This document shows, piece by piece, positions 1 to 64,000 of a DNA stretch of 64,000 nt. This stretch comes from an uncultured bacterium (GTDB taxonomy: Bacteria > Zixibacteria > MSB-5A5 > JAABVY01 > JAHJOQ01): the NCBI GenBank assembly GCA_965369655.1, contig CBDUQR010000001.1, forward strand, positions 78,070 to 142,069. Direction: 5' to 3'. Numbering within the stretch: position 1 is the first letter of the stretch; every line of letters starts with the position of its first letter. Under the pieces are notes generated by a model. The model was not told the origin of the DNA and made no database searches. It was given only the letters and a program-made list of their open reading frames with translations. Made by a program: the position numbers and the translations under genes.

Positions 1-66
1 ACAACGCTACTGCTTCTCGGCGCCGGGCTGCTCGGCGGCGGCATCCTTAGGAAAAGAATTCGATAG
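1..66 (+). CDS. 3' end of a PEP-CTERM-anchored protein (partial; the gene starts upstream of the window)
   Basis: The frame-1 translation ends ...TTLLLLGAGLLGGGILRKRIR*. That is a hydrophobic helix followed by an Arg/Lys tail, the signature of a PEP-CTERM sorting signal, and it is identical in style to the C-terminus of the next gene. Confidence 0.45.
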   Translation, partial: TTLLLLGAGLLGGGILRKRIR

Positions 67-81
67 AGTCAGGAGGCTATT

Positions 82-735
82 ATGACAAAAGTTATTGCAA
101 CAGTTGCGCTGGCCGTAATCATGACTCTGGCGATCTCGACACCCGGTCATGCCTGGTTCCTCGATTTCGAGTGGGCACTCGGCCAAAACTGGCAGGACAT
201 CTCGAACGATGTTTCCGGGCTTAACTTCACCACGACAGACGGTAACGACTGGCTGTATGCGGACATCAATTCCGGCATGTACAATGTGCAGAATAATCTT
301 GGCGACTGGTACGGGAGTGGTGAGTGGCACCTGAGTGAATATGTTTTCGCATGGCTTGGACCGCACCAGGATGCCGGTCGTATCGATTTCCTGAACAAGG
401 ATGCGTCGTTCTTCACGGTTGGTTACAACTCGTTCTTCAATTTTTATGTCGAAGCGTACGACGAATTCGACAACATGATCGATGTAACAATCGGCCCTCC
501 GAATACCATGTCGTACGGTGGTACCGGGCTCGACTATCTGACTGTCAATGCCCCGGGCAATGATATGGCATATGTCATTCTTCATGACACTGGCGACATG
601 TGGCTGGTAGATAATATGTCCGGTGACGCGAGCGGAGTCGATGAAACGCCCATTCCCGAGCCGGCAACGCTTCTGCTGCTCGGCACAGGTCTGATTGCTG
701 GCGGAATCCTCCGTCGCAAGTACCGCAGGAAGTAG
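82..735 (+). CDS. PEP-CTERM sorting-domain protein with an N-terminal signal peptide
   Basis: N-terminal signal peptide MTKVIATVALAVIMTLAISTPGHA. The C-terminus is PIPEPATLLLLGTGLIAGGILRRKYRRK, i.e. a PEP motif, a TM helix and a basic tail. A GGAGG lies 8 nt upstream of the ATG. Confidence 0.75.
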   Translation: MTKVIATVALAVIMTLAISTPGHAWFLDFEWALGQNWQDISNDVSGLNFTTTDGNDWLYADINSGMYNVQNNLGDWYGSGEWHLSEYVFAWLGPHQDAGRIDFLNKDASFFTVGYNSFFNFYVEAYDEFDNMIDVTIGPPNTMSYGGTGLDYLTVNAPGNDMAYVILHDTGDMWLVDNMSGDASGVDETPIPEPATLLLLGTGLIAGGILRRKYRRK

Positions 736-761
736 TCACACAGCAATACTTCGATTTACGA

Positions 762-788
762 GGGGTCGCTCACGCGGCCCCTTTTTCT
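762..788 (+). terminator. Rho-independent terminator after the PEP-CTERM gene
   Basis: ggggtcgc-tcac-gcggcccc hairpin (8-bp stem with one mismatch) followed immediately by tttttct. Confidence 0.6.
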
Positions 789-944
789 ATCCGAAAAACT
801 CGATCGAACAGGTTCCACAAGTGCGGAAAGGGCTGCGGACTGCTGACAGGAAGCAGATTAAACGGTGACCGATAGATACAAATAAAGCGGCCCGCCTGCA
901 AGCAGACAAACCGCCCGAGATTAGTTCGTACCCCTTCCGACCAC

Positions 945-2315
945 TTATACGACAAGAAGCTTCATCAGTTCCGAGATCGAATCGACCTTTTCGAGATTGT
1001 AGACGGCATCCCTGATCCTGGTTCTGCGATCATCAGAGAGAAAATCTGCGGTCAGACCGTAGAACTTGTCAATCAGATCATTGTCCGTCATCGTCTCCCT
1101 CGGATCGCCTTTCGCATAATCGACTCGCTGTGAGAGCGTCTTCCCTGTCTTCATCCCGATATCGACAACTGATGGTTGCAGCTTCGGGAATTCGGCTTCG
1201 AGTCGAGCATCGGCTACGACTTTGATCTTCTGGATCAGATCGATCAGCTTCTGATCGGCGATCCGTTCTTTCTTGAATTGCAGCGGCGTCACCATTCTAT
1301 CCATGATAGCCGCCCCGACACAGTAGGGCATCGAGTGATCGGCAGTCTCTTTCGACGTCGGATGATACTTCGTTGGATCAGCCAGGATATCGACAGCGCG
1401 CGCGATTGTATGCACGGTGACTTCTTCGACATCCTCCCACTTGATGTCATGCTCTTTCACCAGTTTCAGCGCAGCGGTAACTGGGGACTGGGTAAGGAAC
1501 TCAGTTGGGAACGCTTTGAACGAACAATCCTTGATCTTGAATTGACTTCCGAGACCATCGAACAATGCTTCTTCTTTGTAGCCCTCTCCCATCTCCTGAC
1601 AGAATCCCTCTTTGCCCTCGAAGATCGCTTCGGTACCGATATACCCCTGTTGCGCGAGTAGTGCCGCGAGAACTCCCGACTGTGTCGCCATCGGATCGAC
1701 AGTGTTTTTCATCATGGTCAACTTGCCGGCGGCGACAGCGCCGAGCGTGAAATTGTGGCAGCCCGAAATGCCAACTGCATTAGTGAGTTGATCGACATTC
1801 AGACCGAGCATCTTTCCGGCGACAAGGGGCGATATAAACTGTGTCAATGTTGCATGGTGCCAGCCGCGCTCACGAATTCCGGGAGTGACATACTCGCAGA
1901 GCCGCATCTCAAGTTCGTGACCGATGATGATACCGACCAGGATATCCTTGCCTGACTTGCCCTCGCGCTCCCCAACCGCAAGCGCCGCAGGGATTATGTC
2001 TGACGGATGCGACGGGTCCTCTTTCCAGTATATATCGTTGTAATCCATTACGCGAACCATCAGAGCATTCGCCAGCGTTGCCATGAAAGCATTTGTCCTG
2101 AAACCGGTAGCGATAAGAGTTGCCTCCGGCGTTCCGCCGAGATTTTCAATGACGCTCAGAGACATTTTGCAGTCCTCGGCTCGATGTCCGCCGAGCGCGC
2201 ATCCCAGTGTGTCGAACAGGAATCTTTTTGCGTGACGAATCGATTCGCTGTCGATGTCATTGAATTTCAGATTGTACACGAACTCGGCGAATCGTCTCGA
2301 AATTGTCTTTTCCAT
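945..2315 (-). CDS. MmgE/PrpD family protein (2-methylcitrate dehydratase-like)
   Basis: 456 aa. The N-terminus FAEFVYNLKFNDIDSESIRHAKRFLFDTLGCALGG is typical of MmgE/PrpD, and the length and composition fit the family. Confidence 0.75.
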   Translation of the reverse strand: MEKTISRRFAEFVYNLKFNDIDSESIRHAKRFLFDTLGCALGGHRAEDCKMSLSVIENLGGTPEATLIATGFRTNAFMATLANALMVRVMDYNDIYWKEDPSHPSDIIPAALAVGEREGKSGKDILVGIIIGHELEMRLCEYVTPGIRERGWHHATLTQFISPLVAGKMLGLNVDQLTNAVGISGCHNFTLGAVAAGKLTMMKNTVDPMATQSGVLAALLAQQGYIGTEAIFEGKEGFCQEMGEGYKEEALFDGLGSQFKIKDCSFKAFPTEFLTQSPVTAALKLVKEHDIKWEDVEEVTVHTIARAVDILADPTKYHPTSKETADHSMPYCVGAAIMDRMVTPLQFKKERIADQKLIDLIQKIKVVADARLEAEFPKLQPSVVDIGMKTGKTLSQRVDYAKGDPRETMTDNDLIDKFYGLTADFLSDDRRTRIRDAVYNLEKVDSISELMKLLVV

Positions 2316-2538
2316 CAGGTCATCCTCGTTCTTGCTATGCAGAACTTAGTCCGCGACATGCGATCTCACGGAATCCACTTTCAGGCGCGTAAACTAAGGT
2401 CGCCGCATGAAAAAGCAACCGAAAAAGGAATCACAGCGATCTGACATGATAGAAATCGGTTGATCCTTGTCGGCTTTTGAATTACGTTGCGCCAAAGGAA
2501 ATTGTGAAGCACAGTTCGATATCAGAGAGGAAAATGCA

Positions 2539-3060
2539 ATGAGCAGGACAGAGGAAAATCTCAAAGCGGCATTTGCCGGTGAATCGCAAGCCAGAAACAA
2601 GTACACGTATTTTGCGAAGGTGGCGAGGAAAGAAGGCTATCACTATATCGCGAAGATTTTCGAGGAGACCGCGGACAACGAAATGCGTCACGCAAAAGAC
2701 GAATTCGCTATGCTTGGCGGCATCGGCGATACGATTGCGAACCTGAAGGAAGCCATCGACGGGGAGAACTACGAGACCACCGAGATGTATCCTGAGTTTG
2801 CGAAAGCCGCCAAAGATGAAGACAACACTGCTGCGGCAACTTTGTTCGAGCAGATCGCCAAAGTCGAGGCGCATCACCGCGACCGGTACAAGAAGCTGCT
2901 CGATATGGTCGAGGCTGGAACGGTCTACAAACGCGAGAAACCGATCAAATGGAAATGCAGCGTGTGCGGGTATGTGCATGAAGGCACCGAACCACCGGAG
3001 AAGTGCCCGAGCTGTCAGCATCCGAAAGAATACTACGAACCGGCGAGTATGGATTTCTAA
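2539..3060 (+). CDS. rbr: rubrerythrin (ferritin-like diiron domain plus C-terminal rubredoxin-like CxxC...CxxC)
   Basis: MSRTEENLKAAFAGESQARNKYTYFAKVARKEGY...EMRHA, and a C-terminal CSVCGYVHEG...CPSCQHP. A gagagg SD lies 9 nt upstream of the ATG at 2539. The track ORF starts earlier, at 2467, and is probably an over-extension. Confidence 0.85.
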   Translation: MSRTEENLKAAFAGESQARNKYTYFAKVARKEGYHYIAKIFEETADNEMRHAKDEFAMLGGIGDTIANLKEAIDGENYETTEMYPEFAKAAKDEDNTAAATLFEQIAKVEAHHRDRYKKLLDMVEAGTVYKREKPIKWKCSVCGYVHEGTEPPEKCPSCQHPKEYYEPASMDF

Positions 3061-3169
3061 GTTTCATCGCGATGATATAGTATACAAAGAATCGCCGGGG
3101 CATCGCCTCGGCGATTGTGGTCGCTATATAGAACTTGGAGGATAAGCTCATGCTCAGTCCATTGAAGTG

Positions 3170-4027
3170 TTAGAATTCAGGTTCTGAACCAGCGTACTTT
3201 CTTACGAAACTTTCATTGAAGGTTTTAGACTTAAATGAGGCATATACCCATCGCTTGGCGGAAATAACTGTCCCCCGGTTGAACGAGTTAACTTGATTGT
3301 TGGTTAACGAAACAAAACAGTCTTCACCGTTCCCCCATCCAGCCACTACTGCCAAGTGTTTTGAAATCGGAAACGTCAGTGAGACATCTTTTGACAGAAG
3401 CCCAGAGGAGTATGCTTGTTTCGGACTGCGCCCGGGTACATTGTAGTAAACTGGGTTATCGGATGTGACGAATCTATGACCATCTGTAGATCGAGCAATG
3501 AACCACCTCATTCGTGAAATCAGAGTGGCGTACTTCCTAGCTGAATCCATTATTGCCAATTTCCACCCACTGTCGGCGACCTCTTCCCAAAATAAATCAT
3601 CTGCAAAGGAAGAGTCAACATGAGCAAAGTCCTCATCTTGCTCTCTTTTGCGACTCAAGTATCTGCGTGCCTGTCTCCTGTAATTAGGAACTCTGACCAG
3701 CATAACTGCGATGAAGTGTGAGAATTGGTTTTTCTGTAGACTGTCCAACTCGTGGTCAGACTCCAATGTTCGGACTATTTCAGCACAAGCACCCTCCAAA
3801 GGAGATAGGAACTCCTCAATTGACTGTGTGTCCTTTTCTTGATCCCTAAATTCAAGAGTGTGGAAATCCTTCATTACTCCTGCGTTTTTAGTAGAGACCT
3901 TCCTTATCAGCCCTCCATCCTTTTCATACATCCACAAAAACCGTTTGTCGCCTTTGGAAAGATGAGAATCGGCGAAGCCATTCAGATAGAACCGGGATAT
4001 GAAATGATGGCGCTTTGTCTGCCCCAT
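3170..4027 (-). CDS. DUF4238 family protein (candidate single-gene anti-phage protein)
   Basis: The N-terminus KRHHFISRFYLNGFAD matches the H-[FY]-[IV]-P/S-x-F-Y-L-x-x-F signature of DUF4238. It is 285 aa and stands alone, convergent with rbr. Confidence 0.55.
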   Translation of the reverse strand: MGQTKRHHFISRFYLNGFADSHLSKGDKRFLWMYEKDGGLIRKVSTKNAGVMKDFHTLEFRDQEKDTQSIEEFLSPLEGACAEIVRTLESDHELDSLQKNQFSHFIAVMLVRVPNYRRQARRYLSRKREQDEDFAHVDSSFADDLFWEEVADSGWKLAIMDSARKYATLISRMRWFIARSTDGHRFVTSDNPVYYNVPGRSPKQAYSSGLLSKDVSLTFPISKHLAVVAGWGNGEDCFVSLTNNQVNSFNRGTVISAKRWVYASFKSKTFNESFVRKYAGSEPEF

Positions 4028-4281
4028 AAGGACAAATGCTCCGATTGTGTTACTACTATACGCTCAAGATTCATCTACTGACTGGATTCCTGCCTTCGCA
4101 GGAATGACGCGATCTGTATGCTCTTGTGACAGCATAAACTCTCCTACACCAGTCCCATCTCTTTCATCATCGCCTTGATTTTTTGTGATGTGGCCGGTCT
4201 TGAACCTCTCGAGATTGACTGATTCAATTGTCCAAATGTATGCTAACAGCAATGCGCTGTCAATTTATCCCGATGGATGGA

Positions 4282-5214
4282 TCAAACATCTTCTGAATCT
4301 GACTGCAGAAGATGTTCGAGGGCATTTCGGAGATGAGGGAAAGCGAATTCAAAGCCGGATTCCAGGAGTTTCTTCGGGATGACTCTCTGACCGGCGAGGA
4401 CTGTCCCGACTGCCATCTTTCCAAGCACGAGCTTCGCAGCGAAAGCCGGAACCGATGCAGACGACGACTTGCTGAGCGTATCCCCGAGCGTTTTCGAAAA
4501 GTCCGCGTTTGACACAGGATTGGGAGCGACCAGATTCACCGGACCGTTTATGCCGTCGTTTTCGATCAGATGTTTGATGGCGGCGAGCCAGTCATCGAGG
4601 GCAATCCAGCTCATCATCTGCCTGCCACTCCCCATCTTCCCACCCAGACCCTTTTTGAACAATGGCAGCAGCTTCGCGAGCGCACCTCCCGCCGGAGTCA
4701 GCACAATGCCGGTTCTCATCAGGATCGTGCGTATTCCTGCATTCACGGCAGGTTTCGCGGCGTTTTCCCAATCCCGACAGACATTGGCGAGAAACCCCTC
4801 GCCGACCGAGCTTGATTCATCGAGCGATTCGTCCGGATCGCGATCGCCATAAATCCCGATCGCCGATGCGGACATGAACAGCGCAGGTTTCCTCTCCAAT
4901 CGCGCTATCGATTCGGCAAGAAACTGTGTCGTCTCAATCCTGCTGTCACGGATCAATTTCATGCGAGCATCAGTCCAGCGAGACTCGGCAATTCCGGCAC
5001 CGGAGAGATTTATGATGACATCGATGCCATCCAGCTTATCGACATTCAGGGTTCGCTCCAGTGGATTCCAGAGTACAGCCTCTGCGCCCGATTCATAGCG
5101 AGCATCGTCCCTGACCAGAACGACCACCGAGTGACCGTCACGAGTCAAAGCTGGAACCAGCGCCGATCCGAGCAGCCCCGATGATCCCGATATCGCGATT
5201 CGCATTGACATCAA
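4282..5214 (-). CDS. TIGR01777/YfcH-family NAD-dependent epimerase/dehydratase-like protein
   Basis: N-terminal Rossmann motif IAISGSSGLLGSALVPAL. At 310 aa with a C-terminal DUF1731-like region it is typical of YfcH. Confidence 0.65.
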   Translation of the reverse strand: MMSMRIAISGSSGLLGSALVPALTRDGHSVVVLVRDDARYESGAEAVLWNPLERTLNVDKLDGIDVIINLSGAGIAESRWTDARMKLIRDSRIETTQFLAESIARLERKPALFMSASAIGIYGDRDPDESLDESSSVGEGFLANVCRDWENAAKPAVNAGIRTILMRTGIVLTPAGGALAKLLPLFKKGLGGKMGSGRQMMSWIALDDWLAAIKHLIENDGINGPVNLVAPNPVSNADFSKTLGDTLSKSSSASVPAFAAKLVLGKMAVGTVLAGQRVIPKKLLESGFEFAFPHLRNALEHLLQSDSEDV

Positions 5215-5259
5215 TAATACTCAGTCTGTGATATCATGACGGAAATGCCGACCCGTGAT

Positions 5260-5919
5260 CTACGGTCTCTCTACGCTTACGGTTAATTTTGGCAAGCTGA
5301 ATATCTCCGCCTCGACAAGGTCGCCGTGGCGCAGCGCCCCCACACCTTTCGGAGTCCCGGTCATGAATACATCACCCGGTTCGAGCGTCATGAATCCGGA
5401 AACATATTCGATAACCTCACCCGGCGTGAAAATCATCTGACCGGTGTTGGCTGACTGCCGGAGTTCGCCGTTAACCGAGAGTTGGATGTCGAGAGAGAGG
5501 GGATCGAAATCGGTCGGTACCGAGACAAACTCGCCGAACACAGCGGCTGAATCGAAACATTTCGAGATTGTCCATGGTCCGCCTGATTTCCTGGCGGCAT
5601 CCTGAATGTCGCGAAGTGTCAGGTCGAGGCCGACTCCCCAGCACGAGATCAACTCCTGGGCATCGTCCGCCGACACAGACTTGCACTGTTCTGCTATCAC
5701 GAAACAGAGTTCTACCTCATGGTGCAGCGTTCCAAGCTTAGACGGAATGGTGATTCGATCTGCTCCAGCCGTTATTGATGAATTCGGCTTTAGGAATATG
5801 GTCGGTTCCGACATGGGCTTCGATCCGCCCATCTCCTGGATATGAGCGAGGTAATTTCTGCCCACGCAGATTATCTTGCCGGGAATGATCTTCGCCCCGA
5901 CAGCCTTTATGGTATTCAT
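5260..5919 (-). CDS. fumarylacetoacetate hydrolase (FAH) family protein
   Basis: GKIICVGRNYLAHIQEMG ... TGTPKGVG is the FAH/HpcE-type hydratase-isomerase pattern. 219 aa. Confidence 0.75.
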   Translation of the reverse strand: MNTIKAVGAKIIPGKIICVGRNYLAHIQEMGGSKPMSEPTIFLKPNSSITAGADRITIPSKLGTLHHEVELCFVIAEQCKSVSADDAQELISCWGVGLDLTLRDIQDAARKSGGPWTISKCFDSAAVFGEFVSVPTDFDPLSLDIQLSVNGELRQSANTGQMIFTPGEVIEYVSGFMTLEPGDVFMTGTPKGVGALRHGDLVEAEIFSLPKLTVSVERP

Positions 5920-5944
5920 TCAGCCAACTCCGATTGCCTTGCTC

Positions 5945-6103
5945 TTACATGGGAGCAAATTGATTTTTCTCCGCAGAACATACCGGACAGAGGAAATCAT
6001 CCGGCAGATCCTCGAACAGAGTACCCGGCTCGATGCCGTTTTCAGGATCGCCTTCTTCCGGATCATAGACCCAGCCACAGACGGTGCATACATATTTTTG
6101 CAT
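5945..6103 (-). CDS. rubredoxin (52 aa; absent from the ORF track because it is under 60 aa)
   Basis: Manual reverse-strand translation gives [52 protein letters not shown]. It has the CxxCG...CPxC rubredoxin knuckles. GGAGGAATTG precedes the ATG. Confidence 0.8.
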
Positions 6104-6192
6104 CAATTCCTCCTCGGATCGAGACTATCATTACGTGAGAATACCAGTCGCGGAATGCGGTGTCAAGAGCGCAAATGCAATATGGAAGCTCC

Positions 6193-6714
6193 TCAGCGGC
6201 TGCCGGAGAAGAGAGCATGTGCGATAAGACCGGCAATCGGCGGGAATATGAGCGTGCTGGCGAACCTGATCGCTGTCAGTTTCCATCCGAGGACGCCGAT
6301 CTCCATTGGTATCCTGCTGACTGCGTAAAGGGACCATCCGGTCAGGAATGCAACCATAGTGCCGACGCCAGCCCCTGATCGCAGAAGACCCGCAGCGATT
6401 GGAAGGCTTACATACGGTCCCCCGGGCGTCAGACCACCAGCTAACGATCCAATCAGAATCCCTCGTAAACCCGATTCTTCGCCTACCCATTTTGCGACAG
6501 TCTCCTGAGGAATAAGCGTCTGGACCATGCCCGCGATGATAAATGCAAACGCAAGAAGCGGGACAATCTCGATAGTCATATTGTACGCCGATTTGAGACC
6601 GGCGATATGCGCGCCTTCACCGCCGCGATATCCGAGATACAACAGCACAGCGGCGAGTATCCCCATGATTATTGTAGGAATCAGCATGTTGTTTTTCTTT
6701 CGTTTGGGCGGCAT
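6193..6714 (-). CDS. small polytopic membrane protein, DUF318/half-size permease-like
   Basis: 173 aa with 4-5 predicted TM helices and Gly-rich loops (SLAGGLTPGGPYVSLPIAAGLLRSGAGVG). It resembles the half-size subunits of two-component permeases. The family assignment is tentative. Confidence 0.4.
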   Translation of the reverse strand: MPPKRKKNNMLIPTIIMGILAAVLLYLGYRGGEGAHIAGLKSAYNMTIEIVPLLAFAFIIAGMVQTLIPQETVAKWVGEESGLRGILIGSLAGGLTPGGPYVSLPIAAGLLRSGAGVGTMVAFLTGWSLYAVSRIPMEIGVLGWKLTAIRFASTLIFPPIAGLIAHALFSGSR

Positions 6715-6746
6715 CTATGGATACCTGTTTATAAGTCGAATCATTA

Positions 6747-8354
6747 TCAGAAACTCTTCCTCTTGAATTTGCGGCGAAGAGCGAGAACAAATAGAGCAAT
6801 CAGTGAAGCTACAAACAGTGTCTCTAATATGATGAGTGTCTCCTGCCAACCGAATCTAAGATATAAATCCATTTTGTCCCGGTTAACCCAAAGTAGCTTG
6901 AGATTGATTATGCACACATCGAAGTATACACCTTCAGAAAAATCTTCCCAAATGATACCGGGCTTTAGGCGGACAACGTCCGAATCGTAGCCCTCAAACT
7001 CATGAGCAACTTGATTTACAAAATAACTGTCAGTATCCACATTAACACCATAATGCAAGAGCAATAGCGGAATAAAGAGAAGAATAAACGCCAGCAGCCC
7101 TAACGGCCTTCTATAGCTTTCGCCGTAGTTGCTTACAAGCTTGTACCAAATGTCGAGACAGATGAAACTTCGCCACCACCCCTTAGATTTTCTAACCATT
7201 TCCCTTTCACCAACATAGAAATCACCAGCCTCCGGGTATCTATAACTTTCGCCGTAATTGGCTTGGAGTCTCCTGAATAATTGAGCGACAGCTTGATACT
7301 CACGTGCCTCAGATGATGCGCTCAACAGTTGCTCGTCAAAAACCGACTTTCTTCGTGTGGGGTAAAGGAATCGGAGTATTGAAACTAGAGAACTCGGCAC
7401 ACTAAGTTTGGATCCTATTGACACTATTGCTCGAATCAATCTCCCTGAGCGATGCTCCGCCCAGCGAACATAGGAGATATCTACTTTGCTGATATCACAT
7501 CCACTGAGTTGTACGTTTGACATGTCGATGTCTTCAAATCGGACCTTCTCAGGTGCACTGAATTTACACATTCGCATATCTGATCCACAGAGAAACTCAG
7601 TGTTGCGAAAGATAACCTCGTTCCTAAATACAGTCCGTGTGAAGCTAACATTCAAGAATTTTGTCTTGATAAAACTGGCTCGGCCATCAAAAGTTGTGGA
7701 TTGAATCCCTTCAATTTCCATTAGCTCAATCGTCGAGAAGAGAGTTCTACGATACATCTTTGCTAAGTTGAAGGAGACCTCTTTATTGAAATGAACATTT
7801 CGGAAATCCGCTACACACCAAAACCAGCAATGCCGGAAACTGGCTTTTCCCTCAAAAGTACATAATTTGAAGTCAGCTTGCTTATTGGTATCCCCGTCAC
7901 CAGTGCCAAACTTGCACCCGTCGAAATTAGTATTTTGAAAGAAAGTTGATCCCGCAAACGTTACAGACATGCCGAATTTTGTACCTGTTGAAAACCTCGT
8001 TTTCCCACGAAACTCACATTTGTGATAATAGACATTATCTCTGAATTCTGAGAAAGAGAAGTCAACTTCGTAAAAGACTGAGTGACTGAAATACACTGGC
8101 TTATAGATGATACGATGCGAAGCGGTCAAGCTACCATGCGGAAAGTGAACCCTGGTCAGATCGTGACAATCTTCTGTTGGATCGCCAAAAACCGCTTCAA
8201 GTTCGTTTGTGAAATCTGTAAGGTTCTTTGTTGGGCGCTGATCGTGCAAGATGCAGTGGTGAAATATCTGGTCATCCCAATTATAACCATATGCCCGTCT
8301 CCCGCACTCCTTTCCATTTGCCATTCTTTCTCTGCAAGTATCAGACATGGTCAA
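6747..8354 (-). CDS. pentapeptide-repeat protein with N-terminal Cys/His cluster and two C-terminal TM helices
   Basis: Around residues 90-300 there are many A(D/N)LxF-type pentapeptide units (FSFSEFRDNVYYHKCEFRGKTRFSTGTKFGMSVTFAGSTFFQNTNFDGCKF...). The N-terminus reads CGRRAYGYNWDDQIFHHCILHD. The C-terminus carries a tandem NYGESYRYP/NYGESYRRP pair followed by two hydrophobic helices. Confidence 0.6.
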   Translation of the reverse strand: MTMSDTCRERMANGKECGRRAYGYNWDDQIFHHCILHDQRPTKNLTDFTNELEAVFGDPTEDCHDLTRVHFPHGSLTASHRIIYKPVYFSHSVFYEVDFSFSEFRDNVYYHKCEFRGKTRFSTGTKFGMSVTFAGSTFFQNTNFDGCKFGTGDGDTNKQADFKLCTFEGKASFRHCWFWCVADFRNVHFNKEVSFNLAKMYRRTLFSTIELMEIEGIQSTTFDGRASFIKTKFLNVSFTRTVFRNEVIFRNTEFLCGSDMRMCKFSAPEKVRFEDIDMSNVQLSGCDISKVDISYVRWAEHRSGRLIRAIVSIGSKLSVPSSLVSILRFLYPTRRKSVFDEQLLSASSEAREYQAVAQLFRRLQANYGESYRYPEAGDFYVGEREMVRKSKGWWRSFICLDIWYKLVSNYGESYRRPLGLLAFILLFIPLLLLHYGVNVDTDSYFVNQVAHEFEGYDSDVVRLKPGIIWEDFSEGVYFDVCIINLKLLWVNRDKMDLYLRFGWQETLIILETLFVASLIALFVLALRRKFKRKSF

Positions 8355-8357
8355 CCA

Positions 8358-9476
8358 TCACTTCCTCGCTTTCCACATCAGCAACAGCCCGACTACAAAA
8401 AAGACAGTGTTGACGCCCCATGCTGCGATGATCGGCGGGATCGTGCCTTCGGCGCCGAGTCTCTGTCCGACCTCGAAGAGTAAAATGTAACAGAACGCAA
8501 TGCCCGCCGAAAATGAGAACCCAATCGCGACAGATCCGCGTCGTTTGTCGGATGCAAGCGGTACAGCAAGCAGCACTATGATAAAGCTTGCCAGCGGCAA
8601 CGAAAACTTGATGTGGTAGAAGACTTCCTCGCGCGTGGTTTCGACCGCCGCTTTGCGACGATAGTCGATCGTCCTTGCGAGTTCCGCAACCGACATGTCG
8701 AAACCGAGGTTTCTGCCAGAAGCTTTGCTGATCACTTCGGAATGCTCGAACCTCTCGGGCGGTTCGGATATATCCGTCAGATAGAGTGTATCGAACTCGG
8801 TGACAACTTCGGCACCGGCACCCTCGCCATCGGATGAAAACTGACGCAGCACGCCATCCATCGCAACCCAGATCGTGTCCTCCCATCGCATTATCTCGCA
8901 GTCGAGTTTGCTCGACAGCCGATTCTCGGAGACGGTGAATATCTCGACGCGTTTCGCGGTATTCGTCGGCGGATGATAGTTACCCAGCTTGAATATCCTC
9001 CCCTGTTCGCCGAGATACAGCAGCCCGTGCACATTCTCTTTGCCGTAGTTCGGGTTCTTCTCGATCTCACCGTACCTGATCTGCATCTTTCGCCTGTTTG
9101 CTTCCGGGACGATCCTGTCGGAGAAGAAGAACATCGCTACGCTGATCAACAGCCCCCCAAGCAGCAGCGGCCTGGCGACACGATACAGGCTGACCCCGGA
9201 AGAACTGGTTGCCAGAAGCTCGTTTCGCCGCGCCATAAGCCCGACCGTGAACATCGAGCCGAGCAACACAGCAACCGGCGTTACCTGCACGATTATGAAC
9301 GGAAAATAGTAAACGTAGTAGCGGATTACGGTCCCAAACGGCGCCTCGTTGTCGATGTAGTCGTCGAGATGTTCTACCACATCGACTATCAGGTAGATGA
9401 GCAGGAACACGAATATCGAAATCAGGGCGGCCTTGAGAAACGACTTGAGCATGTATCTGTCGAGGACTTTGAACAT
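8358..9476 (-). CDS. LptF/LptG (YjgP/YjgQ) family LPS export permease
   Basis: MFKVLDRYMLKSFLKAALISIFVFLLIYLIVDVVEHLDDYI is the canonical LptF/G N-terminus. The start is placed at this Met, which overlaps the upstream stop in a TGATG junction. The track ORF extends to 9587. Confidence 0.75.
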   Translation of the reverse strand: MFKVLDRYMLKSFLKAALISIFVFLLIYLIVDVVEHLDDYIDNEAPFGTVIRYYVYYFPFIIVQVTPVAVLLGSMFTVGLMARRNELLATSSSGVSLYRVARPLLLGGLLISVAMFFFSDRIVPEANRRKMQIRYGEIEKNPNYGKENVHGLLYLGEQGRIFKLGNYHPPTNTAKRVEIFTVSENRLSSKLDCEIMRWEDTIWVAMDGVLRQFSSDGEGAGAEVVTEFDTLYLTDISEPPERFEHSEVISKASGRNLGFDMSVAELARTIDYRRKAAVETTREEVFYHIKFSLPLASFIIVLLAVPLASDKRRGSVAIGFSFSAGIAFCYILLFEVGQRLGAEGTIPPIIAAWGVNTVFFVVGLLLMWKARK

Positions 9477-10855
9477 CAGCGCGTCCTGCGGACCAATTTG
9501 ATAAGTTCCGCGATAAACTTCTTCTCCGTCATAACCTTGAACAGCAAAATCACCCCGGCAATCCCCAGAAGGATATTCGCGGACCACATGGCGATTTCAG
9601 GCGAGACAAACCCGCGATCGGAGAGCTCCTCGCCGCCGATCAGAAACGCCCAGTAGACGATAAATAGCGCTATTGATATGCCGATAGAGATCGCCATGCC
9701 GCCTCGTCTCGCAAGAATCCCGAGCGGTGCGCCGACCAGCACGAACACGAAGCAGGCGGCAGGCAGTGAATACTTCTTGTGTACTTCAAGGAGGTACTTA
9801 TTGATTAACTCCTGAGTATGGCTCATGCTTTTGACAGACTGCCGCAGGTCTCGTTCGATGTCGACAGCTCTCTGGAATGCGAGCATCACCGCCTTCCGAT
9901 AGAACATTTTCCCAGCGTCGGCATGATCGACAGTAACGCCGTCGAGCAGCCTGCGGTTCTCGTTCTCGATTCGCCTCCAGGCTGTCACGCGCGCATTGTC
10001 CATCCTGTTGCGCCATTTGCGAATCTCGGCGAGCATATCCTCGGATGATCTCTCCCTGTCTCCCCTGTACGACGATGACGATGTCTTCTTGAGAGATCGA
10101 CTGACATCTCTGATATTGAATGTCTGCTTTTCGAATTTGACCCACTGCCATTTGTTGGGTGAATCGGGCACCGGTTCATGTATCTCGCCGTCCTCGAGTT
10201 CGAAGCTGAGAACAGCGCCGCCGTCAAGATACTTTAGCCTGCCGCGCTCTGCCAGAATAGTGCGCGGGTTCTTTGAATCCTTCTGATCGAAAATGGTTAC
10301 GTCTTTTATGCGAGACGTCTTGTGGTCGATGTCCCTTATCAGGATCACGTACCCGGGTATATCGTTCAGAAAGATATTGCTTCTAATCGACAGGGTCGGC
10401 CGCGTCACGCGTATATCGCCCATCAGCACTCTTGCCTCATGGTTGGCGTCCGGCAGGACTTCATTGTTGAACCAGACCATGAATGCCGCGAGAAACATGC
10501 TTGCAATGAGGACGGGCCGTATCAGTGATATGACATGAATGCCAGAGCTTTTCATCGCAAGGATTTCAAAATCGGACGTCATTCTTCCAAACGCCATCAA
10601 CGTGGCGACAAGCGTAGACATCGGAACCGACAGGGCGAGCATCCAGGCGAGATTGAGGACAAAAACCCAGAGTATAGTGAGAACATCGAGGTCCTTGCCT
10701 ATCGCCATCTCTATCACGTTCGGAACGAAATCGAGAATCAGAACGAATGTCACCACGAAGAACGCAAAAAAGAACGGACCCAGATGTTCTTTGAGGATAT
10801 ATCTGGACAGTATGCGCATTTCGGCCAAGTTATTCATGTTGCGTTTATTATACAA
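9476..10855 (-). CDS. LptF/LptG family LPS export permease (paralogous partner)
   Basis: MRILSRYILKEHLGPFFFAFFVVTFVLILDFV with six TM segments. The true start may be the internal Met at 10816. Confidence 0.75.
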   Translation of the reverse strand: MYNKRNMNNLAEMRILSRYILKEHLGPFFFAFFVVTFVLILDFVPNVIEMAIGKDLDVLTILWVFVLNLAWMLALSVPMSTLVATLMAFGRMTSDFEILAMKSSGIHVISLIRPVLIASMFLAAFMVWFNNEVLPDANHEARVLMGDIRVTRPTLSIRSNIFLNDIPGYVILIRDIDHKTSRIKDVTIFDQKDSKNPRTILAERGRLKYLDGGAVLSFELEDGEIHEPVPDSPNKWQWVKFEKQTFNIRDVSRSLKKTSSSSYRGDRERSSEDMLAEIRKWRNRMDNARVTAWRRIENENRRLLDGVTVDHADAGKMFYRKAVMLAFQRAVDIERDLRQSVKSMSHTQELINKYLLEVHKKYSLPAACFVFVLVGAPLGILARRGGMAISIGISIALFIVYWAFLIGGEELSDRGFVSPEIAMWSANILLGIAGVILLFKVMTEKKFIAELIKLVRRTR

Positions 10856-10911
10856 GTATTTTCCTTGCAGGGTCTTCCGCGCGATTATATCTTGTGACAG
10901 AGGTATATGTG

Positions 10912-11832
10912 ATGATTTCAGATTTCGTACAAGGGGACACAGTCACAGAGTTTTTCGCGCTTGCATCGGTGCAGTTGCGGCAGTACGATCAGGGTGAAAT
11001 GCTGCGGCTGGAGTTCACCGACGCTTCCGGCAGGATCGATGGCATAGCCTGGGACAACGCATCCAATACATACAGCCGGATCAAGAACGCCGATATTGTC
11101 AAGGTTCAGGCTCTGGTATCGACGTACCGTGACAAACTGCAACTAAAAGTCAACAGGATTCGTGAGGCGGAAGATGGAGAATACGATATCGAGAAGCTGC
11201 TGCGGGTTGTCGATGGTGGTCTGGACAGACAGAGAGAGTTCTTTGACACGATCTTCGCGACAATATCAGACGAATATCTGTCTGAACTCCTGCGCAAAAT
11301 CAGGCATGACGATGATCTTTTCGGGAAATACCTGAGAGCTCCCGCCGGGAAGCGATTTCATCATGATTATATCGGCGGTCTAGCCGAGCACTCTCTCTCT
11401 ATGGCGAATCTCGCCTCAAGATGCTGCGAGCATTATCCCGAACTGAATCGTGACCTGACCGTCTGCGGAGCAATTCTCCACGATATCGGCAAGGTGCAGG
11501 AACTGGCGGGCGGAACAAGGCTGGAATATACCGACAAGGGGAAACTGATCGGGCACATCACGCTTGGCGACAGGATCGTCGCGGACATTATCGCAACAAT
11601 CCCGGACTTTCCCGAAAAGCTGGAGACCAAGCTGCGCCATTTGATGCTCTCGCATCATGGCGAACGACAGTTCGGCTCACCTGTTGTCCCGATGACAAGA
11701 GAGGCGTATGTGCTCCACTATGTTGACAGGCTCGACAGCGGTTTGAATGTTTTCTCGCACTATGAGTCAAACCATGTCGACGATTGGTCCAACTATGTCA
11801 ACCTGTGGGAAAGATTTCTCTACTTCGGGTAG
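10912..11832 (+). CDS. OB-fold plus HD-domain protein (YhaM-like 3'-5' exoribonuclease family)
   Basis: The N-terminal OB-fold region is followed by HHDYIGGLAEHSLSMA...ILHDIGK...LSHHGE, an HD-domain metal-binding pattern. The start at 10912 (MISDF) has AGAGG 10 nt upstream. Confidence 0.6.
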   Translation: MISDFVQGDTVTEFFALASVQLRQYDQGEMLRLEFTDASGRIDGIAWDNASNTYSRIKNADIVKVQALVSTYRDKLQLKVNRIREAEDGEYDIEKLLRVVDGGLDRQREFFDTIFATISDEYLSELLRKIRHDDDLFGKYLRAPAGKRFHHDYIGGLAEHSLSMANLASRCCEHYPELNRDLTVCGAILHDIGKVQELAGGTRLEYTDKGKLIGHITLGDRIVADIIATIPDFPEKLETKLRHLMLSHHGERQFGSPVVPMTREAYVLHYVDRLDSGLNVFSHYESNHVDDWSNYVNLWERFLYFG

Positions 11833-12936
<1,104 letters not shown>

Positions 12937-12997
12937 GCGACCCCGCGAGACAGTGCCACATTGGCATGTAAATACCGCCACATTTGCATTTTTACTC

Positions 12998-13027
12998 TTG
13001 ACAATTCAGCCTCTCAACACGTAGATT
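12998..13027 (+). promoter_or_regulatory. sigma-70-like promoter (TTGACA, 18-bp spacer, TAGATT) immediately upstream of rnr
   Basis: TTGACA at 12998-13003 and TAGATT at 13022-13027. The GTG start at 13034 is only 7 nt downstream, which implies a leaderless or very short-leader transcript. Confidence 0.35.
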
Positions 13028-13033
13028 CCTGAT

Positions 13034-15199
13034 GTGGCAGTTTCAAGAAGCCGAATCATAGCGTATATCGAGTCAGAGAGTTACCGACCTTTGAGGATTC
13101 GGGAACTCGCCAAAGGGCTCAAAATACCTGAATCCGAGTACCGCACATTTCGACAGCAGATCAAGGATCTGATTGCAGACAGCTCGATCGTGAGGTTGAA
13201 AGGCGGTCGAATCGGCCAACCGAGCAAACTCAATCTCAAGTCGGGCATCCTTCAGGTCAACCGCAAGGGCGTAGGATTCATGGCGCCCGAGGATGGCTCT
13301 GAGGATATATTCATCCCCGCCGACGAGATGTCGACCGGACTCGACAAAGACCGCGTCCTGGTTCGTGTGAAACCGGGCAGGCGCGGACGACTCCGCGAAG
13401 GCGCAATCCTGAAAGTGCTCAAACGCGAGAGGAACACGATAGTCGGTACTTTCCATCGAACCAGACATTTCATGTCGGTCGAACCTGACGACGAGAGGAT
13501 CGGGCGGGACATCTATGTTCATGACTGTGGCGATCTTCGCGTGGAAAATGGGCAGAAAGTTGTCATCGCGCTCTCGGAGTGGAAAAACCCGAATATGAAC
13601 CCGCAGGGGAAAATAATCGAGATACTCGGATACCCAGACGATCCGGGCGTCGATATCCTTTCGACAATCAGGAAGTTCAGTCTTCCCACAGAGTTTCCGG
13701 AGGCGGTCGAGAAAGAATCGACGGGCCTGAAACTCGATATTTCTCCCGCCGCTCTCGAAGGCAGGCTCGATCTCAGGGACAAGATAACTCTAACGATAGA
13801 TCCTGCGGATGCAAAGGACTATGACGACGCCGTATCTCTCGAGATTCTGGACAACGGGAACTACATGCTTGGGGTCCACATCGCCGATGTCGCGCACTAT
13901 GTTCTTGAGGGGACCTCGCTCGACACGGAGGCGAGAGAAAGGGCAACATCTGTCTATCTTGTCGACAGGGTTCTGCCGATGCTGCCGGAGCGGCTCTCCA
14001 ATGATATATGCAGTCTTCGAGAGAACGAGGATCGCCTGACCTACTCCTGCCTCATGGAAGTTACAAAGAGCGGTGACGTCAAGAAGACCCGGATTGTCCA
14101 GTCGGTGATCTGCTCACGGGCGAGACTGTCGTATGATGACGTGCAGGAGTATTTCGACGATGGCAATCAGACGGACAAACTGAGCGGACTGACACAATCT
14201 CTCGATCTGATGCAGAAGCTGGCGAAAATACTGAGGAAAAGGCGTCTCGAAATGGGCAGCCTTGATTTCGATCTGCCGGAGCCGAGAGTGGTCCTTGATA
14301 CATCGGGCGACGTCGTAGATATCAGACCGCGTCCCAGAAAGGAAAGCCACAAGTTAGTCGAGGAATTCATGCTGCTGGCGAACCGAGCCGTGGCAGAGCA
14401 GTTCATGAGGCTTGGACTTCCCATACTGTACAGGGTACACGAGGCTCCCGACCCGGACAGACTGGACGCATACCGCGAATTTGCGAGGGGCTTCGGCTGG
14501 GAACTCAAGATAACCAATCCGCCAAAACCGATTCAACTGGCTCGATTCCTGAAAAAGATCGAAGGCTCTGACGCCGAGAGCATACTCAACGAGATGCTGC
14601 TCAGATCTCTGAAGAAAGCGTGCTATCAACCCGACAATATCGGTCATTTCGGACTCGCGTTCAGCCATTATCTCCATTTCACATCACCGATACGAAGATA
14701 CCCTGACCTGCTTGTCCATCGACTGCTCAAAGAGATCAGGAACAGGCGCTATCCGGGAAAGCTGATGCCTTCGATAAAGAGACTGCTCAAACAGGTCGGC
14801 GAGCATTCATCGATGAGGGAAAAACTCGCTGAGGAAGCCGAACGCGAAACGGTGCGCATTAAACAGGCGATATACCTGTCGAAACATGTTGGCGATGTAT
14901 TCGAGGGGGTGGTCTCCGGGATCATGTCGTTCGGATTCTTTGTCAGGCTGAAGAAATTCTCTGCCGAGGGCATGGTGCGACTCTCGACGCTCGGCGACGA
15001 CTACTATCAGGTAGACGACAACAGGCTTTCGATAACCGGCAGCCACACCGGAAAAGCTTTTTCACTCGGTGACAGAGTCTTTGTCCAGATCATCAATGTC
15101 GACCTCGACCACTATCAGATAAATCTGTCTATTGTCAGCGATGACTCTCCGAAAAAACCCCGCAGGAGAAAAAACTCTATAGGAAAAAGGAAGAAATGA
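13034..15199 (+). CDS. rnr: ribonuclease R (RNB family 3'-5' exoribonuclease with S1 domain and basic tail)
   Basis: N-terminal winged-helix region, central RNB domain (DPADAKDYDDAVSLE...), C-terminal S1 domain (GDVFEGVVSGIMSFGFFVRL) and a KKPRRRKNSIGKRKK tail. The start is a GTG. Confidence 0.85.
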   Translation: MAVSRSRIIAYIESESYRPLRIRELAKGLKIPESEYRTFRQQIKDLIADSSIVRLKGGRIGQPSKLNLKSGILQVNRKGVGFMAPEDGSEDIFIPADEMSTGLDKDRVLVRVKPGRRGRLREGAILKVLKRERNTIVGTFHRTRHFMSVEPDDERIGRDIYVHDCGDLRVENGQKVVIALSEWKNPNMNPQGKIIEILGYPDDPGVDILSTIRKFSLPTEFPEAVEKESTGLKLDISPAALEGRLDLRDKITLTIDPADAKDYDDAVSLEILDNGNYMLGVHIADVAHYVLEGTSLDTEARERATSVYLVDRVLPMLPERLSNDICSLRENEDRLTYSCLMEVTKSGDVKKTRIVQSVICSRARLSYDDVQEYFDDGNQTDKLSGLTQSLDLMQKLAKILRKRRLEMGSLDFDLPEPRVVLDTSGDVVDIRPRPRKESHKLVEEFMLLANRAVAEQFMRLGLPILYRVHEAPDPDRLDAYREFARGFGWELKITNPPKPIQLARFLKKIEGSDAESILNEMLLRSLKKACYQPDNIGHFGLAFSHYLHFTSPIRRYPDLLVHRLLKEIRNRRYPGKLMPSIKRLLKQVGEHSSMREKLAEEAERETVRIKQAIYLSKHVGDVFEGVVSGIMSFGFFVRLKKFSAEGMVRLSTLGDDYYQVDDNRLSITGSHTGKAFSLGDRVFVQIINVDLDHYQINLSIVSDDSPKKPRRRKNSIGKRKK

Positions 15200-16659
15200 C
15201 GCGGAAGGTCTCCATAGTCACGCCATCCGAAATAATTGGTGAGAAAATCAGCATAGCAGCCGCAGCGAATGGCGTCGAGGTGACGCTCTTTTCATCGTCG
15301 TCCGAATACCTCGCATCACCGTGGTCGACAGCGCAGAGTTTCACACTGATCGATTTCTCCGGCTGCGAATCCGACCTTGCTCCGCTGCTGCGAACAATCC
15401 TAAAGCAGCATTTTCGGACGCCTGTCTATCTTTTCAATGTCCCTCCCGATTACTCGATGCCCGACTCGATGAAGTTAGCAATCTCGGGCAGTTTCGAGTC
15501 TGGCCGATCAGCCGAGCAGATTCTGTCTCTGCTCTCGGATCACGACAGATTACTGGGAATCCTCGATTCGGAGGGCATTTGTGGCCACTCCGCACAGCTT
15601 ATCGAGGCTGCTCAGACAATGGAGCAGGTCGCTGCCAGCGATGCTACTGTGCTGATCGGCGGCGAGAGCGGAACAGGCAAAGAAATGTTCGCGCGGGCGA
15701 TTCACTCTTTGAGCGCGAGGAAATCGAAGCCGTTTATTCCGGTCAACTGTGGCGCGATCGCCGAGGGTCTGATCGAAAGCGAACTGTTCGGTCACGAGAA
15801 GGGATCATTTACGGGCGCGAGTTCGTTGCGCAGGGGATACTTCGAGACTGCCGACGGCGGAACGCTTTTCCTCGACGAAATCGGTGAGATAAAACCTGAT
15901 GTTCAGGTACGGCTTCTTCGTGTTCTTGATCAGCGAAGCTTCATGCGCGTCGGCGGAACCGAGCAGATATCTGTCGATATTCGCCTAATCGCAGCATCGA
16001 ACAAAGACTTGAGACTCCTGACGGATGAAGGTCGGTTCCGCGAGGATTTGTATTACAGGCTGTCAGTAGTGTCGCTCATGACGACTCCACTCCGCGAGCG
16101 TCCGGTTGACATAATGCCGCTCGTAATGAAATTCCTTGCTGACAGGGGCAGGGAGGATTTTACCGTCGAGCCGGATGCAGTCGAACTTCTGTTGCGGTAT
16201 AGCTGGCCCGGCAATGTGAGAGAACTGAGGAATTTCGTCGAGTCGACACTCGTGACACTCCACGACAATCGGATATCAGCTTCGGCGGTATCACGATTCG
16301 TAGGTGCGCAGACGCGATCGAACAGGCAGCTTCCGGTAGCTACCGGCCGTTCGCGACAGGATGCGGATTTTCAGTTGATCTATCAGGCACTCCTGAATCT
16401 CGCGCAGGAAGTGGCGGGGTTGAGGAATGTGATCCTCGGCAGAATCGAGACGGAAGACGCGCGGGAATCGGATGCGGGTCTGTCCGATGCTTCAGAGGTT
16501 CCGTCACAATCCATCGTCGGGTCGCTTCAGGAGATGGAGCGGGAGATGATCGAGAAGACGCTGAGTCAGGTCAGCGGCAACAGGAGAAAAGCCGCAGAAC
16601 TGCTCGGTATCGGGCAGAGGACACTGTATCGCAAAATCAAGGAATATGACTTGAGATAG
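15196..16659 (+). CDS. sigma-54-dependent transcriptional activator (AAA+ plus Fis-type HTH) with an atypical N-terminal domain
   Basis: VLIGGESGTGKEMFARAIH...ESELFGHEKGSFTGA (Walker A and GAFTGA motifs) and a C-terminal NRRKAAELLGIGQRTLYRKIKEY HTH. The N-terminal 130 aa are only weakly receiver-like. Confidence 0.85.
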   Translation: MTRKVSIVTPSEIIGEKISIAAAANGVEVTLFSSSSEYLASPWSTAQSFTLIDFSGCESDLAPLLRTILKQHFRTPVYLFNVPPDYSMPDSMKLAISGSFESGRSAEQILSLLSDHDRLLGILDSEGICGHSAQLIEAAQTMEQVAASDATVLIGGESGTGKEMFARAIHSLSARKSKPFIPVNCGAIAEGLIESELFGHEKGSFTGASSLRRGYFETADGGTLFLDEIGEIKPDVQVRLLRVLDQRSFMRVGGTEQISVDIRLIAASNKDLRLLTDEGRFREDLYYRLSVVSLMTTPLRERPVDIMPLVMKFLADRGREDFTVEPDAVELLLRYSWPGNVRELRNFVESTLVTLHDNRISASAVSRFVGAQTRSNRQLPVATGRSRQDADFQLIYQALLNLAQEVAGLRNVILGRIETEDARESDAGLSDASEVPSQSIVGSLQEMEREMIEKTLSQVSGNRRKAAELLGIGQRTLYRKIKEYDLR

Positions 16660-16678
16660 ATGAAGAGGTGCGTCCGAC

Positions 16679-18238
16679 ATGAGGACCATAAGGGTCTGCC
16701 AGTGCATATTGATCGCGGTGATCTTAGTGGCATTGCCGCAGGATCGGCTCCATGGTCAGCTCTTAACGGAATACGTCTTCCCGGATTATGAAACGCTCGA
16801 ATGGTTGTACGAATCGGGGCAAATCGATCAGGATGAGTTCGACAGGTGGAGTGAGCTTTTCCTGGATTCGTTGCCTCACTCAATCGATAGTCTCGATTCG
16901 GCGCTCATCGGGGAAACGCCGCCTATCGTCACCCGATCCAGACCCACCGCGTACAGAGTCGATTACAAAGCATACCAGAGAGCAGACGAGTCTGACCCAT
17001 ACTGGCATCTGATACGAATTCAGTCGAGAAAGAACCCTGGCATCTACGGCGATCTGACCGCCGAGAAACTGAGTGACGGCAGCTTTGCACTCAGGAATCG
17101 CATGATCGGCTGGTCGGACGGTTCATTGACGATTGAGTTGGGCGGTGTCGATCTGGTCTGGTGCGGAGGGCTTGTAGCCGGAAGGCATCCTATACTGTTG
17201 AAAAAAGGCGACAGATCGAGGACCGCACTCTATCCCTTGAAATCAAGATTTAACGGGCTGCTCGTACAAACTGCGCACGGGAATCTGACGGTCGCCACAC
17301 TCGCATCCTACGATCAGGGAGATCAATTTTCATCGTCTGCCTTTGGCGGAGATATTACATATAGCATTGGAAAGAGTATTATCGAGGCTTCCATTCTAAG
17401 TGGAAGAATCAGGAATATCGATGATGGTCGTATCGCAAACATAATCGCATTCGGGACCGGTGCCGGCATCGTGCGCAGGAATTCATTTGCTGCGAGACTG
17501 AACACGTCGTTTGACAGTGATGGCGACGGCGCTTTTCTGGTCAGCCTGTTCTCAGCGAGACGCCAACACTCTGTCCGCGTCTGGCGCTACGACAGAGATT
17601 ACACCAATCCATTTGGAGCCGGAAGAGCTAATCCCGATACGCGCCCAGTGGAACTCGATGAAATCGACCTCGAATACAGGTCACGGTACGCTGACGAAAC
17701 CGGAATCCAGACCAGAAGTCTTCTGCCGTTCTCGACTTATTCAATGCTGGTCGAATCGAACTGGTGGAGATCGGGAGTCACCGAGAAATACCGGGCCAGG
17801 CTCACGCACATATTCAAAGCGAACGACCGCAATCGCCTTAAACTGACTCTCCTATCCGGCGACGATGACCTTGGTCAAACAGGATTCGACATCTACACAG
17901 CGCACCTGCAATACCGCAATACAGGCATATCCGCTGGTGATCTGATGCTCGCGGGAAGGGTCAGGTCGAAAGGCTATGCGGACAGAGACAGGATTTCATA
18001 CTCCGCAGAAAGCAAGTTCGAGACGGGAAGTCCAGGGCATCGATCCGCACTGCTGATCCGCTGGTACGATCCCGACACGCGCAAAGACCGTGACCATTAC
18101 CTGTACGGGTACATCAGGGAATCGTTTGACTTGGATGATCTGATGAGATTCTCCCTGCTCATAAGCTCGCGGTTCGGTCCGGCTCAGAACACGGTCGGAA
18201 GCACCCGGTTGAGACTCGAAACAGTCTGGCGGTTTTAG
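16679..18238 (+). CDS. secreted or outer-membrane hypothetical protein
   Basis: Signal peptide MRTIRVCQCILIAVILVALPQDRLHG. There is no recognisable catalytic motif. It is co-directional and contiguous with the downstream LTD protein. Confidence 0.4.
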   Translation: MRTIRVCQCILIAVILVALPQDRLHGQLLTEYVFPDYETLEWLYESGQIDQDEFDRWSELFLDSLPHSIDSLDSALIGETPPIVTRSRPTAYRVDYKAYQRADESDPYWHLIRIQSRKNPGIYGDLTAEKLSDGSFALRNRMIGWSDGSLTIELGGVDLVWCGGLVAGRHPILLKKGDRSRTALYPLKSRFNGLLVQTAHGNLTVATLASYDQGDQFSSSAFGGDITYSIGKSIIEASILSGRIRNIDDGRIANIIAFGTGAGIVRRNSFAARLNTSFDSDGDGAFLVSLFSARRQHSVRVWRYDRDYTNPFGAGRANPDTRPVELDEIDLEYRSRYADETGIQTRSLLPFSTYSMLVESNWWRSGVTEKYRARLTHIFKANDRNRLKLTLLSGDDDLGQTGFDIYTAHLQYRNTGISAGDLMLAGRVRSKGYADRDRISYSAESKFETGSPGHRSALLIRWYDPDTRKDRDHYLYGYIRESFDLDDLMRFSLLISSRFGPAQNTVGSTRLRLETVWRF

Positions 18239-18241
18239 ATC

Positions 18242-19900
18242 ATGTTCAGGATGCTTATCACATCGCTCTTCATGGTCTCAGCACTGTCCATTTCGACGCA
18301 GGCGAAGCTGCTTCTCAACGAAGTCATGTCTAACGAACCGGGGAGAAATGTGTATCTCGAATGGGTGGAGATATGGAATTTCTCCGACACAGCGGTCAAT
18401 CTCGACAAAACCGCTTTCGAGGATGGTGACAAGTTGACCGATCTGAGCAGTCTCGGAGATGTCGGGGCGGGAGAGTTCGTGATCCTGGCAAGAGATGTCG
18501 TCGAGTTCGAACTGTATTATGGCGATGCGTCGGGAGAGTGGGGCGACGATTCATCTGAAAACTACTCTCTCCTGTCGGCCTCGATGAGTCTTAGAAACGA
18601 CATTGATTCTGTCGCCATTGTCGACTCGGCGGGGGTCGTGATTTCATATTGCAGATGGTCATCGCCGTCACCTGACGGTATTTCGCTGGAAAGAATCGAC
18701 CCGCGTTTCGAGGATGCCGCAGCATCATGGCTCCAGAGCATGGCACCCACAGGTTCGACGCCGGGACGACGGAACTCAGTCACCCCCGGCGACAATGACC
18801 TTCAGTTGGGACTCGACGCAATAGTCACAGGCGAGTTCCGCGATCAGCTTCAGGTGTCGGCCACGGTGAAGAATGTCGGCCTGCAAGTATCCGAGCCGAA
18901 TATGTTCACTGCCGGTCTCGATATGAATTATGACGGTGTTCTCGATAACGATGAGCTTTTCGTTGAGACGCCTGTCGATCCGCTTCAGCCGTTCGATTCC
19001 ATCATAATACAAACGCAGCAGATGCTGATATCCGGCAGGTATACTCTGATGGCAGGATTGCAAGGTGATGACAACACATCGGACAACGACACGACTTTGA
19101 CTGTCAGGTTCGGGCTCGACCCGTCTGAGATTGTCATCAACGAATTCCTTGCGAACCCTGAGAACACGCTCGAATCAGAGTGGATCGAACTGCTGAATGT
19201 CTCGGGTGAGAATCTTAATCTGTTGGGCTGGTATCTTTGCGATGCTGTCTCGTGCGCGGAACTTCCGGACATTCAGATCGGAGCAGGCGAGTATCTCATT
19301 TTGACACAGGACAAGTTGTCTTTCAGCGCGTTCTACTTCGATGTAGACGCTCAGGTGATCGAGATCGACAGCTGGCGACAGTTGAACAACAGCGGCGACA
19401 CGATATTCCTTGTCGATCAATCCGGGCTGATGATCGACTCCGTGATATACCTGAAAACAAACGACGACAATGTGTCGCTTGAGCGAATCGACCCCGGCAG
19501 CGTCGGTTTCGAGTTATCGAACTGGTATCGCTCCACAGCATCTCGCGGATCGACGCCGGGCGAGTCGAACAGCGTGCTCGGCGGCTTTGACACTGAATCA
19601 GTATTCAGCCTCAATCGAAAAATCATATCCCCCGACGGTGACGGCATCGATGATCTGATCGCCATCAGCTACAGACTTCCGAGAGAATCGGTGGTGACAC
19701 TTCGCGTGTTCGACCTGGTGGGCAGAGTTGTGAGAACCATCTTCGACGGCGCGTATCTCGTCTCAGGTGAACATGATTTCGACGGTGTGTCCGATAACGG
19801 TGTGCCTCTCGTTATCGGCATTTACATAATGCTCGCCGAGGTGTCCGGCGATACTGAGTCGACTCACAGGCTCGTATTCGCGGTGGCAGGCAGGAAATGA
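18242..19900 (+). CDS. secreted protein with two lamin-tail domains (LTD) and a T9SS-type C-terminal sorting domain
   Basis: Signal peptide. Two LTD signatures: LLLNEVMSNEPG...YLEWVEIWNFSD and IVINEFLANPEN...SEWIELLNVSG. The C-terminal roughly 90 aa (ISPDGDGIDDLIAISYRLPRESVVTLRVFDLVGRVVRTIFDG...GVSDNGVPLVIGIYIMLAEV) resemble a Por_Secre_tail/FlgD-Ig-like sorting domain. Confidence 0.6.
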   Translation: MFRMLITSLFMVSALSISTQAKLLLNEVMSNEPGRNVYLEWVEIWNFSDTAVNLDKTAFEDGDKLTDLSSLGDVGAGEFVILARDVVEFELYYGDASGEWGDDSSENYSLLSASMSLRNDIDSVAIVDSAGVVISYCRWSSPSPDGISLERIDPRFEDAAASWLQSMAPTGSTPGRRNSVTPGDNDLQLGLDAIVTGEFRDQLQVSATVKNVGLQVSEPNMFTAGLDMNYDGVLDNDELFVETPVDPLQPFDSIIIQTQQMLISGRYTLMAGLQGDDNTSDNDTTLTVRFGLDPSEIVINEFLANPENTLESEWIELLNVSGENLNLLGWYLCDAVSCAELPDIQIGAGEYLILTQDKLSFSAFYFDVDAQVIEIDSWRQLNNSGDTIFLVDQSGLMIDSVIYLKTNDDNVSLERIDPGSVGFELSNWYRSTASRGSTPGESNSVLGGFDTESVFSLNRKIISPDGDGIDDLIAISYRLPRESVVTLRVFDLVGRVVRTIFDGAYLVSGEHDFDGVSDNGVPLVIGIYIMLAEVSGDTESTHRLVFAVAGRK

Positions 19901-20712
19901 TGAGACCACTATTGACACTCATATTACTTGTTGCGCCTGTCACGGCTGCATTTGCAGCTTTCGATCAACCGTCTGCATCACCGCTGCTCGCATCATGCGG
20001 GGAAACGCCTGCGAATGTCGGATTTCCCGCCGCGACGATGTCACTCTGTCCCGCGCTGATCACTCGGTCGGCTGGAATGTTTGTCGAACTGTCGGCTCAA
20101 AGGCTCTACTCGCTGCCGGAACTTGACAGCTATAATGCGGCGATTGCGTATAGCAAAGGACGATTCGCTATCGGCGGCAGCTTTAATTCTATCGGAGCGA
20201 ACGACCTGTATCTCGAAACATCGCTGGAGTTTCACGCTGCTGCAAGTCTCACCCGTTTTCTCAGTATAGGCGGAACTCTGTCCTATAGGCGAGTCGATAT
20301 AGCCGAAGGATATAGCAGCTTGAGCAGTCTCTCGTCAGGCGTCGGTCTAACCACCGAGTTGTCGGATCAATTACTCGCATACGCCACGATCGAAAATCCA
20401 TTCGAACCGGAGATTGCCGCAGGTACAAAGATTCGCAGGCAATTCAGGTCGGGAATCGTGCTGGCAGGTTTTGAGAAAGTCAACTTCGCGATGGGTATCA
20501 GTCTGCGCTCAGGTAATCATATAAGATACCATCTCGGAGAGACATACAGGTTGTCGGATGCGTTCACTATCTCTGGCGGCATCATGACAGCCCCATTTGT
20601 CCCGTCGCTCGGATGCAGCTTCTCATTCAATATATTTGCTCTCTCCTATGCTTACAGGTATCATCCCGATCTCGGGGGGACCCATGTCTGGGGAATCTCG
20701 CTGTCGAGGTGA
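19897..20712 (+). CDS. predicted outer-membrane beta-barrel protein (possibly PorP/SprF-like)
   Basis: Signal peptide MMRPLLTLILLVAPVTAAFA, with alternating amphipathic beta-strand-like segments and a C-terminal aromatic-rich strand. The start overlaps the stop of the LTD gene. The family call is an inference from gene neighbourhood. Confidence 0.35.
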   Translation: MMRPLLTLILLVAPVTAAFAAFDQPSASPLLASCGETPANVGFPAATMSLCPALITRSAGMFVELSAQRLYSLPELDSYNAAIAYSKGRFAIGGSFNSIGANDLYLETSLEFHAAASLTRFLSIGGTLSYRRVDIAEGYSSLSSLSSGVGLTTELSDQLLAYATIENPFEPEIAAGTKIRRQFRSGIVLAGFEKVNFAMGISLRSGNHIRYHLGETYRLSDAFTISGGIMTAPFVPSLGCSFSFNIFALSYAYRYHPDLGGTHVWGISLSR

Positions 20713-20755
20713 CAGGAAGCTTGGCTATCGACAAATAGAGAGTATATTATAGTAC

Positions 20756-21934
20756 ATGAGTCCATTGAAAGACATTCTCAACTCGCGCCTGCGGATCGAG
20801 AAGACCGAAAAGGAGACCCTCGCGCCGTATGCCGCTCTGAGCGGCGAGTCGAGAGGCAGACGATATCCGGAGGAAGATCATCCCTTTCGGACAGGGTTCC
20901 AGCGCGACAGAGACCGGGTCATTCACTCCGCCGCTTTCAGGAGGCTGGAGTACAAGACGCAGGTGTTCGTAAACAGCGAGGGCGATCACTTCCGCACAAG
21001 GCTGACTCACACGCTCGAGGTCGCACAGATTTCCCGAACGATAGCGCGAGGACTCAGGCTCAACGAAGACCTCGCCGAGACCATAGCGTTGGTCCACGAC
21101 CTTGGTCATACGCCGTTCGGTCACGCGGGAGAGAATATCCTGGACAGTCTGATGATGAAACACGCTGGCGGGAGTTTCAATCATAACAGGCAGAGCCTCA
21201 GAATCGTCGAGCATATCGAGCGGAGATACCCCGATTTCCCCGGGCTGAACCTGACCTACGAGACGAGAGAAGGTATAGTCAAACATGAGACGTCGTATGA
21301 TCTGCCCGAGGCGGATGACTACGAGCCGGATCTAAGCGCCACGCTTGAGGCACAGATAGTCAACTTCGCCGATGAAATCGCCTACAACTGCCACGATGTC
21401 GACGATGGTCTCTTCTCCGATATCCTTAAGCTCGATGACATTATGGATGTACCGCTCTGGCGTGAGCTTTATTTCCAATCGGAGAAACTTCACCCCGGCC
21501 TTTCCAGATCGAAGCGTCAGTTCCATGTCATACGAATGATGATAAACCGCGAGGTGACCGACGTAATCGACAGTTCCGCCGGACAACTCGACCAGATGAA
21601 TATCGAATCCCTTGACGATGTACGACGATGTAAGAATCGGCTGATGCTCTTCTCTGCCGAGCTTGTCGAACAGAACAATCGCCTGAAAGAATTCCTCTTG
21701 GAGAACATGTACCGGCATTGGAAATTGATCAGGATGACCGGGAAGGCTCACCGCATCATAACAGCCCTTTTCGAGGCGTACCTCGAAGAGCCTCGACAAC
21801 TTCCGCCAAGCTACAGCAGAAAGACCGAGGAGAGTTCGGTGACGCAGATCATCTGCGACTACATCGCCGGCATGACGGATCGTTTCGCGCTCCTCGAGTA
21901 CCGGCGGCTGTTCGATCCGAGCGAGCCGGTATGA
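20756..21934 (+). CDS. dgt: dGTP triphosphohydrolase-like HD-domain protein
   Basis: FQRDRDRVIHSAAFRRLEYKTQVF...HFRTRLTHTLEVAQI...VHDLGHTPFGHAGE are canonical dGTPase motifs. Confidence 0.8.
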   Translation: MSPLKDILNSRLRIEKTEKETLAPYAALSGESRGRRYPEEDHPFRTGFQRDRDRVIHSAAFRRLEYKTQVFVNSEGDHFRTRLTHTLEVAQISRTIARGLRLNEDLAETIALVHDLGHTPFGHAGENILDSLMMKHAGGSFNHNRQSLRIVEHIERRYPDFPGLNLTYETREGIVKHETSYDLPEADDYEPDLSATLEAQIVNFADEIAYNCHDVDDGLFSDILKLDDIMDVPLWRELYFQSEKLHPGLSRSKRQFHVIRMMINREVTDVIDSSAGQLDQMNIESLDDVRRCKNRLMLFSAELVEQNNRLKEFLLENMYRHWKLIRMTGKAHRIITALFEAYLEEPRQLPPSYSRKTEESSVTQIICDYIAGMTDRFALLEYRRLFDPSEPV

Positions 21935-22177
21935 TAAGATTGGATTGGCTGTCTGTATTGCATTAGTGTGAATCGCATTTCACATTCCTGAACCTTCTCC
22001 AACCCGTTCTCACTTCCCCTTGATGCTGTTCACTGCTTGAACACCTGGGCTTGCAGTATGTATTTCAAAGAGTTGAGTCCTGATCATATCCGCTAAAAGC
22101 CAGCCCCAACTTCTAAGAGTATTGGGCACACGCGTTGCTCGACTATCTGAATGCGACAACACAATCAGGAGACATCA

Positions 22178-22554
22178 TGGAATGCTACTTCACATCCAAT
22201 CTGATTGATTCGGAATCAGACAATCACAACGCTTTGCTCTCGTTCGCTGTGCCGGAATACGGGATAGTGTTCAGGGCGCAGTTCTCCGGGAAAGAGACAG
22301 AGTGCGAATATGCTTCTCTCTTGAGTCTTCTTGAATTCGTCGAGATAAACCCTCAGCTTTTCAAGAACAAGACAGTCGAAATATACGGTGACAGCACTAT
22401 CGTGGTGAATCAGGTAAATGACAAGATGTATTGCAACAAGCAGCTCGAACCATTTCGCAAGATGGCTCAGTTGTTCAGAAAGAAAATACCATACGTTCTT
22501 AATTATATCCCACCCAAAGAAAACCCGGCCCAGAAGGATATCGCCGCGCCATAG
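22178..22554 (+). CDS. orphan RNase H-like (RVT_3-type) small protein
   Basis: YGIVFRAQFSGKETECEYASLLSLLEFVEIN...VEIYGDSTIVVNQVN...YIPPKENPAQKDIA lines up with the RNase HI core (E, D-S, ...ENxxAD). The first catalytic Asp position reads TSN instead of TDGS. The start at 22178 has caGGAGacatc upstream. The track ORF starts at 22135. Confidence 0.45.
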
Positions 22555-22560
22555 CTTCAC

Positions 22561-22652
22561 GGCTCCAGACAGAGCACGGTGGACGGCAGACGACCCCGCA
22601 AAGTCCTGAGTCTCGAAGGGCAAGTCCTGAGCTTCGAAGGATCTGCCCCTTT
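22561..22652. repeat. Y repeat module (copy E) with an internal 21-bp tandem duplication
   Basis: ggctccagacagagcacggtggacggcagacg... parallels 37113-37179. agtcctgagtctcgaagggca (22602-22622) is followed by agtcctgagcttcgaaggatc (22623-22643). Confidence 0.7.
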
Positions 22653-22680
22653 TCAGTCACAGTTGAATCGGCAGATGTGG

Positions 22681-22846
22681 AGAGGTAGTCTCAAAAGTAG
22701 GTCGTGTTCCGAACACGAGACACGAGTGTGAGAAACGCGACAAATATATCTTGTTGAACTACAGTCGGGTTTCTTGCAGGCTCCGCCTGCTGCGGAACAC
22801 CGACCTACTGAAGAACAGACCTTTTGGGACAGCCTCTGGACATCTG
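22681..22846. mobile_element. MITE-like 166-bp insert (copy E) in the palindrome, opposite orientation, with a gg/gg duplication
   Basis: Flanked by ggcagatgtgg (22670-22680) and ggacatctgcc (22847-22857). The termini are agaggtagtctc ... gggacagcctct. An internal inverted repeat gtaggtcgtgttccg / cggaacaccgacctac is present. Confidence 0.55.
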
Positions 22847-22950
22847 CCGAGCACGTGCTCGCAATGACAGCTTTATTTAAGTAGCTTCACTCAGTCATCC
22901 GGTGTTCAAATTCGATTGACTTCGACTGGGCGCCGCTCTACTATTCTGTT

Positions 22951-23997
22951 ATGGCTCAGGATCCGAAGAGCAAACTCGGACTGGAGGAGATGTGTGCCGC
23001 TATCGAAAAGGGCAGGATCGACCCGGTCTATTTCCTGAACGGCAGCGAAGAGTATCTCAAGATCGAGGTGCTGGCACTGCTCCGGCGCCAGTTGTTTGGC
23101 GACGCGAAGGCTTCGGCGAATGTCGAGCGAATAACGGCAACCTCCGGCTCAGCACAGACTATTGCAGACCTCGTGTCAGACTACTCGCTATTCAGCGGCG
23201 GGCGACTCGTGATTGTTTATGATATTCAAAAACTATCGCCCAAGGGTCAGGAAACGCTCATCCCATCTCTGTCGTCCATACCGCAGGGCAATCATCTCGT
23301 GATCTTCGGCCCGCCATCGTTTGATCGTCGCAGGAAACTATTCAAGTACCTTGCGCAGAATACAACATGGGCAACCCTGCTGCCACTTAGCGAGAAATCC
23401 GCGCCATACTGGATCAAACGCAGGTTCAAGCAGCACGGCATTGCGATCTCTCAGCCCGCTGTCGATAAGCTGCTCAGATTCGTCGGGCATTCCTACGGCC
23501 TTCTCGCCACTCAGATCGACAAACTCGCAATCGCATTCTCAGGCAAAGAGGAAATCGAGGTTGCAGATATCGAGAGCCATACCGCAGCCGCCGCGGAATA
23601 TGACGTGTTCCGGCTTCTCAATGCTGTCGGGAAGAATGATCGTCCGAGGTCGCTCGAAGCACTCAACCGACTCCTCGAACGATCCGACGGCGTCGGTTCT
23701 GTCCTGTACTGGCTTGCCGAAACGAATTTCCAGAACTTCTACATAGAGTGCAACAAGGAGAAAATGTCGAGATCGGAGCTATCCTCTCGCCTTCGCGTTT
23801 CGCCGAAAAAACTGAATTGGCTGCTCCGCGAGTCATCCAGACATCCAGTCGGATATTACGAAGAATCCATCAGGTCGATCACCGAGGCGGAGATATCGAT
23901 AAGGTTCGATCAAATTCCACCTCGGATCATACTCGAAAGCCTGATAATTTCTCTGACGGCGCAGAACGACGGGAATAAACAAGCCGGGCGATTGTAA
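22951..23997 (+). CDS. holA: DNA polymerase III delta subunit
   Basis: The N-terminus (ID)PVYFLNGSEEYLKIEVLALL has the typical holA length (348 aa) and motif layout. Confidence 0.7.
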   Translation: MAQDPKSKLGLEEMCAAIEKGRIDPVYFLNGSEEYLKIEVLALLRRQLFGDAKASANVERITATSGSAQTIADLVSDYSLFSGGRLVIVYDIQKLSPKGQETLIPSLSSIPQGNHLVIFGPPSFDRRRKLFKYLAQNTTWATLLPLSEKSAPYWIKRRFKQHGIAISQPAVDKLLRFVGHSYGLLATQIDKLAIAFSGKEEIEVADIESHTAAAAEYDVFRLLNAVGKNDRPRSLEALNRLLERSDGVGSVLYWLAETNFQNFYIECNKEKMSRSELSSRLRVSPKKLNWLLRESSRHPVGYYEESIRSITEAEISIRFDQIPPRIILESLIISLTAQNDGNKQAGRL

Positions 23998-23999
23998 GG

Positions 24000-24575
24000 A
24001 TGAAGACGGAATCGGCACGAGAGAGTCGACCTGACGAATCTGCTCTCATCGGCAAGGCAAGAAAAGGCGACAAGGAAGCTTTCTCGCAACTGGTAAGGCT
24101 GCATCAGAAGCGTATCTATTACCTCGTTTACCGATTCTGCAGGGATCATGACGCCGCCGATGATCTTGCTCAGGAAACGTTTGTGAAGGCGTATATGGCA
24201 CTCGATTCGTTTCGCGAGGAATTCAGGTTTTCGAGCTGGATTTCGACAATCGCCACAAACCTCGCGCTGAATCATCTCAGGCGTCAGAAACGCCAGGTGT
24301 CGACTGAGGATTATCCGATCGAGGAGATCATTGCCGATCCCAACCCGGGGGCGGATCCGGCAAGGAGGCTGGCCGACAAGGAGATCATGGCCAAACTTGA
24401 CGATGAAGTCGACAAACTGCCACCGGAGTTCAAGGCGGTGTTCGTGCTGAGGATGCACGAGGAACTCAGTTACGAAGATATCGCGGGAAGACTCGGCATA
24501 GAAATCGGGACTGTGATGTCGCGACTCTACCGCGCGCGGACAAGGCTGAAGAAAGCGCTGGAGGAATACCTGTGA
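24000..24575 (+). CDS. ECF-type RNA polymerase sigma factor (sigma-24 family)
   Basis: Region 2 (AFSQLVRLHQKRIYYLVYRFCRDHDAADDLAQETFVKAY) and region 4 (LSYEDIAGRLGIEIGTVMSRLYRARTRLK). Confidence 0.8.
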   Translation: MKTESARESRPDESALIGKARKGDKEAFSQLVRLHQKRIYYLVYRFCRDHDAADDLAQETFVKAYMALDSFREEFRFSSWISTIATNLALNHLRRQKRQVSTEDYPIEEIIADPNPGADPARRLADKEIMAKLDDEVDKLPPEFKAVFVLRMHEELSYEDIAGRLGIEIGTVMSRLYRARTRLKKALEEYL

Positions 24576-25798
24576 GCGAGATCAATCACGATCAGTTCGA
24601 GGCCTGGATAAACAGGTATCTCGACGGCGAACTCACGGACAATGAGTTCGAGCAATATCTCCGGAGCTTCGATGCAAGTCTCGACCTTGAGAAACTCAGA
24701 CTGCTGAGGACTCGCATCGAGAGGATCGAGGAGCTATACAGGCAGATCGAGGAACCGGCTGTCCCGGATGGCTACTGGGATGAGTTTGCGGATCGAGTCA
24801 CCGCAAGACTTTCACCAGACACCCGGCCATCACTGAAGGATAGAATCCTCGCTTTGTTTTCTCCCAGCCGATGGCCCAACGCAACTTACAGGTATGCTGG
24901 CGCTGTCGCATCGGTGCTGGTCGTGTTCCTGATCGGCAAATCTTTGATGAAGAGCGGAAGCGATGAGTATATGCCACATGATTTTCCTGCGGCAATAGTT
25001 GAGCAGCTTCCACCGTCATCAAGCAAACAGGTCTCCGATGACAAACGAGGGGATATCGAAAGCGTAGTAGAAGCAGAACCTAAACAGGTGATCGAGCATG
25101 CTGAGCAGCAGGACGATGAATCAGAGCCTGTCCAGCCCGCGATATCCATAGCGTCCGAGGCACTGAAGAAATCGAGTTCGGAGATTCGCGATGAAATGAC
25201 AGGCGCAGACGACATCGTGGTTGAGTCAGATATGGAAATCGAAACGGGTGCCGCTCAGTCCGTCGTCGAAACATCGGCACCGAGCGAATCCATAGAAGAT
25301 CTCGTACCACCGTCAGTCGATGCAGTAGTACCGCAGTCATTAACCGAAGAATCAAAGATCGAACCGCTCGCGATTTCGCTCGAAGAACCGGAGGAAAAGG
25401 TTGTTGCAGACAAGATTGAGCGGCGCTCAGAAACAGACAAATCGCTTACATATATGAAAACAAGCGCAGTTGAATCGGACATAGAGCCATCCGCCGTATC
25501 AGTGGACAGAGGACGCACTGCCTGGAATTATGACAACTGGGATCTCGACAGCCTGCGTGCGCAACTGAGCCTATATGAAGAACTCCCGGCCGATTCATTG
25601 TCTGCAGACTCTGCGTTCATCGAGATTGCAGAAATCAAGTCGTCGATTGCGTTCATAACCCGCGACTCCACAGATGTTTACGATGCAATCTGCGCGATCG
25701 ACTCACTACTTATCCACAACCCCGACGCAGACACTCAGAGATGGACCGTGAGACGGGCGCATCTCGATAGAATCCTCGAAAATCTTAATAACAGGTAG
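24572..25798 (+). CDS. putative anti-sigma factor (single-pass membrane protein, acidic periplasmic region)
   Basis: Translationally coupled to the ECF sigma gene (ATGA overlap). N-terminal helical anti-sigma-like region, a TM helix (YAGAVASVLVVFLIGKSL), and a long Asp/Glu/Ser-rich segment. Confidence 0.5.
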   Translation: MSEINHDQFEAWINRYLDGELTDNEFEQYLRSFDASLDLEKLRLLRTRIERIEELYRQIEEPAVPDGYWDEFADRVTARLSPDTRPSLKDRILALFSPSRWPNATYRYAGAVASVLVVFLIGKSLMKSGSDEYMPHDFPAAIVEQLPPSSSKQVSDDKRGDIESVVEAEPKQVIEHAEQQDDESEPVQPAISIASEALKKSSSEIRDEMTGADDIVVESDMEIETGAAQSVVETSAPSESIEDLVPPSVDAVVPQSLTEESKIEPLAISLEEPEEKVVADKIERRSETDKSLTYMKTSAVESDIEPSAVSVDRGRTAWNYDNWDLDSLRAQLSLYEELPADSLSADSAFIEIAEIKSSIAFITRDSTDVYDAICAIDSLLIHNPDADTQRWTVRRAHLDRILENLNNR

Positions 25799-25865
25799 AT
25801 TCTCGGGAATATTGCTCCCTCCCATTTGTAATTTTAGCAGAAGACAAATTCAATGGGAGGTCAAA

Positions 25866-28136
25866 ATGGCTCGGCTAATCTCAGCAAAACTGATCGCAAT
25901 TCTCGCGGCACTGACATTTTGCAGCAATGCTTTCGGTATCATTATTGTCGAACGCAGGAACCCGAACGACAGATTCATCAGCCTCAAACAGCAGCATGTC
26001 GATGTATCGATAGTCGATGGCGTTTCTAAAACGACAATCGAGCAGGTGTTCCACAACAGCGCCTCACGGCAACTCGAGGGAACGTATCTGTTCCCCATAC
26101 CCGAAGGGGCGTCGGTCTCGAATTTCACGATGATGATCGGCGGCGTCGAGGTCAAGGGCGAGATTCTCCCCAAGGATGAGGCTGCTCGCAAGTATCACGA
26201 CATAGTCCGTCGGATGCGGGACCCCGGACTGCTCGAATACGTCGGAAAAGACCTGTTTCAGGCGCGAGTCTACCCGATTCCTCCTCACGGAGATGTCGCA
26301 ATCAAAGTCCACTATCAGCAGGTGCTGCCTTATGACAATGGTCTCGTGACATACAGGTTCACTTCTGAGGACCCGAAATTCTACAGCGCACCGATTAGGG
26401 ACTACCGACTCAATATCGATATCCAGTCCAAGACCGAAATCAAGGCTGTCTATTCTCCTACGCACAATGTCGAGATCGACAGGCCGGACAATCGAAACGC
26501 GGATGTCCTTCTGACAAGAAACGACCTGTCGCGCACGAAGGATTTCGTGCTCTACTACACTGTGTCCAACAAGGATTTCGGGCTGAGCCTGTTGACATAT
26601 TTCGATCCGGATGAGAAACAGGGCTATTTCGTGGGACTGATCGCTCCGGATCTTGCGCAGAGCGAAAAGACGCGAACACAGAAGAACGTACTCTTTGTTC
26701 TCGATGTCTCAGGATCGATGTCGGGCGAGAAGATCGAACAGGCGAAACAGGCTCTACAGTTCTGTCTCAATTCTCTCGACAGGAACGACCGTTTCTCGAT
26801 AGTCAGCTATTCGGATATTGTAGATCGATTCTCCGACAGGATGATTCCGGCGACGCGCGACAACATAAGAAATGCACAGCAGTATGTCGACCGGCTAAGG
26901 GCTGCCGGAGGGACTGACATAAACGGAGCGCTCACTGAGGCAATGTCAATCGAGGGCGCGAGGGCGTATGCCGACTATATTATCTTCCTCACCGATGGTG
27001 AGCCGACTGTCGGCGAGACGAATCCGAAGAGGATCGCCGAGAATATCAGGGCGGCGAATATCAACAATTGGAAAGTCTTCTGCTTCGGCGTTGGGTATGA
27101 TGTCGATGTTGACCTTCTCGATCAACTCGCGTCAGATTCCAGAGCGGTAGCATCATACGTCAGGCCGGGCGAGGATGTCGAGGTCAAGGTATCGAACTTT
27201 TTCGCGAAGATCTCTAATCCAGCGATGACCGGGATCAGACTCGTCTGCGATGACAACAGGTTGTCACAGGTGTTTCCTCGCAACCTGCCCGATCTTTTCT
27301 ATGGCATGCAATTGGTCATTGCCGGCAGGTACGACAATCCGGGCGGCGCGACAATCAGGCTCGAAGGTTTCGTGCAGGGCAAACCCAAGACATACACATA
27401 CAGTGTCGAGTTGTCAGGTCGCGAGGGCGACGACGAACTGATCCCGCGTCAGTGGGCGATCAGGCGAATCGGCTTCCTGCTCGAAGAGATCAACGGCGGC
27501 GGTGAGAATATCGAACTGAAAGAGGAGATAGTCAGGCTGTCGAAGAAATACGGCATCGTGACGCCGTACACATCGTTCTTCGTGGATGAGCCCGCGCGCC
27601 AGTTCTATTCAAATGGCGCTGATATTCGGCGAGACATTATGGAGATGTCCAAACCGACAAATAACGTTGTAATTGCAGACAAGATGGCTCTTCCCTATGG
27701 GGAGAGAAAGAAAGCAGCCGTGGACCATTCGCAGTTCTTGACGACAATGTCGGGAAAGTCAATAATCGTTGAAACGGATGAGTTTATCCCGCAGGACGGT
27801 GAAGCTGGCTCGTATGCACCCGCCACTGCATTGGAAGAACAGGTGGCAGCGCAGGTCGGTTCGGCCAGACTCCGGCGACTAATCACGATCGGTGACAGGA
27901 CATTCCAGAGAATCGGTAACGTCCTGTACGACAGCAAGCTCGATGGTTCACAGGAGATATTCAAGATCATGATGTTCAGCGATGCATATTTCGAGCTGCT
28001 CGAATTGCGTCCTGAGATCGGCAAGTATCTTACGACTGGCGACGAGATCATACTTGCCGTCGGCGATATCGCAATCCATTTCAGCGAGGAGGGCGACGAC
28101 ACACTAAGCGACAAAGTGAAACAACTGGTAAGCTGA
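25866..28136 (+). CDS. VIT-domain plus von Willebrand factor A (vWA) domain protein
   Basis: Signal peptide MARLISAKLIAILAALTFCSNAFG. vWA MIDAS motif LFVLDVSGSMSGEKIEQAKQAL...FSIVSYSD. An N-terminal VIT-like region. The track ORF starts 18 codons earlier. Confidence 0.7.
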   Translation: MARLISAKLIAILAALTFCSNAFGIIIVERRNPNDRFISLKQQHVDVSIVDGVSKTTIEQVFHNSASRQLEGTYLFPIPEGASVSNFTMMIGGVEVKGEILPKDEAARKYHDIVRRMRDPGLLEYVGKDLFQARVYPIPPHGDVAIKVHYQQVLPYDNGLVTYRFTSEDPKFYSAPIRDYRLNIDIQSKTEIKAVYSPTHNVEIDRPDNRNADVLLTRNDLSRTKDFVLYYTVSNKDFGLSLLTYFDPDEKQGYFVGLIAPDLAQSEKTRTQKNVLFVLDVSGSMSGEKIEQAKQALQFCLNSLDRNDRFSIVSYSDIVDRFSDRMIPATRDNIRNAQQYVDRLRAAGGTDINGALTEAMSIEGARAYADYIIFLTDGEPTVGETNPKRIAENIRAANINNWKVFCFGVGYDVDVDLLDQLASDSRAVASYVRPGEDVEVKVSNFFAKISNPAMTGIRLVCDDNRLSQVFPRNLPDLFYGMQLVIAGRYDNPGGATIRLEGFVQGKPKTYTYSVELSGREGDDELIPRQWAIRRIGFLLEEINGGGENIELKEEIVRLSKKYGIVTPYTSFFVDEPARQFYSNGADIRRDIMEMSKPTNNVVIADKMALPYGERKKAAVDHSQFLTTMSGKSIIVETDEFIPQDGEAGSYAPATALEEQVAAQVGSARLRRLITIGDRTFQRIGNVLYDSKLDGSQEIFKIMMFSDAYFELLELRPEIGKYLTTGDEIILAVGDIAIHFSEEGDDTLSDKVKQLVS

Positions 28137-28154
28137 CATATCCTCCGGGCTATG

Positions 28155-28185
28155 AAGGGCGCCTCAATCAGGCGCCCTTTTTGTT
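28155..28185 (+). terminator. Rho-independent terminator after the VIT-vWA gene
   Basis: aagggcgcc-tcaatca-ggcgccctt followed by ttttg. Confidence 0.6.
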
Positions 28186-28186
28186 A

Positions 28187-28214
28187 TTGACATCGAATCG
28201 CCGCCGGTTATTAT
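28187..28214 (+). promoter_or_regulatory. sigma-70-like promoter (TTGACA, 16-bp spacer, TATTAT) directly abutting the pcm start codon
   Basis: TTGACA at 28187-28192 and TATTAT at 28209-28214. The pcm ATG at 28218 has no SD, which fits a leaderless transcript. Confidence 0.35.
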
Positions 28215-28217
28215 TCA

Positions 28218-28964
28218 ATGTGTATGATTGTTTTCAAAGTTCTTCAAATCGCACTGCTGGTTCTGATCGCAATGTTTAACTTCGCTTCTGCAGAAAGCGA
28301 CTCGGTGTTCTATTCGCCGGACTCTGACTCGTACAAAACAGAGCGACTTCAGATGGTCAGGAAGCAGATCGAATCGCGTGGTGTGACAGATGAGAAAGTC
28401 CTCGAAGCGATGCGGACTGTGCCAAGGCATCTTTTCGTACCCCGCTCGCATATCAAGCTTGCATACAGCGATGGCCCGCTCCCGATCGGACACGATCAGA
28501 CGATCAGCCAGCCGTATATCGTCGCGCTGATGACCGAACTACTCGAACTCGAAGGGGGAGAGCGTGTGCTGGAAATTGGCACGGGGTCAGGCTATCAAAC
28601 AGCAGTGCTGGCCGAAATAGTCGATACAGTCTACTCGATTGAGATCATCTGTGAACTGACAAAGAGCGCGCAGGAGATTATTGATAAGCTCGGATACAGC
28701 AACACCCTGATCCGTTGTGCAGACGGCTACAGAGGAATACCTGATGCCGCGCCGTTTGACCGGGTGATCGTCACCGCCGCGCCGGACCATATCCCTGATC
28801 CATTGATTGAACAGCTCAGCGTCGGCGGGAAGATGGTGCTGCCGGTTGGTGATTTCTATCAGGAACTTGTAGTTGTCGAGAAGACCAAAGATGGCGTCAT
28901 AAAGAAGAGATCGATCCCGGTCCGGTTCGTACCGATGACCGGTGAAGCACAGGATAAAAAGTAG
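28218..28964 (+). CDS. pcm: protein-L-isoaspartate O-methyltransferase with an N-terminal signal-peptide-like extension
   Basis: VLEIGTGSGYQTAVLAEIV (SAM motif I) and the rest of the Pcm fold. The N-terminus MCMIVFKVLQIALLVLIAMFNFASA is hydrophobic. Confidence 0.8.
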   Translation: MCMIVFKVLQIALLVLIAMFNFASAESDSVFYSPDSDSYKTERLQMVRKQIESRGVTDEKVLEAMRTVPRHLFVPRSHIKLAYSDGPLPIGHDQTISQPYIVALMTELLELEGGERVLEIGTGSGYQTAVLAEIVDTVYSIEIICELTKSAQEIIDKLGYSNTLIRCADGYRGIPDAAPFDRVIVTAAPDHIPDPLIEQLSVGGKMVLPVGDFYQELVVVEKTKDGVIKKRSIPVRFVPMTGEAQDKK

Positions 28965-28973
28965 GAGGTCGTT

Positions 28974-29153
28974 ATGTTTCTCGGATTCCTTCTGGTCATT
29001 CTTGGCGCGATCTTCCTTCTCCGCAATATGGGTATCCTTCCATTCTGGTACGGCTGGAGCGAACTCTGGCCGGTCCTTCTGATAGCACTCGGACTCGCCA
29101 TGGTCGGCGACAGCATCTTCAAGAAATCGAAGAAGAAAAATAAGCCGGAATAA
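28974..29153 (+). CDS. LiaF/LiaI-like transmembrane micro-protein (59 aa; below the ORF-track cutoff)
   Basis: Manual translation gives MFLGFLLVILGAIFLLRNMGILPFWYGWSELWPVLLIALGLAMVGDSIFKKSKKKNKPE. A GGAGG lies 5 nt upstream. The two-helix hairpin with a Lys tail resembles the LiaI-LiaF TM region. Confidence 0.5.
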   Translation: MFLGFLLVILGAIFLLRNMGILPFWYGWSELWPVLLIALGLAMVGDSIFKKSKKKNKPE

Positions 29154-29230
29154 CCTATAGGTGGTGCGCTCAAGCTGTGATTGGGTTTGCATTCCTACGC
29201 CAAGGTGTGGACCGCAGGTATTTACGCGAG

Positions 29231-29806
29231 TTAGGCAATCATGGAACCAGACATGCACGTGTCAACAATCTCATGCCAGTCGCTGCATCGGACAAACCTA
29301 CCTTGCGCATTAATGGAATGGTTCCACGGTGCATCAAGAAGGCATGATATATCTGCGAAATCGGATGCTGCAATAACCTCTCTAAGATCATCGTCAATAA
29401 CAACTTCAGCCATAGGATATAGGTCAGATTTACTTGCTACTGTGGAATGGCTTTCATGCAAAGACATGAACGCATGAAAGTCAAGCCCATTGTCGCGAAG
29501 CCACTTCTTTGTTTTTGAGTGGAGAGATATTGGTCTGCTGGTAGCAACAACGATACGAAACTTCGTCGCAAGTTTTTCCAATCCCTCAGCAGCTCCTTCG
29601 ACCAATTGCATTTTCGAATAATCAAGTCGTTGAAATACCTTTTTGAAATCACTTTCTTTGACTCCTACAACCCTATCGATTTCGAACATCCGAATGTCGG
29701 TTCTGTTCAGATTGCAGTCATAAAGACTATTAATAACAGGGATTGCAGAACCTACAAGATCACAGATGACACCATCAACGTCTACCACTATGACTTTTCT
29801 ATCCAT
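29231..29806 (-). CDS. HAD-superfamily 5'(3')-deoxyribonucleotidase (NT5C family)-like protein
   Basis: HAD motif I VVDVDGVICD, which is the characteristic NT5C start. 191 aa. SD-like GGGGCTAGG upstream. Confidence 0.6.
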   Translation of the reverse strand: MDRKVIVVDVDGVICDLVGSAIPVINSLYDCNLNRTDIRMFEIDRVVGVKESDFKKVFQRLDYSKMQLVEGAAEGLEKLATKFRIVVATSRPISLHSKTKKWLRDNGLDFHAFMSLHESHSTVASKSDLYPMAEVVIDDDLREVIAASDFADISCLLDAPWNHSINAQGRFVRCSDWHEIVDTCMSGSMIA

Positions 29807-29823
29807 CGAACCTAGCCCCGTAT

Positions 29824-30465
29824 CTAATTGACGATGTACTTAATAACGAGCACTGAGACTATTGGTATTCCATAGAACAGGATGACCAGCCTTTTGGCTG
29901 CTGGCGGGTGAACGACTCTGCTTATGCTAGTAGTCAGGCCAAAGAGACCAAACCTCTTTCCTAAGTCCGACTCGTCGAACTTCAAGGCCTGCGCCACCGA
30001 ACCTAGGAGAAGTTGGTGATAATAGAAGTAGTCCATTACGAAGGCTATTGCCCATAGGATTAGTAGGAGGAAAAAGAAAATGAGAAAATGCTCCTCGTTA
30101 ATCTTCTCGGCCTTCTGTAAAGCCACGCTTGCCCCTACTAACGTTATGAAAGCTGTCAGGACAATGGACCGAAACCGTATAATCAGATCATTGAAGTGCA
30201 TTTGCGTCTCAATGATGGTTTTCCATTCTGTTTGGTAAAGCGGGATTACTGCCTTTTCCTGATCTGAAATATCCGGGACCGGATATGGCAACCTATTAAC
30301 CGGCGTATCCTTACCTTTACTCTTACCTTTGCCAACTACAATGCGATCAATTGTAATAACAATTGCGGTGTAAATGATTACAAGAAGAATAAGAACAGGT
30401 ATCGATATTGTCACAACCTTCTCCCTCAAAGTGATTGTGTTGTGTGCATCAGACAGACAACTCAA
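29824..30465 (-). CDS. four-TM membrane protein of unknown function (start codon uncertain)
   Basis: The track starts it at a TTG. An in-frame GTG at about 30420 has a GGGAGAAGG SD. Four hydrophobic helices and no known motif. It lies 17 bp upstream of the NT5C-like gene and is co-directional with it. Confidence 0.4.
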   Translation of the reverse strand: MSCLSDAHNTITLREKVVTISIPVLILLVIIYTAIVITIDRIVVGKGKSKGKDTPVNRLPYPVPDISDQEKAVIPLYQTEWKTIIETQMHFNDLIIRFRSIVLTAFITLVGASVALQKAEKINEEHFLIFFFLLLILWAIAFVMDYFYYHQLLLGSVAQALKFDESDLGKRFGLFGLTTSISRVVHPPAAKRLVILFYGIPIVSVLVIKYIVN

Positions 30466-30725
30466 ACAGTTTCGATCCGCACAAAGTCAGTCACGCGGTT
30501 GTTCCAGCCCGACTACTATTGATTCGCAACTTAATGTAAACTAATGCATTTCGAAGCACTAAGTCAATCACAAAACGCAATAGGGCCGGGTGCAATCATC
30601 CGGGGTGCTTTTTGAAAAATTCAAACTGATCGCCATACTACAGTCCAGTAGCCCAGTAGCGCCTCACTCCTGCGTAACAAATAGCAGGTGTCGAGGACAC
30701 CTGCTCTACAAGAACTGTGACAGAT

Positions 30726-30830
30726 ACTGAGATCGCCACGTCGCTCCGCTCCTCGCGATGACACCGCCCGCTCTCGGCGGTCGCAAGAACTGCCGGAACG
30801 GACGCTTTGGGAACAACCTCCTCCGTACCC
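30726..30830. repeat. degraded composite repeat copy (X module plus tetraloop hairpin plus decayed right terminus) upstream of pth
   Basis: gagatcgccacgtcgctccgctcctcgcgatgacacc (30726-30762), then cgctctcggcggtcgcaagaactgccggaacgg, then acgctttgggaacaacctcc, which resembles the cttttgggacagcctctcc terminus. Confidence 0.6.
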
Positions 30831-30898
30831 CATCGCGGAAAAGCATCGAATCTGCTTGACAATTACCGCGCCATTTGTATCATTGGCTGCCGTATCTG

Positions 30899-31462
30899 AT
30901 GATTAGACTCGTTGCTGGACTCGGGAATCCGGGAAAGAAATACATCAAGACCAGACACAACCTTGGTTTCATGGTTGTCGAACGGTTAGCTGACAAGTAC
31001 GAGTCCGGCTTCAGAAAGAAGAAAGGAGATTTCAGGCAGAGTTCAGTCGCAATCGGCAGTGGCAATGTCATTCTGATCAAGCCGACCACATTCATGAATC
31101 TCTCGGGAGTGGCGGTGAGGCAGGCGGCTGACTATCATGGATTTAGACCGTCGGAGATTCTGATCGTAAGCGATGACATCAATCTCCCCCTGGGAAAGAT
31201 AAGGATAAGGAGCGGTGGTTCCGACGGCGGGCATAAAGGCCTGAAATCAGTTATACAGGAGTTAGGATCAGAGGAGTTTCGTCGCGTACGTCTGGGGATT
31301 GGTCTGCCAGAAGAGATTGACGTCCCGGTAGATGCGTATGTCCTGGAGAAGTTCTCCGAAGACGAACAGAAGACCGTTGAAGAGATGATAAAAACTGCGG
31401 TTTCCGCTGTCGAGCAAATTATACAAGACGGCGTTGAGGCTGCACAGGTAACATTCAATTAA
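30899..31462 (+). CDS. pth: peptidyl-tRNA hydrolase
   Basis: MIRLVAGLGNPGKKYIKTRHNLGF is the canonical Pth N-terminus. Confidence 0.85.
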   Translation: MIRLVAGLGNPGKKYIKTRHNLGFMVVERLADKYESGFRKKKGDFRQSSVAIGSGNVILIKPTTFMNLSGVAVRQAADYHGFRPSEILIVSDDINLPLGKIRIRSGGSDGGHKGLKSVIQELGSEEFRRVRLGIGLPEEIDVPVDAYVLEKFSEDEQKTVEEMIKTAVSAVEQIIQDGVEAAQVTFN

Positions 31463-31512
31463 CCACCCTGCTTTCTCGACGCGAGAAGGCCGGAAGACCG
31501 GAGGGAGGTTTC

Positions 31513-31851
31513 ATGAAGCTCTACGAAACCGGCATTATTCTCAGTTCACTGCTCGAAGAATCCCAGATCACCCGTCAGACTGAGCAGATTCAGTCGCTCA
31601 TTACCGACAACGGCGGCAAGATTATTGACGTCGATCGCTGGGGAATGAGGAAGCTGGCCTATGAGATCAAGAAGATGCAGCAGGGATTCTATGTGTTCTT
31701 CCGCTACGAAGCCGACGGCAGCGTGCCACAGAAGCTGGAGAAAGCATTTCAGGTGAACGAGTCTGTGCTGAGGTTCCTGACGACAGTCCCTGACAAGGCC
31801 GAAGAAAGCCGGAAGCCAAGTGAAGAGACTTCGGAGGCGCCATCGTATTGA
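31513..31851 (+). CDS. rpsF: 30S ribosomal protein S6
   Basis: MKLYETGIILSSLLEE...DRWGMRKLAYEI. Confidence 0.9.
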   Translation: MKLYETGIILSSLLEESQITRQTEQIQSLITDNGGKIIDVDRWGMRKLAYEIKKMQQGFYVFFRYEADGSVPQKLEKAFQVNESVLRFLTTVPDKAEESRKPSEETSEAPSY

Positions 31852-31923
31852 TCCGTTTAGCCGCATGGCGCACATCGGCGTCTGCAGGGAAATTCAAATT
31901 CAAATATTGGGAGAGTCATAGTT

Positions 31924-32169
31924 GTGAAGCGTAGATCAATGGGATTCGATAATCGAAGAAAACGGCGTGGTCGGTTCGCCGATATCAAGCTCGGAATAAT
32001 CGACTATAAAGATGACAAGCTCTTAAGGAAGTTCATCACCGAGAATGGCAAGATTATCCCGCGCAGAGTCACCGGGGTGTCGGCCAAGACACAGCGGAAA
32101 CTCTGTCGTGCGATAAAGCGAGCGCGGATGATGGCGCTACTGCCGTTTGTCGAGGAGGCATACAGGTAG
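31924..32169 (+). CDS. rpsR: 30S ribosomal protein S18
   Basis: [41 protein letters not shown]. The start is a GTG with a GGGAGAG SD. An ATG at 31939 is the alternative start. Confidence 0.85.
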
Positions 32170-32176
32170 GGAAAGG

Positions 32177-33139
32177 ATGCCCTCGTTGCGAACGAAGCTG
32201 AGTTTAGCTGCGGTCGGCATGGTGGCGTCGTACAATGCACTCTGCTGGCTACCTGCAAGTATCTGGGCGTTCGCCATTGCATCTTCCACCGGCCTTGTAT
32301 TTCTCCTTGCTGTGCGCCCGCTCAGGTATGGCGCCGCTCTGATGATCGCATCGATGATCGTCGGAGTATTGACAGCGAGGATGCTGCCCGATGGTTACAC
32401 ATATTACTTTGTGGGATTTACACTCATGCTCGTCGCACTCCCGAGCGCAATCATGGCTGCCGGTATCAGAAACGGGATATCGGCTCACAGGACTCAACTT
32501 TGGGCGCTTCTTCCAATCTCGATCCTGCTGTTCCTGTATGTCATGAATGTGTATGGCGCTGCAACTCTCTGGAGGGAAGTGATCGATGGGATGAGTATGA
32601 ATACCGTCGAGTGGTACAGTGAGGCGATAAACTCTATGCCTGGGACCATTTCAGCCGAGGAAGCCGAGCGATTGAAAGGACTTGTTACAGACTTGTTCAA
32701 TTTCCTGTACAGGTTCACGCCGGGACTGCTCATAACCCTGGCGGCAGCGGTCAATATTGCGTCATACTTCTTCGCAGGTAAGATGATTCGCGTCGAGGGA
32801 GGATTCTATAGACGAATGATGGGATTCGGACTATGGAAAGCAGGCGTCATTCACATGGCGCTTCTGGCAGTCGGGATCGTAACGTGGATGACGCGGATCG
32901 AAGCGATAATACCGCTCTCGGAGAATCTGCTGTTCCTGCTCGGCATCGTATATATGGTGGCGGGTTTTTCGGTCATCGACCACTATTTGAAGAAATACAG
33001 AATACATGCTGCACTCCGGACGGCATTTGTAGTAGCACTGATCCTGTCGGGCTGGTTCGGAGGACTGCTGGCCGCCATAGTCGGCCTGGTCGATTCTCAT
33101 TTCGACTTCAGGCGCGTGCGGGCGCAGCAGATCGGATGA
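32177..33139 (+). CDS. DUF2232-like polytopic membrane protein (YybS-like) in the conserved rpsR-rplI gap
   Basis: Eight to nine TM helices. It occupies the rpsR to rplI interval, as DUF2232/YybS proteins do in many genomes. The track ORF starts at 32147 and would overlap rpsR. Confidence 0.45.
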   Translation: MPSLRTKLSLAAVGMVASYNALCWLPASIWAFAIASSTGLVFLLAVRPLRYGAALMIASMIVGVLTARMLPDGYTYYFVGFTLMLVALPSAIMAAGIRNGISAHRTQLWALLPISILLFLYVMNVYGAATLWREVIDGMSMNTVEWYSEAINSMPGTISAEEAERLKGLVTDLFNFLYRFTPGLLITLAAAVNIASYFFAGKMIRVEGGFYRRMMGFGLWKAGVIHMALLAVGIVTWMTRIEAIIPLSENLLFLLGIVYMVAGFSVIDHYLKKYRIHAALRTAFVVALILSGWFGGLLAAIVGLVDSHFDFRRVRAQQIG

Positions 33140-33194
33140 AATATCCCTTTGCTATGAACAACAAGAGTGCGTACATATAGAGAGGTGAATTCAG

Positions 33195-33641
33195 ATGAAA
33201 GTGATTTTGAGAGAAGATATGGATAATCTCGGCAAATGCGGGGATATCATAGAGGTCAAGAACGGGTTCGGGCGGAACTACCTGCTGCCTCGCAACCTGG
33301 CCATTCCGGCGACTAAGGGAAACCTGAAGTCTATAGGCGAGGTCACGGCGCAGAAAGAGCTCCGTGATAAGAAATACCGCAGGGAAGCCGAAAGAATCAA
33401 AGATCGCATCGAGAGAATCTCCTGTACCGCCGAGGTCAATGTTGGCGAAGAGGATAAGATGTTCGGATCGATAACGTCGGCCATCATCGTCGGTTTGCTC
33501 AAAGAGGAAGGCGTCGAGATCGATCGTCGCAAGATCATGCTCGATGAACCGATCAAGAACCTGGGAGTCTACACAATTCCGGTGAAGATAGCTCCGGATG
33601 TTGTCGCTAATCTCAAACTCTGGGTGGTCAAGAAGAGTTGA
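33195..33641 (+). CDS. rplI: 50S ribosomal protein L9
   Basis: MKVILREDMDNLGKCGDIIEVKNGFGRNYLLPRNLA. Confidence 0.9.
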   Translation: MKVILREDMDNLGKCGDIIEVKNGFGRNYLLPRNLAIPATKGNLKSIGEVTAQKELRDKKYRREAERIKDRIERISCTAEVNVGEEDKMFGSITSAIIVGLLKEEGVEIDRRKIMLDEPIKNLGVYTIPVKIAPDVVANLKLWVVKKS

Positions 33642-34150
33642 CGTCGGACAACGAAGAAAAAGTCGATTTGGTGGAAGTGAGCGTTAACGGGCTTGCTCTG
33701 GATGTCACCACCAACTCGCCGGTCGTGTTGCTCGGACCTGTGAATTCCGAGAAGGTCTTGCCGATCTGGATCGGCCACTATGAAGCGTGGGCGATTGCCA
33801 TGGAGATGTCAGGCATGCCGTCAAAGAGACCTATGACGCACGACCTTCTCAGGACGGTGATAGAAGGTCTAAAGGCAGAGGTCGTCAGGGTTGAGATATT
33901 CGATCTCAAGGATCAGACATTCTACGCGCGGGTTATCTTAAGAAATAACGGGAACGAACTCGATATCGATGCGCGGCCTTCGGATTCGATAGCCCTTGCG
34001 CTCAAGGCAAAGGCTCCAATCTTCGCCAACCCCAAGTTGTTCGACCTGAAGCAGCCTCCTTCGGACAGCAAGCAAGCTGCAGATCCGCAGGAACTCAAGG
34101 ATCGCCTGAAAAGGATCAATCCAGAGGACTTCGGCAAGTACTCCCTCTGA
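33638..34150 (+). CDS. bifunctional nuclease (DUF151/BFN) domain protein
   Basis: VVLLGPV...LPIWIGHYEAWAIA...HDLL...FYARV is the DUF151 pattern. The start is a TTG overlapping the rplI stop. Confidence 0.65.
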   Translation: MTSDNEEKVDLVEVSVNGLALDVTTNSPVVLLGPVNSEKVLPIWIGHYEAWAIAMEMSGMPSKRPMTHDLLRTVIEGLKAEVVRVEIFDLKDQTFYARVILRNNGNELDIDARPSDSIALALKAKAPIFANPKLFDLKQPPSDSKQAADPQELKDRLKRINPEDFGKYSL

Positions 34151-35934
34151 TGGATTTCATCGTGTGCAAGGTACGGAGTCAGACAGTCACCATTCTGATG
34201 GCATTGTTCGCACTGATTGCAGCCGGTACGCCGGTCTCACTTGGCTTGGACCTCCCGGCTCAGATTGAGCATGCCGAATCGCTGTTTCGCTCCGGAGACT
34301 ACGGCAAGGCAGCAGAGGTATTCGCCGAGATCGCTGCTCTCAGCCCGAGTTACGAGGGACTTCCCGCGCTGCTTCTGAAAGAAGCAAGAGCCAGATATTA
34401 CGCCCGGCAATATGCCAGGTCCGAAAATGTCCTCCAGCGCTTGATATCAGAATTCAGAGATTCTCCATATGTTTCCTCCAGTTACTATTTCCTTGCCAGG
34501 ATCGATTTCGACAGATCCGACTACCGGCGAGCGACGGCGAACTTCGTCTCGGCCCATCATTATGCGTCGGGCAGAAGGCTGAAAGATATTTGCCGGGCAA
34601 ATGTTGTCAATATGCTGGTCGGCTATCTCTCGTATGCGGAGCAGAAATCAATTCTGTCGGCGTGCCACCGACTCGACAAGAGACTGTTCAGCAGCGCAAT
34701 ATATGATGCCTCGATGAGATTCAGCGAACTCGGTCTGGATACGCAGGCCGAAAGGATGCTTGACATCTACGCCGCATTCGAGCGGGATGGTGATCCGCGA
34801 TTCGAAACGCTCCGGAATGAACTGCGGTCAGGATTGCCGCGCTCGATCGACATAGCGCTGCTATTCCCCCTTTCCGGCGAACTTGCAGCTTACGGGAGAC
34901 AGATGAATTCAGCCGTTGAGCTGGCTGTCGAGGCATACGACGATGTGACAATCAATTTGAAGACGTACGATACGTTCGGTAACTCGATAGTCGCAGCGCA
35001 GCTTGCGCAGCGAGCCACAGCCGAGGGTGTGTCGGTCGTGCTCGGTCCGCTGACCTCGCAGGAGGCTGTCGGAGCCGTACCGTATTCCGACTTCTGGTCC
35101 GTCCCGATGGTCCTTCCTGTCGCGTCCGAAAAAGGTCTGACATCCATATCGAAGATGACATATCAGCTCTCGCCCACTCCTGAGGCCATGGGAGAAAGAC
35201 TCGCGGAGGCAGCCATAGAGGAACTCGGACTCGATTCCGTCGCGATTCTCGCTCCGAATGACGGCTACGGCAGACAGATGACGGATGGTTTCAAGCGAGT
35301 GATGAAGAAGAATCAAGTAGATATCTTTAGTGAAGTCTACTATCCGCGCGGCGCGACCGACTACCGGAGATTCATGCTGGACCTGAAGAAGACAGTGTTG
35401 CCGGATACTTTCGACCCCAGGATCTTCCTCGATGAGGAGGGTGATACACTTGAACTCGAAGAGATCGATGTTCAGATACCGGCAATCTTTATTCCCGCTT
35501 TTGCTGAAGAACTGCGTTACATTATCCCGCAATTGCGCTTCTATCGCATTGGGTCAATCCTTCTCGGAGGCGAGGACCTCGGGAACGATGAAGTTCTGTC
35601 GCTGAAAGCTACTAAACTTTTCCCATCGATGTTCGTGTCGCACACGACTTTCACGCCATCTGACACGGCATGGATCAAGTTCGAGTATCTGTTCAGACAA
35701 AAGAACGGCCGAGAACCCACTTCCGTTGCCGGCATGACGTACGACGCAGTCTGCATGACGCTCGAAGCCGCTGCGCTCGGCGGGTTCACTGCCGACGGAA
35801 TCGTGCGCGGCTGGGAGCGGCTCGGTCGCTACGATGGCGTTACCGGTCCGTTTGAATTCAATGATCAGCGCGAGAATGTGGCGGCGCCGGTCTATTTCCT
35901 GCTTGATGGACAGATCGAGAAATGGCTGCACTGA
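34150..35934 (+). CDS. TPR-like plus periplasmic ligand-binding (type-1 PBP, LivK/LpoA-like) protein
   Basis: Signal/TM, a TPR-like helical N-terminal half, and a C-terminal DIALLFPLSGELAAYGRQMNSAVELAVE...VVLGPLTSQEA typical of Peripla_BP_6. Confidence 0.55.
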   Translation: MDFIVCKVRSQTVTILMALFALIAAGTPVSLGLDLPAQIEHAESLFRSGDYGKAAEVFAEIAALSPSYEGLPALLLKEARARYYARQYARSENVLQRLISEFRDSPYVSSSYYFLARIDFDRSDYRRATANFVSAHHYASGRRLKDICRANVVNMLVGYLSYAEQKSILSACHRLDKRLFSSAIYDASMRFSELGLDTQAERMLDIYAAFERDGDPRFETLRNELRSGLPRSIDIALLFPLSGELAAYGRQMNSAVELAVEAYDDVTINLKTYDTFGNSIVAAQLAQRATAEGVSVVLGPLTSQEAVGAVPYSDFWSVPMVLPVASEKGLTSISKMTYQLSPTPEAMGERLAEAAIEELGLDSVAILAPNDGYGRQMTDGFKRVMKKNQVDIFSEVYYPRGATDYRRFMLDLKKTVLPDTFDPRIFLDEEGDTLELEEIDVQIPAIFIPAFAEELRYIIPQLRFYRIGSILLGGEDLGNDEVLSLKATKLFPSMFVSHTTFTPSDTAWIKFEYLFRQKNGREPTSVAGMTYDAVCMTLEAAALGGFTADGIVRGWERLGRYDGVTGPFEFNDQRENVAAPVYFLLDGQIEKWLH

Positions 35935-36767
35935 CCGCCGACCTTCGGCGCAAATATGATTCCCTGATCGAATTGATCTCCACTCTCGAAAGGGTGGTAG
36001 TCGCCTTCTCCGGAGGACTCGATTCCGCATTCGTCCTGTACGCATCGCTTCAATCGCTCGGATCGGACAATGTGCTGGCGGTGACAGGCGATTCACCGAG
36101 TCTCGCACGATTCGAGAAAGAGTGCGCTGCGCGATTTATGCGCTCGCTCAATATTCGCAAACGTCACCTGATTATCGACACCAACGAGATGCAGGATGAA
36201 GGCTATATAGCTAATACAATCGATCGCTGTTTCTACTGCAAGAATGAGCTATATTCGAAACTCGTCGGTATAGCGAATCAGGAGGGGTTCAGTTGTGTGG
36301 TCGATGGCTGTAACGCCTCTGACATCGGCGATCACAGACCTGGAAGACGGGCTGCCGAGAAATTCTCGGTGAGAAGTCCGTTACTTGAAGTCGGACTGCA
36401 TAAACCCGAGATCAGAGAGATCGCCCGGCATGAGGGTCTCGAAATATGGGACAAGCCCCAGACCGCCTGCCTCGCATCAAGAATTCCATACGGAGAGATT
36501 GTGACAGCCGATAAACTATCGATGATCGAAAAAGCTGAGGCGTTTCTCCGTGAGAACGGTTTCCGCCAGTTGCGGGTGCGCCACCACGGCAAATTAGCCA
36601 GAATCGAGCTTGAAGAGCAGGGCTTTGAGTTGATGACCGATGCTGCAATCAGGAAACGCATCGTCGATCGATTCAGAGATATTGGATTTACGTGGATATC
36701 CGTTGATCTCAAGCCCTTTGAAACAGGAAGCATGAACATCTCAATAAAGGACTCAGAGAGTGACTGA
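35922..36767 (+). CDS. PP-loop ATP pyrophosphatase, TIGR00268/LarE-like
   Basis: VVAFSGGLDSAFVLYAS (SGGxDS PP-loop), then ...TACLASRIPYGE...RVRHHGKLARIE. Confidence 0.7.
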   Translation: MAALTADLRRKYDSLIELISTLERVVVAFSGGLDSAFVLYASLQSLGSDNVLAVTGDSPSLARFEKECAARFMRSLNIRKRHLIIDTNEMQDEGYIANTIDRCFYCKNELYSKLVGIANQEGFSCVVDGCNASDIGDHRPGRRAAEKFSVRSPLLEVGLHKPEIREIARHEGLEIWDKPQTACLASRIPYGEIVTADKLSMIEKAEAFLRENGFRQLRVRHHGKLARIELEEQGFELMTDAAIRKRIVDRFRDIGFTWISVDLKPFETGSMNISIKDSESD

Positions 36768-37002
36768 CAATGAAAAGGAGAAGCGCGTCGCGCTGAAGAT
36801 GGTTATTGACGGCGAAATCCGCGAGATTTCGTTCGAAGAGCTGGCTCTCTCGAACAACATGGCTCAGGAGGCGCTCGTCAGACTGATGGTGCGTAAGAAA
36901 ATAATCGAACCGCGCGAATTCATGGAGGAGATGAACGCCGTCCAGAAAGAAAGGTACCGTTCAGGCGACCCGTCTGACGAAGGCCAGACCCCCAACGCGT
37001 GA
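36760..37002 (+). CDS. small hypothetical protein
   Basis: 81 aa with no recognisable motif. It overlaps the PP-loop gene by 8 nt. Confidence 0.3.
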   Translation: MTDNEKEKRVALKMVIDGEIREISFEELALSNNMAQEALVRLMVRKKIIEPREFMEEMNAVQKERYRSGDPSDEGQTPNA

Positions 37003-37071
37003 ACCAGACGACGAATATGATCAGACCAGGAGAGGGAATGTTGAAGGAATCATTTCGGACACATACCTGCG

Positions 37072-37179
37072 GGATCGTCATCACGAGGAGCGGTAGCGAC
37101 GTGGCGATCTCAGGCTCCAGTACTGTGGGTGGCAGACGTCCTTGCAGAGTCCTGAGCCTCGAAGAGTCTGCCCCATTTT
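37072..37179. repeat. dispersed repeat modules X and Y (copy D)
   Basis: 37072-37112 is the reverse complement of the 30726-30762 module (gagatcgccacgtcgc...cgatgac). 37113-37179 (ggctccag...ggcagacg...agtcctgagcctcgaagagtctgccccatttt) parallels 22561-22652. Confidence 0.7.
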
Positions 37180-37183
37180 CGCT

Positions 37184-37419
37184 TGCATCGGCAGATGTCC
37201 AGAGGCTGTCCCCAAAGTGCCACTCAACTTGAGCGGAAAGCTGACCCTGTCGCTCCCGCGAAGGCGGGAGCCTATTTAACGATTACCCATTCAATAGATT
37301 CCCGTAATATCCTGAGCACAGCGAAGGGCCTGTGCGGGAATGACCTCGCTTTCTTTCGCAAGCATGAACACCAACCTATCAGACCTTTTGGGACAGCCTC
37401 TCCACATCTGCCGATGCAC
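37184..37419. repeat. 34-bp-class palindrome (tgcatcggcagatgt-cc / cc-acatctgccgatgcac) interrupted at its centre
   Basis: The left half lies at 37184-37200 and the right half at 37402-37419. The halves are reverse complements of each other. The central dinucleotide cc is present on both sides of the insert. Confidence 0.75.
37201..37401. mobile_element. MITE-like 201-bp insert with perfect 12-bp terminal inverted repeats (agaggctgtccc ... gggacagcctct)
   Basis: The insert sits exactly between the duplicated cc of the palindrome. It has internal GC hairpins (ctcccgc-gaag-gcgggag) and no ORF. Confidence 0.6.
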
Positions 37420-37517
37420 AGAATTCGGTAATGTTTAGTGTGGGGCAACTCGCCTTTTTCAATCTGCAGCAACAGATGATTTGACAGGTCATTGATGGTC
37501 TGTATATTGATGACCTT

Positions 37518-39719
37518 ATGGCGCCACTGATCGACAGGATGCGGACGGAACTGAACGATAGGCAGTTTGAAGCCGCAACTACGGTAGATGGTCCGCTTCT
37601 TATCCTTGCCGGAGCCGGTTCTGGCAAGACGCGGGTTCTGACCTATCGTGCCGCTTATCTTGTGTCCGACCGTGCCGTATCTCCCTTCAATATCCTGGCC
37701 GTGACTTTTACGAACAAAGCTGCCAGCGAGATGAAAGAACGGATGGAGACGCTTGTCGGTCAGGCGGTGAGAGATATGCAGGTGTCAACCTTTCATTCGT
37801 TCTGTGTCAGGATACTCCGGCGATACGGCGACAGGTGCGGGCTTCCTCGCGATTTCTCGATATACGATCAGGAAGATTCCCTGAATCTGATACGGCACTG
37901 CATGGAGGATCTGCTCATATCGCCGAAGTCGCATCCACCGAAAGTGATCCGTGAGTTTATTTCATCCGCAAAGGACAAACTGATAGGACCCGATCAGTAC
38001 GCCGAATCAGCGAAGGCGTATTTCAACAAGGTAGTGGCCAATGTATATGAATCGTATCAACGGCGGTTGGAAGTTGCCGCTGCGCTCGATTTCGACGATC
38101 TGCTCTGCAAGGCGGTCAGATTGCTTCTGGATCATCCGGAACTGCTCGAACAGATGCAGAATAGCTACAGATATATCATGGTCGATGAGTATCAGGACAC
38201 GAATCATGTGCAGTATCTGCTCGTGAAAAACCTCGCAGCACGCGACCGGAATATTTGCGTGGTCGGCGATGACGATCAGTCGATATACGGATGGCGCGGC
38301 GCGGAGATCAGAAACATCCTCGAATTCGAAAAGGACTTTCCGGGTTGCAGCGTGGTCAAGCTCGAACAAAACTACAGATCGACTAAGACCATACTCAAGG
38401 CTGCATCTAGCGTCGTCGGGAACAACCAATCCCGGAAATCGAAGACTTTGTTTTCCGAGGGTGACGAGGGCGACAAGATCACTCTGCTGGTTGCAGACAA
38501 TGATCGCGGCGAAGCGGAGATGGTCGCCGACAAGATCGAAGGATTAATCTCTGCTGATCGATTCGGTCGCAGGGAGATAGCGATTCTCTACAGGACTAAC
38601 GCGCAGTCCCGCGCACTCGAAGAGACGCTCAAGAACCGTTTCATACCTTACACGATTGTCGGCGGGCTGAGATTCTACCAGCGCAAAGAAATCAAGGATG
38701 TGATGGCGTATCTCAAGGTGATGACCAACCCTCACGATCTGATTTCACTCAGGCGCATAGTCAACACGCCCCCACGCGGTCTCGGCAAAGTTGCGCTCGC
38801 GAAAATCGAGAACATAGCGGTCAAAAAGAAGGTCGGGCCGATTCAATTGATACTGGATGACGACGATTATCTGTTCCTGCCAGGCAGGGCGAGAACCGGC
38901 TTGCGCCAGTTTGCAGTTATTCTGAGAACTCTCGTGACCGCAAAGGACGAAAAGGATCCAGTCGAATTGGTGAAGACTGTCATAGAGCATAGTGAAATAC
39001 TGCGCGAGATCGACAATGGTGACGCCATTGAAGCAGAATCGCGGCGAGAAAACCTTGATGAACTGGTGGCGGCGGTCGATGAATTCTGCCAGCGCAACGA
39101 GGATGCGACTATCGAATCGTTCCTCGAAGAGGTATCGCTCTACACCGACATAGACCAGTGGGACAACTCCATCGATTCCGTTACGCTGATGACGCTGCAT
39201 TCCGCCAAGGGACTCGAATTCCCCGCTGTATTCATCACCGGACTCGAGGAAGGTCTGTTTCCATTGGCGAAGTCGCTCGAAAGCGATGCGGAACTCGAGG
39301 AGGAGCGCAGGCTTTTCTATGTCGGCATTACCCGCGCCGAGAAGCTGCTGTTTATCGCGCACGCGAAAACGCGTCGGCGGTTCGGCGACATGCTCACGCT
39401 CGAATCGCGTTTCATATCGGAGCTGCCCGCCGATGTCGTCGAGATTGAGGAGAAGCTCTACACGCCTCGCGCTGTGTCGCATCGTTCATACCTGTCCAGC
39501 GAATCAAAGGTGACATCGTTCGATTCGGACACGGTTGATCCTGACGATACATACAGCTATCTGGAGGTCGGTCGATGGGTCACGCATCCAACCTGGGGAG
39601 ACGGCAGGATTATCGCACGGCGCGGTACATCAGACTCGACCGAGATCGACGTCATGTTTGAATATGTAGGCCGCAAGAAACTACTCGCCCAATATGCGAA
39701 CTTGCAGGTGAAAGAGTAA
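37518..39719 (+). CDS. UvrD/PcrA-family ATP-dependent DNA helicase
   Basis: LLILAGAGSGKTRVLTYRAAYL (motif I), DEYQDTN (motif II), VGDDDQSIYGWRGA, LEQNYRS. The C-terminus carries an extra domain of about 70 aa. Confidence 0.9.
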   Translation: MAPLIDRMRTELNDRQFEAATTVDGPLLILAGAGSGKTRVLTYRAAYLVSDRAVSPFNILAVTFTNKAASEMKERMETLVGQAVRDMQVSTFHSFCVRILRRYGDRCGLPRDFSIYDQEDSLNLIRHCMEDLLISPKSHPPKVIREFISSAKDKLIGPDQYAESAKAYFNKVVANVYESYQRRLEVAAALDFDDLLCKAVRLLLDHPELLEQMQNSYRYIMVDEYQDTNHVQYLLVKNLAARDRNICVVGDDDQSIYGWRGAEIRNILEFEKDFPGCSVVKLEQNYRSTKTILKAASSVVGNNQSRKSKTLFSEGDEGDKITLLVADNDRGEAEMVADKIEGLISADRFGRREIAILYRTNAQSRALEETLKNRFIPYTIVGGLRFYQRKEIKDVMAYLKVMTNPHDLISLRRIVNTPPRGLGKVALAKIENIAVKKKVGPIQLILDDDDYLFLPGRARTGLRQFAVILRTLVTAKDEKDPVELVKTVIEHSEILREIDNGDAIEAESRRENLDELVAAVDEFCQRNEDATIESFLEEVSLYTDIDQWDNSIDSVTLMTLHSAKGLEFPAVFITGLEEGLFPLAKSLESDAELEEERRLFYVGITRAEKLLFIAHAKTRRRFGDMLTLESRFISELPADVVEIEEKLYTPRAVSHRSYLSSESKVTSFDSDTVDPDDTYSYLEVGRWVTHPTWGDGRIIARRGTSDSTEIDVMFEYVGRKKLLAQYANLQVKE

Positions 39720-40125
39720 TTGGCAAGGACCACTGTGCGTCCAGAGAAGATACAGTGAATAGGCATACAAGATCGGCGAAGGTGATATCCCGTTCAGTTT
39801 GGAGAGAGAACACTCTCGGCAATGCTCAGAGGATATTCGGATTGGTTGAATCCAAACCCTTTAGCTCGGCCAGATCAGGATGAACCCTATACCTCAGCAC
39901 GCCGTCAATTGCAGTGGTATGTTCTGCTACAGCTTTGTATTCAGTTATCAATCGATCAAGAGCTGAAGGAACTCGCATCGTCCGTTCGACGATTGAACAT
40001 CCTTTCCTCGGCGACATCCACACGATTTCCTCCCGGTACCTCCCCTGCGAAGGAGAAACACATGGATAACGGTAATCATCTCCCAATGGAACCCAACGAG
40101 GTCGTACCGTGGGTGGCAGATGTCC

Positions 40126-40326
40126 AGAGGTTGTCCCATAAGGTAGTTTCGACGGGTCTTGGCGACGACGGAGTCGTCGGTGTGACCTGACGATCTTCTG
40201 TAAGCTGTTGCCAGGCATTGCTTCCATTTTCCGGCAGTTCATCGGTCGCTGATCCCGATCCCTGAGGGACACGTCCGCCTTCGGCGGACGCAAGAACAGC
40301 CGGAATGGATGCTTTTGGGACAGCCT
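40126..40326. mobile_element. MITE-like 201-bp insert (copy A) inside the palindrome ggcagatgt-cc/cc-acatctgcc
   Basis: The termini are agaggttgtccc ... gggacagcctct, flanked by ggcagatgtcc (40115-40125) and ccacatctgcc (40327-40337). The length is identical to copy D, but the internal sequence differs. Confidence 0.6.
40146..40200. repeat. 55-bp segment shared with 56249-56303 (two mismatches)
   Basis: gtttcgacgggtcttggcgacgacggagtcgtcggtgtgacctgacgatcttctg. It contains the hairpin cgacgac-gga-gtcgtcg. Confidence 0.75.
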
Positions 40327-40400
40327 CTCCACATCTGCCAAAATTGTCAATCCGAATTCGATTCAGAGCATGGAATTCAATTGGTCTGTCTCGGAAGGTG

Positions 40401-41219
40401 TTATTCACTGTAAGCTGTAGCATCGTAGTGATTATAATGGTCTTGATTTACCAGCTTGGATTTCTTAAGTAACTGAAAAAGCCCGAACTTCTCAACATAA
40501 GCCTTCAATTCTCTGTAGTTAGGTGTAAGGCAATAATAGAATATCATGTATTTCTCATCATCAGAAATCTGCGCTCTAACGAGAGTTGCGTAGAACTCCT
40601 TGTCGACAATGCTACTCCGATCAACAAACCACAATAGATGATAAAGGGTCTTGAAGTAATTGGATATGTCAAGCGGAAACCCACTCGAGAATTGGTTATG
40701 AGCTATCTCCAGAAGTTTCGTATCATCTGAGATTGAGGGTCCCATTTTTCGTACTGTATCATCATATTTCCATCGAAAACGACTGTACCATTTGTTGAAA
40801 CAAGCCTTTCCTTTCAAGCCCTCACTTCGATCCTCCAAATTCCGAACCAACTCATTAAACAAATCCATCAATTGAAAAAAAGTGTTCTCGAACTGCTGAA
40901 GACTAAGGGTTCTATTCTGCAACTGCATTTGCTCTCTTTGACCCTGAATCTCATTTCGTGTTAGCTTGAGTTCTTTCCGCTGCAAATGTAGATCTTGTCT
41001 CTGTAGATATATGGCGTAAATGAAGCCAGCAAATGCAAGTGCGGTGAAGAGCGCATTCGCTGCACCAAACATGTCCCCGAACTGGCCTCTATACGGCCAA
41101 TCTTCGGGCATAAAATGAATAACTGCCACCCAGTTGCTGAGCCAGATTAGGATTGCTACGACAAGCAATAGTGGTAGCAGCCACCTCTTTTCATTCTTCA
41201 ACTCATCCTGGCTATCCAT
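40401..41219 (-). CDS. N-terminal two-TM-helix membrane protein with coiled-coil and C-terminal globular domain (Abi-like architecture)
   Basis: Two N-terminal hydrophobic helices (WLLPLLLVVAILIWLSNWVAVIHF and FGAANALFTALAFAGFIYAIYL), a Gln/Leu-rich coiled coil, and a C-terminal domain of about 170 aa. Hand counts over 40441-40560 give about 34% G+C, against 52-60% in neighbouring genes. Confidence 0.45.
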   Translation of the reverse strand: MDSQDELKNEKRWLLPLLLVVAILIWLSNWVAVIHFMPEDWPYRGQFGDMFGAANALFTALAFAGFIYAIYLQRQDLHLQRKELKLTRNEIQGQREQMQLQNRTLSLQQFENTFFQLMDLFNELVRNLEDRSEGLKGKACFNKWYSRFRWKYDDTVRKMGPSISDDTKLLEIAHNQFSSGFPLDISNYFKTLYHLLWFVDRSSIVDKEFYATLVRAQISDDEKYMIFYYCLTPNYRELKAYVEKFGLFQLLKKSKLVNQDHYNHYDATAYSE

Positions 41220-41259
41220 GACAATCTCCTATCCAGTATTGAAGTCTTTTGCTGTGAGC

Positions 41260-41279
41260 GGCAGATGTGGACATCTGCC
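41260..41279. repeat. solo (uninterrupted) copy of the palindrome ggcagatgt-gg-acatctgcc
   Basis: It is the reverse complement of the empty form of the sites at 37190-37412 and 40115-40337. It lies in the 76-bp gap between two minus-strand genes. Confidence 0.75.
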
Positions 41280-41295
41280 GTGCACAGGGCAGAAT

Positions 41296-43326
41296 CTATC
41301 TACCTGCGGCGGATGTATCAGGCCACTCGCAATCATAGCCGACGCCCATCTCGACTTCGACCGGATGTTCCGTGTTGGTGCCATACTGCCGCCAGAGCTT
41401 GTTGTTGCTGGTGAAGTCATATTTTACAGGATATGTATCGTCTCCGCCAGTGTCGAGGAACAATCCGAGACACATGATATGATCGCGCAGTCCACCCCTC
41501 TTCCCTGCAACATTTGATCTGCCGAGTGTCGTAGCTGCGGTGACTCGATATATGTCGTCGCCCGACTTGTCCCAGAAAATACCGATGCCGTTCGCATTGC
41601 CACCACCGAGAGAGAGATTCGGCGCGTCATAGACGTCGTTGCCCTCGCAATCGATCAGTGTGCCGAGCGTAAAATCATGCCCCGCACCCTGCGCCATATT
41701 TTTAGTCGCCGTATAATGATCGTCGCCGGTGCTGTCGATCAGGATGCCGAGTCCGAAATGCGCGCCCGATCCCTGGACATACCACACACCGCGGTACTCG
41801 TCGTCGCCCTTGTCATCGGCGAGGATTCCAATCGCGTACCAGTAGGCGCATCCCTGTGCAAACAACCCTGCGGAATACTTGTCGTTTCCTTCGGCATCGA
41901 CCAGCATCCCGATGCCTCCGGCCCAGGAGTGCCCGTCGATGTAGTCGCCCCGTTTGCCAAATCCGACACCCTGCGCGAGATTCGAGTTGTAGTCTTTCGT
42001 CTGCGAGGCTGGGAACACGATATCAAGCGTGTCGGCATGGTAATCGTCGTCACCCTTCATATCGATCAGCATCCCCATGCCTTTCGTGAATCCGAATCCC
42101 TGCCCAAGCAGATACATATGGTAAGAATCATTGCCATCAAGGTCCGAGAGGATTCCGATACCGAATTGTCCCGCACCCTGCGCGCAGATGAACCCATCGT
42201 ACGAATCTGTCCCTGCCTTGTCGAGCAATGCGCCGACGCCGAAAAGCCCGACACCACCGGTCATATTGCGGCCGGAGTATATGTCGTTGCCATCGACATC
42301 CACAAGAAACGCATATCCGAACAGACCTGCGCCAAACGATGGTATCCCCTCACCGCTCGACTCGTATGTGTCGTCGCCACCCAGATCGATCAGGATCGAT
42401 ATCCAGTTCTCGATCGATCTGTTGGCGCCACCGCCTTCGTAGCAGTCATCGCCGCCAACATCGATTATGAGATAATACTCGTCGTCAGGGTAGTTCTGAT
42501 CGGACCCATCGTTAATGACAATCCTTCCGAGCGGTGTATCGTACTCGAAGGAGAAACTGTCGTCGAACGTCACCGCCGCGAGCGAATCTGCGGCATAATC
42601 GACAGCGCGCGCAAGATCCTGAACATGGGTATAGAGATATTTGAAATCAACAAGCGACGCGAACTCCTCGAGCGTGAAATCGATAATATCATCATCCGAA
42701 GCGAGCAGCAACTGCGCCCTGCCGTACATCTCAGAGAGATCATACTTCTCGGCAGCCTTCTCGAACGCTCGCGCGTGGTAGTGCAGGGAATCGACAGATG
42801 CGTAGATCAGGAGCGCGGCAATTAGCTGCAATTCATCAGGCAGGGTCGATACGCTTTGTTCGAGTGACACGATTTCATCTTCGGAAAGCGATCCGTTTCC
42901 TGTCGATTCAATCAGTCTCTCGATAGCGTTTGCGAGCGCGTATTGCTCAGCGATCAATGGATAGATTTCTTTCAGCGGATCCCCGATCAGGCCGCGTCGC
43001 ACGCTTTCATCGAGTCTGCTCGACGCGAATCCGATCAGGTTCTGCAGCCGACCCGCGTTGCGCTTGACGCTTGCTTTGTAGATGTTCGTGTAATGTTCGA
43101 TCTTGAAGAAGTCAGAGTGCAGCGTGTAGAACAGCGGCAGCACGAACCTGTCGCCGCCGTAGTTGGCCATGTCGCCGTAATCAAATGTCATCGACTCCCG
43201 CGTAAGCCCGACTTCAGAGAGAGCCTCCTCGAATGGATCGATGGACGCCTCATTCGTTTCGTCTCCAGCGAAAAGAGCCGCACTCAGAATCAGCAGTATC
43301 GGCGCGAGTATTCTAAGACTGAACAT
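41296..43326 (-). CDS. secreted Gly-rich repeat protein (about 12 copies of h-L-h-D-x-x-G-[ND]-D-x-Y, period about 23 aa; predicted beta-solenoid)
   Basis: Signal peptide MFSLRILAPILLILSAALFA. An alpha-helical N-terminal third, then repeats LIIDVGGDDCY, ILIDLGGDDTY, FLVDVDGNDIY, ALLDKAGTDSY, ILSDLDGNDSY, MLIDMKGDDDY, MLVDAEGNDKY, ILADDKGDDEY, ILIDSTGDDHY, TLIDCEGNDVY, IFWDKSGDDIY and LFLDTGGDDTY, each preceded by a GxGxxGxG stretch. Confidence 0.55.
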   Translation of the reverse strand: MFSLRILAPILLILSAALFAGDETNEASIDPFEEALSEVGLTRESMTFDYGDMANYGGDRFVLPLFYTLHSDFFKIEHYTNIYKASVKRNAGRLQNLIGFASSRLDESVRRGLIGDPLKEIYPLIAEQYALANAIERLIESTGNGSLSEDEIVSLEQSVSTLPDELQLIAALLIYASVDSLHYHARAFEKAAEKYDLSEMYGRAQLLLASDDDIIDFTLEEFASLVDFKYLYTHVQDLARAVDYAADSLAAVTFDDSFSFEYDTPLGRIVINDGSDQNYPDDEYYLIIDVGGDDCYEGGGANRSIENWISILIDLGGDDTYESSGEGIPSFGAGLFGYAFLVDVDGNDIYSGRNMTGGVGLFGVGALLDKAGTDSYDGFICAQGAGQFGIGILSDLDGNDSYHMYLLGQGFGFTKGMGMLIDMKGDDDYHADTLDIVFPASQTKDYNSNLAQGVGFGKRGDYIDGHSWAGGIGMLVDAEGNDKYSAGLFAQGCAYWYAIGILADDKGDDEYRGVWYVQGSGAHFGLGILIDSTGDDHYTATKNMAQGAGHDFTLGTLIDCEGNDVYDAPNLSLGGGNANGIGIFWDKSGDDIYRVTAATTLGRSNVAGKRGGLRDHIMCLGLFLDTGGDDTYPVKYDFTSNNKLWRQYGTNTEHPVEVEMGVGYDCEWPDTSAAGR

Positions 43327-43444
43327 ATTCCCTCCCGTTGTTGCGAATAGCAGACTCTACTCAACGGGATCGCCGAAGTCAAGCATTAACTCCGATTCCG
43401 ATCCTGAAAGGCTTGCCAAATAAGTCCGAAACCATCAAAGCATT

Positions 43445-43536
43445 GTCATCGCGAGGAGCGAAAGCTACGTGGCGATCTCATTGTTTATAAAATCGCAAAA
43501 ACACTGAGATTGCCACGCTTCGCTCGCAATGACGAC
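43445..43536. repeat. inverted pair of the X repeat module about 120-210 bp upstream of glnA
   Basis: gtcatcgcgaggagcgaaagctacgtggcgatctca (43445-43480) and tgagattgccacgcttcgctcgcaatgacgac (43505-43536) form an imperfect 32-bp inverted repeat around a 24-bp AT-rich spacer. The same module occurs at 30726-30762 and 37072-37112. Confidence 0.65.
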
Positions 43537-43655
43537 AACAAGGTTATCTTTACAAGCTCTGAACAAACATATCTCTTATCGACCTGACATTTTCGCTTGC
43601 CGAAAACCGAGATTTGTTTATATTAGTTTGATAATAATTTCACAAGGAGACCATT

Positions 43656-45074
43656 ATGACCCTGAAAGCTCTTCAGACGATGGCCAAGCGGGATAAAGTC
43701 GAATTCATTGATATCAAGTTCGCAGACCTCTTAGGCCGCTGGCGACATGTCACGCTTCCAGTCGAATCATTGAAGCAGAAACTGTTCGATCACGGGATTG
43801 GCGTGGATGGCTCGTCAGTGTCAGGATTTGCGCAGGTCAAAGCCGGCGATATGCTACTTTCTGTTGATCGAAGTACCGCATTCATCGATCCATTCTGGGA
43901 GCATCCGACGATGTCGTTCATCGGCGATGTCGTTTCGGTCAAAGACGGCAAAGTCTCGCCATTTTCACGCAATCCGAGAACTGTCGCGAAGCGTGCGGAG
44001 GACTTTCTCAGAAAATCTAAGATTGCTGATGAGAGCAGATGGTTGCCTGAGTTCGAGTTCAATCTGTTTACATCTGTCGCGTATCATCAGGACACTGGCT
44101 GCGGATACTACTTCGTCGACTCCAAAGAAGCCGAATGGAACACCGGCGAGGATGATCCGGAGAATTACGGCTACCAGATACCATACAAGCGCGGCTACCA
44201 TGCCGCGCCGCCATCGGATCAGACATACGAAATCCGCAGCGACATGTGCGCAATCCTGAAAAGCCTCGGCGTGCCGATCAAGTACCATCATCACGAGGTA
44301 AGCGGCGCATCGCAGCAAGAGATTGAGGTCGACTACGGCAGCCTGCTCGAAACAGCAGATCGTTGCATGTTGGTCAAGTATGTGGTTAAGAACACCGCTT
44401 TGAGACACAATATGTCTGCGACATTTATGCCGAAGCCGCTCTACAATGAGCCGGGCAACGGCATGCACTTCCATCAGTATCTGGTCAAAAGCGGCAAGTC
44501 TGTGTTTTACAATTCTAAGAAGAACCTCAAGCTTTCCAATGCGGGAAGATACTATATCGGCGGCCTGCTCAAGCATGCTCCAGCGCTGCTCTGTATCTGT
44601 TCGCCATCGACCAACTCGTACAAGCGGCTCGTGCCCGGATTCGAGGCGCCGGTTAAGAGTACATACTCGATCGCTAACAGGAGCGCTGCGATTCGCATTC
44701 CCGGCTACCAACTCGACCCATCGACATACGACATGGAGTTCCGTCCGCCGGATGCCACCTGCAATCCATATCTTGCGATTGCCGCACAGCTCATGGCCGG
44801 ACTCGACGGCATCAGAAACAAAATCGATCCGGGTGCGGACACATCGGAAGACATCACCCACATGTCAGAGCGGAAACTATCGAAGATACCGACACTGCCG
44901 GCATCGTTGAGGCATGCGATCATCGCCCTCAAGAAAGATTGCGATTTCCTCCTTAAAGGCGGCGTGTTCACCGAGGACCTGATCGACGAGTGGGTGCGTA
45001 TCAAGCAGGACGAAGCCGATGCCATCAGCGTCCGCCCACACCCACATGAGTTTAGTTTGTACTTTAACTGTTAA
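43656..45074 (+). CDS. glnA: glutamine synthetase, type I
   Basis: 472 aa. The N-terminal beta-grasp is followed by the catalytic domain with GMHFHQ and NSYKRLVPGFEAPV. AAGGAG precedes the ATG. Confidence 0.9.
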   Translation: MTLKALQTMAKRDKVEFIDIKFADLLGRWRHVTLPVESLKQKLFDHGIGVDGSSVSGFAQVKAGDMLLSVDRSTAFIDPFWEHPTMSFIGDVVSVKDGKVSPFSRNPRTVAKRAEDFLRKSKIADESRWLPEFEFNLFTSVAYHQDTGCGYYFVDSKEAEWNTGEDDPENYGYQIPYKRGYHAAPPSDQTYEIRSDMCAILKSLGVPIKYHHHEVSGASQQEIEVDYGSLLETADRCMLVKYVVKNTALRHNMSATFMPKPLYNEPGNGMHFHQYLVKSGKSVFYNSKKNLKLSNAGRYYIGGLLKHAPALLCICSPSTNSYKRLVPGFEAPVKSTYSIANRSAAIRIPGYQLDPSTYDMEFRPPDATCNPYLAIAAQLMAGLDGIRNKIDPGADTSEDITHMSERKLSKIPTLPASLRHAIIALKKDCDFLLKGGVFTEDLIDEWVRIKQDEADAISVRPHPHEFSLYFNC

Positions 45075-45190
45075 TCTGACAGTATCGCAGAGTGCATGCT
45101 CATGTAAGAACACAGATTGCTGTTGACAGTATGCTCAACCATCGGTACTTTGCTCATGGGTGAGCCCTCCAACCTAAAGGTTGAGTTAGA

Positions 45191-46864
45191 ATGTTCAGAG
45201 TCTTTTTCGCTATTTCCCTGGCATCGCTCACGATTCTCGTGAGTTGCAGTGGCGAAAATGAAACGCCGACTGTGACTGATACGATACCGCCACATGTGGT
45301 CTCGACAATTCCTCTTGCTGACGCTGATTCGGTTAGTATCAATACGGTGATTTCAGCAACATTCTCGGAGAATATCAATCCTGCTACGATTGACTCTACA
45401 ACTTTCATACTCGATATAACGCAGTCAGGAGAGCAAATCTCAAGTACAATAGACGTCGATGAACACACCGTCACTCTTGCTCCTTCAACTACGCTTATGT
45501 ATGACACTTCGTACACAGCCAGGCTGGTGAGTGGTATCACAGACATGGCAGGTAACGCGCTTCATGATGAATACTCCTGGTCATTTCGGACTTGCGATAG
45601 CAGTATGATTGATACGATACCGCCACATGTGGTCTCGACAATTCCTCTTGCTGACGCTGATTCGGTTAGTATCAATACGGTGATTTCAGCAACATTCTCG
45701 GAGAATATCAATCCTGCTACGATTGACTCTACAACTTTCATACTCGATATAACGCAGTCAGGAGAGCAAATCTCAGGTACAATAGACGTCGATGAACACA
45801 CCGTCACTCTTGCCCCTTCAACTACGCTTATGTATGACACTTCATACACCGCCAGACTTATGAGCCAAATCACAGACACAGCAGGCAACGAACTCCGTAG
45901 TGAATACTCCTGGTCATTCAACACAATTGGACGTAGCTCACCCGACACTGGCTGGTCACTCCGTGCCTCGGGTACCTCAGTCTACCTTACCGATGTTGTT
46001 TGGACCGGTGATGGGTTCATCGCTGTGGGAATAACCAGCACGGTGGTCACTTCTAGTGACGGGATTTCATGGCGGGCTTCACAAATCAGCGTTGAAGACA
46101 ATTACCTTGCCTCAATAGCTCATTGTGGAGACGCACTAATGATAGTAGGTTGGCATCAGCAATCATATCAACCTCGCACGTTTGTTTCCACTGATGGGAT
46201 ATCTTGGATTCCTGCTATCTCGTTCAGCGACAGTTCGAAAACTCTAATAGACGTAGCCCATACAGGAACACACTACATCGCTGTAGGAGGTTGGGGTGTC
46301 GCAATGGAATCACCCGATGGATTGCACTGGACAAGAATCATAGATCTCTGGGATGTGAGCGCCTTCAAAGCTGCATTGTGGCATGACAGCAAGCTATTCG
46401 CTGTAGGATATACACGCGATTACGATGATGACCTTTACCCATCTCCATACAGATCGGTCGTTTATACGTATGATCTGTTCACATGGTCGGAAGTGTGGAG
46501 ATCTGGCGACCTTCCATGTGACACTTGGCTTAACGATATTATACACACTGGAGATATGTTCATCGCAGTTGGTTTTGGTTCGACAGAGTACGGGGGTGGT
46601 TCAATAATCACCTCAACTGATGGTACGGCTTGGAAGTATCGCTATCCAGGTCAACACACATGCCACTATAGTGAAGTCATCCACGTAAGTGGTGTTACCT
46701 ATGTAGCCGGAAGCCAAGGAGTTGTGTTAAGAACTGATGATTTTACATCCTGGGAAGTCTGTCAGACGAATACAGACGAACATCTGAACGCAATAGCCTA
46801 TGGAAACTCTACAATAGTAGTTGTGGGGTCCAATGGTACTATCCTCACTTCACCATTGAGATGA
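45191..46864 (+). CDS. lipoprotein with two tandem Ig-like (Big/SbsA-type) domains and a C-terminal BNR/Ycf48-like beta-propeller region
   Basis: Lipobox LTILVSC. Two repeats of about 111 aa (DTIPPHVVSTIPLADADSVSINTVISATFSENINPATIDSTTFILDITQSGEQIS...). The C-terminal half has recurring S-x-D-G-x-x-W units. Confidence 0.6.
   Translation: MFRVFFAISLASLTILVSCSGENETPTVTDTIPPHVVSTIPLADADSVSINTVISATFSENINPATIDSTTFILDITQSGEQISSTIDVDEHTVTLAPSTTLMYDTSYTARLVSGITDMAGNALHDEYSWSFRTCDSSMIDTIPPHVVSTIPLADADSVSINTVISATFSENINPATIDSTTFILDITQSGEQISGTIDVDEHTVTLAPSTTLMYDTSYTARLMSQITDTAGNELRSEYSWSFNTIGRSSPDTGWSLRASGTSVYLTDVVWTGDGFIAVGITSTVVTSSDGISWRASQISVEDNYLASIAHCGDALMIVGWHQQSYQPRTFVSTDGISWIPAISFSDSSKTLIDVAHTGTHYIAVGGWGVAMESPDGLHWTRIIDLWDVSAFKAALWHDSKLFAVGYTRDYDDDLYPSPYRSVVYTYDLFTWSEVWRSGDLPCDTWLNDIIHTGDMFIAVGFGSTEYGGGSIITSTDGTAWKYRYPGQHTCHYSEVIHVSGVTYVAGSQGVVLRTDDFTSWEVCQTNTDEHLNAIAYGNSTIVVVGSNGTILTSPLR
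45278..45943 (+). repeat. tandem duplication, 2 x 333 bp, within the lipoprotein gene (first 176 bp of each unit identical)
   Basis: The units at 45278-45610 and 45611-45943 were compared base by base. The first difference appears at offset 176 (a/g), and divergence increases towards the 3' end of each unit. Confidence 0.85.
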
Positions 46865-47707
46865 ATTTGTAGAATATTCAACGCTCTCCCACTTCGGATA
46901 GCTCCCCAGCACTTTCACAAAATGCGTGATTTCTTCGAGGTGGTTGAGGGCGTTCCGGACTTCCTGTTGCTGTACTGTGCCCTCGAAATCGAGATAAAAA
47001 TAATACTGCCAGGCTTTCTTGCGGACAGGACGTGATTCTATTTTGGTCAAATCAATATCGCGCAGCGCAAACACAGAAAGAACCTTGAACAACACTCCCG
47101 GCTGATTCTTCATAGAAAACACAATCGATGTCTTCCCGGGACCGCTGAACTTTTTCGGCTTTCGTCCAAGCAGCAGAAACCGCGTGAAATTCGTCTTTTC
47201 GTCTTCGAGAGATTTCCGCAGCACTTTCATTCCATAGATTTCAGCGGCATACGGCTGCGCAAGTGCGGCGGCATCGTCGGGTTTGTCTTCTGCGAGCATT
47301 TTCACCGCACCGCCGGTATCGTAATACAACACAGGTTCGATCTGTGGATTGCGCTCGAAAAATCCGCTGCACTGCTCCAACGCCGCAGGATGCGAATAGA
47401 CTTTTGATATTCGCTTGAACCCAATCCCTCTCGGCGCGATCAAACTGAGCGAAATGCGAAGCTGCGTCTCGCCCACAACGCTCAGATCGCGTTCCAGCAG
47501 CAGATCGTAACTCTTGTGGATCGATCCGATCAGCGAGTTTTCGATTGGGATGATTCCAAGAGAAGCCTTGCGCGATTCGACAAGATCGAATACGGAAGCA
47601 AATGACTTGGCGCCGACAACAGAAATGCTGTCGCCAAGAAGCCGCCGTGCGGCTACTTCTGAAAATGCGCCTCGTTCACCCTGGAATGCAACTCTTGAGC
47701 GGCTCAT
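46850..47707 (-). CDS. pheA: prephenate dehydratase
   Basis: RVAFQGERGAFSE...ESRP...ACT-domain C-terminus. 285 aa. Confidence 0.8.
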   Translation of the reverse strand: MSRSRVAFQGERGAFSEVAARRLLGDSISVVGAKSFASVFDLVESRKASLGIIPIENSLIGSIHKSYDLLLERDLSVVGETQLRISLSLIAPRGIGFKRISKVYSHPAALEQCSGFFERNPQIEPVLYYDTGGAVKMLAEDKPDDAAALAQPYAAEIYGMKVLRKSLEDEKTNFTRFLLLGRKPKKFSGPGKTSIVFSMKNQPGVLFKVLSVFALRDIDLTKIESRPVRKKAWQYYFYLDFEGTVQQQEVRNALNHLEEITHFVKVLGSYPKWESVEYSTNSSQW

Positions 47708-47760
47708 ACCTGATTGGTCGGTACGAACGCAAGAATGCTTAAAGAAGAAAAGACGGCAGC

Positions 47761-49008
47761 TTAGTTCTTCATCGAATCCAGGAATTTAGTGTTCGACTTG
47801 GTCTTCTTGACTCTATCCAGCAAGAATTCCATACCCTCGACCGGGTTCATCTCAGCAAGGAATTTCCGCATAATCCAGACCTTATTGAGCTGATCGGATG
47901 TGAGCAGAAGTTCTTCCTTACGAGTACCGGAGCGATTGATGTCCATCGCCGGGAAAATTCTTCGATCCGAAAGCCTGCGGTCGAGCACGATTTCCATATT
48001 GCCGGTGCCCTTGAATTCCTCGAAGATGACCTCATCCATTCGGGAGCCGGTCTCGATCAGCGCTGTGCCGATGATAGTCAGCGATCCGCCCTCTTCGATG
48101 TTTCGCGCTGCGCCGAAGAATCTTTTCGGCCTGTGCAAGGCGTTCGAATCGACGCCACCCGACAGGATCTTGCCGGAATGCGGGACGACCGCGTTGTGCG
48201 CGCGCGCGAGTCTCGTGATCGAGTCGAGCAGGATAACCACGTCGTGTTGATGCTCGACAAGGCGCTTCGCTTTCGCGATCACCATGTCCGCAACCTGCAC
48301 ATGACGCTCTGCGGGCTCATCGAATGTTGACGATACGACCTCGCCCTTCACCGACCGAGCCATTTCGGTAACCTCTTCCGGACGCTCATCGATCAGCAGC
48401 ACGATCAGCTTCATCTCCGGATGGTTCGTCGCGATAGCATTCGCGATACGCTGCAGGATGATAGTCTTTCCCGCTTTCGGAGGCGAGGTGATTAGTCCGC
48501 GCTGGCCCTTCCCGATCGGCGTCATCAGGTCCATGATCCTCGTAGTGTACTCCGACGGAGAATACTCGAGCTTGATCTTCTCCTGCGGATAGAGCGGCGT
48601 GAGGTTATCAAAGAGAATCTTGTGCTTCGCAATCTCGGGATTCTCGAAATTGACTGCCTCGATCTTGAGCAGTGCGAAATACCGCTCGGATTCCTTCGGC
48701 GGCCTTACCTGACCCGAGACCGTGTCGCCGGTGCGCAGATCGAATCTCTTTATCTGCGATGGCGAAACATAGATGTCGTCCGGTCCCGGAAGGTAGTTGT
48801 AATCTGATGAGCGAAGAAACCCGTAGCCCTCGTCAAGAATCTGCAGGACGCCTTCGGCGAAAATCAGGCCGTCTTTCTCGGTATTCGCTTCAAGAATCTT
48901 GAAGATCAGTTCCTGTTTTCGCAGCCCGGATACTCCCGGGATATCGAGCTCCTCGGCCATCTTGAGAAGCTCGGCGATGGTTTTACTTTTCAGGTCGACA
49001 ATGTCCAT
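47761..49008 (-). CDS. rho: transcription termination factor Rho
   Basis: N-terminal domain ([30 protein letters not shown]), RNA-binding OB fold, ATPase [15 protein letters not shown]. Confidence 0.9.
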
Positions 49009-49096
49009 AGTGATTAACCTTTCACTCTATGAAATAACTCATTTTATCGATTGTAGTGAACGTGCTGTTTCGTGGATTGAGGGGATCGCCTAAGTG

Positions 49097-49450
49097 TTAC
49101 TTTTCCTCCAATCTTTCGGATGGAGCGTCACCCCACAGTCGTTCGAGACCGTAGAATTCCCTCTTTTCCTGAAGAAATATGTGCACAACAACATCAACAT
49201 AGTCCAAAAGAACCCAACTGCCGTATGAAAGCCCTTCGATATGCCACGGCTTCTGATCTTCTTCTGCAAGGCCGTCCCTAATACTCTCAGCTATTGCCTT
49301 GTTGTGGATATCAGCGGCGCCGGAACATATCACAAAGAAGTCTGTTACCGACGTGAGCCCTCGTAAGTCCAGAATAACTACATCATTCGCTTTCTTGTCA
49401 AGGGCAAAAGTTCCTGCAAGGCGGGCTAATTCGTGCGAGTCAGATACCAA
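49097..49450 (-). CDS. rsfS: ribosome silencing factor RsfS (Iojap)
   Basis: VILDLRGLTSVTDFFVICSG...YVDVVVHIF. Confidence 0.85.
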   Translation of the reverse strand: MVSDSHELARLAGTFALDKKANDVVILDLRGLTSVTDFFVICSGAADIHNKAIAESIRDGLAEEDQKPWHIEGLSYGSWVLLDYVDVVVHIFLQEKREFYGLERLWGDAPSERLEEK

Positions 49451-49489
49451 TAGCCTGAGTCAGCTCCTTCCCAACAGGTTGATTCCAGG

Positions 49490-50011
49490 TCATTCTGAAC
49501 CTGTCCTGGCGTTGAGCACCCGTTCGACATCCTTGCCGATTATTACGGTGATGTCTATGCTCAGGAAATTATCGTCAAGAGACCTCAGCACGACATTAGC
49601 CGGATCAGCGCCGAGTTCGGCTGCAAGTCTGTCGGCATACTCGATGGCGCGCTCGTCGCGTACGATCAGCATTGTCTCCGTCACATTGTAGGATTCGAAA
49701 TTCTCGACCTCAATAACGTCGAACTCCGCGCCCTCAACTTTGCTCGCCCTGATTAAATCGGCGGTCAGGGATGCCGCTTTAGTTATTCCGCATCCGTTCA
49801 GCACCTGAACCCTGAGATATGTCCTCTCCGGCGGAAGGCTCGAAGATTCTCCCGACATGATCTTCAGCACGGTCGAAGAGACGAATACGAGCACAACCAG
49901 CGACAAGACTCCGATCACATAGTTCAAACCTCTTCCGGGCGGCCGAGCCGACAACCGGGAAAGGTACTGCTTGTGAGTCGGAAGCTTTGATTTCTTTCTT
50001 CTGCGAGGCAA
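49490..50011 (-). CDS. LytR_C-domain (cell-envelope-associated) membrane-anchored protein
   Basis: N-terminal basic segment plus a TM helix. The C-terminal LRVQVLNGCGITKAASLTADLIR...ANVVLR is the LytR C-terminal domain pattern. Confidence 0.55.
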   Translation of the reverse strand: MPRRRKKSKLPTHKQYLSRLSARPPGRGLNYVIGVLSLVVLVFVSSTVLKIMSGESSSLPPERTYLRVQVLNGCGITKAASLTADLIRASKVEGAEFDVIEVENFESYNVTETMLIVRDERAIEYADRLAAELGADPANVVLRSLDDNFLSIDITVIIGKDVERVLNARTGSE

Positions 50012-50015
50012 GAAA

Positions 50016-50510
50016 TCACCATATCACGTTATTGAATGGACGAGTGCCATACGGACGGTAATATCTCCCCTGCCCGCCATAGACACCCGGAACAGTCTCA
50101 TAGCTTATCAACAGATGGAACTTTTCGGATGGCTGATAGAGCAACCTGACGTTGGGAAGTATCGAACCGTAGTCTTTCGTTCCGCGGCTGTCTCCCCAGA
50201 GCACCTGAGACGGCTGATGCAACCAACCGAGAGTCACATCCACGCTCAGAGAATTCGACAGGCTGTATCGCATCGAGTTCATGTAGAGACCAATTGTTTC
50301 GCCATGGCCACCGTACGAAAAATAACTGACTGAGTAGGAATGGTTCATCGAGAACCGGTTAGGATCGAGCAGGGAAAACCTGCTGTCGAAGCTACCCGCA
50401 CCGATACCCATCGCCGAATTCTCATTCGCATCCCTGTTCAGCATAGTATCAGCACTGAGCGTTGCAGCCATTGCCATAACGCATACAATCACTGTCAAAA
50501 AACGTCTCAT
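50016..50510 (-). CDS. small outer-membrane beta-barrel protein
   Basis: Signal peptide MRRFLTVIVCVMAMAATLSA, alternating aromatic strands, a C-terminal ...NNVIW. Confidence 0.4.
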   Translation of the reverse strand: MRRFLTVIVCVMAMAATLSADTMLNRDANENSAMGIGAGSFDSRFSLLDPNRFSMNHSYSVSYFSYGGHGETIGLYMNSMRYSLSNSLSVDVTLGWLHQPSQVLWGDSRGTKDYGSILPNVRLLYQPSEKFHLLISYETVPGVYGGQGRYYRPYGTRPFNNVIW

Positions 50511-50568
50511 ATCGTGCCTAACCTCCGGAGATTTGCCGGATAAAAGGAACCGTATTGTTCATGTCGTG

Positions 50569-51324
50569 TCAAGATAAAACCCTTTGTCCCATAATGGACT
50601 CGGCCTGCGCTAACTCATCAGGTGAGTTCACACCGACAGTTTCACGATAGTCCTCGGCGCAATAAGCGGCTGTCGGAAGTCCCTGCTGCATGAAGACCTG
50701 CATGACATCCGTCAGATAATACTCTCCCTGGCTGTTATCATTATCGACACTGCGCAATGCCTCAAACAGCGGCTTCGTCCGAAATATAAACGTTCCAGTG
50801 TTGATTTCGTCAATTTTCCGCTCGTCGTCAGAGGCATCTTTATGTTCTACGATTTTCCGAACCATCGAGTTCCCATCCCGGATGATTCTGCCATAGCCTG
50901 TCGGATCCGGGAGTTTCGCGGTCAGCACGGTCGCGGTGGCGCCGGTTTCTCTGTGTACGTCGATCATCTTCGCGACAGTCGAACTGCGGAGAAGCGGAAC
51001 ATCTCCCGCCAGGACGATCGTGTCGCCCTCAAATCCAGTCAGTTCCCGCTCTGCTATCTGAACAGCATGGCCGGTTCCAAGCTGCTTTTCCTGGAGAACG
51101 AATGTCACTCCGGGGCGAGCGATCGCTTTTTCCACCTTCCCGGCCTTGTATCCGACGACGACGACAGTTTTCGAGACCGACAGTTCGGACAGCGTATCCA
51201 GCACATGCTCCACCAGCGGCTTGCCGGCAAGCACATGCAGGACCTTGGGGAGGTCTGATTTCATTCGCTCGCCTTTGCCCGCAGCGAGGACAATGGCAGC
51301 CAGTTTTTCGGGATTATCAGTCAT
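50569..51324 (-). CDS. sugar-phosphate nucleotidyltransferase (GlmU N-terminal domain-like, without acetyltransferase domain)
   Basis: AAIVLAAGKGERMKSDLPKVLHVLAGKPLVEHV matches the GlmU/NTP-transferase N-terminus. 251 aa, so the left-handed-helix domain is absent. Confidence 0.6.
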   Translation of the reverse strand: MTDNPEKLAAIVLAAGKGERMKSDLPKVLHVLAGKPLVEHVLDTLSELSVSKTVVVVGYKAGKVEKAIARPGVTFVLQEKQLGTGHAVQIAERELTGFEGDTIVLAGDVPLLRSSTVAKMIDVHRETGATATVLTAKLPDPTGYGRIIRDGNSMVRKIVEHKDASDDERKIDEINTGTFIFRTKPLFEALRSVDNDNSQGEYYLTDVMQVFMQQGLPTAAYCAEDYRETVGVNSPDELAQAESIMGQRVLS

Positions 51325-51682
51325 CTATGATCTTGTTATTGCTATCGACATGAACGATTCGAGGCTTGAAGCCTTTCGCTTCGTCATGCGGCATTATAGA
51401 ATATGCTATAATGATAACTTTGTCGCCGATGGAGCCAAGTCTCGCTGCCGCTCCGTTGAGGCATATTGTGCCGGAGTCACGTTCACCTCGAATCACGTAA
51501 GTCTCTATCCTGCTGCCTGTACTAAGATTGAGCACCTGAACCTTTTCGTACTCCAAAAGTCCGGAAGCATCTACAAGGGTCCCGTCGATTGTGATCGAGC
51601 CCTCGTATTCGAGATTCGCCTCGGTTACGGTGGCGCGATGAATCTTCGCGCGACACATGTGCAGGAAATTCGATTCGTTCAT
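51317..51682 (-). CDS. panD: aspartate 1-decarboxylase
   Basis: MCRAKIHRATVTEANLEYEGSITID...IGD(K)VIIIAY includes the pyruvoyl-forming G-S region. Confidence 0.85.
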   Translation of the reverse strand: MNESNFLHMCRAKIHRATVTEANLEYEGSITIDGTLVDASGLLEYEKVQVLNLSTGSRIETYVIRGERDSGTICLNGAAARLGSIGDKVIIIAYSIMPHDEAKGFKPRIVHVDSNNKIIDD

Positions 51683-51686
51683 ATTC

Positions 51687-52547
51687 TCAGCCTCGCGATT
51701 TACTCGCGGCTACCACAATATTGTCAATCAATCTGACGCCGTCAAGCCTCACAGCCAAAGAAATCAGCGCTTTGCCGATAATTCTGTCGAGATCATCCAG
51801 AGTCGCGGCGTCATTGATCGATATGTACTCTATCTCAATGCCTTTCGTACGCCTTATCGGTTCTCTAACCGCCGCAGCTACTTTCCTTGCGTCCAACTCG
51901 CCAGACTGGACAAGTTCTCGCCCATTCCTGAGCCCACGATAAATACATGATGCACGGTCGAGTTGTTCCGTGTTAAAATAGCGATTTCTCGATGACATGG
52001 CCAAGCCCGATTTCTCCCGCATGGTTAGAGCTACAGCAATCTTTACGGGTATATTCAGATCCCGCACCATCCGTTTAATCACAACCGCTTGCTGGGCATC
52101 CTTTTGCCCGAAAACTGCCACATCAGGCGTGACAGCATTCAGCAGTTTTGCCACGATTGTCGTCACACCCCTGAAATGCGTCGGCCTGAACCTGCCATCG
52201 AGCTTCCGAGTGATTCCCTCAGTCTCGACCCAGGTCATGTAGCCGGGCGGATACATCTCGTCACCAGAAGGCATAAACAAGTATTCGACATCGAGGTTCC
52301 TGAGCATCCTTCTGTCGGCACTCAGCGGTCGCGGATAATTCGCAAGGTCTTCCGATGGTCCGAACTGAGTCGGATTGACGAATATCGAGACTACGACAAT
52401 ATCGGTCAGATTCCTCGCTTTGCGCACGAGCGACAGATGGCCCTCATGAAGCGCGCCCATTGTCGGGACGAGACCAATCCTGCGTCCCAGCCGCTTTTCA
52501 GCCCTGGCCGTCTTCTGCATCGATTTCACTGTCTTGATTGTCTTCAT
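51687..52547 (-). CDS. panC: pantoate--beta-alanine ligase
   Basis: GLVPTMGALHEGHLSLVRKA (HIGH-type motif). Confidence 0.85.
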   Translation of the reverse strand: MKTIKTVKSMQKTARAEKRLGRRIGLVPTMGALHEGHLSLVRKARNLTDIVVVSIFVNPTQFGPSEDLANYPRPLSADRRMLRNLDVEYLFMPSGDEMYPPGYMTWVETEGITRKLDGRFRPTHFRGVTTIVAKLLNAVTPDVAVFGQKDAQQAVVIKRMVRDLNIPVKIAVALTMREKSGLAMSSRNRYFNTEQLDRASCIYRGLRNGRELVQSGELDARKVAAAVREPIRRTKGIEIEYISINDAATLDDLDRIIGKALISLAVRLDGVRLIDNIVVAASKSRG

Positions 52548-52619
52548 CAGTCTGCGGCGTAATGGTTTTTTCCTGAGTGGATCAATCCGCCCCGTCAGTG
52601 CGACTCAATCGCGTCATGC

Positions 52620-53429
52620 TCAATATGTTTCGTCTTTCGACGGGTAGTCCCCGGACACGACATCAGAGATGAATTTCTCGCCGACCTCCCTGATCTTTCC
52701 GGCAAGGTCGAAGTACTTGCGAACAAACTTTGCGTCGAACGTCTCGTCGAGACCCATGATGTCGTTTATCACCATGATCTGGCCGTCGACGTTCTTTCCG
52801 GCGCCAATGCCGATCGTGGGGATCGTCAGGAGTTTTGTAATCTCCTCGGCGACATCCGGTTTCATCGCTTCGAGGACGATAGCGAACGAGCCGGAATCCT
52901 GCAAAGCCTGCGCGGAATCCATCAGGTATTCTCGCGACACGTCATCGCAGCCCTGCACCCGATACCCTCCGAATCTGTGTATCGACTGTGGCGTCAGGCC
53001 AATGTGACCCATGACCGGAATACCGACTTCCACGAGCCGCCTGACCGTAGCCGCCATCTCGATGCCGCCCTCCAGCTTCACACCCTGCGCTCCCGCCTCC
53101 TTCAGATATCTGCCGGCATTGGCGATCGCTTCGGATGTCGACTGCTGGTAAGTAAGAAACGGCATGTCGCCGATGACGACCGCTCTCCGGGCAGCCCTTG
53201 CCACAGCTTCAGTGTGATAGAGACTCTGCTCCAGGGTCAGCGACAGCGTATCTTTCCTGCCGTAAAACACCATGTTCAAGCTGTCGCCGACGAGCAGCCC
53301 ATCGACTCCGGAAGCATCGAGGTGCATGGCGGTGAAATAATCGTAAGCCGTCAGCCAGACCTGCTTCTTGCCATCTCGCTTCTTCTTGCCGATGTCTCTT
53401 ATCGAGCATTTTTTCGTACGCATCATCAT
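52620..53429 (-). CDS. panB: 3-methyl-2-oxobutanoate hydroxymethyltransferase
   Basis: TAYDYFTA...VGDSLNMVFYG...IGIGAG. Confidence 0.85.
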   Translation of the reverse strand: MMMRTKKCSIRDIGKKKRDGKKQVWLTAYDYFTAMHLDASGVDGLLVGDSLNMVFYGRKDTLSLTLEQSLYHTEAVARAARRAVVIGDMPFLTYQQSTSEAIANAGRYLKEAGAQGVKLEGGIEMAATVRRLVEVGIPVMGHIGLTPQSIHRFGGYRVQGCDDVSREYLMDSAQALQDSGSFAIVLEAMKPDVAEEITKLLTIPTIGIGAGKNVDGQIMVINDIMGLDETFDAKFVRKYFDLAGKIREVGEKFISDVVSGDYPSKDETY

Positions 53430-53431
53430 GA

Positions 53432-54076
53432 CTACAAAAACGATCTCCCCGGCGGAACGTAATAGTGCGTGCCCTTAATCGGTTTCTGAATCTGAGCCAG
53501 AAGATCCTCAAAATCCTCTTTGTTCTCGACAAAGTCAATCTCATCGGTCTTGACGACCAGCAGCGGTCCTTTGTCGTAGTTGAAAAAATAGAAATTGTAT
53601 GCCTCGTTCAGTTCATCGAGATATCTGACATCGATATTCCTCTCGTACGGGACGCCTCTCTTCCGAATGCGAGCGAGCAGGTTTTCCGTCGATGCCTGCA
53701 AATATATCACCAGATCGGGTTTCGGCAGCGTACGCGAAATCAACTCGGCAATCTTGTCGTACAGATACATTTCATTCTCATCGAGATTGATCTGCGCAAA
53801 CAGCCTGTCCTTGTCGAATGTGTAATCCGTCACGATTCTCTGCATGAAAAGGTCGTGCGACACGAGTTTCATCTGCTGCTGATATCGCGCCACCAGGAAA
53901 TAGAGCTGCGTTTGCAGGGCGTATTTCGAACGATTCTTATAGAAGTCAGAAAGGAATGGATTCTCATCCGACTTCTCCAGGACAAGGTGCGCTGACAGAT
54001 TCTCTGCCAGAATCCTGGAGAAACTGGTCTTCCCGACGCCGATCGGACCATCTACAGCCAGATACCGGTGATCCAC
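53432..54076 (-). CDS. deoxynucleoside kinase (dAK/dGK/dCK family)
   Basis: LAVDGPIGVGKTSFSRILAENL P-loop and an ERS-like region. The start is reassigned to the GTG at 54076 to avoid a 108-nt overlap with folK. The track ORF runs to 54187. Confidence 0.7.
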   Translation of the reverse strand: MDHRYLAVDGPIGVGKTSFSRILAENLSAHLVLEKSDENPFLSDFYKNRSKYALQTQLYFLVARYQQQMKLVSHDLFMQRIVTDYTFDKDRLFAQINLDENEMYLYDKIAELISRTLPKPDLVIYLQASTENLLARIRKRGVPYERNIDVRYLDELNEAYNFYFFNYDKGPLLVVKTDEIDFVENKEDFEDLLAQIQKPIKGTHYYVPPGRSFL

Positions 54077-54078
54077 AG

Positions 54079-54606
54079 TCAGACGACCTCGTCGAGCTCG
54101 ATCTTTTCCTCGAGCTTCAACACCCTCTTCGCTCCGGTTACTTTTTCGAGCGCCTCTCGGATCGAAACGCAGGCCGTCTCGACACACAATTCCGGCGCAA
54201 TGTCGTACAGGGGTCGAAGGGCGAATTCCCTGTCGAGCAGCCGGGGATGGGGAATCTGGAGCCTGTACTCGTTTACGAAGCGATCGCCATAGAGCAGGAT
54301 GTCTATGTCGATAATGCGAGGTCCTCTGTGAACACTCTCGGACCGGCCCATCTCACGCTCAATCTTCATGCAAGCTTCCAGCAAACGCATCGGAGAAAGA
54401 TCCGTCGCGATTCCTACAACCATGTTGTAGAAATCCTCCTGAGCGACATAACCGACCGGCTCTGTCTGGTAGATGGGTGAAATCTCTTCGATCTCGATCT
54501 GTTCGGTACCGGACAGCTTTCCTACAGCTTTGCGAAGATAAGCCATCCTGTCACCGATATTGGAACCGAGACCAAGGTAGGCCTTAATCTCTTTCATGTT
54601 TGACAA
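54079..54606 (-). CDS. folK: 6-hydroxymethyl-7,8-dihydropterin pyrophosphokinase
   Basis: AYLGLGSNIGDRMAYLRKAV...YQTEPVGY...GPRIIDIDILLYGD. Confidence 0.85.
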   Translation of the reverse strand: MSNMKEIKAYLGLGSNIGDRMAYLRKAVGKLSGTEQIEIEEISPIYQTEPVGYVAQEDFYNMVVGIATDLSPMRLLEACMKIEREMGRSESVHRGPRIIDIDILLYGDRFVNEYRLQIPHPRLLDREFALRPLYDIAPELCVETACVSIREALEKVTGAKRVLKLEEKIELDEVV

Positions 54607-54639
54607 TAAACGTCCTTTGATCCGAATGTCAAGGAGTTG

Positions 54640-54996
54640 TCAGGGGCGATGAATCTCGACTTCGATGTGATCGAGATTCCCCGGAATCGGCGGAATCTTC
54701 TTTCTCACCCTTATGACGACAGTCTCTACGTGGAACCTGGCAAGGATAGCCTTTGCTAGTCTCTCCGATATGGTTTCGAGCAGCGAAAAATGCTCTCTGG
54801 AGAGTATCTCTTCGACAGTCTGATAGACCTGTGTATAATTGACCGTATCAGTCAGGCGGTCGCTGTTGGCGGCCGGGCGCACATCGACATGCAGCTCCAC
54901 ATCGACCTCGAATCGTCTGCCGGTCTCCTTCTCGGCCGGTGAGACGCCGTGGTAGCCGTAGAACATCATGTTGTGAAGCCGGATTACGTCACTCAT
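54640..54996 (-). CDS. folB: dihydroneopterin aldolase
   Basis: VIRLHNMMFYGYHGVSPAEKETGRRFEVDVEL. The start is at the internal Met (MSDVIRL). The track ORF extends to 55095 and would overlap the aminotransferase gene. Confidence 0.7.
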   Translation of the reverse strand: MSDVIRLHNMMFYGYHGVSPAEKETGRRFEVDVELHVDVRPAANSDRLTDTVNYTQVYQTVEEILSREHFSLLETISERLAKAILARFHVETVVIRVRKKIPPIPGNLDHIEVEIHRP

Positions 54997-56209
54997 CTTG
55001 CTGTTCCTGCTTCCTCCGGTATCGCTTCTGGTAGAACTTCGAATGATCCATGATACGCCCCGCGGCTTTGTCGATCTGCCTTGATTCCGCCGCAAGCGAA
55101 ATCCGCATATAACCCTCGCCTTTTTCTCCGAACGCTATTCCGGGAAGAGTCACAACGCCGGTGCGCTTCAGGAGCATCCTGCAGAAATTCAGCGACAGCC
55201 TCCTGCGGGGGAGGCGAATCCATGCAAACGGGGTAGCATGAGATGGCTGTATCTCCCACCCGAGAGGTCCGATGGCGGTCTCGAATCGACGCCTGCTGTC
55301 ACCGAGGAATTCAGATACCGAATCGGTGATATCGTCGGTGTGATCCATGAGCCTGTTGGCGACCTGCAGATCGTAACCTGACGGGCGGCTGTTGAATGTC
55401 TCCAGCATCTTGCGCAACGGTGAAATGAATTCCTTGCAGCCGACAGCGAATCCAAGCTTCAACATCGGCACGTTGAAAATAAACGAGAAAGTGAAAAGCT
55501 CAATGGCGGTGTACCGCGCTCCGGGGAGCGCCACCAGAGATGGGTGAGTGTGCCGCTGCCATGTATGGGTGTTGTATACCGCGTCGGATATTATCAAAAT
55601 ATTGTTTTTCCTGGCAAACCGAATCAGCCTGCCGTAAAACGCCTCATCCGCCACCGCCGATGTCGGGTTGTGAGGATAGTTGATCAGGATCGCCTTGCTC
55701 AGTTTTCGGCGTGTGCCACCGATCATGTCGAGATTGGGAAGAAAGTCGGTCCTTGCCGACAATTCATAGGTCTCAATCTCCGCCCCCGCTGAATATGCCG
55801 ATGATCTGTAGAGCGAATAGGCCGGATCGGGGAGGAACACCTTGTCGCCTCGGTTGACTAACGCCTGGAATACATAGTAAACACCGGGAGTATTCCCGGT
55901 CGTCAGTATTACCTCCTTATCCGGATCGAGTTTGACGTCAAATCTCGATTGCATCCACGCCGCGATTTTCTCCCGAAGCCTGCTATCGATGGATTTCCCG
56001 GTTGCGCTGTCGATCGGCCTCAGCGCATCAATATCTCCGGCGAGTCTCGCAACAACTTCCGGTATGGGTGGAGCGATCTTTCCCAGATCGATCACCTCGA
56101 TGCCTCTTTGCGCCAGTCTTTTCTTGATGCCGTCAAATTCCGAACCTATCGGCGCGGGCAATTGGCCGACAATATCAGATGATTCAATTATGATCTTCTT
56201 GAGAGGCAA
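54989..56209 (-). CDS. PLP-dependent class I/II aminotransferase
   Basis: INYPHNPTSAV...LIISDAVY...SFSK-like region. 406 aa. Confidence 0.8.
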   Translation of the reverse strand: MPLKKIIIESSDIVGQLPAPIGSEFDGIKKRLAQRGIEVIDLGKIAPPIPEVVARLAGDIDALRPIDSATGKSIDSRLREKIAAWMQSRFDVKLDPDKEVILTTGNTPGVYYVFQALVNRGDKVFLPDPAYSLYRSSAYSAGAEIETYELSARTDFLPNLDMIGGTRRKLSKAILINYPHNPTSAVADEAFYGRLIRFARKNNILIISDAVYNTHTWQRHTHPSLVALPGARYTAIELFTFSFIFNVPMLKLGFAVGCKEFISPLRKMLETFNSRPSGYDLQVANRLMDHTDDITDSVSEFLGDSRRRFETAIGPLGWEIQPSHATPFAWIRLPRRRLSLNFCRMLLKRTGVVTLPGIAFGEKGEGYMRISLAAESRQIDKAAGRIMDHSKFYQKRYRRKQEQQDE

Positions 56210-56248
56210 TCAACTACTCCTCTTTGCAAGACTTGCAAAATATAGGTT

Positions 56249-56303
56249 GTTTCGACAGGTCTTGGCGACGACGGAGTCGTCGGTGTGACCTGGCGATCTT
56301 CTG
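56249..56303. repeat. 55-bp segment shared with 40146-40200, part of a degraded repeat copy (56240-56420)
   Basis: The segment is identical to the 40146-40200 copy except for two positions. It is followed by cgccttcggcgaacgcaagaactgccgaaac, which matches 40276-40306 and 30768-30797. Confidence 0.75.
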
Positions 56304-56552
56304 CATTCTGTTGATTGACATAGGTTCTATCTATCGGCAGTTCACACGCTCGCCTTCGGCGAACGCAAGAACTGCCGAAACAGGTACTTATGAGACAATC
56401 TTTTTTCTTCTACCATACTCTTGCGTAATACGAACGGTGATTCCACGCGCACAATCAAACCGGCACGCCGACCTTTGTCAAGCTGTTTGCCCCGATTGCC
56501 CGCAATCAGATTTGGCTTGCGAAGCGGAAAGCTATTCGCATCTTTCTGATAA

Positions 56553-57567
56553 CATGTTGCATTTCACAAGAATGATCACAGCGCTCGCTCTCTTGACAGT
56601 TGCGGCAGTCTGCATCAACACAGCCTGCTCGAATGAGCAGGATGTCATCAGGGACCGTCCCAGACAGACCCAGATATGGAATTACCCCGATGATTTCAAG
56701 CCGTCTCACATCACTACTGACGATGACGGGAATCTCTGGGGACTGTTCGTCTCACGGAGGTTCTCAGGCAAGGAGAGCTTCTGGGCGGTGCGATCTATAG
56801 CGGATAGTGAATGGAGCGACCCGATACTACTGATGAACGCGTATCACTTCACTGAGTTGAAGTTTGAAATTGCCAAAGGTCTGCTTCGCCTGACATTTAT
56901 CGAGATCGACGAGGATTACTTCTACGACTACGATAGCTATCTCGATAGAGCGCCGGAATTCCCCGATACTGTCGTCGTCGAGTTGCGCCTTGACGATCTT
57001 ACGAGAGACAGAGACAGGGACGGCCTTCCCGACTTGCTGGAACGCGAGATGCTGCTGTCGAGCAGGCTGCCGGACAGCGATGCCGACGGCAAGCGGGACG
57101 ATGTCGATTTCTGTCCGCTTGGCGTTCCAACATCAGGAAACAACAGACTCGATATTTACAGGACTGCTCTGGTTCACCTGATGCAGCTTGATGACATCAG
57201 CAACCTCAGCCCGGTAAAAGACACAGCCTGGACCAGGTTCTACGGCACTTACTATATCGATGAGCCAACAATCGTCTACGTGGCATTTCCCGGAGAACCG
57301 GTGCTCCCGGAATTGATCGATCTGCCAATCGTTCTCATTCAGGTCAGAACGCCGATGTATTTCGGCAGCAAGCCACAATACGGATCATTCACGGGAGGAA
57401 TCGTGCCGCACCTGATCTTCTACAGGCCGGAAACAGACATCTTCGGGAAAAGCGCGACGATGAAGCTGGAACTTATCAAGCGTGTGCACAGGCGCGAATC
57501 GGCTACGATGCACTTCGCGAAAAGTGGCGAACAATGGGTCGTGACACAGGTAACACAGGATGACTGA
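56553..57567 (+). CDS. secreted hypothetical protein with thrombospondin-type-3-like Asp-rich calcium-binding repeats
   Basis: Start chosen at MLHFTRMITALALLTVAAVCINTAC (signal peptide). Contains DRDRDGLPDLLE...DSDADGKRDDVDFCP. The track ORF begins at 56224 but its first 110 codons run through the repeat element. Confidence 0.4.
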
Positions 57568-57611
57568 CCGAACATCGATATCCGGACGACAACACAGGAG
57601 TTGACAAGACT

Positions 57612-58139
57612 ATGACGTGCAAAGCATTCAGATATTGCCCGATGTGCCGCTCTGAGTTGACAGTTCGCGACGAGAACGGGACTAAGCGACCGATGTGCCC
57701 GGAATGCGGGTTTGTGCATTACAGGAATCCGTCACCTGCCGCAGGAGCTGTCATTTTCGACAGCGGCAGGATACTCCTTGTCAGGCGAGCACACGAGCCG
57801 TATGTCGGGAAATGGACAATCCCTGCGGGATTCATGGAGTGGGGTGAATCGCCGGAAGAGACCACCATTCGCGAAATACTCGAGGAAACGAATCTCAGGA
57901 TAGAATTGGACGGGCTTTTCCATGTCTACGCGGGTGATGACGATCCGCGCACAAAGGCAATTCTGATTCTCTATTTCGCGAGATGCACCGGAGGCAGGCT
58001 CGAGGCAGGCGATGATGCAGCCGAAGCCCGATGGTTCTCTGAGAATGAGTTACCACCCGACGATGAGATCGCTTTCGAATCGCACCGACTCGCACTCCGC
58101 AAATTAAGGACTGAGCACGCAAAGCGTTTCAAAATATGA
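57612..58139 (+). CDS. NUDIX hydrolase with N-terminal zinc ribbon (NudC-like architecture)
   Basis: CPMC...CPEC zinc ribbon followed by a Nudix box GKWTIPAGFMEWGESPEETTIREILEETNL. Confidence 0.75.
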   Translation: MTCKAFRYCPMCRSELTVRDENGTKRPMCPECGFVHYRNPSPAAGAVIFDSGRILLVRRAHEPYVGKWTIPAGFMEWGESPEETTIREILEETNLRIELDGLFHVYAGDDDPRTKAILILYFARCTGGRLEAGDDAAEARWFSENELPPDDEIAFESHRLALRKLRTEHAKRFKI

Positions 58140-59596
58140 AGCTCAAGAACCGGCTGTTCACAGCGCTTCTCCTGCTGGCATTCCTGCCGGTGGCGCTGAT
58201 CTCCTTCATCACTCTCGAACTGGCATCCGGAAGTCTGGACCGCCTCGCCTCGCCCGGAATCGCAAATGCACTCGAGGCGGCAGATTCCATCGTCACACTG
58301 ACTTTCGAGTCTATCGAATCGATGTGCGCGGACGGCGCATCCAGAATGGCAAAGCTGCCTCATATTGATAGTGCGCTACTCGGAGATTTCGACTTTGCAA
58401 TCGTAACAGACAGGGACATGACAGCATGGATCGGCGAGGCTCCTGACTCGATAACACGGGAAAAGATATTGGATTTTCACCGGGACAGTTCTGATATCCG
58501 GCTCACCGACAGGATAATGTCTGGCGATACATTTATCATCGTTGGAAAAGCATCGGCATACGGCGATGATCGACACCTGACGATCACCGTCGGACGAAAC
58601 ATGGGCAATGAGATCGCGCCTCTTTATGAACGCCTCGGCAGGAATACTCGTAGCTTCGAGCGACTCGGTCAACTCAAGCATCCCGGAAAGAACACCCTGA
58701 GAGTATTATGGGCGGCGTTCGTCGCACTCTACCTGCTGCTGATCCTTCTCATTTCGAGAATCACCGCGCGAAAGCTCACAATGCCGTTAGCCCGACTCGG
58801 CGAGTTAGCCGAAACAGTGGGGCGTGGTCAGTGGGATGTCCGGCTCGAATACAATCGCAACGATGAAATCGGCGCACTGACATCCGGATTCAACCGAATG
58901 TCGCAGCAACTCGGAGAGACTACGAGAAAACTGATCGAGACGGAGAAAATTGCCGCGTGGCAGCAGACGGCTCGCGTGATCGCTCATGGGCTGAAGAACA
59001 TGCTCGCTCCCATAAGGCTTGCTGTCGCGCGTCTGCCCGAATCATCTGATAAGAATGAGAGTGCCGACCTGTCACCGATGACAACTATCAATGCCGAACT
59101 GAGTCGGCTCGAAAAGGCGGCCGGAGATTTTTCCCGCTACGGCAAGCCGGTCGAGCCAAATGCCGCGATAATCGATCCGAACGTAGTCGTGAGGCAGGCG
59201 ATCTCGGTAGCCGAGGGGTGCGACGTCAAGCTGGAAGTCGATCTGGATAGCAATCTTCCTTACATCAAATGCGATGGCGCACTCCTGAGAGATGCGCTGA
59301 TAAACCTCGTGAAGAATGCATGCGAGGCAGTCGATCAGGATGGCTCCGTTGCGATTCAAACCCGAAGCCGCAACGACCGGGTCGAAATCGCCGTATCAGA
59401 CACGGGCACGGGGATAGATCCGGAGATACGCGATCGCATCTTCGAACCGTATGTCACGACAAAATCATCCGGAACAGGACTGGGTCTGGCCATCGTAAGG
59501 AAGATAGTAGAGTCATCGGGAGGCGCCATCGAGTTGGAGACAGGCGACAGCGGAACGACTTTCACGCTCAAATTCGAGGCCGCTAATGAGAGATGA
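58136..59596 (+). CDS. sensor histidine kinase (TM, HAMP, HisKA, HATPase_c)
   Basis: H-box VIAHGLKNMLAPI. N, G1 and G2 boxes (NLVKNACEA, DTGTGIDPE, GTGLGLAIV). HAMP LARLGELAETVGRGQWDVRL. Confidence 0.8.
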   Translation: MKLKNRLFTALLLLAFLPVALISFITLELASGSLDRLASPGIANALEAADSIVTLTFESIESMCADGASRMAKLPHIDSALLGDFDFAIVTDRDMTAWIGEAPDSITREKILDFHRDSSDIRLTDRIMSGDTFIIVGKASAYGDDRHLTITVGRNMGNEIAPLYERLGRNTRSFERLGQLKHPGKNTLRVLWAAFVALYLLLILLISRITARKLTMPLARLGELAETVGRGQWDVRLEYNRNDEIGALTSGFNRMSQQLGETTRKLIETEKIAAWQQTARVIAHGLKNMLAPIRLAVARLPESSDKNESADLSPMTTINAELSRLEKAAGDFSRYGKPVEPNAAIIDPNVVVRQAISVAEGCDVKLEVDLDSNLPYIKCDGALLRDALINLVKNACEAVDQDGSVAIQTRSRNDRVEIAVSDTGTGIDPEIRDRIFEPYVTTKSSGTGLGLAIVRKIVESSGGAIELETGDSGTTFTLKFEAANER

Positions 59597-60950
59597 ACCT
59601 TGTGACATTTTCGTGGTCGATGACGACCGCTATCTCAGGGATGAGCTGACCATACTCTTGAGACAGGCGGACTACCACGTTTCATCTCACGAAACGATCT
59701 CGTCGTGCAAAAGTGAACTTGCGCGGCGCGTACCCCTGTTGATCCTGCTCGATATCCAGTTGCCGGATGGCAACGGCGTCGACTTCCTCAAAGAACTCAT
59801 GAACAGGGACAATCCCCCTGAGGTCGTGATGGTCTCCGGTGCGGCATCTCTTCAGGAAGCCGCAGATTCAGTTAAACTTGGCGCCGCCGATTTTCTGGAG
59901 AAACCATTCGCGCCGCAGCGACTGCTCTCAATCGTCAGGAATTGTATCGAGATTGCCCGACTGAAACAGGCACATGCAAGACTCATCCGGGACAGGCTGG
60001 CGGAATTCGAGATCATCGGCGAGTCTGCCGCTACTGTCGAGACAATTGAACAGATCAGGCAGATCGCCGATACCAACGCTCGCGTTCTGATAACTGGAGA
60101 GAGCGGCACGGGAAAAGAACTCGTGGCCGGTCAGATACACCTTCGCAGCAAGCGCGCCCTGGGACCATTCGTGAAGATCAATTGCTCAGCGATGCCGCCG
60201 GATCTCGTCGAGAGTGAACTCTTCGGACATGAAAGAGGAGCATTCACCGGCGCGGTCGATAAGAGACAGGGCAAATTCGCAGCAGCCGACGGCGGGTCGC
60301 TGCTACTCGATGAAATCGGAGATATGCCAATCGCGGCGCAGCCGAAACTCCTGAGAACTCTCGAAACAGGCGTGATCGAGCCGATTGGCAGCACAGATGC
60401 AATCTCGGTCGATGTTCGGTTGATCAGTTCGAGCAACCGGGACCTCGACGAGCTTTCAGGTCGTGGTGAGTTCAGATCTGATCTCCTGTACAGAATCAAC
60501 ACTGTACCGATTCATTTGTCTCCTCTTCGCGACCGACGCGAAGACATTCCAATTCTCGCGGAGCACTTTCTGACACGGCTTGCATCGCAGAATATGGACA
60601 CGCGGGCGGAATTTGATGACGGCGTGATGGAACTACTGATCGCGCACGACTGGCCCGGAAATGTGAGAGAGCTGCGGAATCTAATCGAACGCGCATTCTA
60701 CACGTCAACTGACCGCAGAATCACACCGGAGCATATTAGAATCTGCCTTGGCGAGAAGGGCGACATTACGAAACCCGACATTGAAGCGGGCAATCGCAAC
60801 AGGCTGTCGGCGGCTGTTACACAATTTGAAAAAGGTTTTCTGAGGTCTGAACTTCGGGCGGTGGATGGCAATATCAACCAGTTAGCTGGAAAGCTGCGAA
60901 TGGATCGGGGCAATCTCTACAGGAAGCTGAAGAAACTTGGACTGCTGTAA
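59586..60950 (+). CDS. sigma-54-dependent response regulator (REC, AAA+, Fis HTH; NtrC family)
   Basis: Receiver DIFVVDDDRYLRDELTILL...LILLDIQLPDGNG, AAA+ LITGESGTGKELVA...ESELFGHERGAFTGA, C-terminal HTH. Overlaps the kinase gene by 11 nt. Confidence 0.85.
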   Translation: MRDEPCDIFVVDDDRYLRDELTILLRQADYHVSSHETISSCKSELARRVPLLILLDIQLPDGNGVDFLKELMNRDNPPEVVMVSGAASLQEAADSVKLGAADFLEKPFAPQRLLSIVRNCIEIARLKQAHARLIRDRLAEFEIIGESAATVETIEQIRQIADTNARVLITGESGTGKELVAGQIHLRSKRALGPFVKINCSAMPPDLVESELFGHERGAFTGAVDKRQGKFAAADGGSLLLDEIGDMPIAAQPKLLRTLETGVIEPIGSTDAISVDVRLISSSNRDLDELSGRGEFRSDLLYRINTVPIHLSPLRDRREDIPILAEHFLTRLASQNMDTRAEFDDGVMELLIAHDWPGNVRELRNLIERAFYTSTDRRITPEHIRICLGEKGDITKPDIEAGNRNRLSAAVTQFEKGFLRSELRAVDGNINQLAGKLRMDRGNLYRKLKKLGLL

Positions 60951-61121
60951 ACTCTACATCGATGCTGAAAGAATCCGATGTCAATAGTACAACATGTTTT
61001 CAACCATGCAACAACCCAACGGATCACAACAGGCGAGAATGCAGTCACTTATGAATTCCGGCATGAATCTTGATGCAACTTCCGGCAGAGATGACCATAT
61101 TGCTGGAAGGAAGGTTACAGG

Positions 61122-62924
61122 ATGAATAAGAGTAGTATCAAATACGGACTGATAGTGGCAGCGTCAGTATCCGCGCTGATTATCATAGCGCTGCTTCTGT
61201 CCGGCAGCGCACGAGCAGCAGAGATCACACCCCCCGAGACGTTTCAACTCACTATCGAACTCAATGACGAGCAGGGCACGATCGTTGTCGAATATGGCGA
61301 CATGAGGAAACGGTATCGATTCCGTGCCGACGAGGTCAGTATTGCAGAGGGTGCAGTGACGATCACGCCCGATTTCGCGTTCACCGTCGACGGCATCCTG
61401 GCTGACGGCATACTCTATCCGATAGAGAACCTCCGAGTCGACGAAATATACCATGAGAAAGAGTTGATCAGTGTTGTCCTCAAGCATCGCAAGCAGACAG
61501 CAGCGGCAAAACGCCGACAGATCAAGCGCAACCGAGTCGCGGTCACAGGAAGGCTCGTCGTGGATCACGATGATTTCGTCAGAGGAGATATTATCTGTTT
61601 CGGAGGAAATATCGAGGTTCGAGGAGAGGTGAATCGGAATGTAGTGGCAATCTTCGGTGATGTCTTCATCGTGGATGAGGGCATTGTGCGAGGTAATGTC
61701 GTGGCCATTGACGGCAAAGTCAACATGCGCGGCGAGGCGTCGGTCTACGGCGAGATCGCCGCTCACAGAGGACTCAGGAAGAGTGGCGGGGTCCGCGTCA
61801 GATTCGACTCCGAGGGATGGGGACCGAAAGAATCTGATCTGATCGCATCATACAATCGCGTCGATGGGCTGCTGCTCGGCGGAAGAGGAGCGCTCGCCGA
61901 TCCGGACTCGCTGCTGCCGACAATCCATGCGAGCTTAGGTTATGCTTTCGAGTCTGAACGGATGCATTACGAAGTCGGCGTTCACCAGAAACTGTTCGAC
62001 AAATACTCGTTCACAGCCGGCGGGAGTTTCTTCAGGCAGACATCGACCGACGACGGCTGGCTTTCGCCTAGAAGAGAAAACTCGCTTCTGGCGATTCTTG
62101 CCGCCGAAGATTTCCGTGACTATTATGAGGAAGAGGGTGGAAAGGCATACCTGACATTCTGCCCCGGATACTACAATGAAATCGGCATCGGCTACAGGTT
62201 CACCGACCTGAAATGGATGGATCATCATCCGCTCTTATGGTCGCTCTTCGGGTGGGAGAAAGAATTCCGTTCCAATTTCTCATCGATCCCAGCTGACAAG
62301 AGGCGTGATGCCGGCGATCAATTCGACTCAAAGCTCGGCGAATTGAGCGCTTGGTACACACTCGACACACGCGATGACGATGAAGAACCATATTCTGGAT
62401 GGTGGGCGCACGTGGAATACCTGACCGCTGGCGACAGACTCAAGGGTGACATAGCCTATGACAGACTCACCGCCGAGATCAGACGTTACCAGCCGATCAC
62501 ACACCGTCAGAACATCAATGTCAGGGCGAAATACGGCATCGCCGGCAGAGATGTGCCGTTGTTCAGACAGTTCTATCTCGGTGGCATGAGGACAATCCGC
62601 GGACTCGATCATAAGAGTCTGATCAAAGTGCATGAGCATGTTGTAGCAGGCGACACCGTAACCGTGATAGAGGGCGAACAGATGATCCTCGGGAATCTCG
62701 AATATGTCATCAACTTCCCGAAGGCATCTTTTGAGACCTCGCTGCTGTTCGACGTCGGGAAGGTCGTATCGAGAAAAGATAATATATTCTCCGACGGAGA
62801 TTTCCATTCATCGGTCGGGATACGGCTCGGCTTCGAGGATGGCTTCAGCCTCGAGGTAGCCAAATCGCTTGATGACTCTGACGAACCGGTGAAACTGTGG
62901 GTACTCTTTCAACAATCATTCTGA
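61122..62924 (+). CDS. outer-membrane protein with bactofilin-like beta-helical repeats and an Omp85/surface-antigen-like C-terminal barrel
   Basis: Signal peptide. The central RGEVNRNVVAIFGDVFIVDEGIVRGNVVAIDGKVNMRGEASVYGEIAAH is bactofilin/DUF583-like. The C-terminus ends ...VKLWVLFQQSF, a terminal Phe typical of OM barrels. Confidence 0.4.
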   Translation: MNKSSIKYGLIVAASVSALIIIALLLSGSARAAEITPPETFQLTIELNDEQGTIVVEYGDMRKRYRFRADEVSIAEGAVTITPDFAFTVDGILADGILYPIENLRVDEIYHEKELISVVLKHRKQTAAAKRRQIKRNRVAVTGRLVVDHDDFVRGDIICFGGNIEVRGEVNRNVVAIFGDVFIVDEGIVRGNVVAIDGKVNMRGEASVYGEIAAHRGLRKSGGVRVRFDSEGWGPKESDLIASYNRVDGLLLGGRGALADPDSLLPTIHASLGYAFESERMHYEVGVHQKLFDKYSFTAGGSFFRQTSTDDGWLSPRRENSLLAILAAEDFRDYYEEEGGKAYLTFCPGYYNEIGIGYRFTDLKWMDHHPLLWSLFGWEKEFRSNFSSIPADKRRDAGDQFDSKLGELSAWYTLDTRDDDEEPYSGWWAHVEYLTAGDRLKGDIAYDRLTAEIRRYQPITHRQNINVRAKYGIAGRDVPLFRQFYLGGMRTIRGLDHKSLIKVHEHVVAGDTVTVIEGEQMILGNLEYVINFPKASFETSLLFDVGKVVSRKDNIFSDGDFHSSVGIRLGFEDGFSLEVAKSLDDSDEPVKLWVLFQQSF

Positions 62925-63580
62925 GCAGGGTCAGCATAACAATCCTGACGCTGCAGATCGTGGTGATCTCAGTTGCTGCTGCGCAGACCACACCCAGAAT
63001 CACTCCTCTTATCTATCGCGACAGCCTCGCGGTTGCGATCGACTGCGAGGAATTGTTTGATGACAGCAGGATCAGAGAGCTTCACGATGGTTATCCGCTC
63101 TCATTCGAACTGAAACTTTCACTCCGCAAGAGAGTGCCCCTGTGGACCGACTCAAAAATTGGAGCAGTTAAATCGCGTTTCAGAGTCACATTCAGGCGGT
63201 GGGATTCCCGGTACGATCTCGAGCTTGTCGACTTTGGTCGTTCGCACTTCTCAGCGCACTTTGAAACGCCCGATGAAATCTTGCTTGAACTGGAAGAGCG
63301 GCTTTTTGCTACGATAGAACATGTCTCCCGGCTCGACAGCACAAGCCACTACTACATCGAAGTCGAAGTCAAATACCGCAACCTGACATTCGACGATGTA
63401 AAATCGACTGAGGACTGGCTGACGAACGGCGACAACCGAGGCGATTTCGACACCAGCGAAACCATCGACTTCGGCGAGCATCTCGTGAAATTCCTGTGGG
63501 ATATCGCCGGGCCGGGCGCAGATTCCCGGAAATCGACCACGAGGGAGTTCAAACTGGGCGATCTTCGTATTTCCCGATAA
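62897..63580 (+). CDS. periplasmic hypothetical protein
   Basis: N-terminal hydrophobic segment. No motif recognised. Co-directional with the HK, RR and OMP cluster. Confidence 0.3.
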   Translation: MGTLSTIILSRVSITILTLQIVVISVAAAQTTPRITPLIYRDSLAVAIDCEELFDDSRIRELHDGYPLSFELKLSLRKRVPLWTDSKIGAVKSRFRVTFRRWDSRYDLELVDFGRSHFSAHFETPDEILLELEERLFATIEHVSRLDSTSHYYIEVEVKYRNLTFDDVKSTEDWLTNGDNRGDFDTSETIDFGEHLVKFLWDIAGPGADSRKSTTREFKLGDLRISR

Positions 63581-63722
63581 GCCGCATTCTCAGGACCCAA
63601 ACCGCCTGTTCCGTGCGATTCCCCAGCCTACTAATCACAATCACGACATAAGGTTGCAGCTATTGAGCTTAATTTTACGCTCATGGCTCCGATATATATA
63701 TAGTTGAAGGGACTTGGGCATC

Positions 63723-63728
63723 TATAAT
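63723..63728 (+). promoter_or_regulatory. consensus -10 hexamer TATAAT with AT-rich upstream tract, 24 nt before an SD-ATG
   Basis: atatatatatag...TATAAT, then GAGGAG (63742-63747) and the ATG at 63753. Confidence 0.35.
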
Positions 63729-63752
63729 CCTAAGAACTCTCGAGGAGTACGT

Positions 63753-64000
63753 ATGCCATACGAAAAACAACATCAAGACGACAGCGATTCGACATCGAAA
63801 GTCTACATCCCGAATCTGGGAGGCCAGAACAAGACCGTAGAGAATGCCACAAAGGCTGAGCAACCAGACCCTCTCGCTGATCTCGAATTGAGTCTTGACA
63901 TCATAGCACGGAAAAATCCACGACTGACCAGCAGGACGGACAGATCAGAAGCCCGCAGCACAGACTTGAAGGCGCTCCTGGAAATATCCAACGCAGTCAA
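63753..64000 (+). CDS. 5' part of a gene running off the window (Asp/Ser-rich N-terminus, then ...LKALLEISNAV)
   Basis: Strong SD and ATG. The ORF is open to the window end. ALLEISNAV resembles the start of a GAF-type sensory domain, but this is weak. Confidence 0.3.
   Translation, partial: MPYEKQHQDDSDSTSKVYIPNLGGQNKTVENATKAEQPDPLADLELSLDIIARKNPRLTSRTDRSEARSTDLKALLEISNAV

Follow-up and report, generated by a model that had tools for sequence, protein, structure and literature searches.

Results

REP-type repeats and their probable dedicated transposase in Zixibacteria

We consider it probable that the repeat mosaic of the window (the whole stretch of 64 kb of DNA that was analysed) consists of small palindromic REP-type elements, and that its main family is the REP of a dedicated RAYT in Zixibacteria. 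RAYT stands here for the REP-associated tyrosine transposase, an HUH/Y1 enzyme related to the TnpA of IS200/IS605. Because the main family flanks its own RAYT gene, the mosaic is regarded as a new example of known miniature mobile DNA and not as a new RNA gene. The elements have a defined sequence anatomy and a defined polarity, they are distributed over the Zixibacteria, and they are linked to RAYT genes in related genomes. The host of this system is the phylum Zixibacteria, which belongs to the FCB group and is uncultured, and the trait out of the ordinary is a composite "split-REP" that carries other REPs as cargo. No paper turned up when the literature was searched with the repeat sequences, and a search on Zixibacteria together with transposase and repeat gave nothing relevant.

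Occurrence of the repeats in the window

The original prediction described related sequence modules as a modular mosaic family that fills almost every long intergenic gap. Each copy it listed is present in the sequence, with counts far above chance, and the family also extends far outside the window. Repeats are present in every one of the six intergenic gaps that measure at least 300 nt:

22555-22950
30466-30874
37003-37517
39720-40400
43327-43655
56210-56571

Except for one copy at 4086, the repeats are limited to 22-57 kb of the window. A 23-mer from the termini of the long elements is matched 5 times (0.00 expected) and the 9-mer GGCAGATGT occurs 8 times (0.40 expected). What the original prediction overlooked were the inverted-repeat termini, the polarity of the element ends and the polar tagged foot, which is the REP of the RAYT. 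Its suggestion that several open reading frames are artefacts of reading through the repeats is very probably right. The frame 37183-37431 falls within one element, 22216-22623 lies opposite a gene whose synteny is kept in a related MAG and runs antisense to it, and the gene at 56224 is started at 56572 by the gene caller of another assembly. No Pfam match was obtained for any of the tested read-through frames.

The short GTG-tagged REP

The simplest member of the main family is the foot alone, a 20-nt palindrome at 41260-41279 in which the two terminal tips are joined directly:

41254-41285, minus strand: short GTG-tagged REP, GTGCAC-GGCAGATGT-CC-ACATCTGCC-G on the minus strand

The hairpin foot has the consensus 5'-GTG-NN-C-GGCAGATGT-CC-ACATCTGCC-G. 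This copy stands between two minus-strand genes, with the stop codon of a 676-aa gene 16 nt before it and the start codon of an AbiC-like gene 40 nt after it, and its RNA fold has an energy of -17.7 kcal/mol (z -4.6). The GTG tag stands on the CC strand in 20 of the 21 palindromes found incidentally in Zixibacteria genome loci. Lineage variants of the palindrome retain the pairing (GGCACATGT/ACATGTGCC, GGCAGACG/CGTCTGCC and GGCAAATGT/ACATTTGCC).

The ends of the elements are polar, with the GTG tag at the CC end and GG at the opposite end. Among 61 CC-type ends, G, T and G are found at positions -6, -5 and -4 in 50, 53 and 50 cases and C at -1 in 48, while the 44 GG-type ends show a conserved C at -1 only and no GTG tag. 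The 20-nt unit is a short (20-40 nt) multi-copy extragenic palindrome, and the GTG tag is an unpaired 5' tag on one strand only, as in a REP. The form of the tag, GTGN followed by a 2-nt spacer, departs from the canonical GTAG, although REPs with a GTGG tag or with a spacer of two nucleotides have been described (PMC3733652).

RAYT genes between inverted copies of the palindrome

The metagenome loci were picked solely for containing the palindrome and not for a RAYT. In two of them (L147, L177) a RAYT gene is found 10-90 nt from the palindrome between inverted flanking copies whose tags point outward. In a third (L089) the palindrome is on the upstream side, and in L118 it lies next to a RAYT remnant. 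Contigs that are assigned to Zixibacteria show the same layout (L209 with two RAYT genes, L210 and L211). Altogether the short palindrome flanks a RAYT-matching gene as inverted pairs in at least six contigs, three of which are assigned to Zixibacteria. Against the NCBIfam model NF047646 (REP-associated tyrosine transposase), which has a cut-off of 80, the flanked proteins reach 99-107 bits, and Pfam Y1_Tnp matches them as well, whereas the NCBIfam IS200 model gives 16-21 bits, below its cut-off of 55. The HUH motif (SHLHAL) and the tyrosine motif YIHNNP are visible in the RAYT sequences. The position of the RAYT gene between inverted pairs of the palindrome therefore identifies the palindromes as REPs with a cognate RAYT.

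Homologues of the RAYT with E<=1e-10 number 345, and every organism name supplied with them is Zixibacteria. In at least one genome the gene is present as three or more paralogues. Sequences of E. coli RAYT, IS608 and IS200 served only as search probes; our conclusions rest on the recovered proteins and their NCBIfam and Pfam scores. Two further RAYT families of Zixibacteria have REPs of like design, GTGNN-CGCAGGGGC-TGT-GCCCCTGCG in the second (L082, L083, L007) and GTAG-GGCAGAACC..GGTTCTGCC in the third (L086, L087, L055).

There is no RAYT gene within the 64-kb window, and the RAYT of the window's own organism was not found. The sole RAYT from the same sample series (P0001), on a contig of 1.3 kb, belongs to another family and is flanked by another type of REP, which is absent from the window. 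No long split form was seen to flank a RAYT.

Distribution beyond the window

In species-representative genomes 76 loci of the family were detected, with about 17 expected by chance; the matches outside Zixibacteria-like MAGs fit this chance expectation. At least 120 metagenome loci also hold the family, which is found in many Zixibacteria MAGs. The family is therefore not restricted to the 64-kb window, a restriction that would have spoken against the original prediction, and a local segmental duplication of the window is already refuted. Together with fragments of an rRNA, a tRNA or an intron, where neither tRNAs nor Rfam matches were found, this explanation has next to no chance of being right.

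Different species have elements at the same intergenic sites. Four other samples gave contigs of the same strain (99.8-100% identical); these are identical in the repeat regions, with no gain or loss of a repeat. No pair of an empty and a filled site was found either, since the one orthologous site from another species likewise holds an element. In the Dive96 MAG repeats stand at many contig ends (30 contigs), and therefore they probably fragment short-read assemblies.

Long elements with a split foot

Three elements of 179-225 bp (at 22670, 37190 and 40115) are the same foot with 125-205 nt of other hairpins between its two arms. Two incomplete relatives were also identified:

22670-22854, minus strand: long split-REP, CC end right, tag GTGCTC at 22849-22854 on the minus strand
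37190-37412, plus strand: long split-REP, CC end left, inverted repeat extended to TGCATC...GATGCA
40109-40339, plus strand: long split-REP, tag GTGGGT at 40109-40114, foot, CC/CC loop, 13-bp body stem, two compound hairpins
56244-56415, plus strand: cargo without foot or body arms, two compound hairpins including CGCTCGCC-TTCG-GCGAACG
30728-30833, minus strand: module X (30728-30762) on the minus strand with a decayed half of a long element (30762-30833)

The termini common to 22670-22848, 37190-37412 and 40115-40339 are inverted repeats of about 29 nt, GGCAGATGT(CC/GG)AGAGGYTGTCYCAAAAG. From the outside inwards a long element consists of a foot of 9-10 bp, a 2x2 CC/CC internal loop, a body stem of 13-17 bp (AGAGGYTGTCYCAAAAG) and the cargo. 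The CC/CC internal loop is conserved and takes the place of the CC loop in the short REP. In 26 of 36 complete long elements one end is of the CC type and the other of the GG type. As single-stranded DNA, all three elements of the window fold into foot, CC/CC loop and body stem, with z of -7 to -8 (22670-22854, -47.7 kcal/mol, z -8.1; 37190-37412, -57.9 kcal/mol, z -7.2; 40109-40339, -64.2 kcal/mol, z -7.5, with the 2x2 CC/CC loop).

Three kinds of cargo occur, namely dimers of CGTC-tagged REPs, GTG-tagged REPs of a second type, and compound hairpins. The element at 22670-22854 carries a second GTG-tagged hairpin on the minus strand at about 22764-22810, which is repeated in the Dive96 MAG; at the orthologous intergenic site in L042 there is a family member with different cargo. 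In 37190-37412 we find a CGTC-type hairpin at 37249-37271, TGTC-GCTCCCGC-GAAG-GCGGGAGC-CTA, and its inverted partner hairpin at about 37300-37347 with an insertion in the loop. The cargo of 40109-40339 includes GTCCGCC-TTCG-GGCGGAC at 40273-40289, and cargo of this type, with compensatory stem changes, is also present in eight other loci (L002, L011, L026, L031, L037, L048, L055 and L066). The interior of this element (40141-40302) is 84-95% identical to 56244-56415, which is the interior of an element only; the absence of both termini there had been recognised from the start. The half element at 30762-30833 corresponds to the right half of the 40115 type, with a hairpin and a degenerate body arm CTTTGGGAACAACCTCC and with the foot lost.

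By their terminal inverted repeats of about 29 nt, their size of 140-360 bp, their intergenic location and their variable interiors the long elements look like typical MITEs, that is, deletion derivatives of a DDE insertion sequence mobilised in trans via the 29-nt termini. A variant of this explanation places a MITE with 17-nt termini (AGAGG...CCTCT) in the CC loop of the REP, with duplication of CC. The CC on the same strand at both junctions is what a 2-bp duplication would leave, and the body arms are found with more than one foot. However, no target-site duplication or flanking direct repeat is present in 29 copies, whose flanks are unrelated or extend the inverted repeat. The conserved external GTG tag is present at one end only, the outermost 9-10 bp are identical to the REP that flanks RAYT genes, and no transposase ORF is found between or beside the termini in about 1.3 Mb of loci. 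Where the body arms occur with the other foot CGTCAGGAA, they are joined to it by a 3x3 purine internal loop; its junction triplets, AGG and GGA, are no direct repeat and thus fit a structural loop and not a target duplication. An origin as ordinary MITEs is quite unlikely on this evidence.

Candidates for a parent of the long elements were also considered. Terminal pairs 1-3 kb apart (L046, L011, L063) enclose ordinary genes and no transposase. Clustering of all ORFs of the genome loci gave only large surface-protein and housekeeping families as recurrent neighbours, none of them transposases. No parent insertion sequence that shares the termini and has a transposase gene was found in the collected loci.

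The body arm AGAGGYTGTCYCAAAAG is strongly conserved over different feet and genera, and the model of a foot recognised by a RAYT leaves this conservation unexplained.

E. coli REP clusters bind IHF and gyrase. Could the repeats then be binding sites for a host protein, such as a nucleoid protein, gyrase or a regulator, that were spread and made uniform by recombination without a transposase? Both the conserved body arm and the shared intergenic sites occupied in different species would agree with this. It leaves the single-sided GTG tag, the strand polarity and the flanking of RAYT genes unexplained, no candidate protein was identified, and we judge it very unlikely. The REP of a RAYT is the reading we follow below.

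Module Y, module X and CGTC-type hairpins

Besides the main family the window contains module Y, module X and small GAAG- or TTCG-loop hairpins:

22579-22649, plus strand: module Y copy 1 core, tag GTGGAC, foot GGCAGAC...ATCTGCC-CC, 20-nt loop segment duplicated; full span 22561-22655
37125-37174, plus strand: module Y copy 2 core, tag GTGGGT, foot GGCAGAC...GTCTGCC-CC, 28-nt loop; full span 37113-37179
37077-37111, plus strand: module X, (C/T)GTC-AT-N-GC GAGGAGC..GCGACGTG GC-N'-AT-CTC
43445-43536, unstranded: head-to-head dimer of module X, plus-strand copy 43445-43479 and shortened minus-strand copy 43508-43536, 28-nt AT-rich spacer, tags outward
22851-22868, minus strand: fragment like the 3' part of a minus-strand module X, GCACGTGCTCGCAATGAC, adjoining the tag of the 22670 element; a weak case
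4086-4108, minus strand: free-standing CGTC-1-type REP, GTC-AT-TCCTGC-GAAG-GCAGGA-AT-CCA

In module Y the foot encloses a loop of 28 nt, and the design of tag and foot is that of the short REP. The core of copy 1 starts 7 nt past the stop of the ORF 22135-22554. Compared with shuffled sequences, the z-score of the module Y fold is not significant, and no copy of the module was found in the collected loci outside the window.

Copies of module X were found with nhmmer, which missed the fragment 22851-22868; this was read directly from the sequence. In 11 distinct copies the N/N' pair covaries without exception (UA in 5, CG in 4, AU in 2). The GTCAT strand folds with -13.0 kcal/mol, the opposite strand with -7.9 kcal/mol. 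Module X resembles a CGTC-tagged REP in its (C/T)GTC tag, its AT start, the covarying pair and the dimer, yet its upper stem is imperfect. Its foot has only 5 bp, its conserved internal loop is rich in purines (GAGGAG/GACGTG) and its tail reads CTC, so that we see in it a divergent relative at most.

CGTC-tagged REPs have a CGTC or TGTC tag, a stem of 8-9 bp starting with AT, a loop of 4-5 nt and a CCA tail, and mostly occur as head-to-head dimers (PMC3733652). The GAAG-loop hairpins agree with this published definition in 86 copies of (C/T)GTC-ATTCCCGC-GAAG-GCGGGAAT-CCA, with compensatory variants and head-to-head pairs; those at 4086-4108 and 37249-37271 are among them. Complete long elements contain 25 of the 86, and a further 27 stand beside truncated ones. 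The hairpin at 4086-4108 on the minus strand was absent from the earlier list. The GAAG/TTCG hairpins and module X, the latter by resemblance only, are independent repeats of the CGTC-tagged type that occur both free-standing and as cargo.

RNA function

The original prediction read the repeats as probable RNA elements. They would then be terminators, mRNA-stabilising 3' hairpins or small RNAs that selection on RNA structure maintains, repeated for their function and not for mobility. The hairpins are indeed stable, their loops resemble the GNRA and UUCG types, their stems differ from copy to copy by compensatory changes, and several stand just past stop codons or between co-directional genes (22579 after the ORF 22135-22554; 41254-41285). 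However, DNA hairpins equally predict compensatory change. An Rfam scan gave 0 matches at the gathering score and, even at E<=5, none overlapping a repeat. There is no T-tract after the hairpins, which are therefore not classical terminators. A terminator scan gave 21 hits against 16.5 in shuffles, which is no excess, and among the REP feet and tetraloop hairpins none has a terminator-like score except for a weak site at 37334-37349. Both orientations are represented among the copies, some of which stand in divergent promoter regions (30728, 43445-43536, 56244), and the linkage to RAYT genes points to propagation at the level of DNA. Repetition for an RNA function thus seems unlikely. A functional RNA and a REP propagated by a RAYT are compatible with each other. 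REPs elsewhere are known to stabilise the upstream mRNA (PMC3733652). By analogy the elements may affect mRNA stability.

Discussion

Comparison with known systems

The main family agrees in many respects with the REP/REPIN-RAYT systems of Escherichia, Pseudomonas and Stenotrophomonas, which also have an extragenic palindrome of 20-40 nt with an unpaired 5' tag on one strand (Bertels & Rainey 2011, PMC3116915; Di Nocera et al. 2013, PMC3733652). Common to both are a high copy number, the lack of a target duplication, a Y1/HUH gene between inverted copies with tags outward, several REP/RAYT pairs per lineage, and persistence at orthologous intergenic sites. The tag differs, being GTGN with a 2-nt spacer here and GTAG there. 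RAYTs are typically single-copy, whereas three or more paralogues are found here in at least one genome. A REPIN is a doublet of two complete REPs. A long element here has a single REP, with one of its arms at either end and with the CC/CC loop, a 17-bp body stem and 90-170 nt of cargo in between, and hence these elements are not REPINs by definition. They resemble REPINs in the way they would work, as a long hairpin that presents a REP foot.

REPs that are fused to or nested in other palindromes are known. In Pseudomonas putida and P. fluorescens degenerate GTAG-1 units are joined to unrelated stem-loops, forming inverted repeats, and in Anabaena GTAG-15 dimers lie within long palindromes (PMC3733652). 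As in our case, this gives abundant longer inverted-repeat elements and mosaic intergenic regions. There the REP is inside or beside the palindrome, while here the REP arms are the outermost foot and everything else is in the loop. The GAAG-loop hairpins match the CGTC-tagged REPs dRS3 of Neisseria and RPE-4/-6 of Rickettsia feature by feature (PMC3733652): the tag is CGTC or TGTC, the stem of 8 bp begins with AT (ATTCCCGC), the loop has 4 nt, the tail is CCA, and the dimers are head-to-head. What module X has in common with them is the tag, a stem that begins with AT and a tail of three unpaired nucleotides. Unlike in those genera, many copies here are cargo within RAYT-type hairpins.

DDE-type MITEs (Correia, RUP, Nezha) and the pneumococcal BOX element are similar in size, terminal inverted repeats, intergenic site, fold into a long hairpin and modularity. 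Their target duplications (e.g. TA) and the termini of a parent insertion sequence are not found here. IS200/IS605 elements and their derivatives share the Y1/HUH chemistry, the recognition of an imperfect hairpin on one strand, a one-sided external motif and the lack of a target duplication. However, their two subterminal hairpins differ from each other and are directly oriented, and the enzyme is encoded between them, whereas the transposase here lies outside the repeats.

Proposed mechanism

We propose that the elements are mobilised by the RAYT. The foot would fold into a hairpin on single-stranded DNA, for example the lagging-strand template, where the RAYT would recognise the hairpin plus the unpaired 5' tag and would cut and rejoin the strand. 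In this way the element could be copied or moved without target-site duplication. The long elements, in which the arms of this hairpin are separated, would be mobilised through their foot.

A more speculative idea, which we put forward tentatively and regard as rather doubtful, is that the split-REP is a general vehicle, in which any sequence between the foot arms recognised by the RAYT, above the CC/CC loop, is copied along with the foot. Since dozens of head-to-head CGTC dimers lie inside RAYT-type hairpins, such dimers may be hitch-hiking, which could account for the spread of CGTC-tagged REPs. A corollary would be that the cargo-bearing body is the stable unit while the foot is swapped to suit the active RAYT, because the body arm occurs with at least two different feet.

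Significance

For annotation, the repeats give spurious ORFs in the window. REP/RAYT systems have been studied mostly in Proteobacteria. Our analysis documents one in Zixibacteria, a group known only from metagenomes, with several co-existing REP/RAYT pairs. CGTC-tagged REPs are found in a wide range of bacteria, and no transposase is known for them. How these repeats spread was left as an open question by the authors who defined them (PMC3733652). The composite architecture, with a foot, a fixed mismatch loop, a body stem and REP cargo, offers a way to test how repeats of the CGTC type may spread without a transposase of their own.

Structure of the repeats in the window

The intergenic repeats form a phylum-wide family of tagged, polar hairpins that is specifically associated with genes of REP-associated tyrosine transposases (RAYTs). 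The original prediction described modules X and Y, a palindrome and tetraloop hairpins that fill almost every long intergenic gap. By reading the sequence we found these modules at every coordinate it named, and all six gaps of ≥300 nt contain repeats, with gaps defined from a crude ORF tiling and the gene calls of other assemblies of the same strain. The copies include one hairpin absent from the earlier list:

4086-4108: additional hairpin copy
22670-22848: long element, 179 bp
30762-30833: right half of an element, decayed
37190-37412: long element, 223 bp
40115-40339: long element, 225 bp
41260-41279: 20-nt palindrome (short REP)
43445-43536: head-to-head dimer of module X
56244-56415: interior of the 40115 element again, without termini

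The repeat finder returned two groups (22816-22850, 37380-37414, 40307-40341; and 22663-22698, 37183-37218, 40108-40143), which pair as inverted repeats of 28-37 nt with 83-97% complementarity. The terminus 23-mer has five matches at ≤3 mismatches (0.00 expected). The 9-mer GGCAGATGT occurs eight times in the window (0.40 expected), at the six ends of the three long elements and in both halves of the palindrome. Modules X and Y are likewise far more frequent than chance.

The long elements carry terminal inverted repeats of ~29 nt with non-equivalent ends. Of 105 ends collected in the window and in related loci, 61 read GGCAGATGT-CC-AGAGG and 44 read GGCAGATGT-GG-AGAGG. G, T and G are found at -6, -5 and -4 in 50, 53 and 50 of the 61 CC ends, and C at -1 in 48, while C at -1 is the only conserved outside position of the GG ends. 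One CC and one GG end are present in 26 of 36 complete elements, and no copy examined has flanking direct repeats. Thus, CC stands at both junctions of one strand and the external GTG-NN tag is single-sided.

The palindrome has the structure of a long element without the insert, GTG-NN-C-GGCAGATGT-CC-ACATCTGCC-G. In 20 of 21 short palindromes, an incidental sample from loci fetched for long termini, the CC strand carries the GTG tag at an unchanged distance. Lineage variants of the foot, the outer stem, keep pairing (GGCACATGT/ACATGTGCC and GGCAGACG/CGTCTGCC). As single-stranded DNA, the long elements fold into a foot of 10-15 bp, a 2×2 CC/CC internal loop, a body stem of 13-17 bp and a branched cargo, with z-scores of -7.2 to -8.1 against shuffles. 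The body arm AGAGGYTGTCYCAAAAG is also paired with another foot, CGTCAGGAA, and a 3×3 AGG/GGA loop, which argues that the unpaired junction is structural and not a target duplication. The interior can flip relative to the CC/GG polarity, both orientations being found in one MAG (loci L002 and L055). A tandem array of ~214-bp units in the Zixibacteria MAG AUK044 (locus L034, 5220-5889), each of which has the short REP variant TTTTGTGGGC-GGCAGACGCCCTCGTCTGCC nested within a long element, shows REP-into-REP nesting and then local amplification.

Hairpins inside and outside the long elements

PMC3733652 defines CGTC-tagged REPs by a CGTC/TGTC tag, an 8-bp stem starting with AT, a 4-nt loop, a CCA tail and head-to-head dimers. 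The tetraloop hairpins fit this family on each of these features. We found 86 copies of (C/T)GTC-ATTCCCGC-GAAG-GCGGGAAT-CCA, compensatory variants among them; 25 lie in complete long elements, 27 adjoin contig-truncated ones, and 34 are free-standing, frequently as head-to-head pairs. Module X, (C/T)GTC-AT-N-GC-GAGGAGC-GAA-GCGACGTG-GC-N'-AT-CTC, has the same tag and AT start and also forms a head-to-head dimer. Its N/N' positions pair without exception in 11 distinct copies (UA five, CG four, AU two), and in some copies the apex is swapped for a GTCCGCC-type hairpin. From its sequence, module X appears CGTC-like, with family membership unproven.

Module Y, GTGGGT-GGCAGAC...GTCTGCC-CC with a 28-nt loop, has the tag of the short REP and a closely similar foot; its fold is no better than shuffles, and no copy was found outside the window in the loci searched. 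The cargo of the 22670 element contains an additional GTG-tagged hairpin, which recurs in MAG Dive96_bin4.201 (Dive96). Thus, all three long elements hold other REP-like units within a RAYT-type foot.

Distribution across genomes

Restriction of the modules to the window is contradicted by the 76 loci found when one genome per species was scanned for an exact pattern. Chance matches are estimated at ~17 in 596 Gb, and matches in unrelated taxa fit this estimate because their sequence diverges right after the pattern. The others come from MAGs of Candidatus Zixiibacteriota and from a small number of MAGs named Ignavibacteriales or "bacterium". Copy number differs greatly between related genomes, which are covered as fragments only: Dive96 has 30 contigs with matches, many at contig ends, and other MAGs have 2-6. 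The complete 3.98-Mb chromosome OY969724.1 has three. Complete long elements are also observed in "uncultured Ignavibacteriales" MAGs (L011, L016, L030, L054 (CAYQDB01), L051, L065); one reading is that the family reaches other lineages of the FCB group, the other that the bins carry a wrong label or are chimeric.

Association with RAYT genes

A tblastn search with an E. coli RAYT sequence, which served only as a probe, found remnants of Y1 transposases (Pfam Y1_Tnp) beside elements at two of the genome loci. Following up these remnants gave two RAYT families of Zixibacteria, and other REPs of like design flank the genes of both:

Family 1 (L082, L083, L007): GTGNN-CGCAGGGGC-TGT-GCCCCTGCG
Family 2 (L086, L087, L055): GTAG-GGCAGAACC...GGTTCTGCC

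In the decisive test, metagenomes were scanned for the short palindrome with its tag, which gave at least 120 loci. They were selected by the palindrome alone, yet RAYT genes directly adjoin it:

L147: REP 11 nt past the RAYT stop and REP 41 nt ahead of the start, inverted, tags outward
L177: RAYT with one downstream and two upstream REPs
L089: REP 66 nt upstream of RAYT
L118: palindrome beside a RAYT remnant

With 99-107 bits, the palindrome-linked proteins exceed the cut-off of 80 for NCBIfam NF047646 "REP-associated tyrosine transposase" and fall short of that for the IS200 model. Pfam Y1_Tnp also matches them, and both the HUH motif and the catalytic-tyrosine motif can be read in their sequences. 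A homologue search returned 345 proteins at E≤1e-10, and the attached organism names are all Zixibacteria. Three Zixibacteria-assigned contigs repeat the arrangement of a RAYT between inverted REPs:

HGW-Zixibacteria-1 (L209): a pair of RAYT genes separated by 5.5 kb; GTGGGC-GGCAGATGTCCACATCTGCC lies to one side of each gene and its inverted copy, decayed at one of the two genes, to the other
GCA_040756055.1: three tandem REPs upstream of RAYT, inverted REP overlapping the stop
Third scaffold: REP variant GGCAAATGTGGACATTTGCC-GCCCAC

No RAYT gene is present within the 64-kb window, and that of its own genome was not found.

In HGW-Zixibacteria-1, the paralogous pair (956-7525 of L209, PGXB01000043.1) brackets a block that includes gyrA and methyltransferase genes. 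One RAYT adjoins a fragment of an rve_3 integrase core, and another contig carries a third paralogue. Such a number of copies is unusual, since a genome usually has a single RAYT. In AUK044, a RAYT pseudogene (L055, 1900-2552) lies ~370 nt from a long element; its C-terminal half alone is intact, and the place of the N-terminal half is taken up by 22-nt repeats in tandem (GGAGGAGGATCGGGAATGACGG) together with hairpins of the CCCTCCGC type.

Orthologous sites and neighbouring features

The window belongs to the Zixibacteria-type group that carries the elements. A Dive96 contig is syntenic with its positions 19675-24361, the nucleotide identity being 77-81%. In the orthologous intergenic region both have a long element in the same place and orientation with different cargo, and the promoter-like TTGACT-17-TACTAT downstream is conserved. 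A more distant relative (L125) has a REP cluster upstream of uvrD that includes the short palindrome. In distant relatives, the clusters upstream of uvrD and holA (L125 3330-3560, L042 2885-3448) are made up of different family members: GTAG-tagged TCAGGAGTC REPs, the short GTG REP and a GGCAGGT REP. Such places are either REP "nests" of long standing or targets that are hit repeatedly. Among the contigs compared, neither an empty site nor an insertion polymorphism was detected.

Other features of the window are:

39270-39369, plus strand: Rfam RF03531 (n00280, "C. difficile sRNA included into helicase gene") match within the uvrD CDS
~39700-40400: gene orientation switch, plus (10.9-39.7 kb) to minus (40.4-56.2 kb)
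40401-43326, minus strand: two genes between uvrD and glnA, both housekeeping genes
45273-45905: two tandem 333-bp units, 93% identical, in ORF 45191-46864, a Big_5-domain surface-protein gene

The RF03531 match is weak and sub-threshold (37.2 bits, gathering score 65.2, E 0.012) and probably reflects conserved helicase coding sequence. The cumulative GC skew peak (0.27 at 40 kb) coincides with the orientation switch, which is either a replication convergence point or merely a local operon boundary. The gene pair, encoding an AbiC-like abortive-infection protein (Pfam putAbiC, E 1.4e-16) and a 676-aa protein without Pfam match, is bracketed by a long element, the short REP and the X dimer, and could represent a small defence islet. 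In L001, a different assembly of this strain, the surface-protein gene has one 333-bp unit less (446 aa instead of 557 aa); this in-frame repeat is thus copy-number polymorphic.

Comparison with known systems and possible host effects

The Zixibacteria system works like the REP/REPIN-RAYT systems of Proteobacteria and agrees with them in every defining test run. It differs in its tag, GTGN plus spacer, in its long form, which is one split REP and not a doublet of complete REPs, and in its cargo of other REP families. The protein is already named by the NCBI model, and PMC3733652 describes REPs in composite structures as well as repeat regions of mosaic make-up. Our literature search found no paper with these repeat sequences and none relevant on Zixibacteria repeats.

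HUH/Y1 enzymes of the RAYT group act on single-stranded DNA hairpins without target duplication, as known for IS608 and ISDra2 and in vitro for E. coli TnpA-REP. The Zixibacteria RAYT would recognise the 9-10 bp foot, the GTG tag and the unpaired CC. Long elements would offer it the same determinants as the short REP, because the CC/CC mismatch breaks the stem exactly at the position of the short REP's loop.

A terminator role, also proposed originally, finds no support in the window: T-tracts are absent at the elements and the terminator scan has no enrichment. An Rfam scan of the elements matched no family. Elements sit between the upstream gene's stop and a downstream promoter-like site (22916, 30856, 37481), and the REP at 41254-41285 lies between co-directional genes. 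From positions like these, REPs elsewhere stabilise the upstream mRNA.

Follow-up and report, generated by a model that had tools for sequence, protein, structure and literature searches.

The 64-kb stretch of DNA analysed here (the window) carries one short palindrome unbroken at one place and split by an insert at three others, which raises the question of what these inserts are and how they came to lie at its exact centre. The three units are very probably MITEs, that is, short non-coding derivatives or mimics of an IS1182-family element, in which the ends alone are kept and which have inserted into the loop of a REP-like palindrome. An earlier note on this DNA had proposed a non-autonomous element with terminal inverted repeats, a short duplication and specificity for the centre of the palindrome, present at filled sites and missing from an empty one, and all of these points hold on the larger sequence set described below.

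Three filled sites and one empty site in the window

The features of the window that bear on the question are given by position, with no strand assigned to any of them.

22670-22680: left arm GGCAGATGT (22670-22678) and left GG (22679-22680)
22681-22837: probable MITE of 157 bp, with ends AGAGGTAGTCTCAAAAG and CTTTTGGGACAGCCTCT
22838-22854: right GG, right arm ACATCTGCC (22840-22848) and head GAGCAC, which is GTGCTC on the other strand (22849-22854)
about 30727-30833: remnant, the right-hand part of a MITE of the 40-kb family, which ends CTTTGGGAACAACCTCC and has eroded flanks
37190-37200: left arm GGCAGATGT (37190-37198) and left CC (37199-37200)
37201-37401: probable MITE of 201 bp, with perfect 12-bp terminal repeats
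37402-37412: right CC and right arm ACATCTGCC (37404-37412)
40109-40125: head GTGGGT (40109-40114), left arm GGCAGATGT (40115-40123) and left CC
40126-40328: probable MITE of 203 bp
40329-40339: right CC and right arm ACATCTGCC (40331-40339)
41254-41285: empty target, GGCAGATGT-GG-ACATCTGCC at 41260-41279, with GTGAGC and GTGCAC flanking
about 56229-56414: decayed relative of the 40-kb MITE family, its interior 84% and 74% identical in two blocks

The arm GGCAGATGT and its complement occur exactly eight times in the window, as four pairs, and the palindrome GGCAGATGT-NN-ACATCTGCC is filled at three of these sites (22670-22848, 37190-37412 and 40115-40339) and empty at the fourth. The three split palindromes and the unbroken copy were thus found where the earlier note had placed them, with the site at 41260-41279 indeed empty. 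The unbroken sequence, GGCAGATGTGGACATCTGCC, is the sole match in the window at three or fewer mismatches, with 0.01 expected, and lies within a 76-bp gap that separates two minus-strand genes. All four sites are intergenic with ordinary chromosomal genes on either side, and their gene neighbours comprise an HD-domain phosphohydrolase, holA, an ECF sigma factor, a PP-loop ATPase, UvrD/PcrA and an AbiC-like protein.

Each insert begins two bases past the left arm and stops two bases short of the right arm, and the dinucleotides on its two sides are GG/GG at 22 kb, CC/CC at 37 kb and CC/CC at 40 kb. At the 37-kb site, the arm is in addition prolonged outward as TGCATC / GATGCA. Inverted repeats of about 17 bp, AGAGGYTGTCYCAAAAG and CTTTTGGGACAGCCTCT, form the ends of the inserts, with no mismatch in the 37-kb copy, one in the 40-kb copy and three in the 22-kb copy, the same counts as had been reported before, and the ends AGAGGYTGTCYCAAAAG and CTTTTGRGACARCCTCT are present in all three copies of the window and in the units of other loci. 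As for the limits of the inserts, the coordinates given earlier for the 37-kb copy (37201-37401, 201 bp, with CC on both sides) were correct, but those for the other two needed correction: the 40-kb insert, given as 40126-40326 (201 bp), runs to 40328 and has 203 bp, and the 22-kb insert, given as 22681-22846 (166 bp), stops at 22837 and has 157 bp. Two ORFs overlap the 40-kb MITE, one of 122 aa on the plus strand (39822-40190) and one of 115 aa on the minus strand (40076-40423), and both are called as genes on a nearly identical metagenome contig (L001, see below); neither gave a match in Pfam, and the calls are probably artefacts of the repeat.

Related loci, the central dinucleotide and the form of the target

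Related loci, numbered here from L001, were collected from public genomes and metagenomes. When one genome of each species was scanned for GGGACAGCCTCTNNACATCTGCC, 39 loci were obtained, mostly from about 10 MAGs labelled Zixibacteria and in three cases from MAGs labelled Ignavibacteriales or Ignavibacterium, and a scan of JGI metagenomes for GGCAGATGTNNAGAGGYTGTCYC gave at least 120, the combined set amounting to at least 159 related loci that are mostly from Zixibacteria MAGs. No match was found in viral contigs scanned for the right junction and for the junction of abutted ends, GGGACAGCCTCTNNAGAGGYTGTCYC.

Two of the sequences compared with the window were L001, an ENA metagenome contig with 99.8% identity over 16 kb, and L020, from a Zixibacteria MAG, which is syntenic with 19675-24361 of the window at 77-81% identity, so that the DNA of the window derives from a relative of this MAG. 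The comparison of near-identical strains for the presence or absence of single inserts, which had been proposed earlier, was run on L001 alone; its filled and empty states were identical to those of the window, and no polymorphic site was seen. At the orthologous palindrome between a 139-aa ORF and holA, L020 carries a 177-bp member of the 37-kb family and the window the 157-bp element, with GG/GG in both and the same right flank. This pair is best read as independent use of one conserved target. A separate difference between the strains concerns a 333-bp tandem duplication (45273-45905, two copies 93% identical) within the glutamine synthetase gene of the window or immediately downstream of it; L001 appears to be one copy short, so that the copy number looks polymorphic.

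The duplication of the central dinucleotide was evaluated in a set of units whose ends were located independently of the flanks and in which both palindrome arms had at most one mismatch, giving 65 short units of 84-333 bp from the window and the loci listed. The same dinucleotide was present on both sides in 58 of the 65. When the right-hand dinucleotides were shuffled among the units in 10,000 trials, 26 were matched on average and 40 at most, and the duplication that the earlier note had seen in the window thus holds well above the level of the shuffles. The matched pairs include AG/AG, TC/TC, CT/CT and CG/CG, and because non-palindromic dinucleotides are matched, the repeat is a direct one and a simple long inverted repeat is excluded. 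The sequence is T-NN-A at both junctions, where the target is itself palindromic, and a duplication of 2, 3 or 4 bp therefore fits equally; each informative variant site needs one mutation under either model of the duplication length.

The earlier note had known the site at 41260 as the one empty copy; 26 unbroken palindromes were found in the sequence set as a whole, and their architecture is that of the filled sites. A head, GTGnnC, adjoins a single arm in 22 of the 26 empty sites and in 54 of 64 filled ones. Among the empty sites with a one-sided head, the central dinucleotide was CC in 9 of 10 with the head on the left and GG in 11 of 12 with the head on the right (20 of 22 together), and among the filled, duplicated sites with a one-sided head it was CC in 20 of 23 and GG in 24 of 25, respectively (44 of 48 together). 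Because the same pairing of head and dinucleotide is found in both classes, a filled site is an empty site plus an insert. The pairing also means that GG or CC tells the orientation of the palindrome, as given by the side of its GTGnnC head, and not that of the insert, contrary to the earlier view that the GG flanks of the 22-kb copy placed it on the opposite strand. Arm variants with compensatory changes on both sides, such as GGCACATGT/ACATGTGCC and GGCACTTGT/ACAAGTGCC, were also observed. The target palindrome thus has an orientation and is REP-like: it is short, extragenic and multi-copy, and its head is conserved on one side, as is expected of a REP.

A second, variant palindrome was noticed just upstream of the 37-kb and 22-kb MITEs, at 37125-37174 and 22580-22649. 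It has the head GTGGGT or GTGGAC and the arm GGCAGACGT or GGCAGACGA, followed by CC, and a 17-bp motif, AGTCCTGAGYYTCGAAG, lies once or twice at its centre, without flanking duplication. This motif is present in the window at these two places only, and the one further match, in two related loci, differs at three positions and appears not to be related.

The interiors of the MITEs, clustered across the window and the loci listed, fall into at least 10 families with no similarity from one family to another. The interior of the 40-kb MITE belongs to the largest family, with at least 12 members across loci, and that of the 37-kb MITE to one with abundant copies in the Zixibacteria MAG Dive96_bin4.201 (L020, L030, L034, L036 and L040), whereas the 22-kb interior had no cluster partner at the threshold used, although an unpaired end in L027 is similar to its 3' part. 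The observation that interiors are unrelated between copies therefore stands within the window but not beyond it, since the 37-kb and 40-kb interiors recur as families in other genomes. After the copies had been oriented, CC and GG were both present within MITE families, and the elements have thus inserted in both orientations relative to the palindrome; a strict orientation bias was rejected on this ground. In the copy at about 56229-56414 the termini and the palindrome arms are both eroded, and this, together with the eroded state of the remnant at 30727-30833, is the pattern expected of unselected old copies.

Some other small repeats accompany these interiors. A dispersed repeat, GTCATCGCGAGGAGCG..GCGACGTGGCGATCTC, is found at 37074-37112, 43442-43545 and 30727-30760, and at 43.4 kb it forms an inverted-repeat element of about 100 bp; the module recurs within the interiors of MITEs at other loci, and L011 has a similar sequence. 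Another small element, with the ends GGCRTGTTGAAAAA...TTTTTCAACAY, is found in L040 (2186-2518) and L035 (3658-3989), nested within the GGATTCCCGC...GCGGGAATGAC hairpin of a MITE interior and with a direct repeat of about 8-10 bp (CCCGCGCAGG) on either side, and it represents a second hairpin-associated MITE family of the Dive96 MAG. In L006 (5640-6090), a tandem array of about seven 65-bp units carries the hairpin GGATTCCCGCCTRCGCGGGAATGAC in each unit, which is found also within the interior family of the 37-kb MITE; the array is not a CRISPR, as its 'spacers' are identical.

IS1182-family elements with the same ends and other readings of the units

No cognate transposase is encoded in the window, as had been noted before: a tblastn search with the IS1182-family transposase described here gave no match across the 64 kb. 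The transposase gene flanked by the same termini, which the earlier note had expected elsewhere, was found in elements of 1.5-1.66 kb that carry an IS1182-family gene and occupy the same target. In L063, the ends lie 1554 bp apart, in the arrangement cctgtgccc-GGCAGATGT-CC-AGAGGTTGTCCCAAAAG ... CTTTTGGGACAGCCTCT-CC-ACATCTGCC-gggcacagg, and enclose one ORF only, of 473 aa, which scored 383 bits against the NCBIfam model NF033551 (IS1182 family transposase; cut-off 270) and matched DUF772, DDE_Tnp_1_6 and DDE_Tnp_1 in Pfam. The partner element is thus an IS1182-family DDE insertion sequence. A tblastn search with its transposase gave at least nine genes over the loci listed, and the full-length copies (L063, L065, L084, L113, L132, L133, L134, L136 and L154; 1497-1663 bp) share the ends of the MITEs and their target palindrome. 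IS1182 elements measure about 1.3-2 kb (ISfinder range), and the partner elements, with a single ORF and terminal inverted repeats in 1497-1663 bp, fit this layout.

The eight transposase ORFs that were extracted are all intact (460-507 aa) and comprise seven distinct sequences, those of L113 and L133 being the same. They belong to at least five lineages, the others being about 50-55% identical to the L063 protein, and have in common the blocks ALDGTK, DGGYYSG and VE.VFGN.KFNLGF, with conserved acidic residues, as sequence motifs only, within ALDGTK, DGGYYSG and VE.VFGN. The dinucleotides matched in three of the eight full-length copies with both flanks readable, and the palindrome head is present on both sides in L133 and L113. 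We read the mismatched flanks as presumed recombination between 1.5-kb copies or short-read misassembly. MITEs and full-length elements have only the terminal approximately 17 bp in common.

On these grounds, the units of the window are short, carry no transposase coding sequence, have terminal inverted repeats and a duplication, have an autonomous partner and show evidence of mobility in the form of empty sites and a reused site, which are the features by which a MITE is recognised. The MITE ends would be bound by a DDE transposase that a full-length copy, at another place in the genome or in the population, provides in trans, and this enzyme would integrate the element into the loop of the REP-like palindrome (GTGnnC)-GGCAGATGT-NN-ACATCTGCC. 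Strand transfer would take place on both strands, staggered around the central dinucleotide, and gap repair would then duplicate NN, that is, at least 2 bp and at most the 4-bp T-NN-A. Insertion would be possible in either orientation with respect to the palindrome, and the copies would then remain in place and decay. We infer that the MITEs are mobilised in trans, and the enzyme would recognise its target in hairpin or cruciform form and not as a duplex, with transposition following a cut-and-paste or a copy-and-paste mode.

The REP-like design of the palindrome, with its short GTGnnC head on one side of the hairpin, allows a different reading, in which the units are REPIN-like doublets that are moved whole by a REP-associated tyrosine (Y1/HUH) transposase, the arms being mobile and not the target. 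One locus is suggestive in this respect. On the minus strand of L008 (1290-1637), about 100 bp from a unit, there is a partial Y1/HUH ORF (RAYT or IS200-like) with the motifs NHLHLL and YIHENPVRAG, and it is followed by hairpins with the tail G(N)(N)CAC-GAAAC, which is similar to the head side of the target, although the palindrome is not the same. A tblastn search with this ORF, however, gave no other locus among the 40 loci and no match in the window, the Y1-like gene being confined to 1 of these 41 sequences. The inner termini of the units are moreover those of a DDE element, and the duplication is consistent here, unlike in Y1 transposition, which is not known to make target-site duplications (IS200/IS605 and RAYTs). 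The RAYT/REPIN system was therefore rejected as the mover of the units, which it is most unlikely to be, with no counterpart of the L008 ORF in the other 40 sequences and the duplication unexplained. Spread of the empty palindrome itself may well be due to a RAYT, and this would not conflict with insertion of MITEs into it; the L008 ORF and hairpin tail are a possible clue to that spread.

It could also be considered that the whole arm-insert-arm unit is one structured RNA gene or regulatory hairpin, with no insertion event at all, as the unit folds as a very stable long hairpin (-58 kcal/mol, z = -7.8, DNA parameters) and many of the deviations of the left end from a perfect repeat are C-to-T changes that keep G-U pairing on one strand. 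The strength of the fold is a consequence of the inverted repeats. Against an RNA gene, there are at least 10 unrelated interior families, empty sites exist, a transposase gene is flanked by the same ends and the copies of the window decay through many substitutions; nor does an RNA structure require a 2x2 'mismatch' with the same dinucleotide on both strands. The earlier note had held that a covariance-model match spanning flank, insert and flank would speak for such a gene, and the Rfam search of the window gave none: no match reached the gathering threshold in the whole window, and at E ≤ 1 the sole match over 22400-41500 was inside the UvrD/PcrA helicase gene, with none over the units. That match (39270-39369, RF03531; 37 bits, gathering score 65) most likely represents conserved coding sequence and not an sRNA. 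A structured RNA is accordingly a highly improbable account of the units.

At 157-203 bp, the units are about as long as a bridge RNA, and a 2-bp core at both ends would look alike at any single site, but mini-elements of the bridge-RNA-guided IS110/IS1111 type or of a serine recombinase, with the dinucleotide as a donor/target crossover core, have very little probability, because several dinucleotides (GG, CC, AG, TC, CT, CA, AA and CG) occur in a single genome and MITE family and are still matched where a fixed core is predicted, the elements with these exact termini encode an IS1182-family DDE transposase and not a DEDD or serine enzyme, and the interiors are unrelated between families. The IS110 family contains the best-known REP-targeting insertion sequences (PMC1525189); membership in IS110/IS1111 was rejected nonetheless, the partner being a DDE element and the flanking dinucleotide variable. 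IS30-, IS630- and IS110-like candidates, which had been considered for their 2-bp duplications or REP targets, were dropped with the identification of the partner as IS1182 family. Mimicry of an element end by a palindrome arm was also rejected, as local alignment was no better than with shuffled arms (p approximately 0.3-0.4).

Known systems and the significance of the elements

The interpretation of the units as MITEs of an IS1182-family element agrees with what is known of this family. IS1272 and TnSha1, IS1182-family elements of staphylococci, insert into hairpins (PMC4923244, PMC5678879), and Siguier et al (2015), as cited in the same two papers, state that some IS1182 members target palindromes. 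The elements described here resemble IS1272 and TnSha1 in transposase family (NCBIfam), in terminal inverted repeats of about 16 bp and in hairpin or inverted-repeat targets that are often downstream of genes (PMC4923244, PMC5678879). IS1272, however, is hardly selective for primary sequence, and it removes part of the hairpin and leaves no target duplication, whereas in the present case insertion is at the exact centre of one specific palindrome, both of whose arms are retained while the dinucleotide of the loop is duplicated. A published model predicts that the loop alone is duplicated when its 5' side is attacked by the ends (PMC5678879, Fig 13, pathway c), and the duplication found here matches this hypothetical pathway.

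Other elements are similar in part. IS1397 and ISKpn1 make a 3-4-bp duplication and have the ends TG...CA. These IS3-family elements of enterobacteria are likewise DDE elements that insert strictly into a REP palindrome of the host (PMC1525189), but their transposase is of a family other than IS1182, and no large MITE radiation was found reported for them in the literature covered. IS621, ISPpu9, ISPpu10 and ISPa11, of the IS110 family, are similar in their highly selective insertion into REPs (PMC1525189, PMC12288879). The IS110-family elements use a DEDD recombinase, are site-specific with a fixed core and usually lack terminal inverted repeats, in contrast to the DDE enzyme, clear inverted repeats and variable duplicated dinucleotide of the present elements. 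Correia (NEMIS) elements are short and non-coding, with terminal inverted repeats, a 2-bp duplication, many intergenic copies and long hairpins; it is TA that Correia elements duplicate, and a palindromic target is not required. The units here are like them in each of the former respects (for the class, PMC3184786) and differ in having a defined 20-bp palindrome as target and several unrelated interiors that share one end pair.

The earlier note regarded the pairing of a host palindrome with a nested MITE as a feature that is not commonly annotated, which overstates its novelty: REP palindromes are targeted by insertion sequences of five families, namely IS3, IS110, IS4, IS256 and IS5 (PMC1525189), and targeting of palindromes by IS1182 members has been reported (PMC4923244, PMC5678879). 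A REP-targeting DDE insertion sequence with MITEs is thus of a kind already known, and its variant features are the strict sequence specificity and the exact duplication of the loop. No description of this IS1182 clade or of its MITEs was found in open-access text, and a search of open-access full text for the sequences of the element ends matched only unrelated primers.

These results reveal neither a new class of mobile element nor a new mechanism, but they document a large, multi-family MITE radiation together with its parent insertion sequence in Zixibacteria and neighbouring lineages. The elements explain many contig breaks and spurious ORF calls in MAGs of Zixibacteria and their neighbours, and they provide a clean natural data set on target choice in the IS1182 family, which complements the hairpin deletion by IS1272. 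It is conceivable, although we hold it only tentatively, that a deep clade of the IS1182 family has remained faithful to a single exact target, the loop of one particular 20-bp REP hairpin, cut with a 2-nt stagger, across Zixibacteria MAGs and some MAGs labelled Ignavibacteriales. If this is true, these would be naturally site-specific DDE transposases that have spread together with a REP 'safe harbour', and they would represent a loop-duplicating counterpart of the hairpin-deleting IS1272 and a tractable system for examining how a DDE enzyme reads a hairpin or cruciform.
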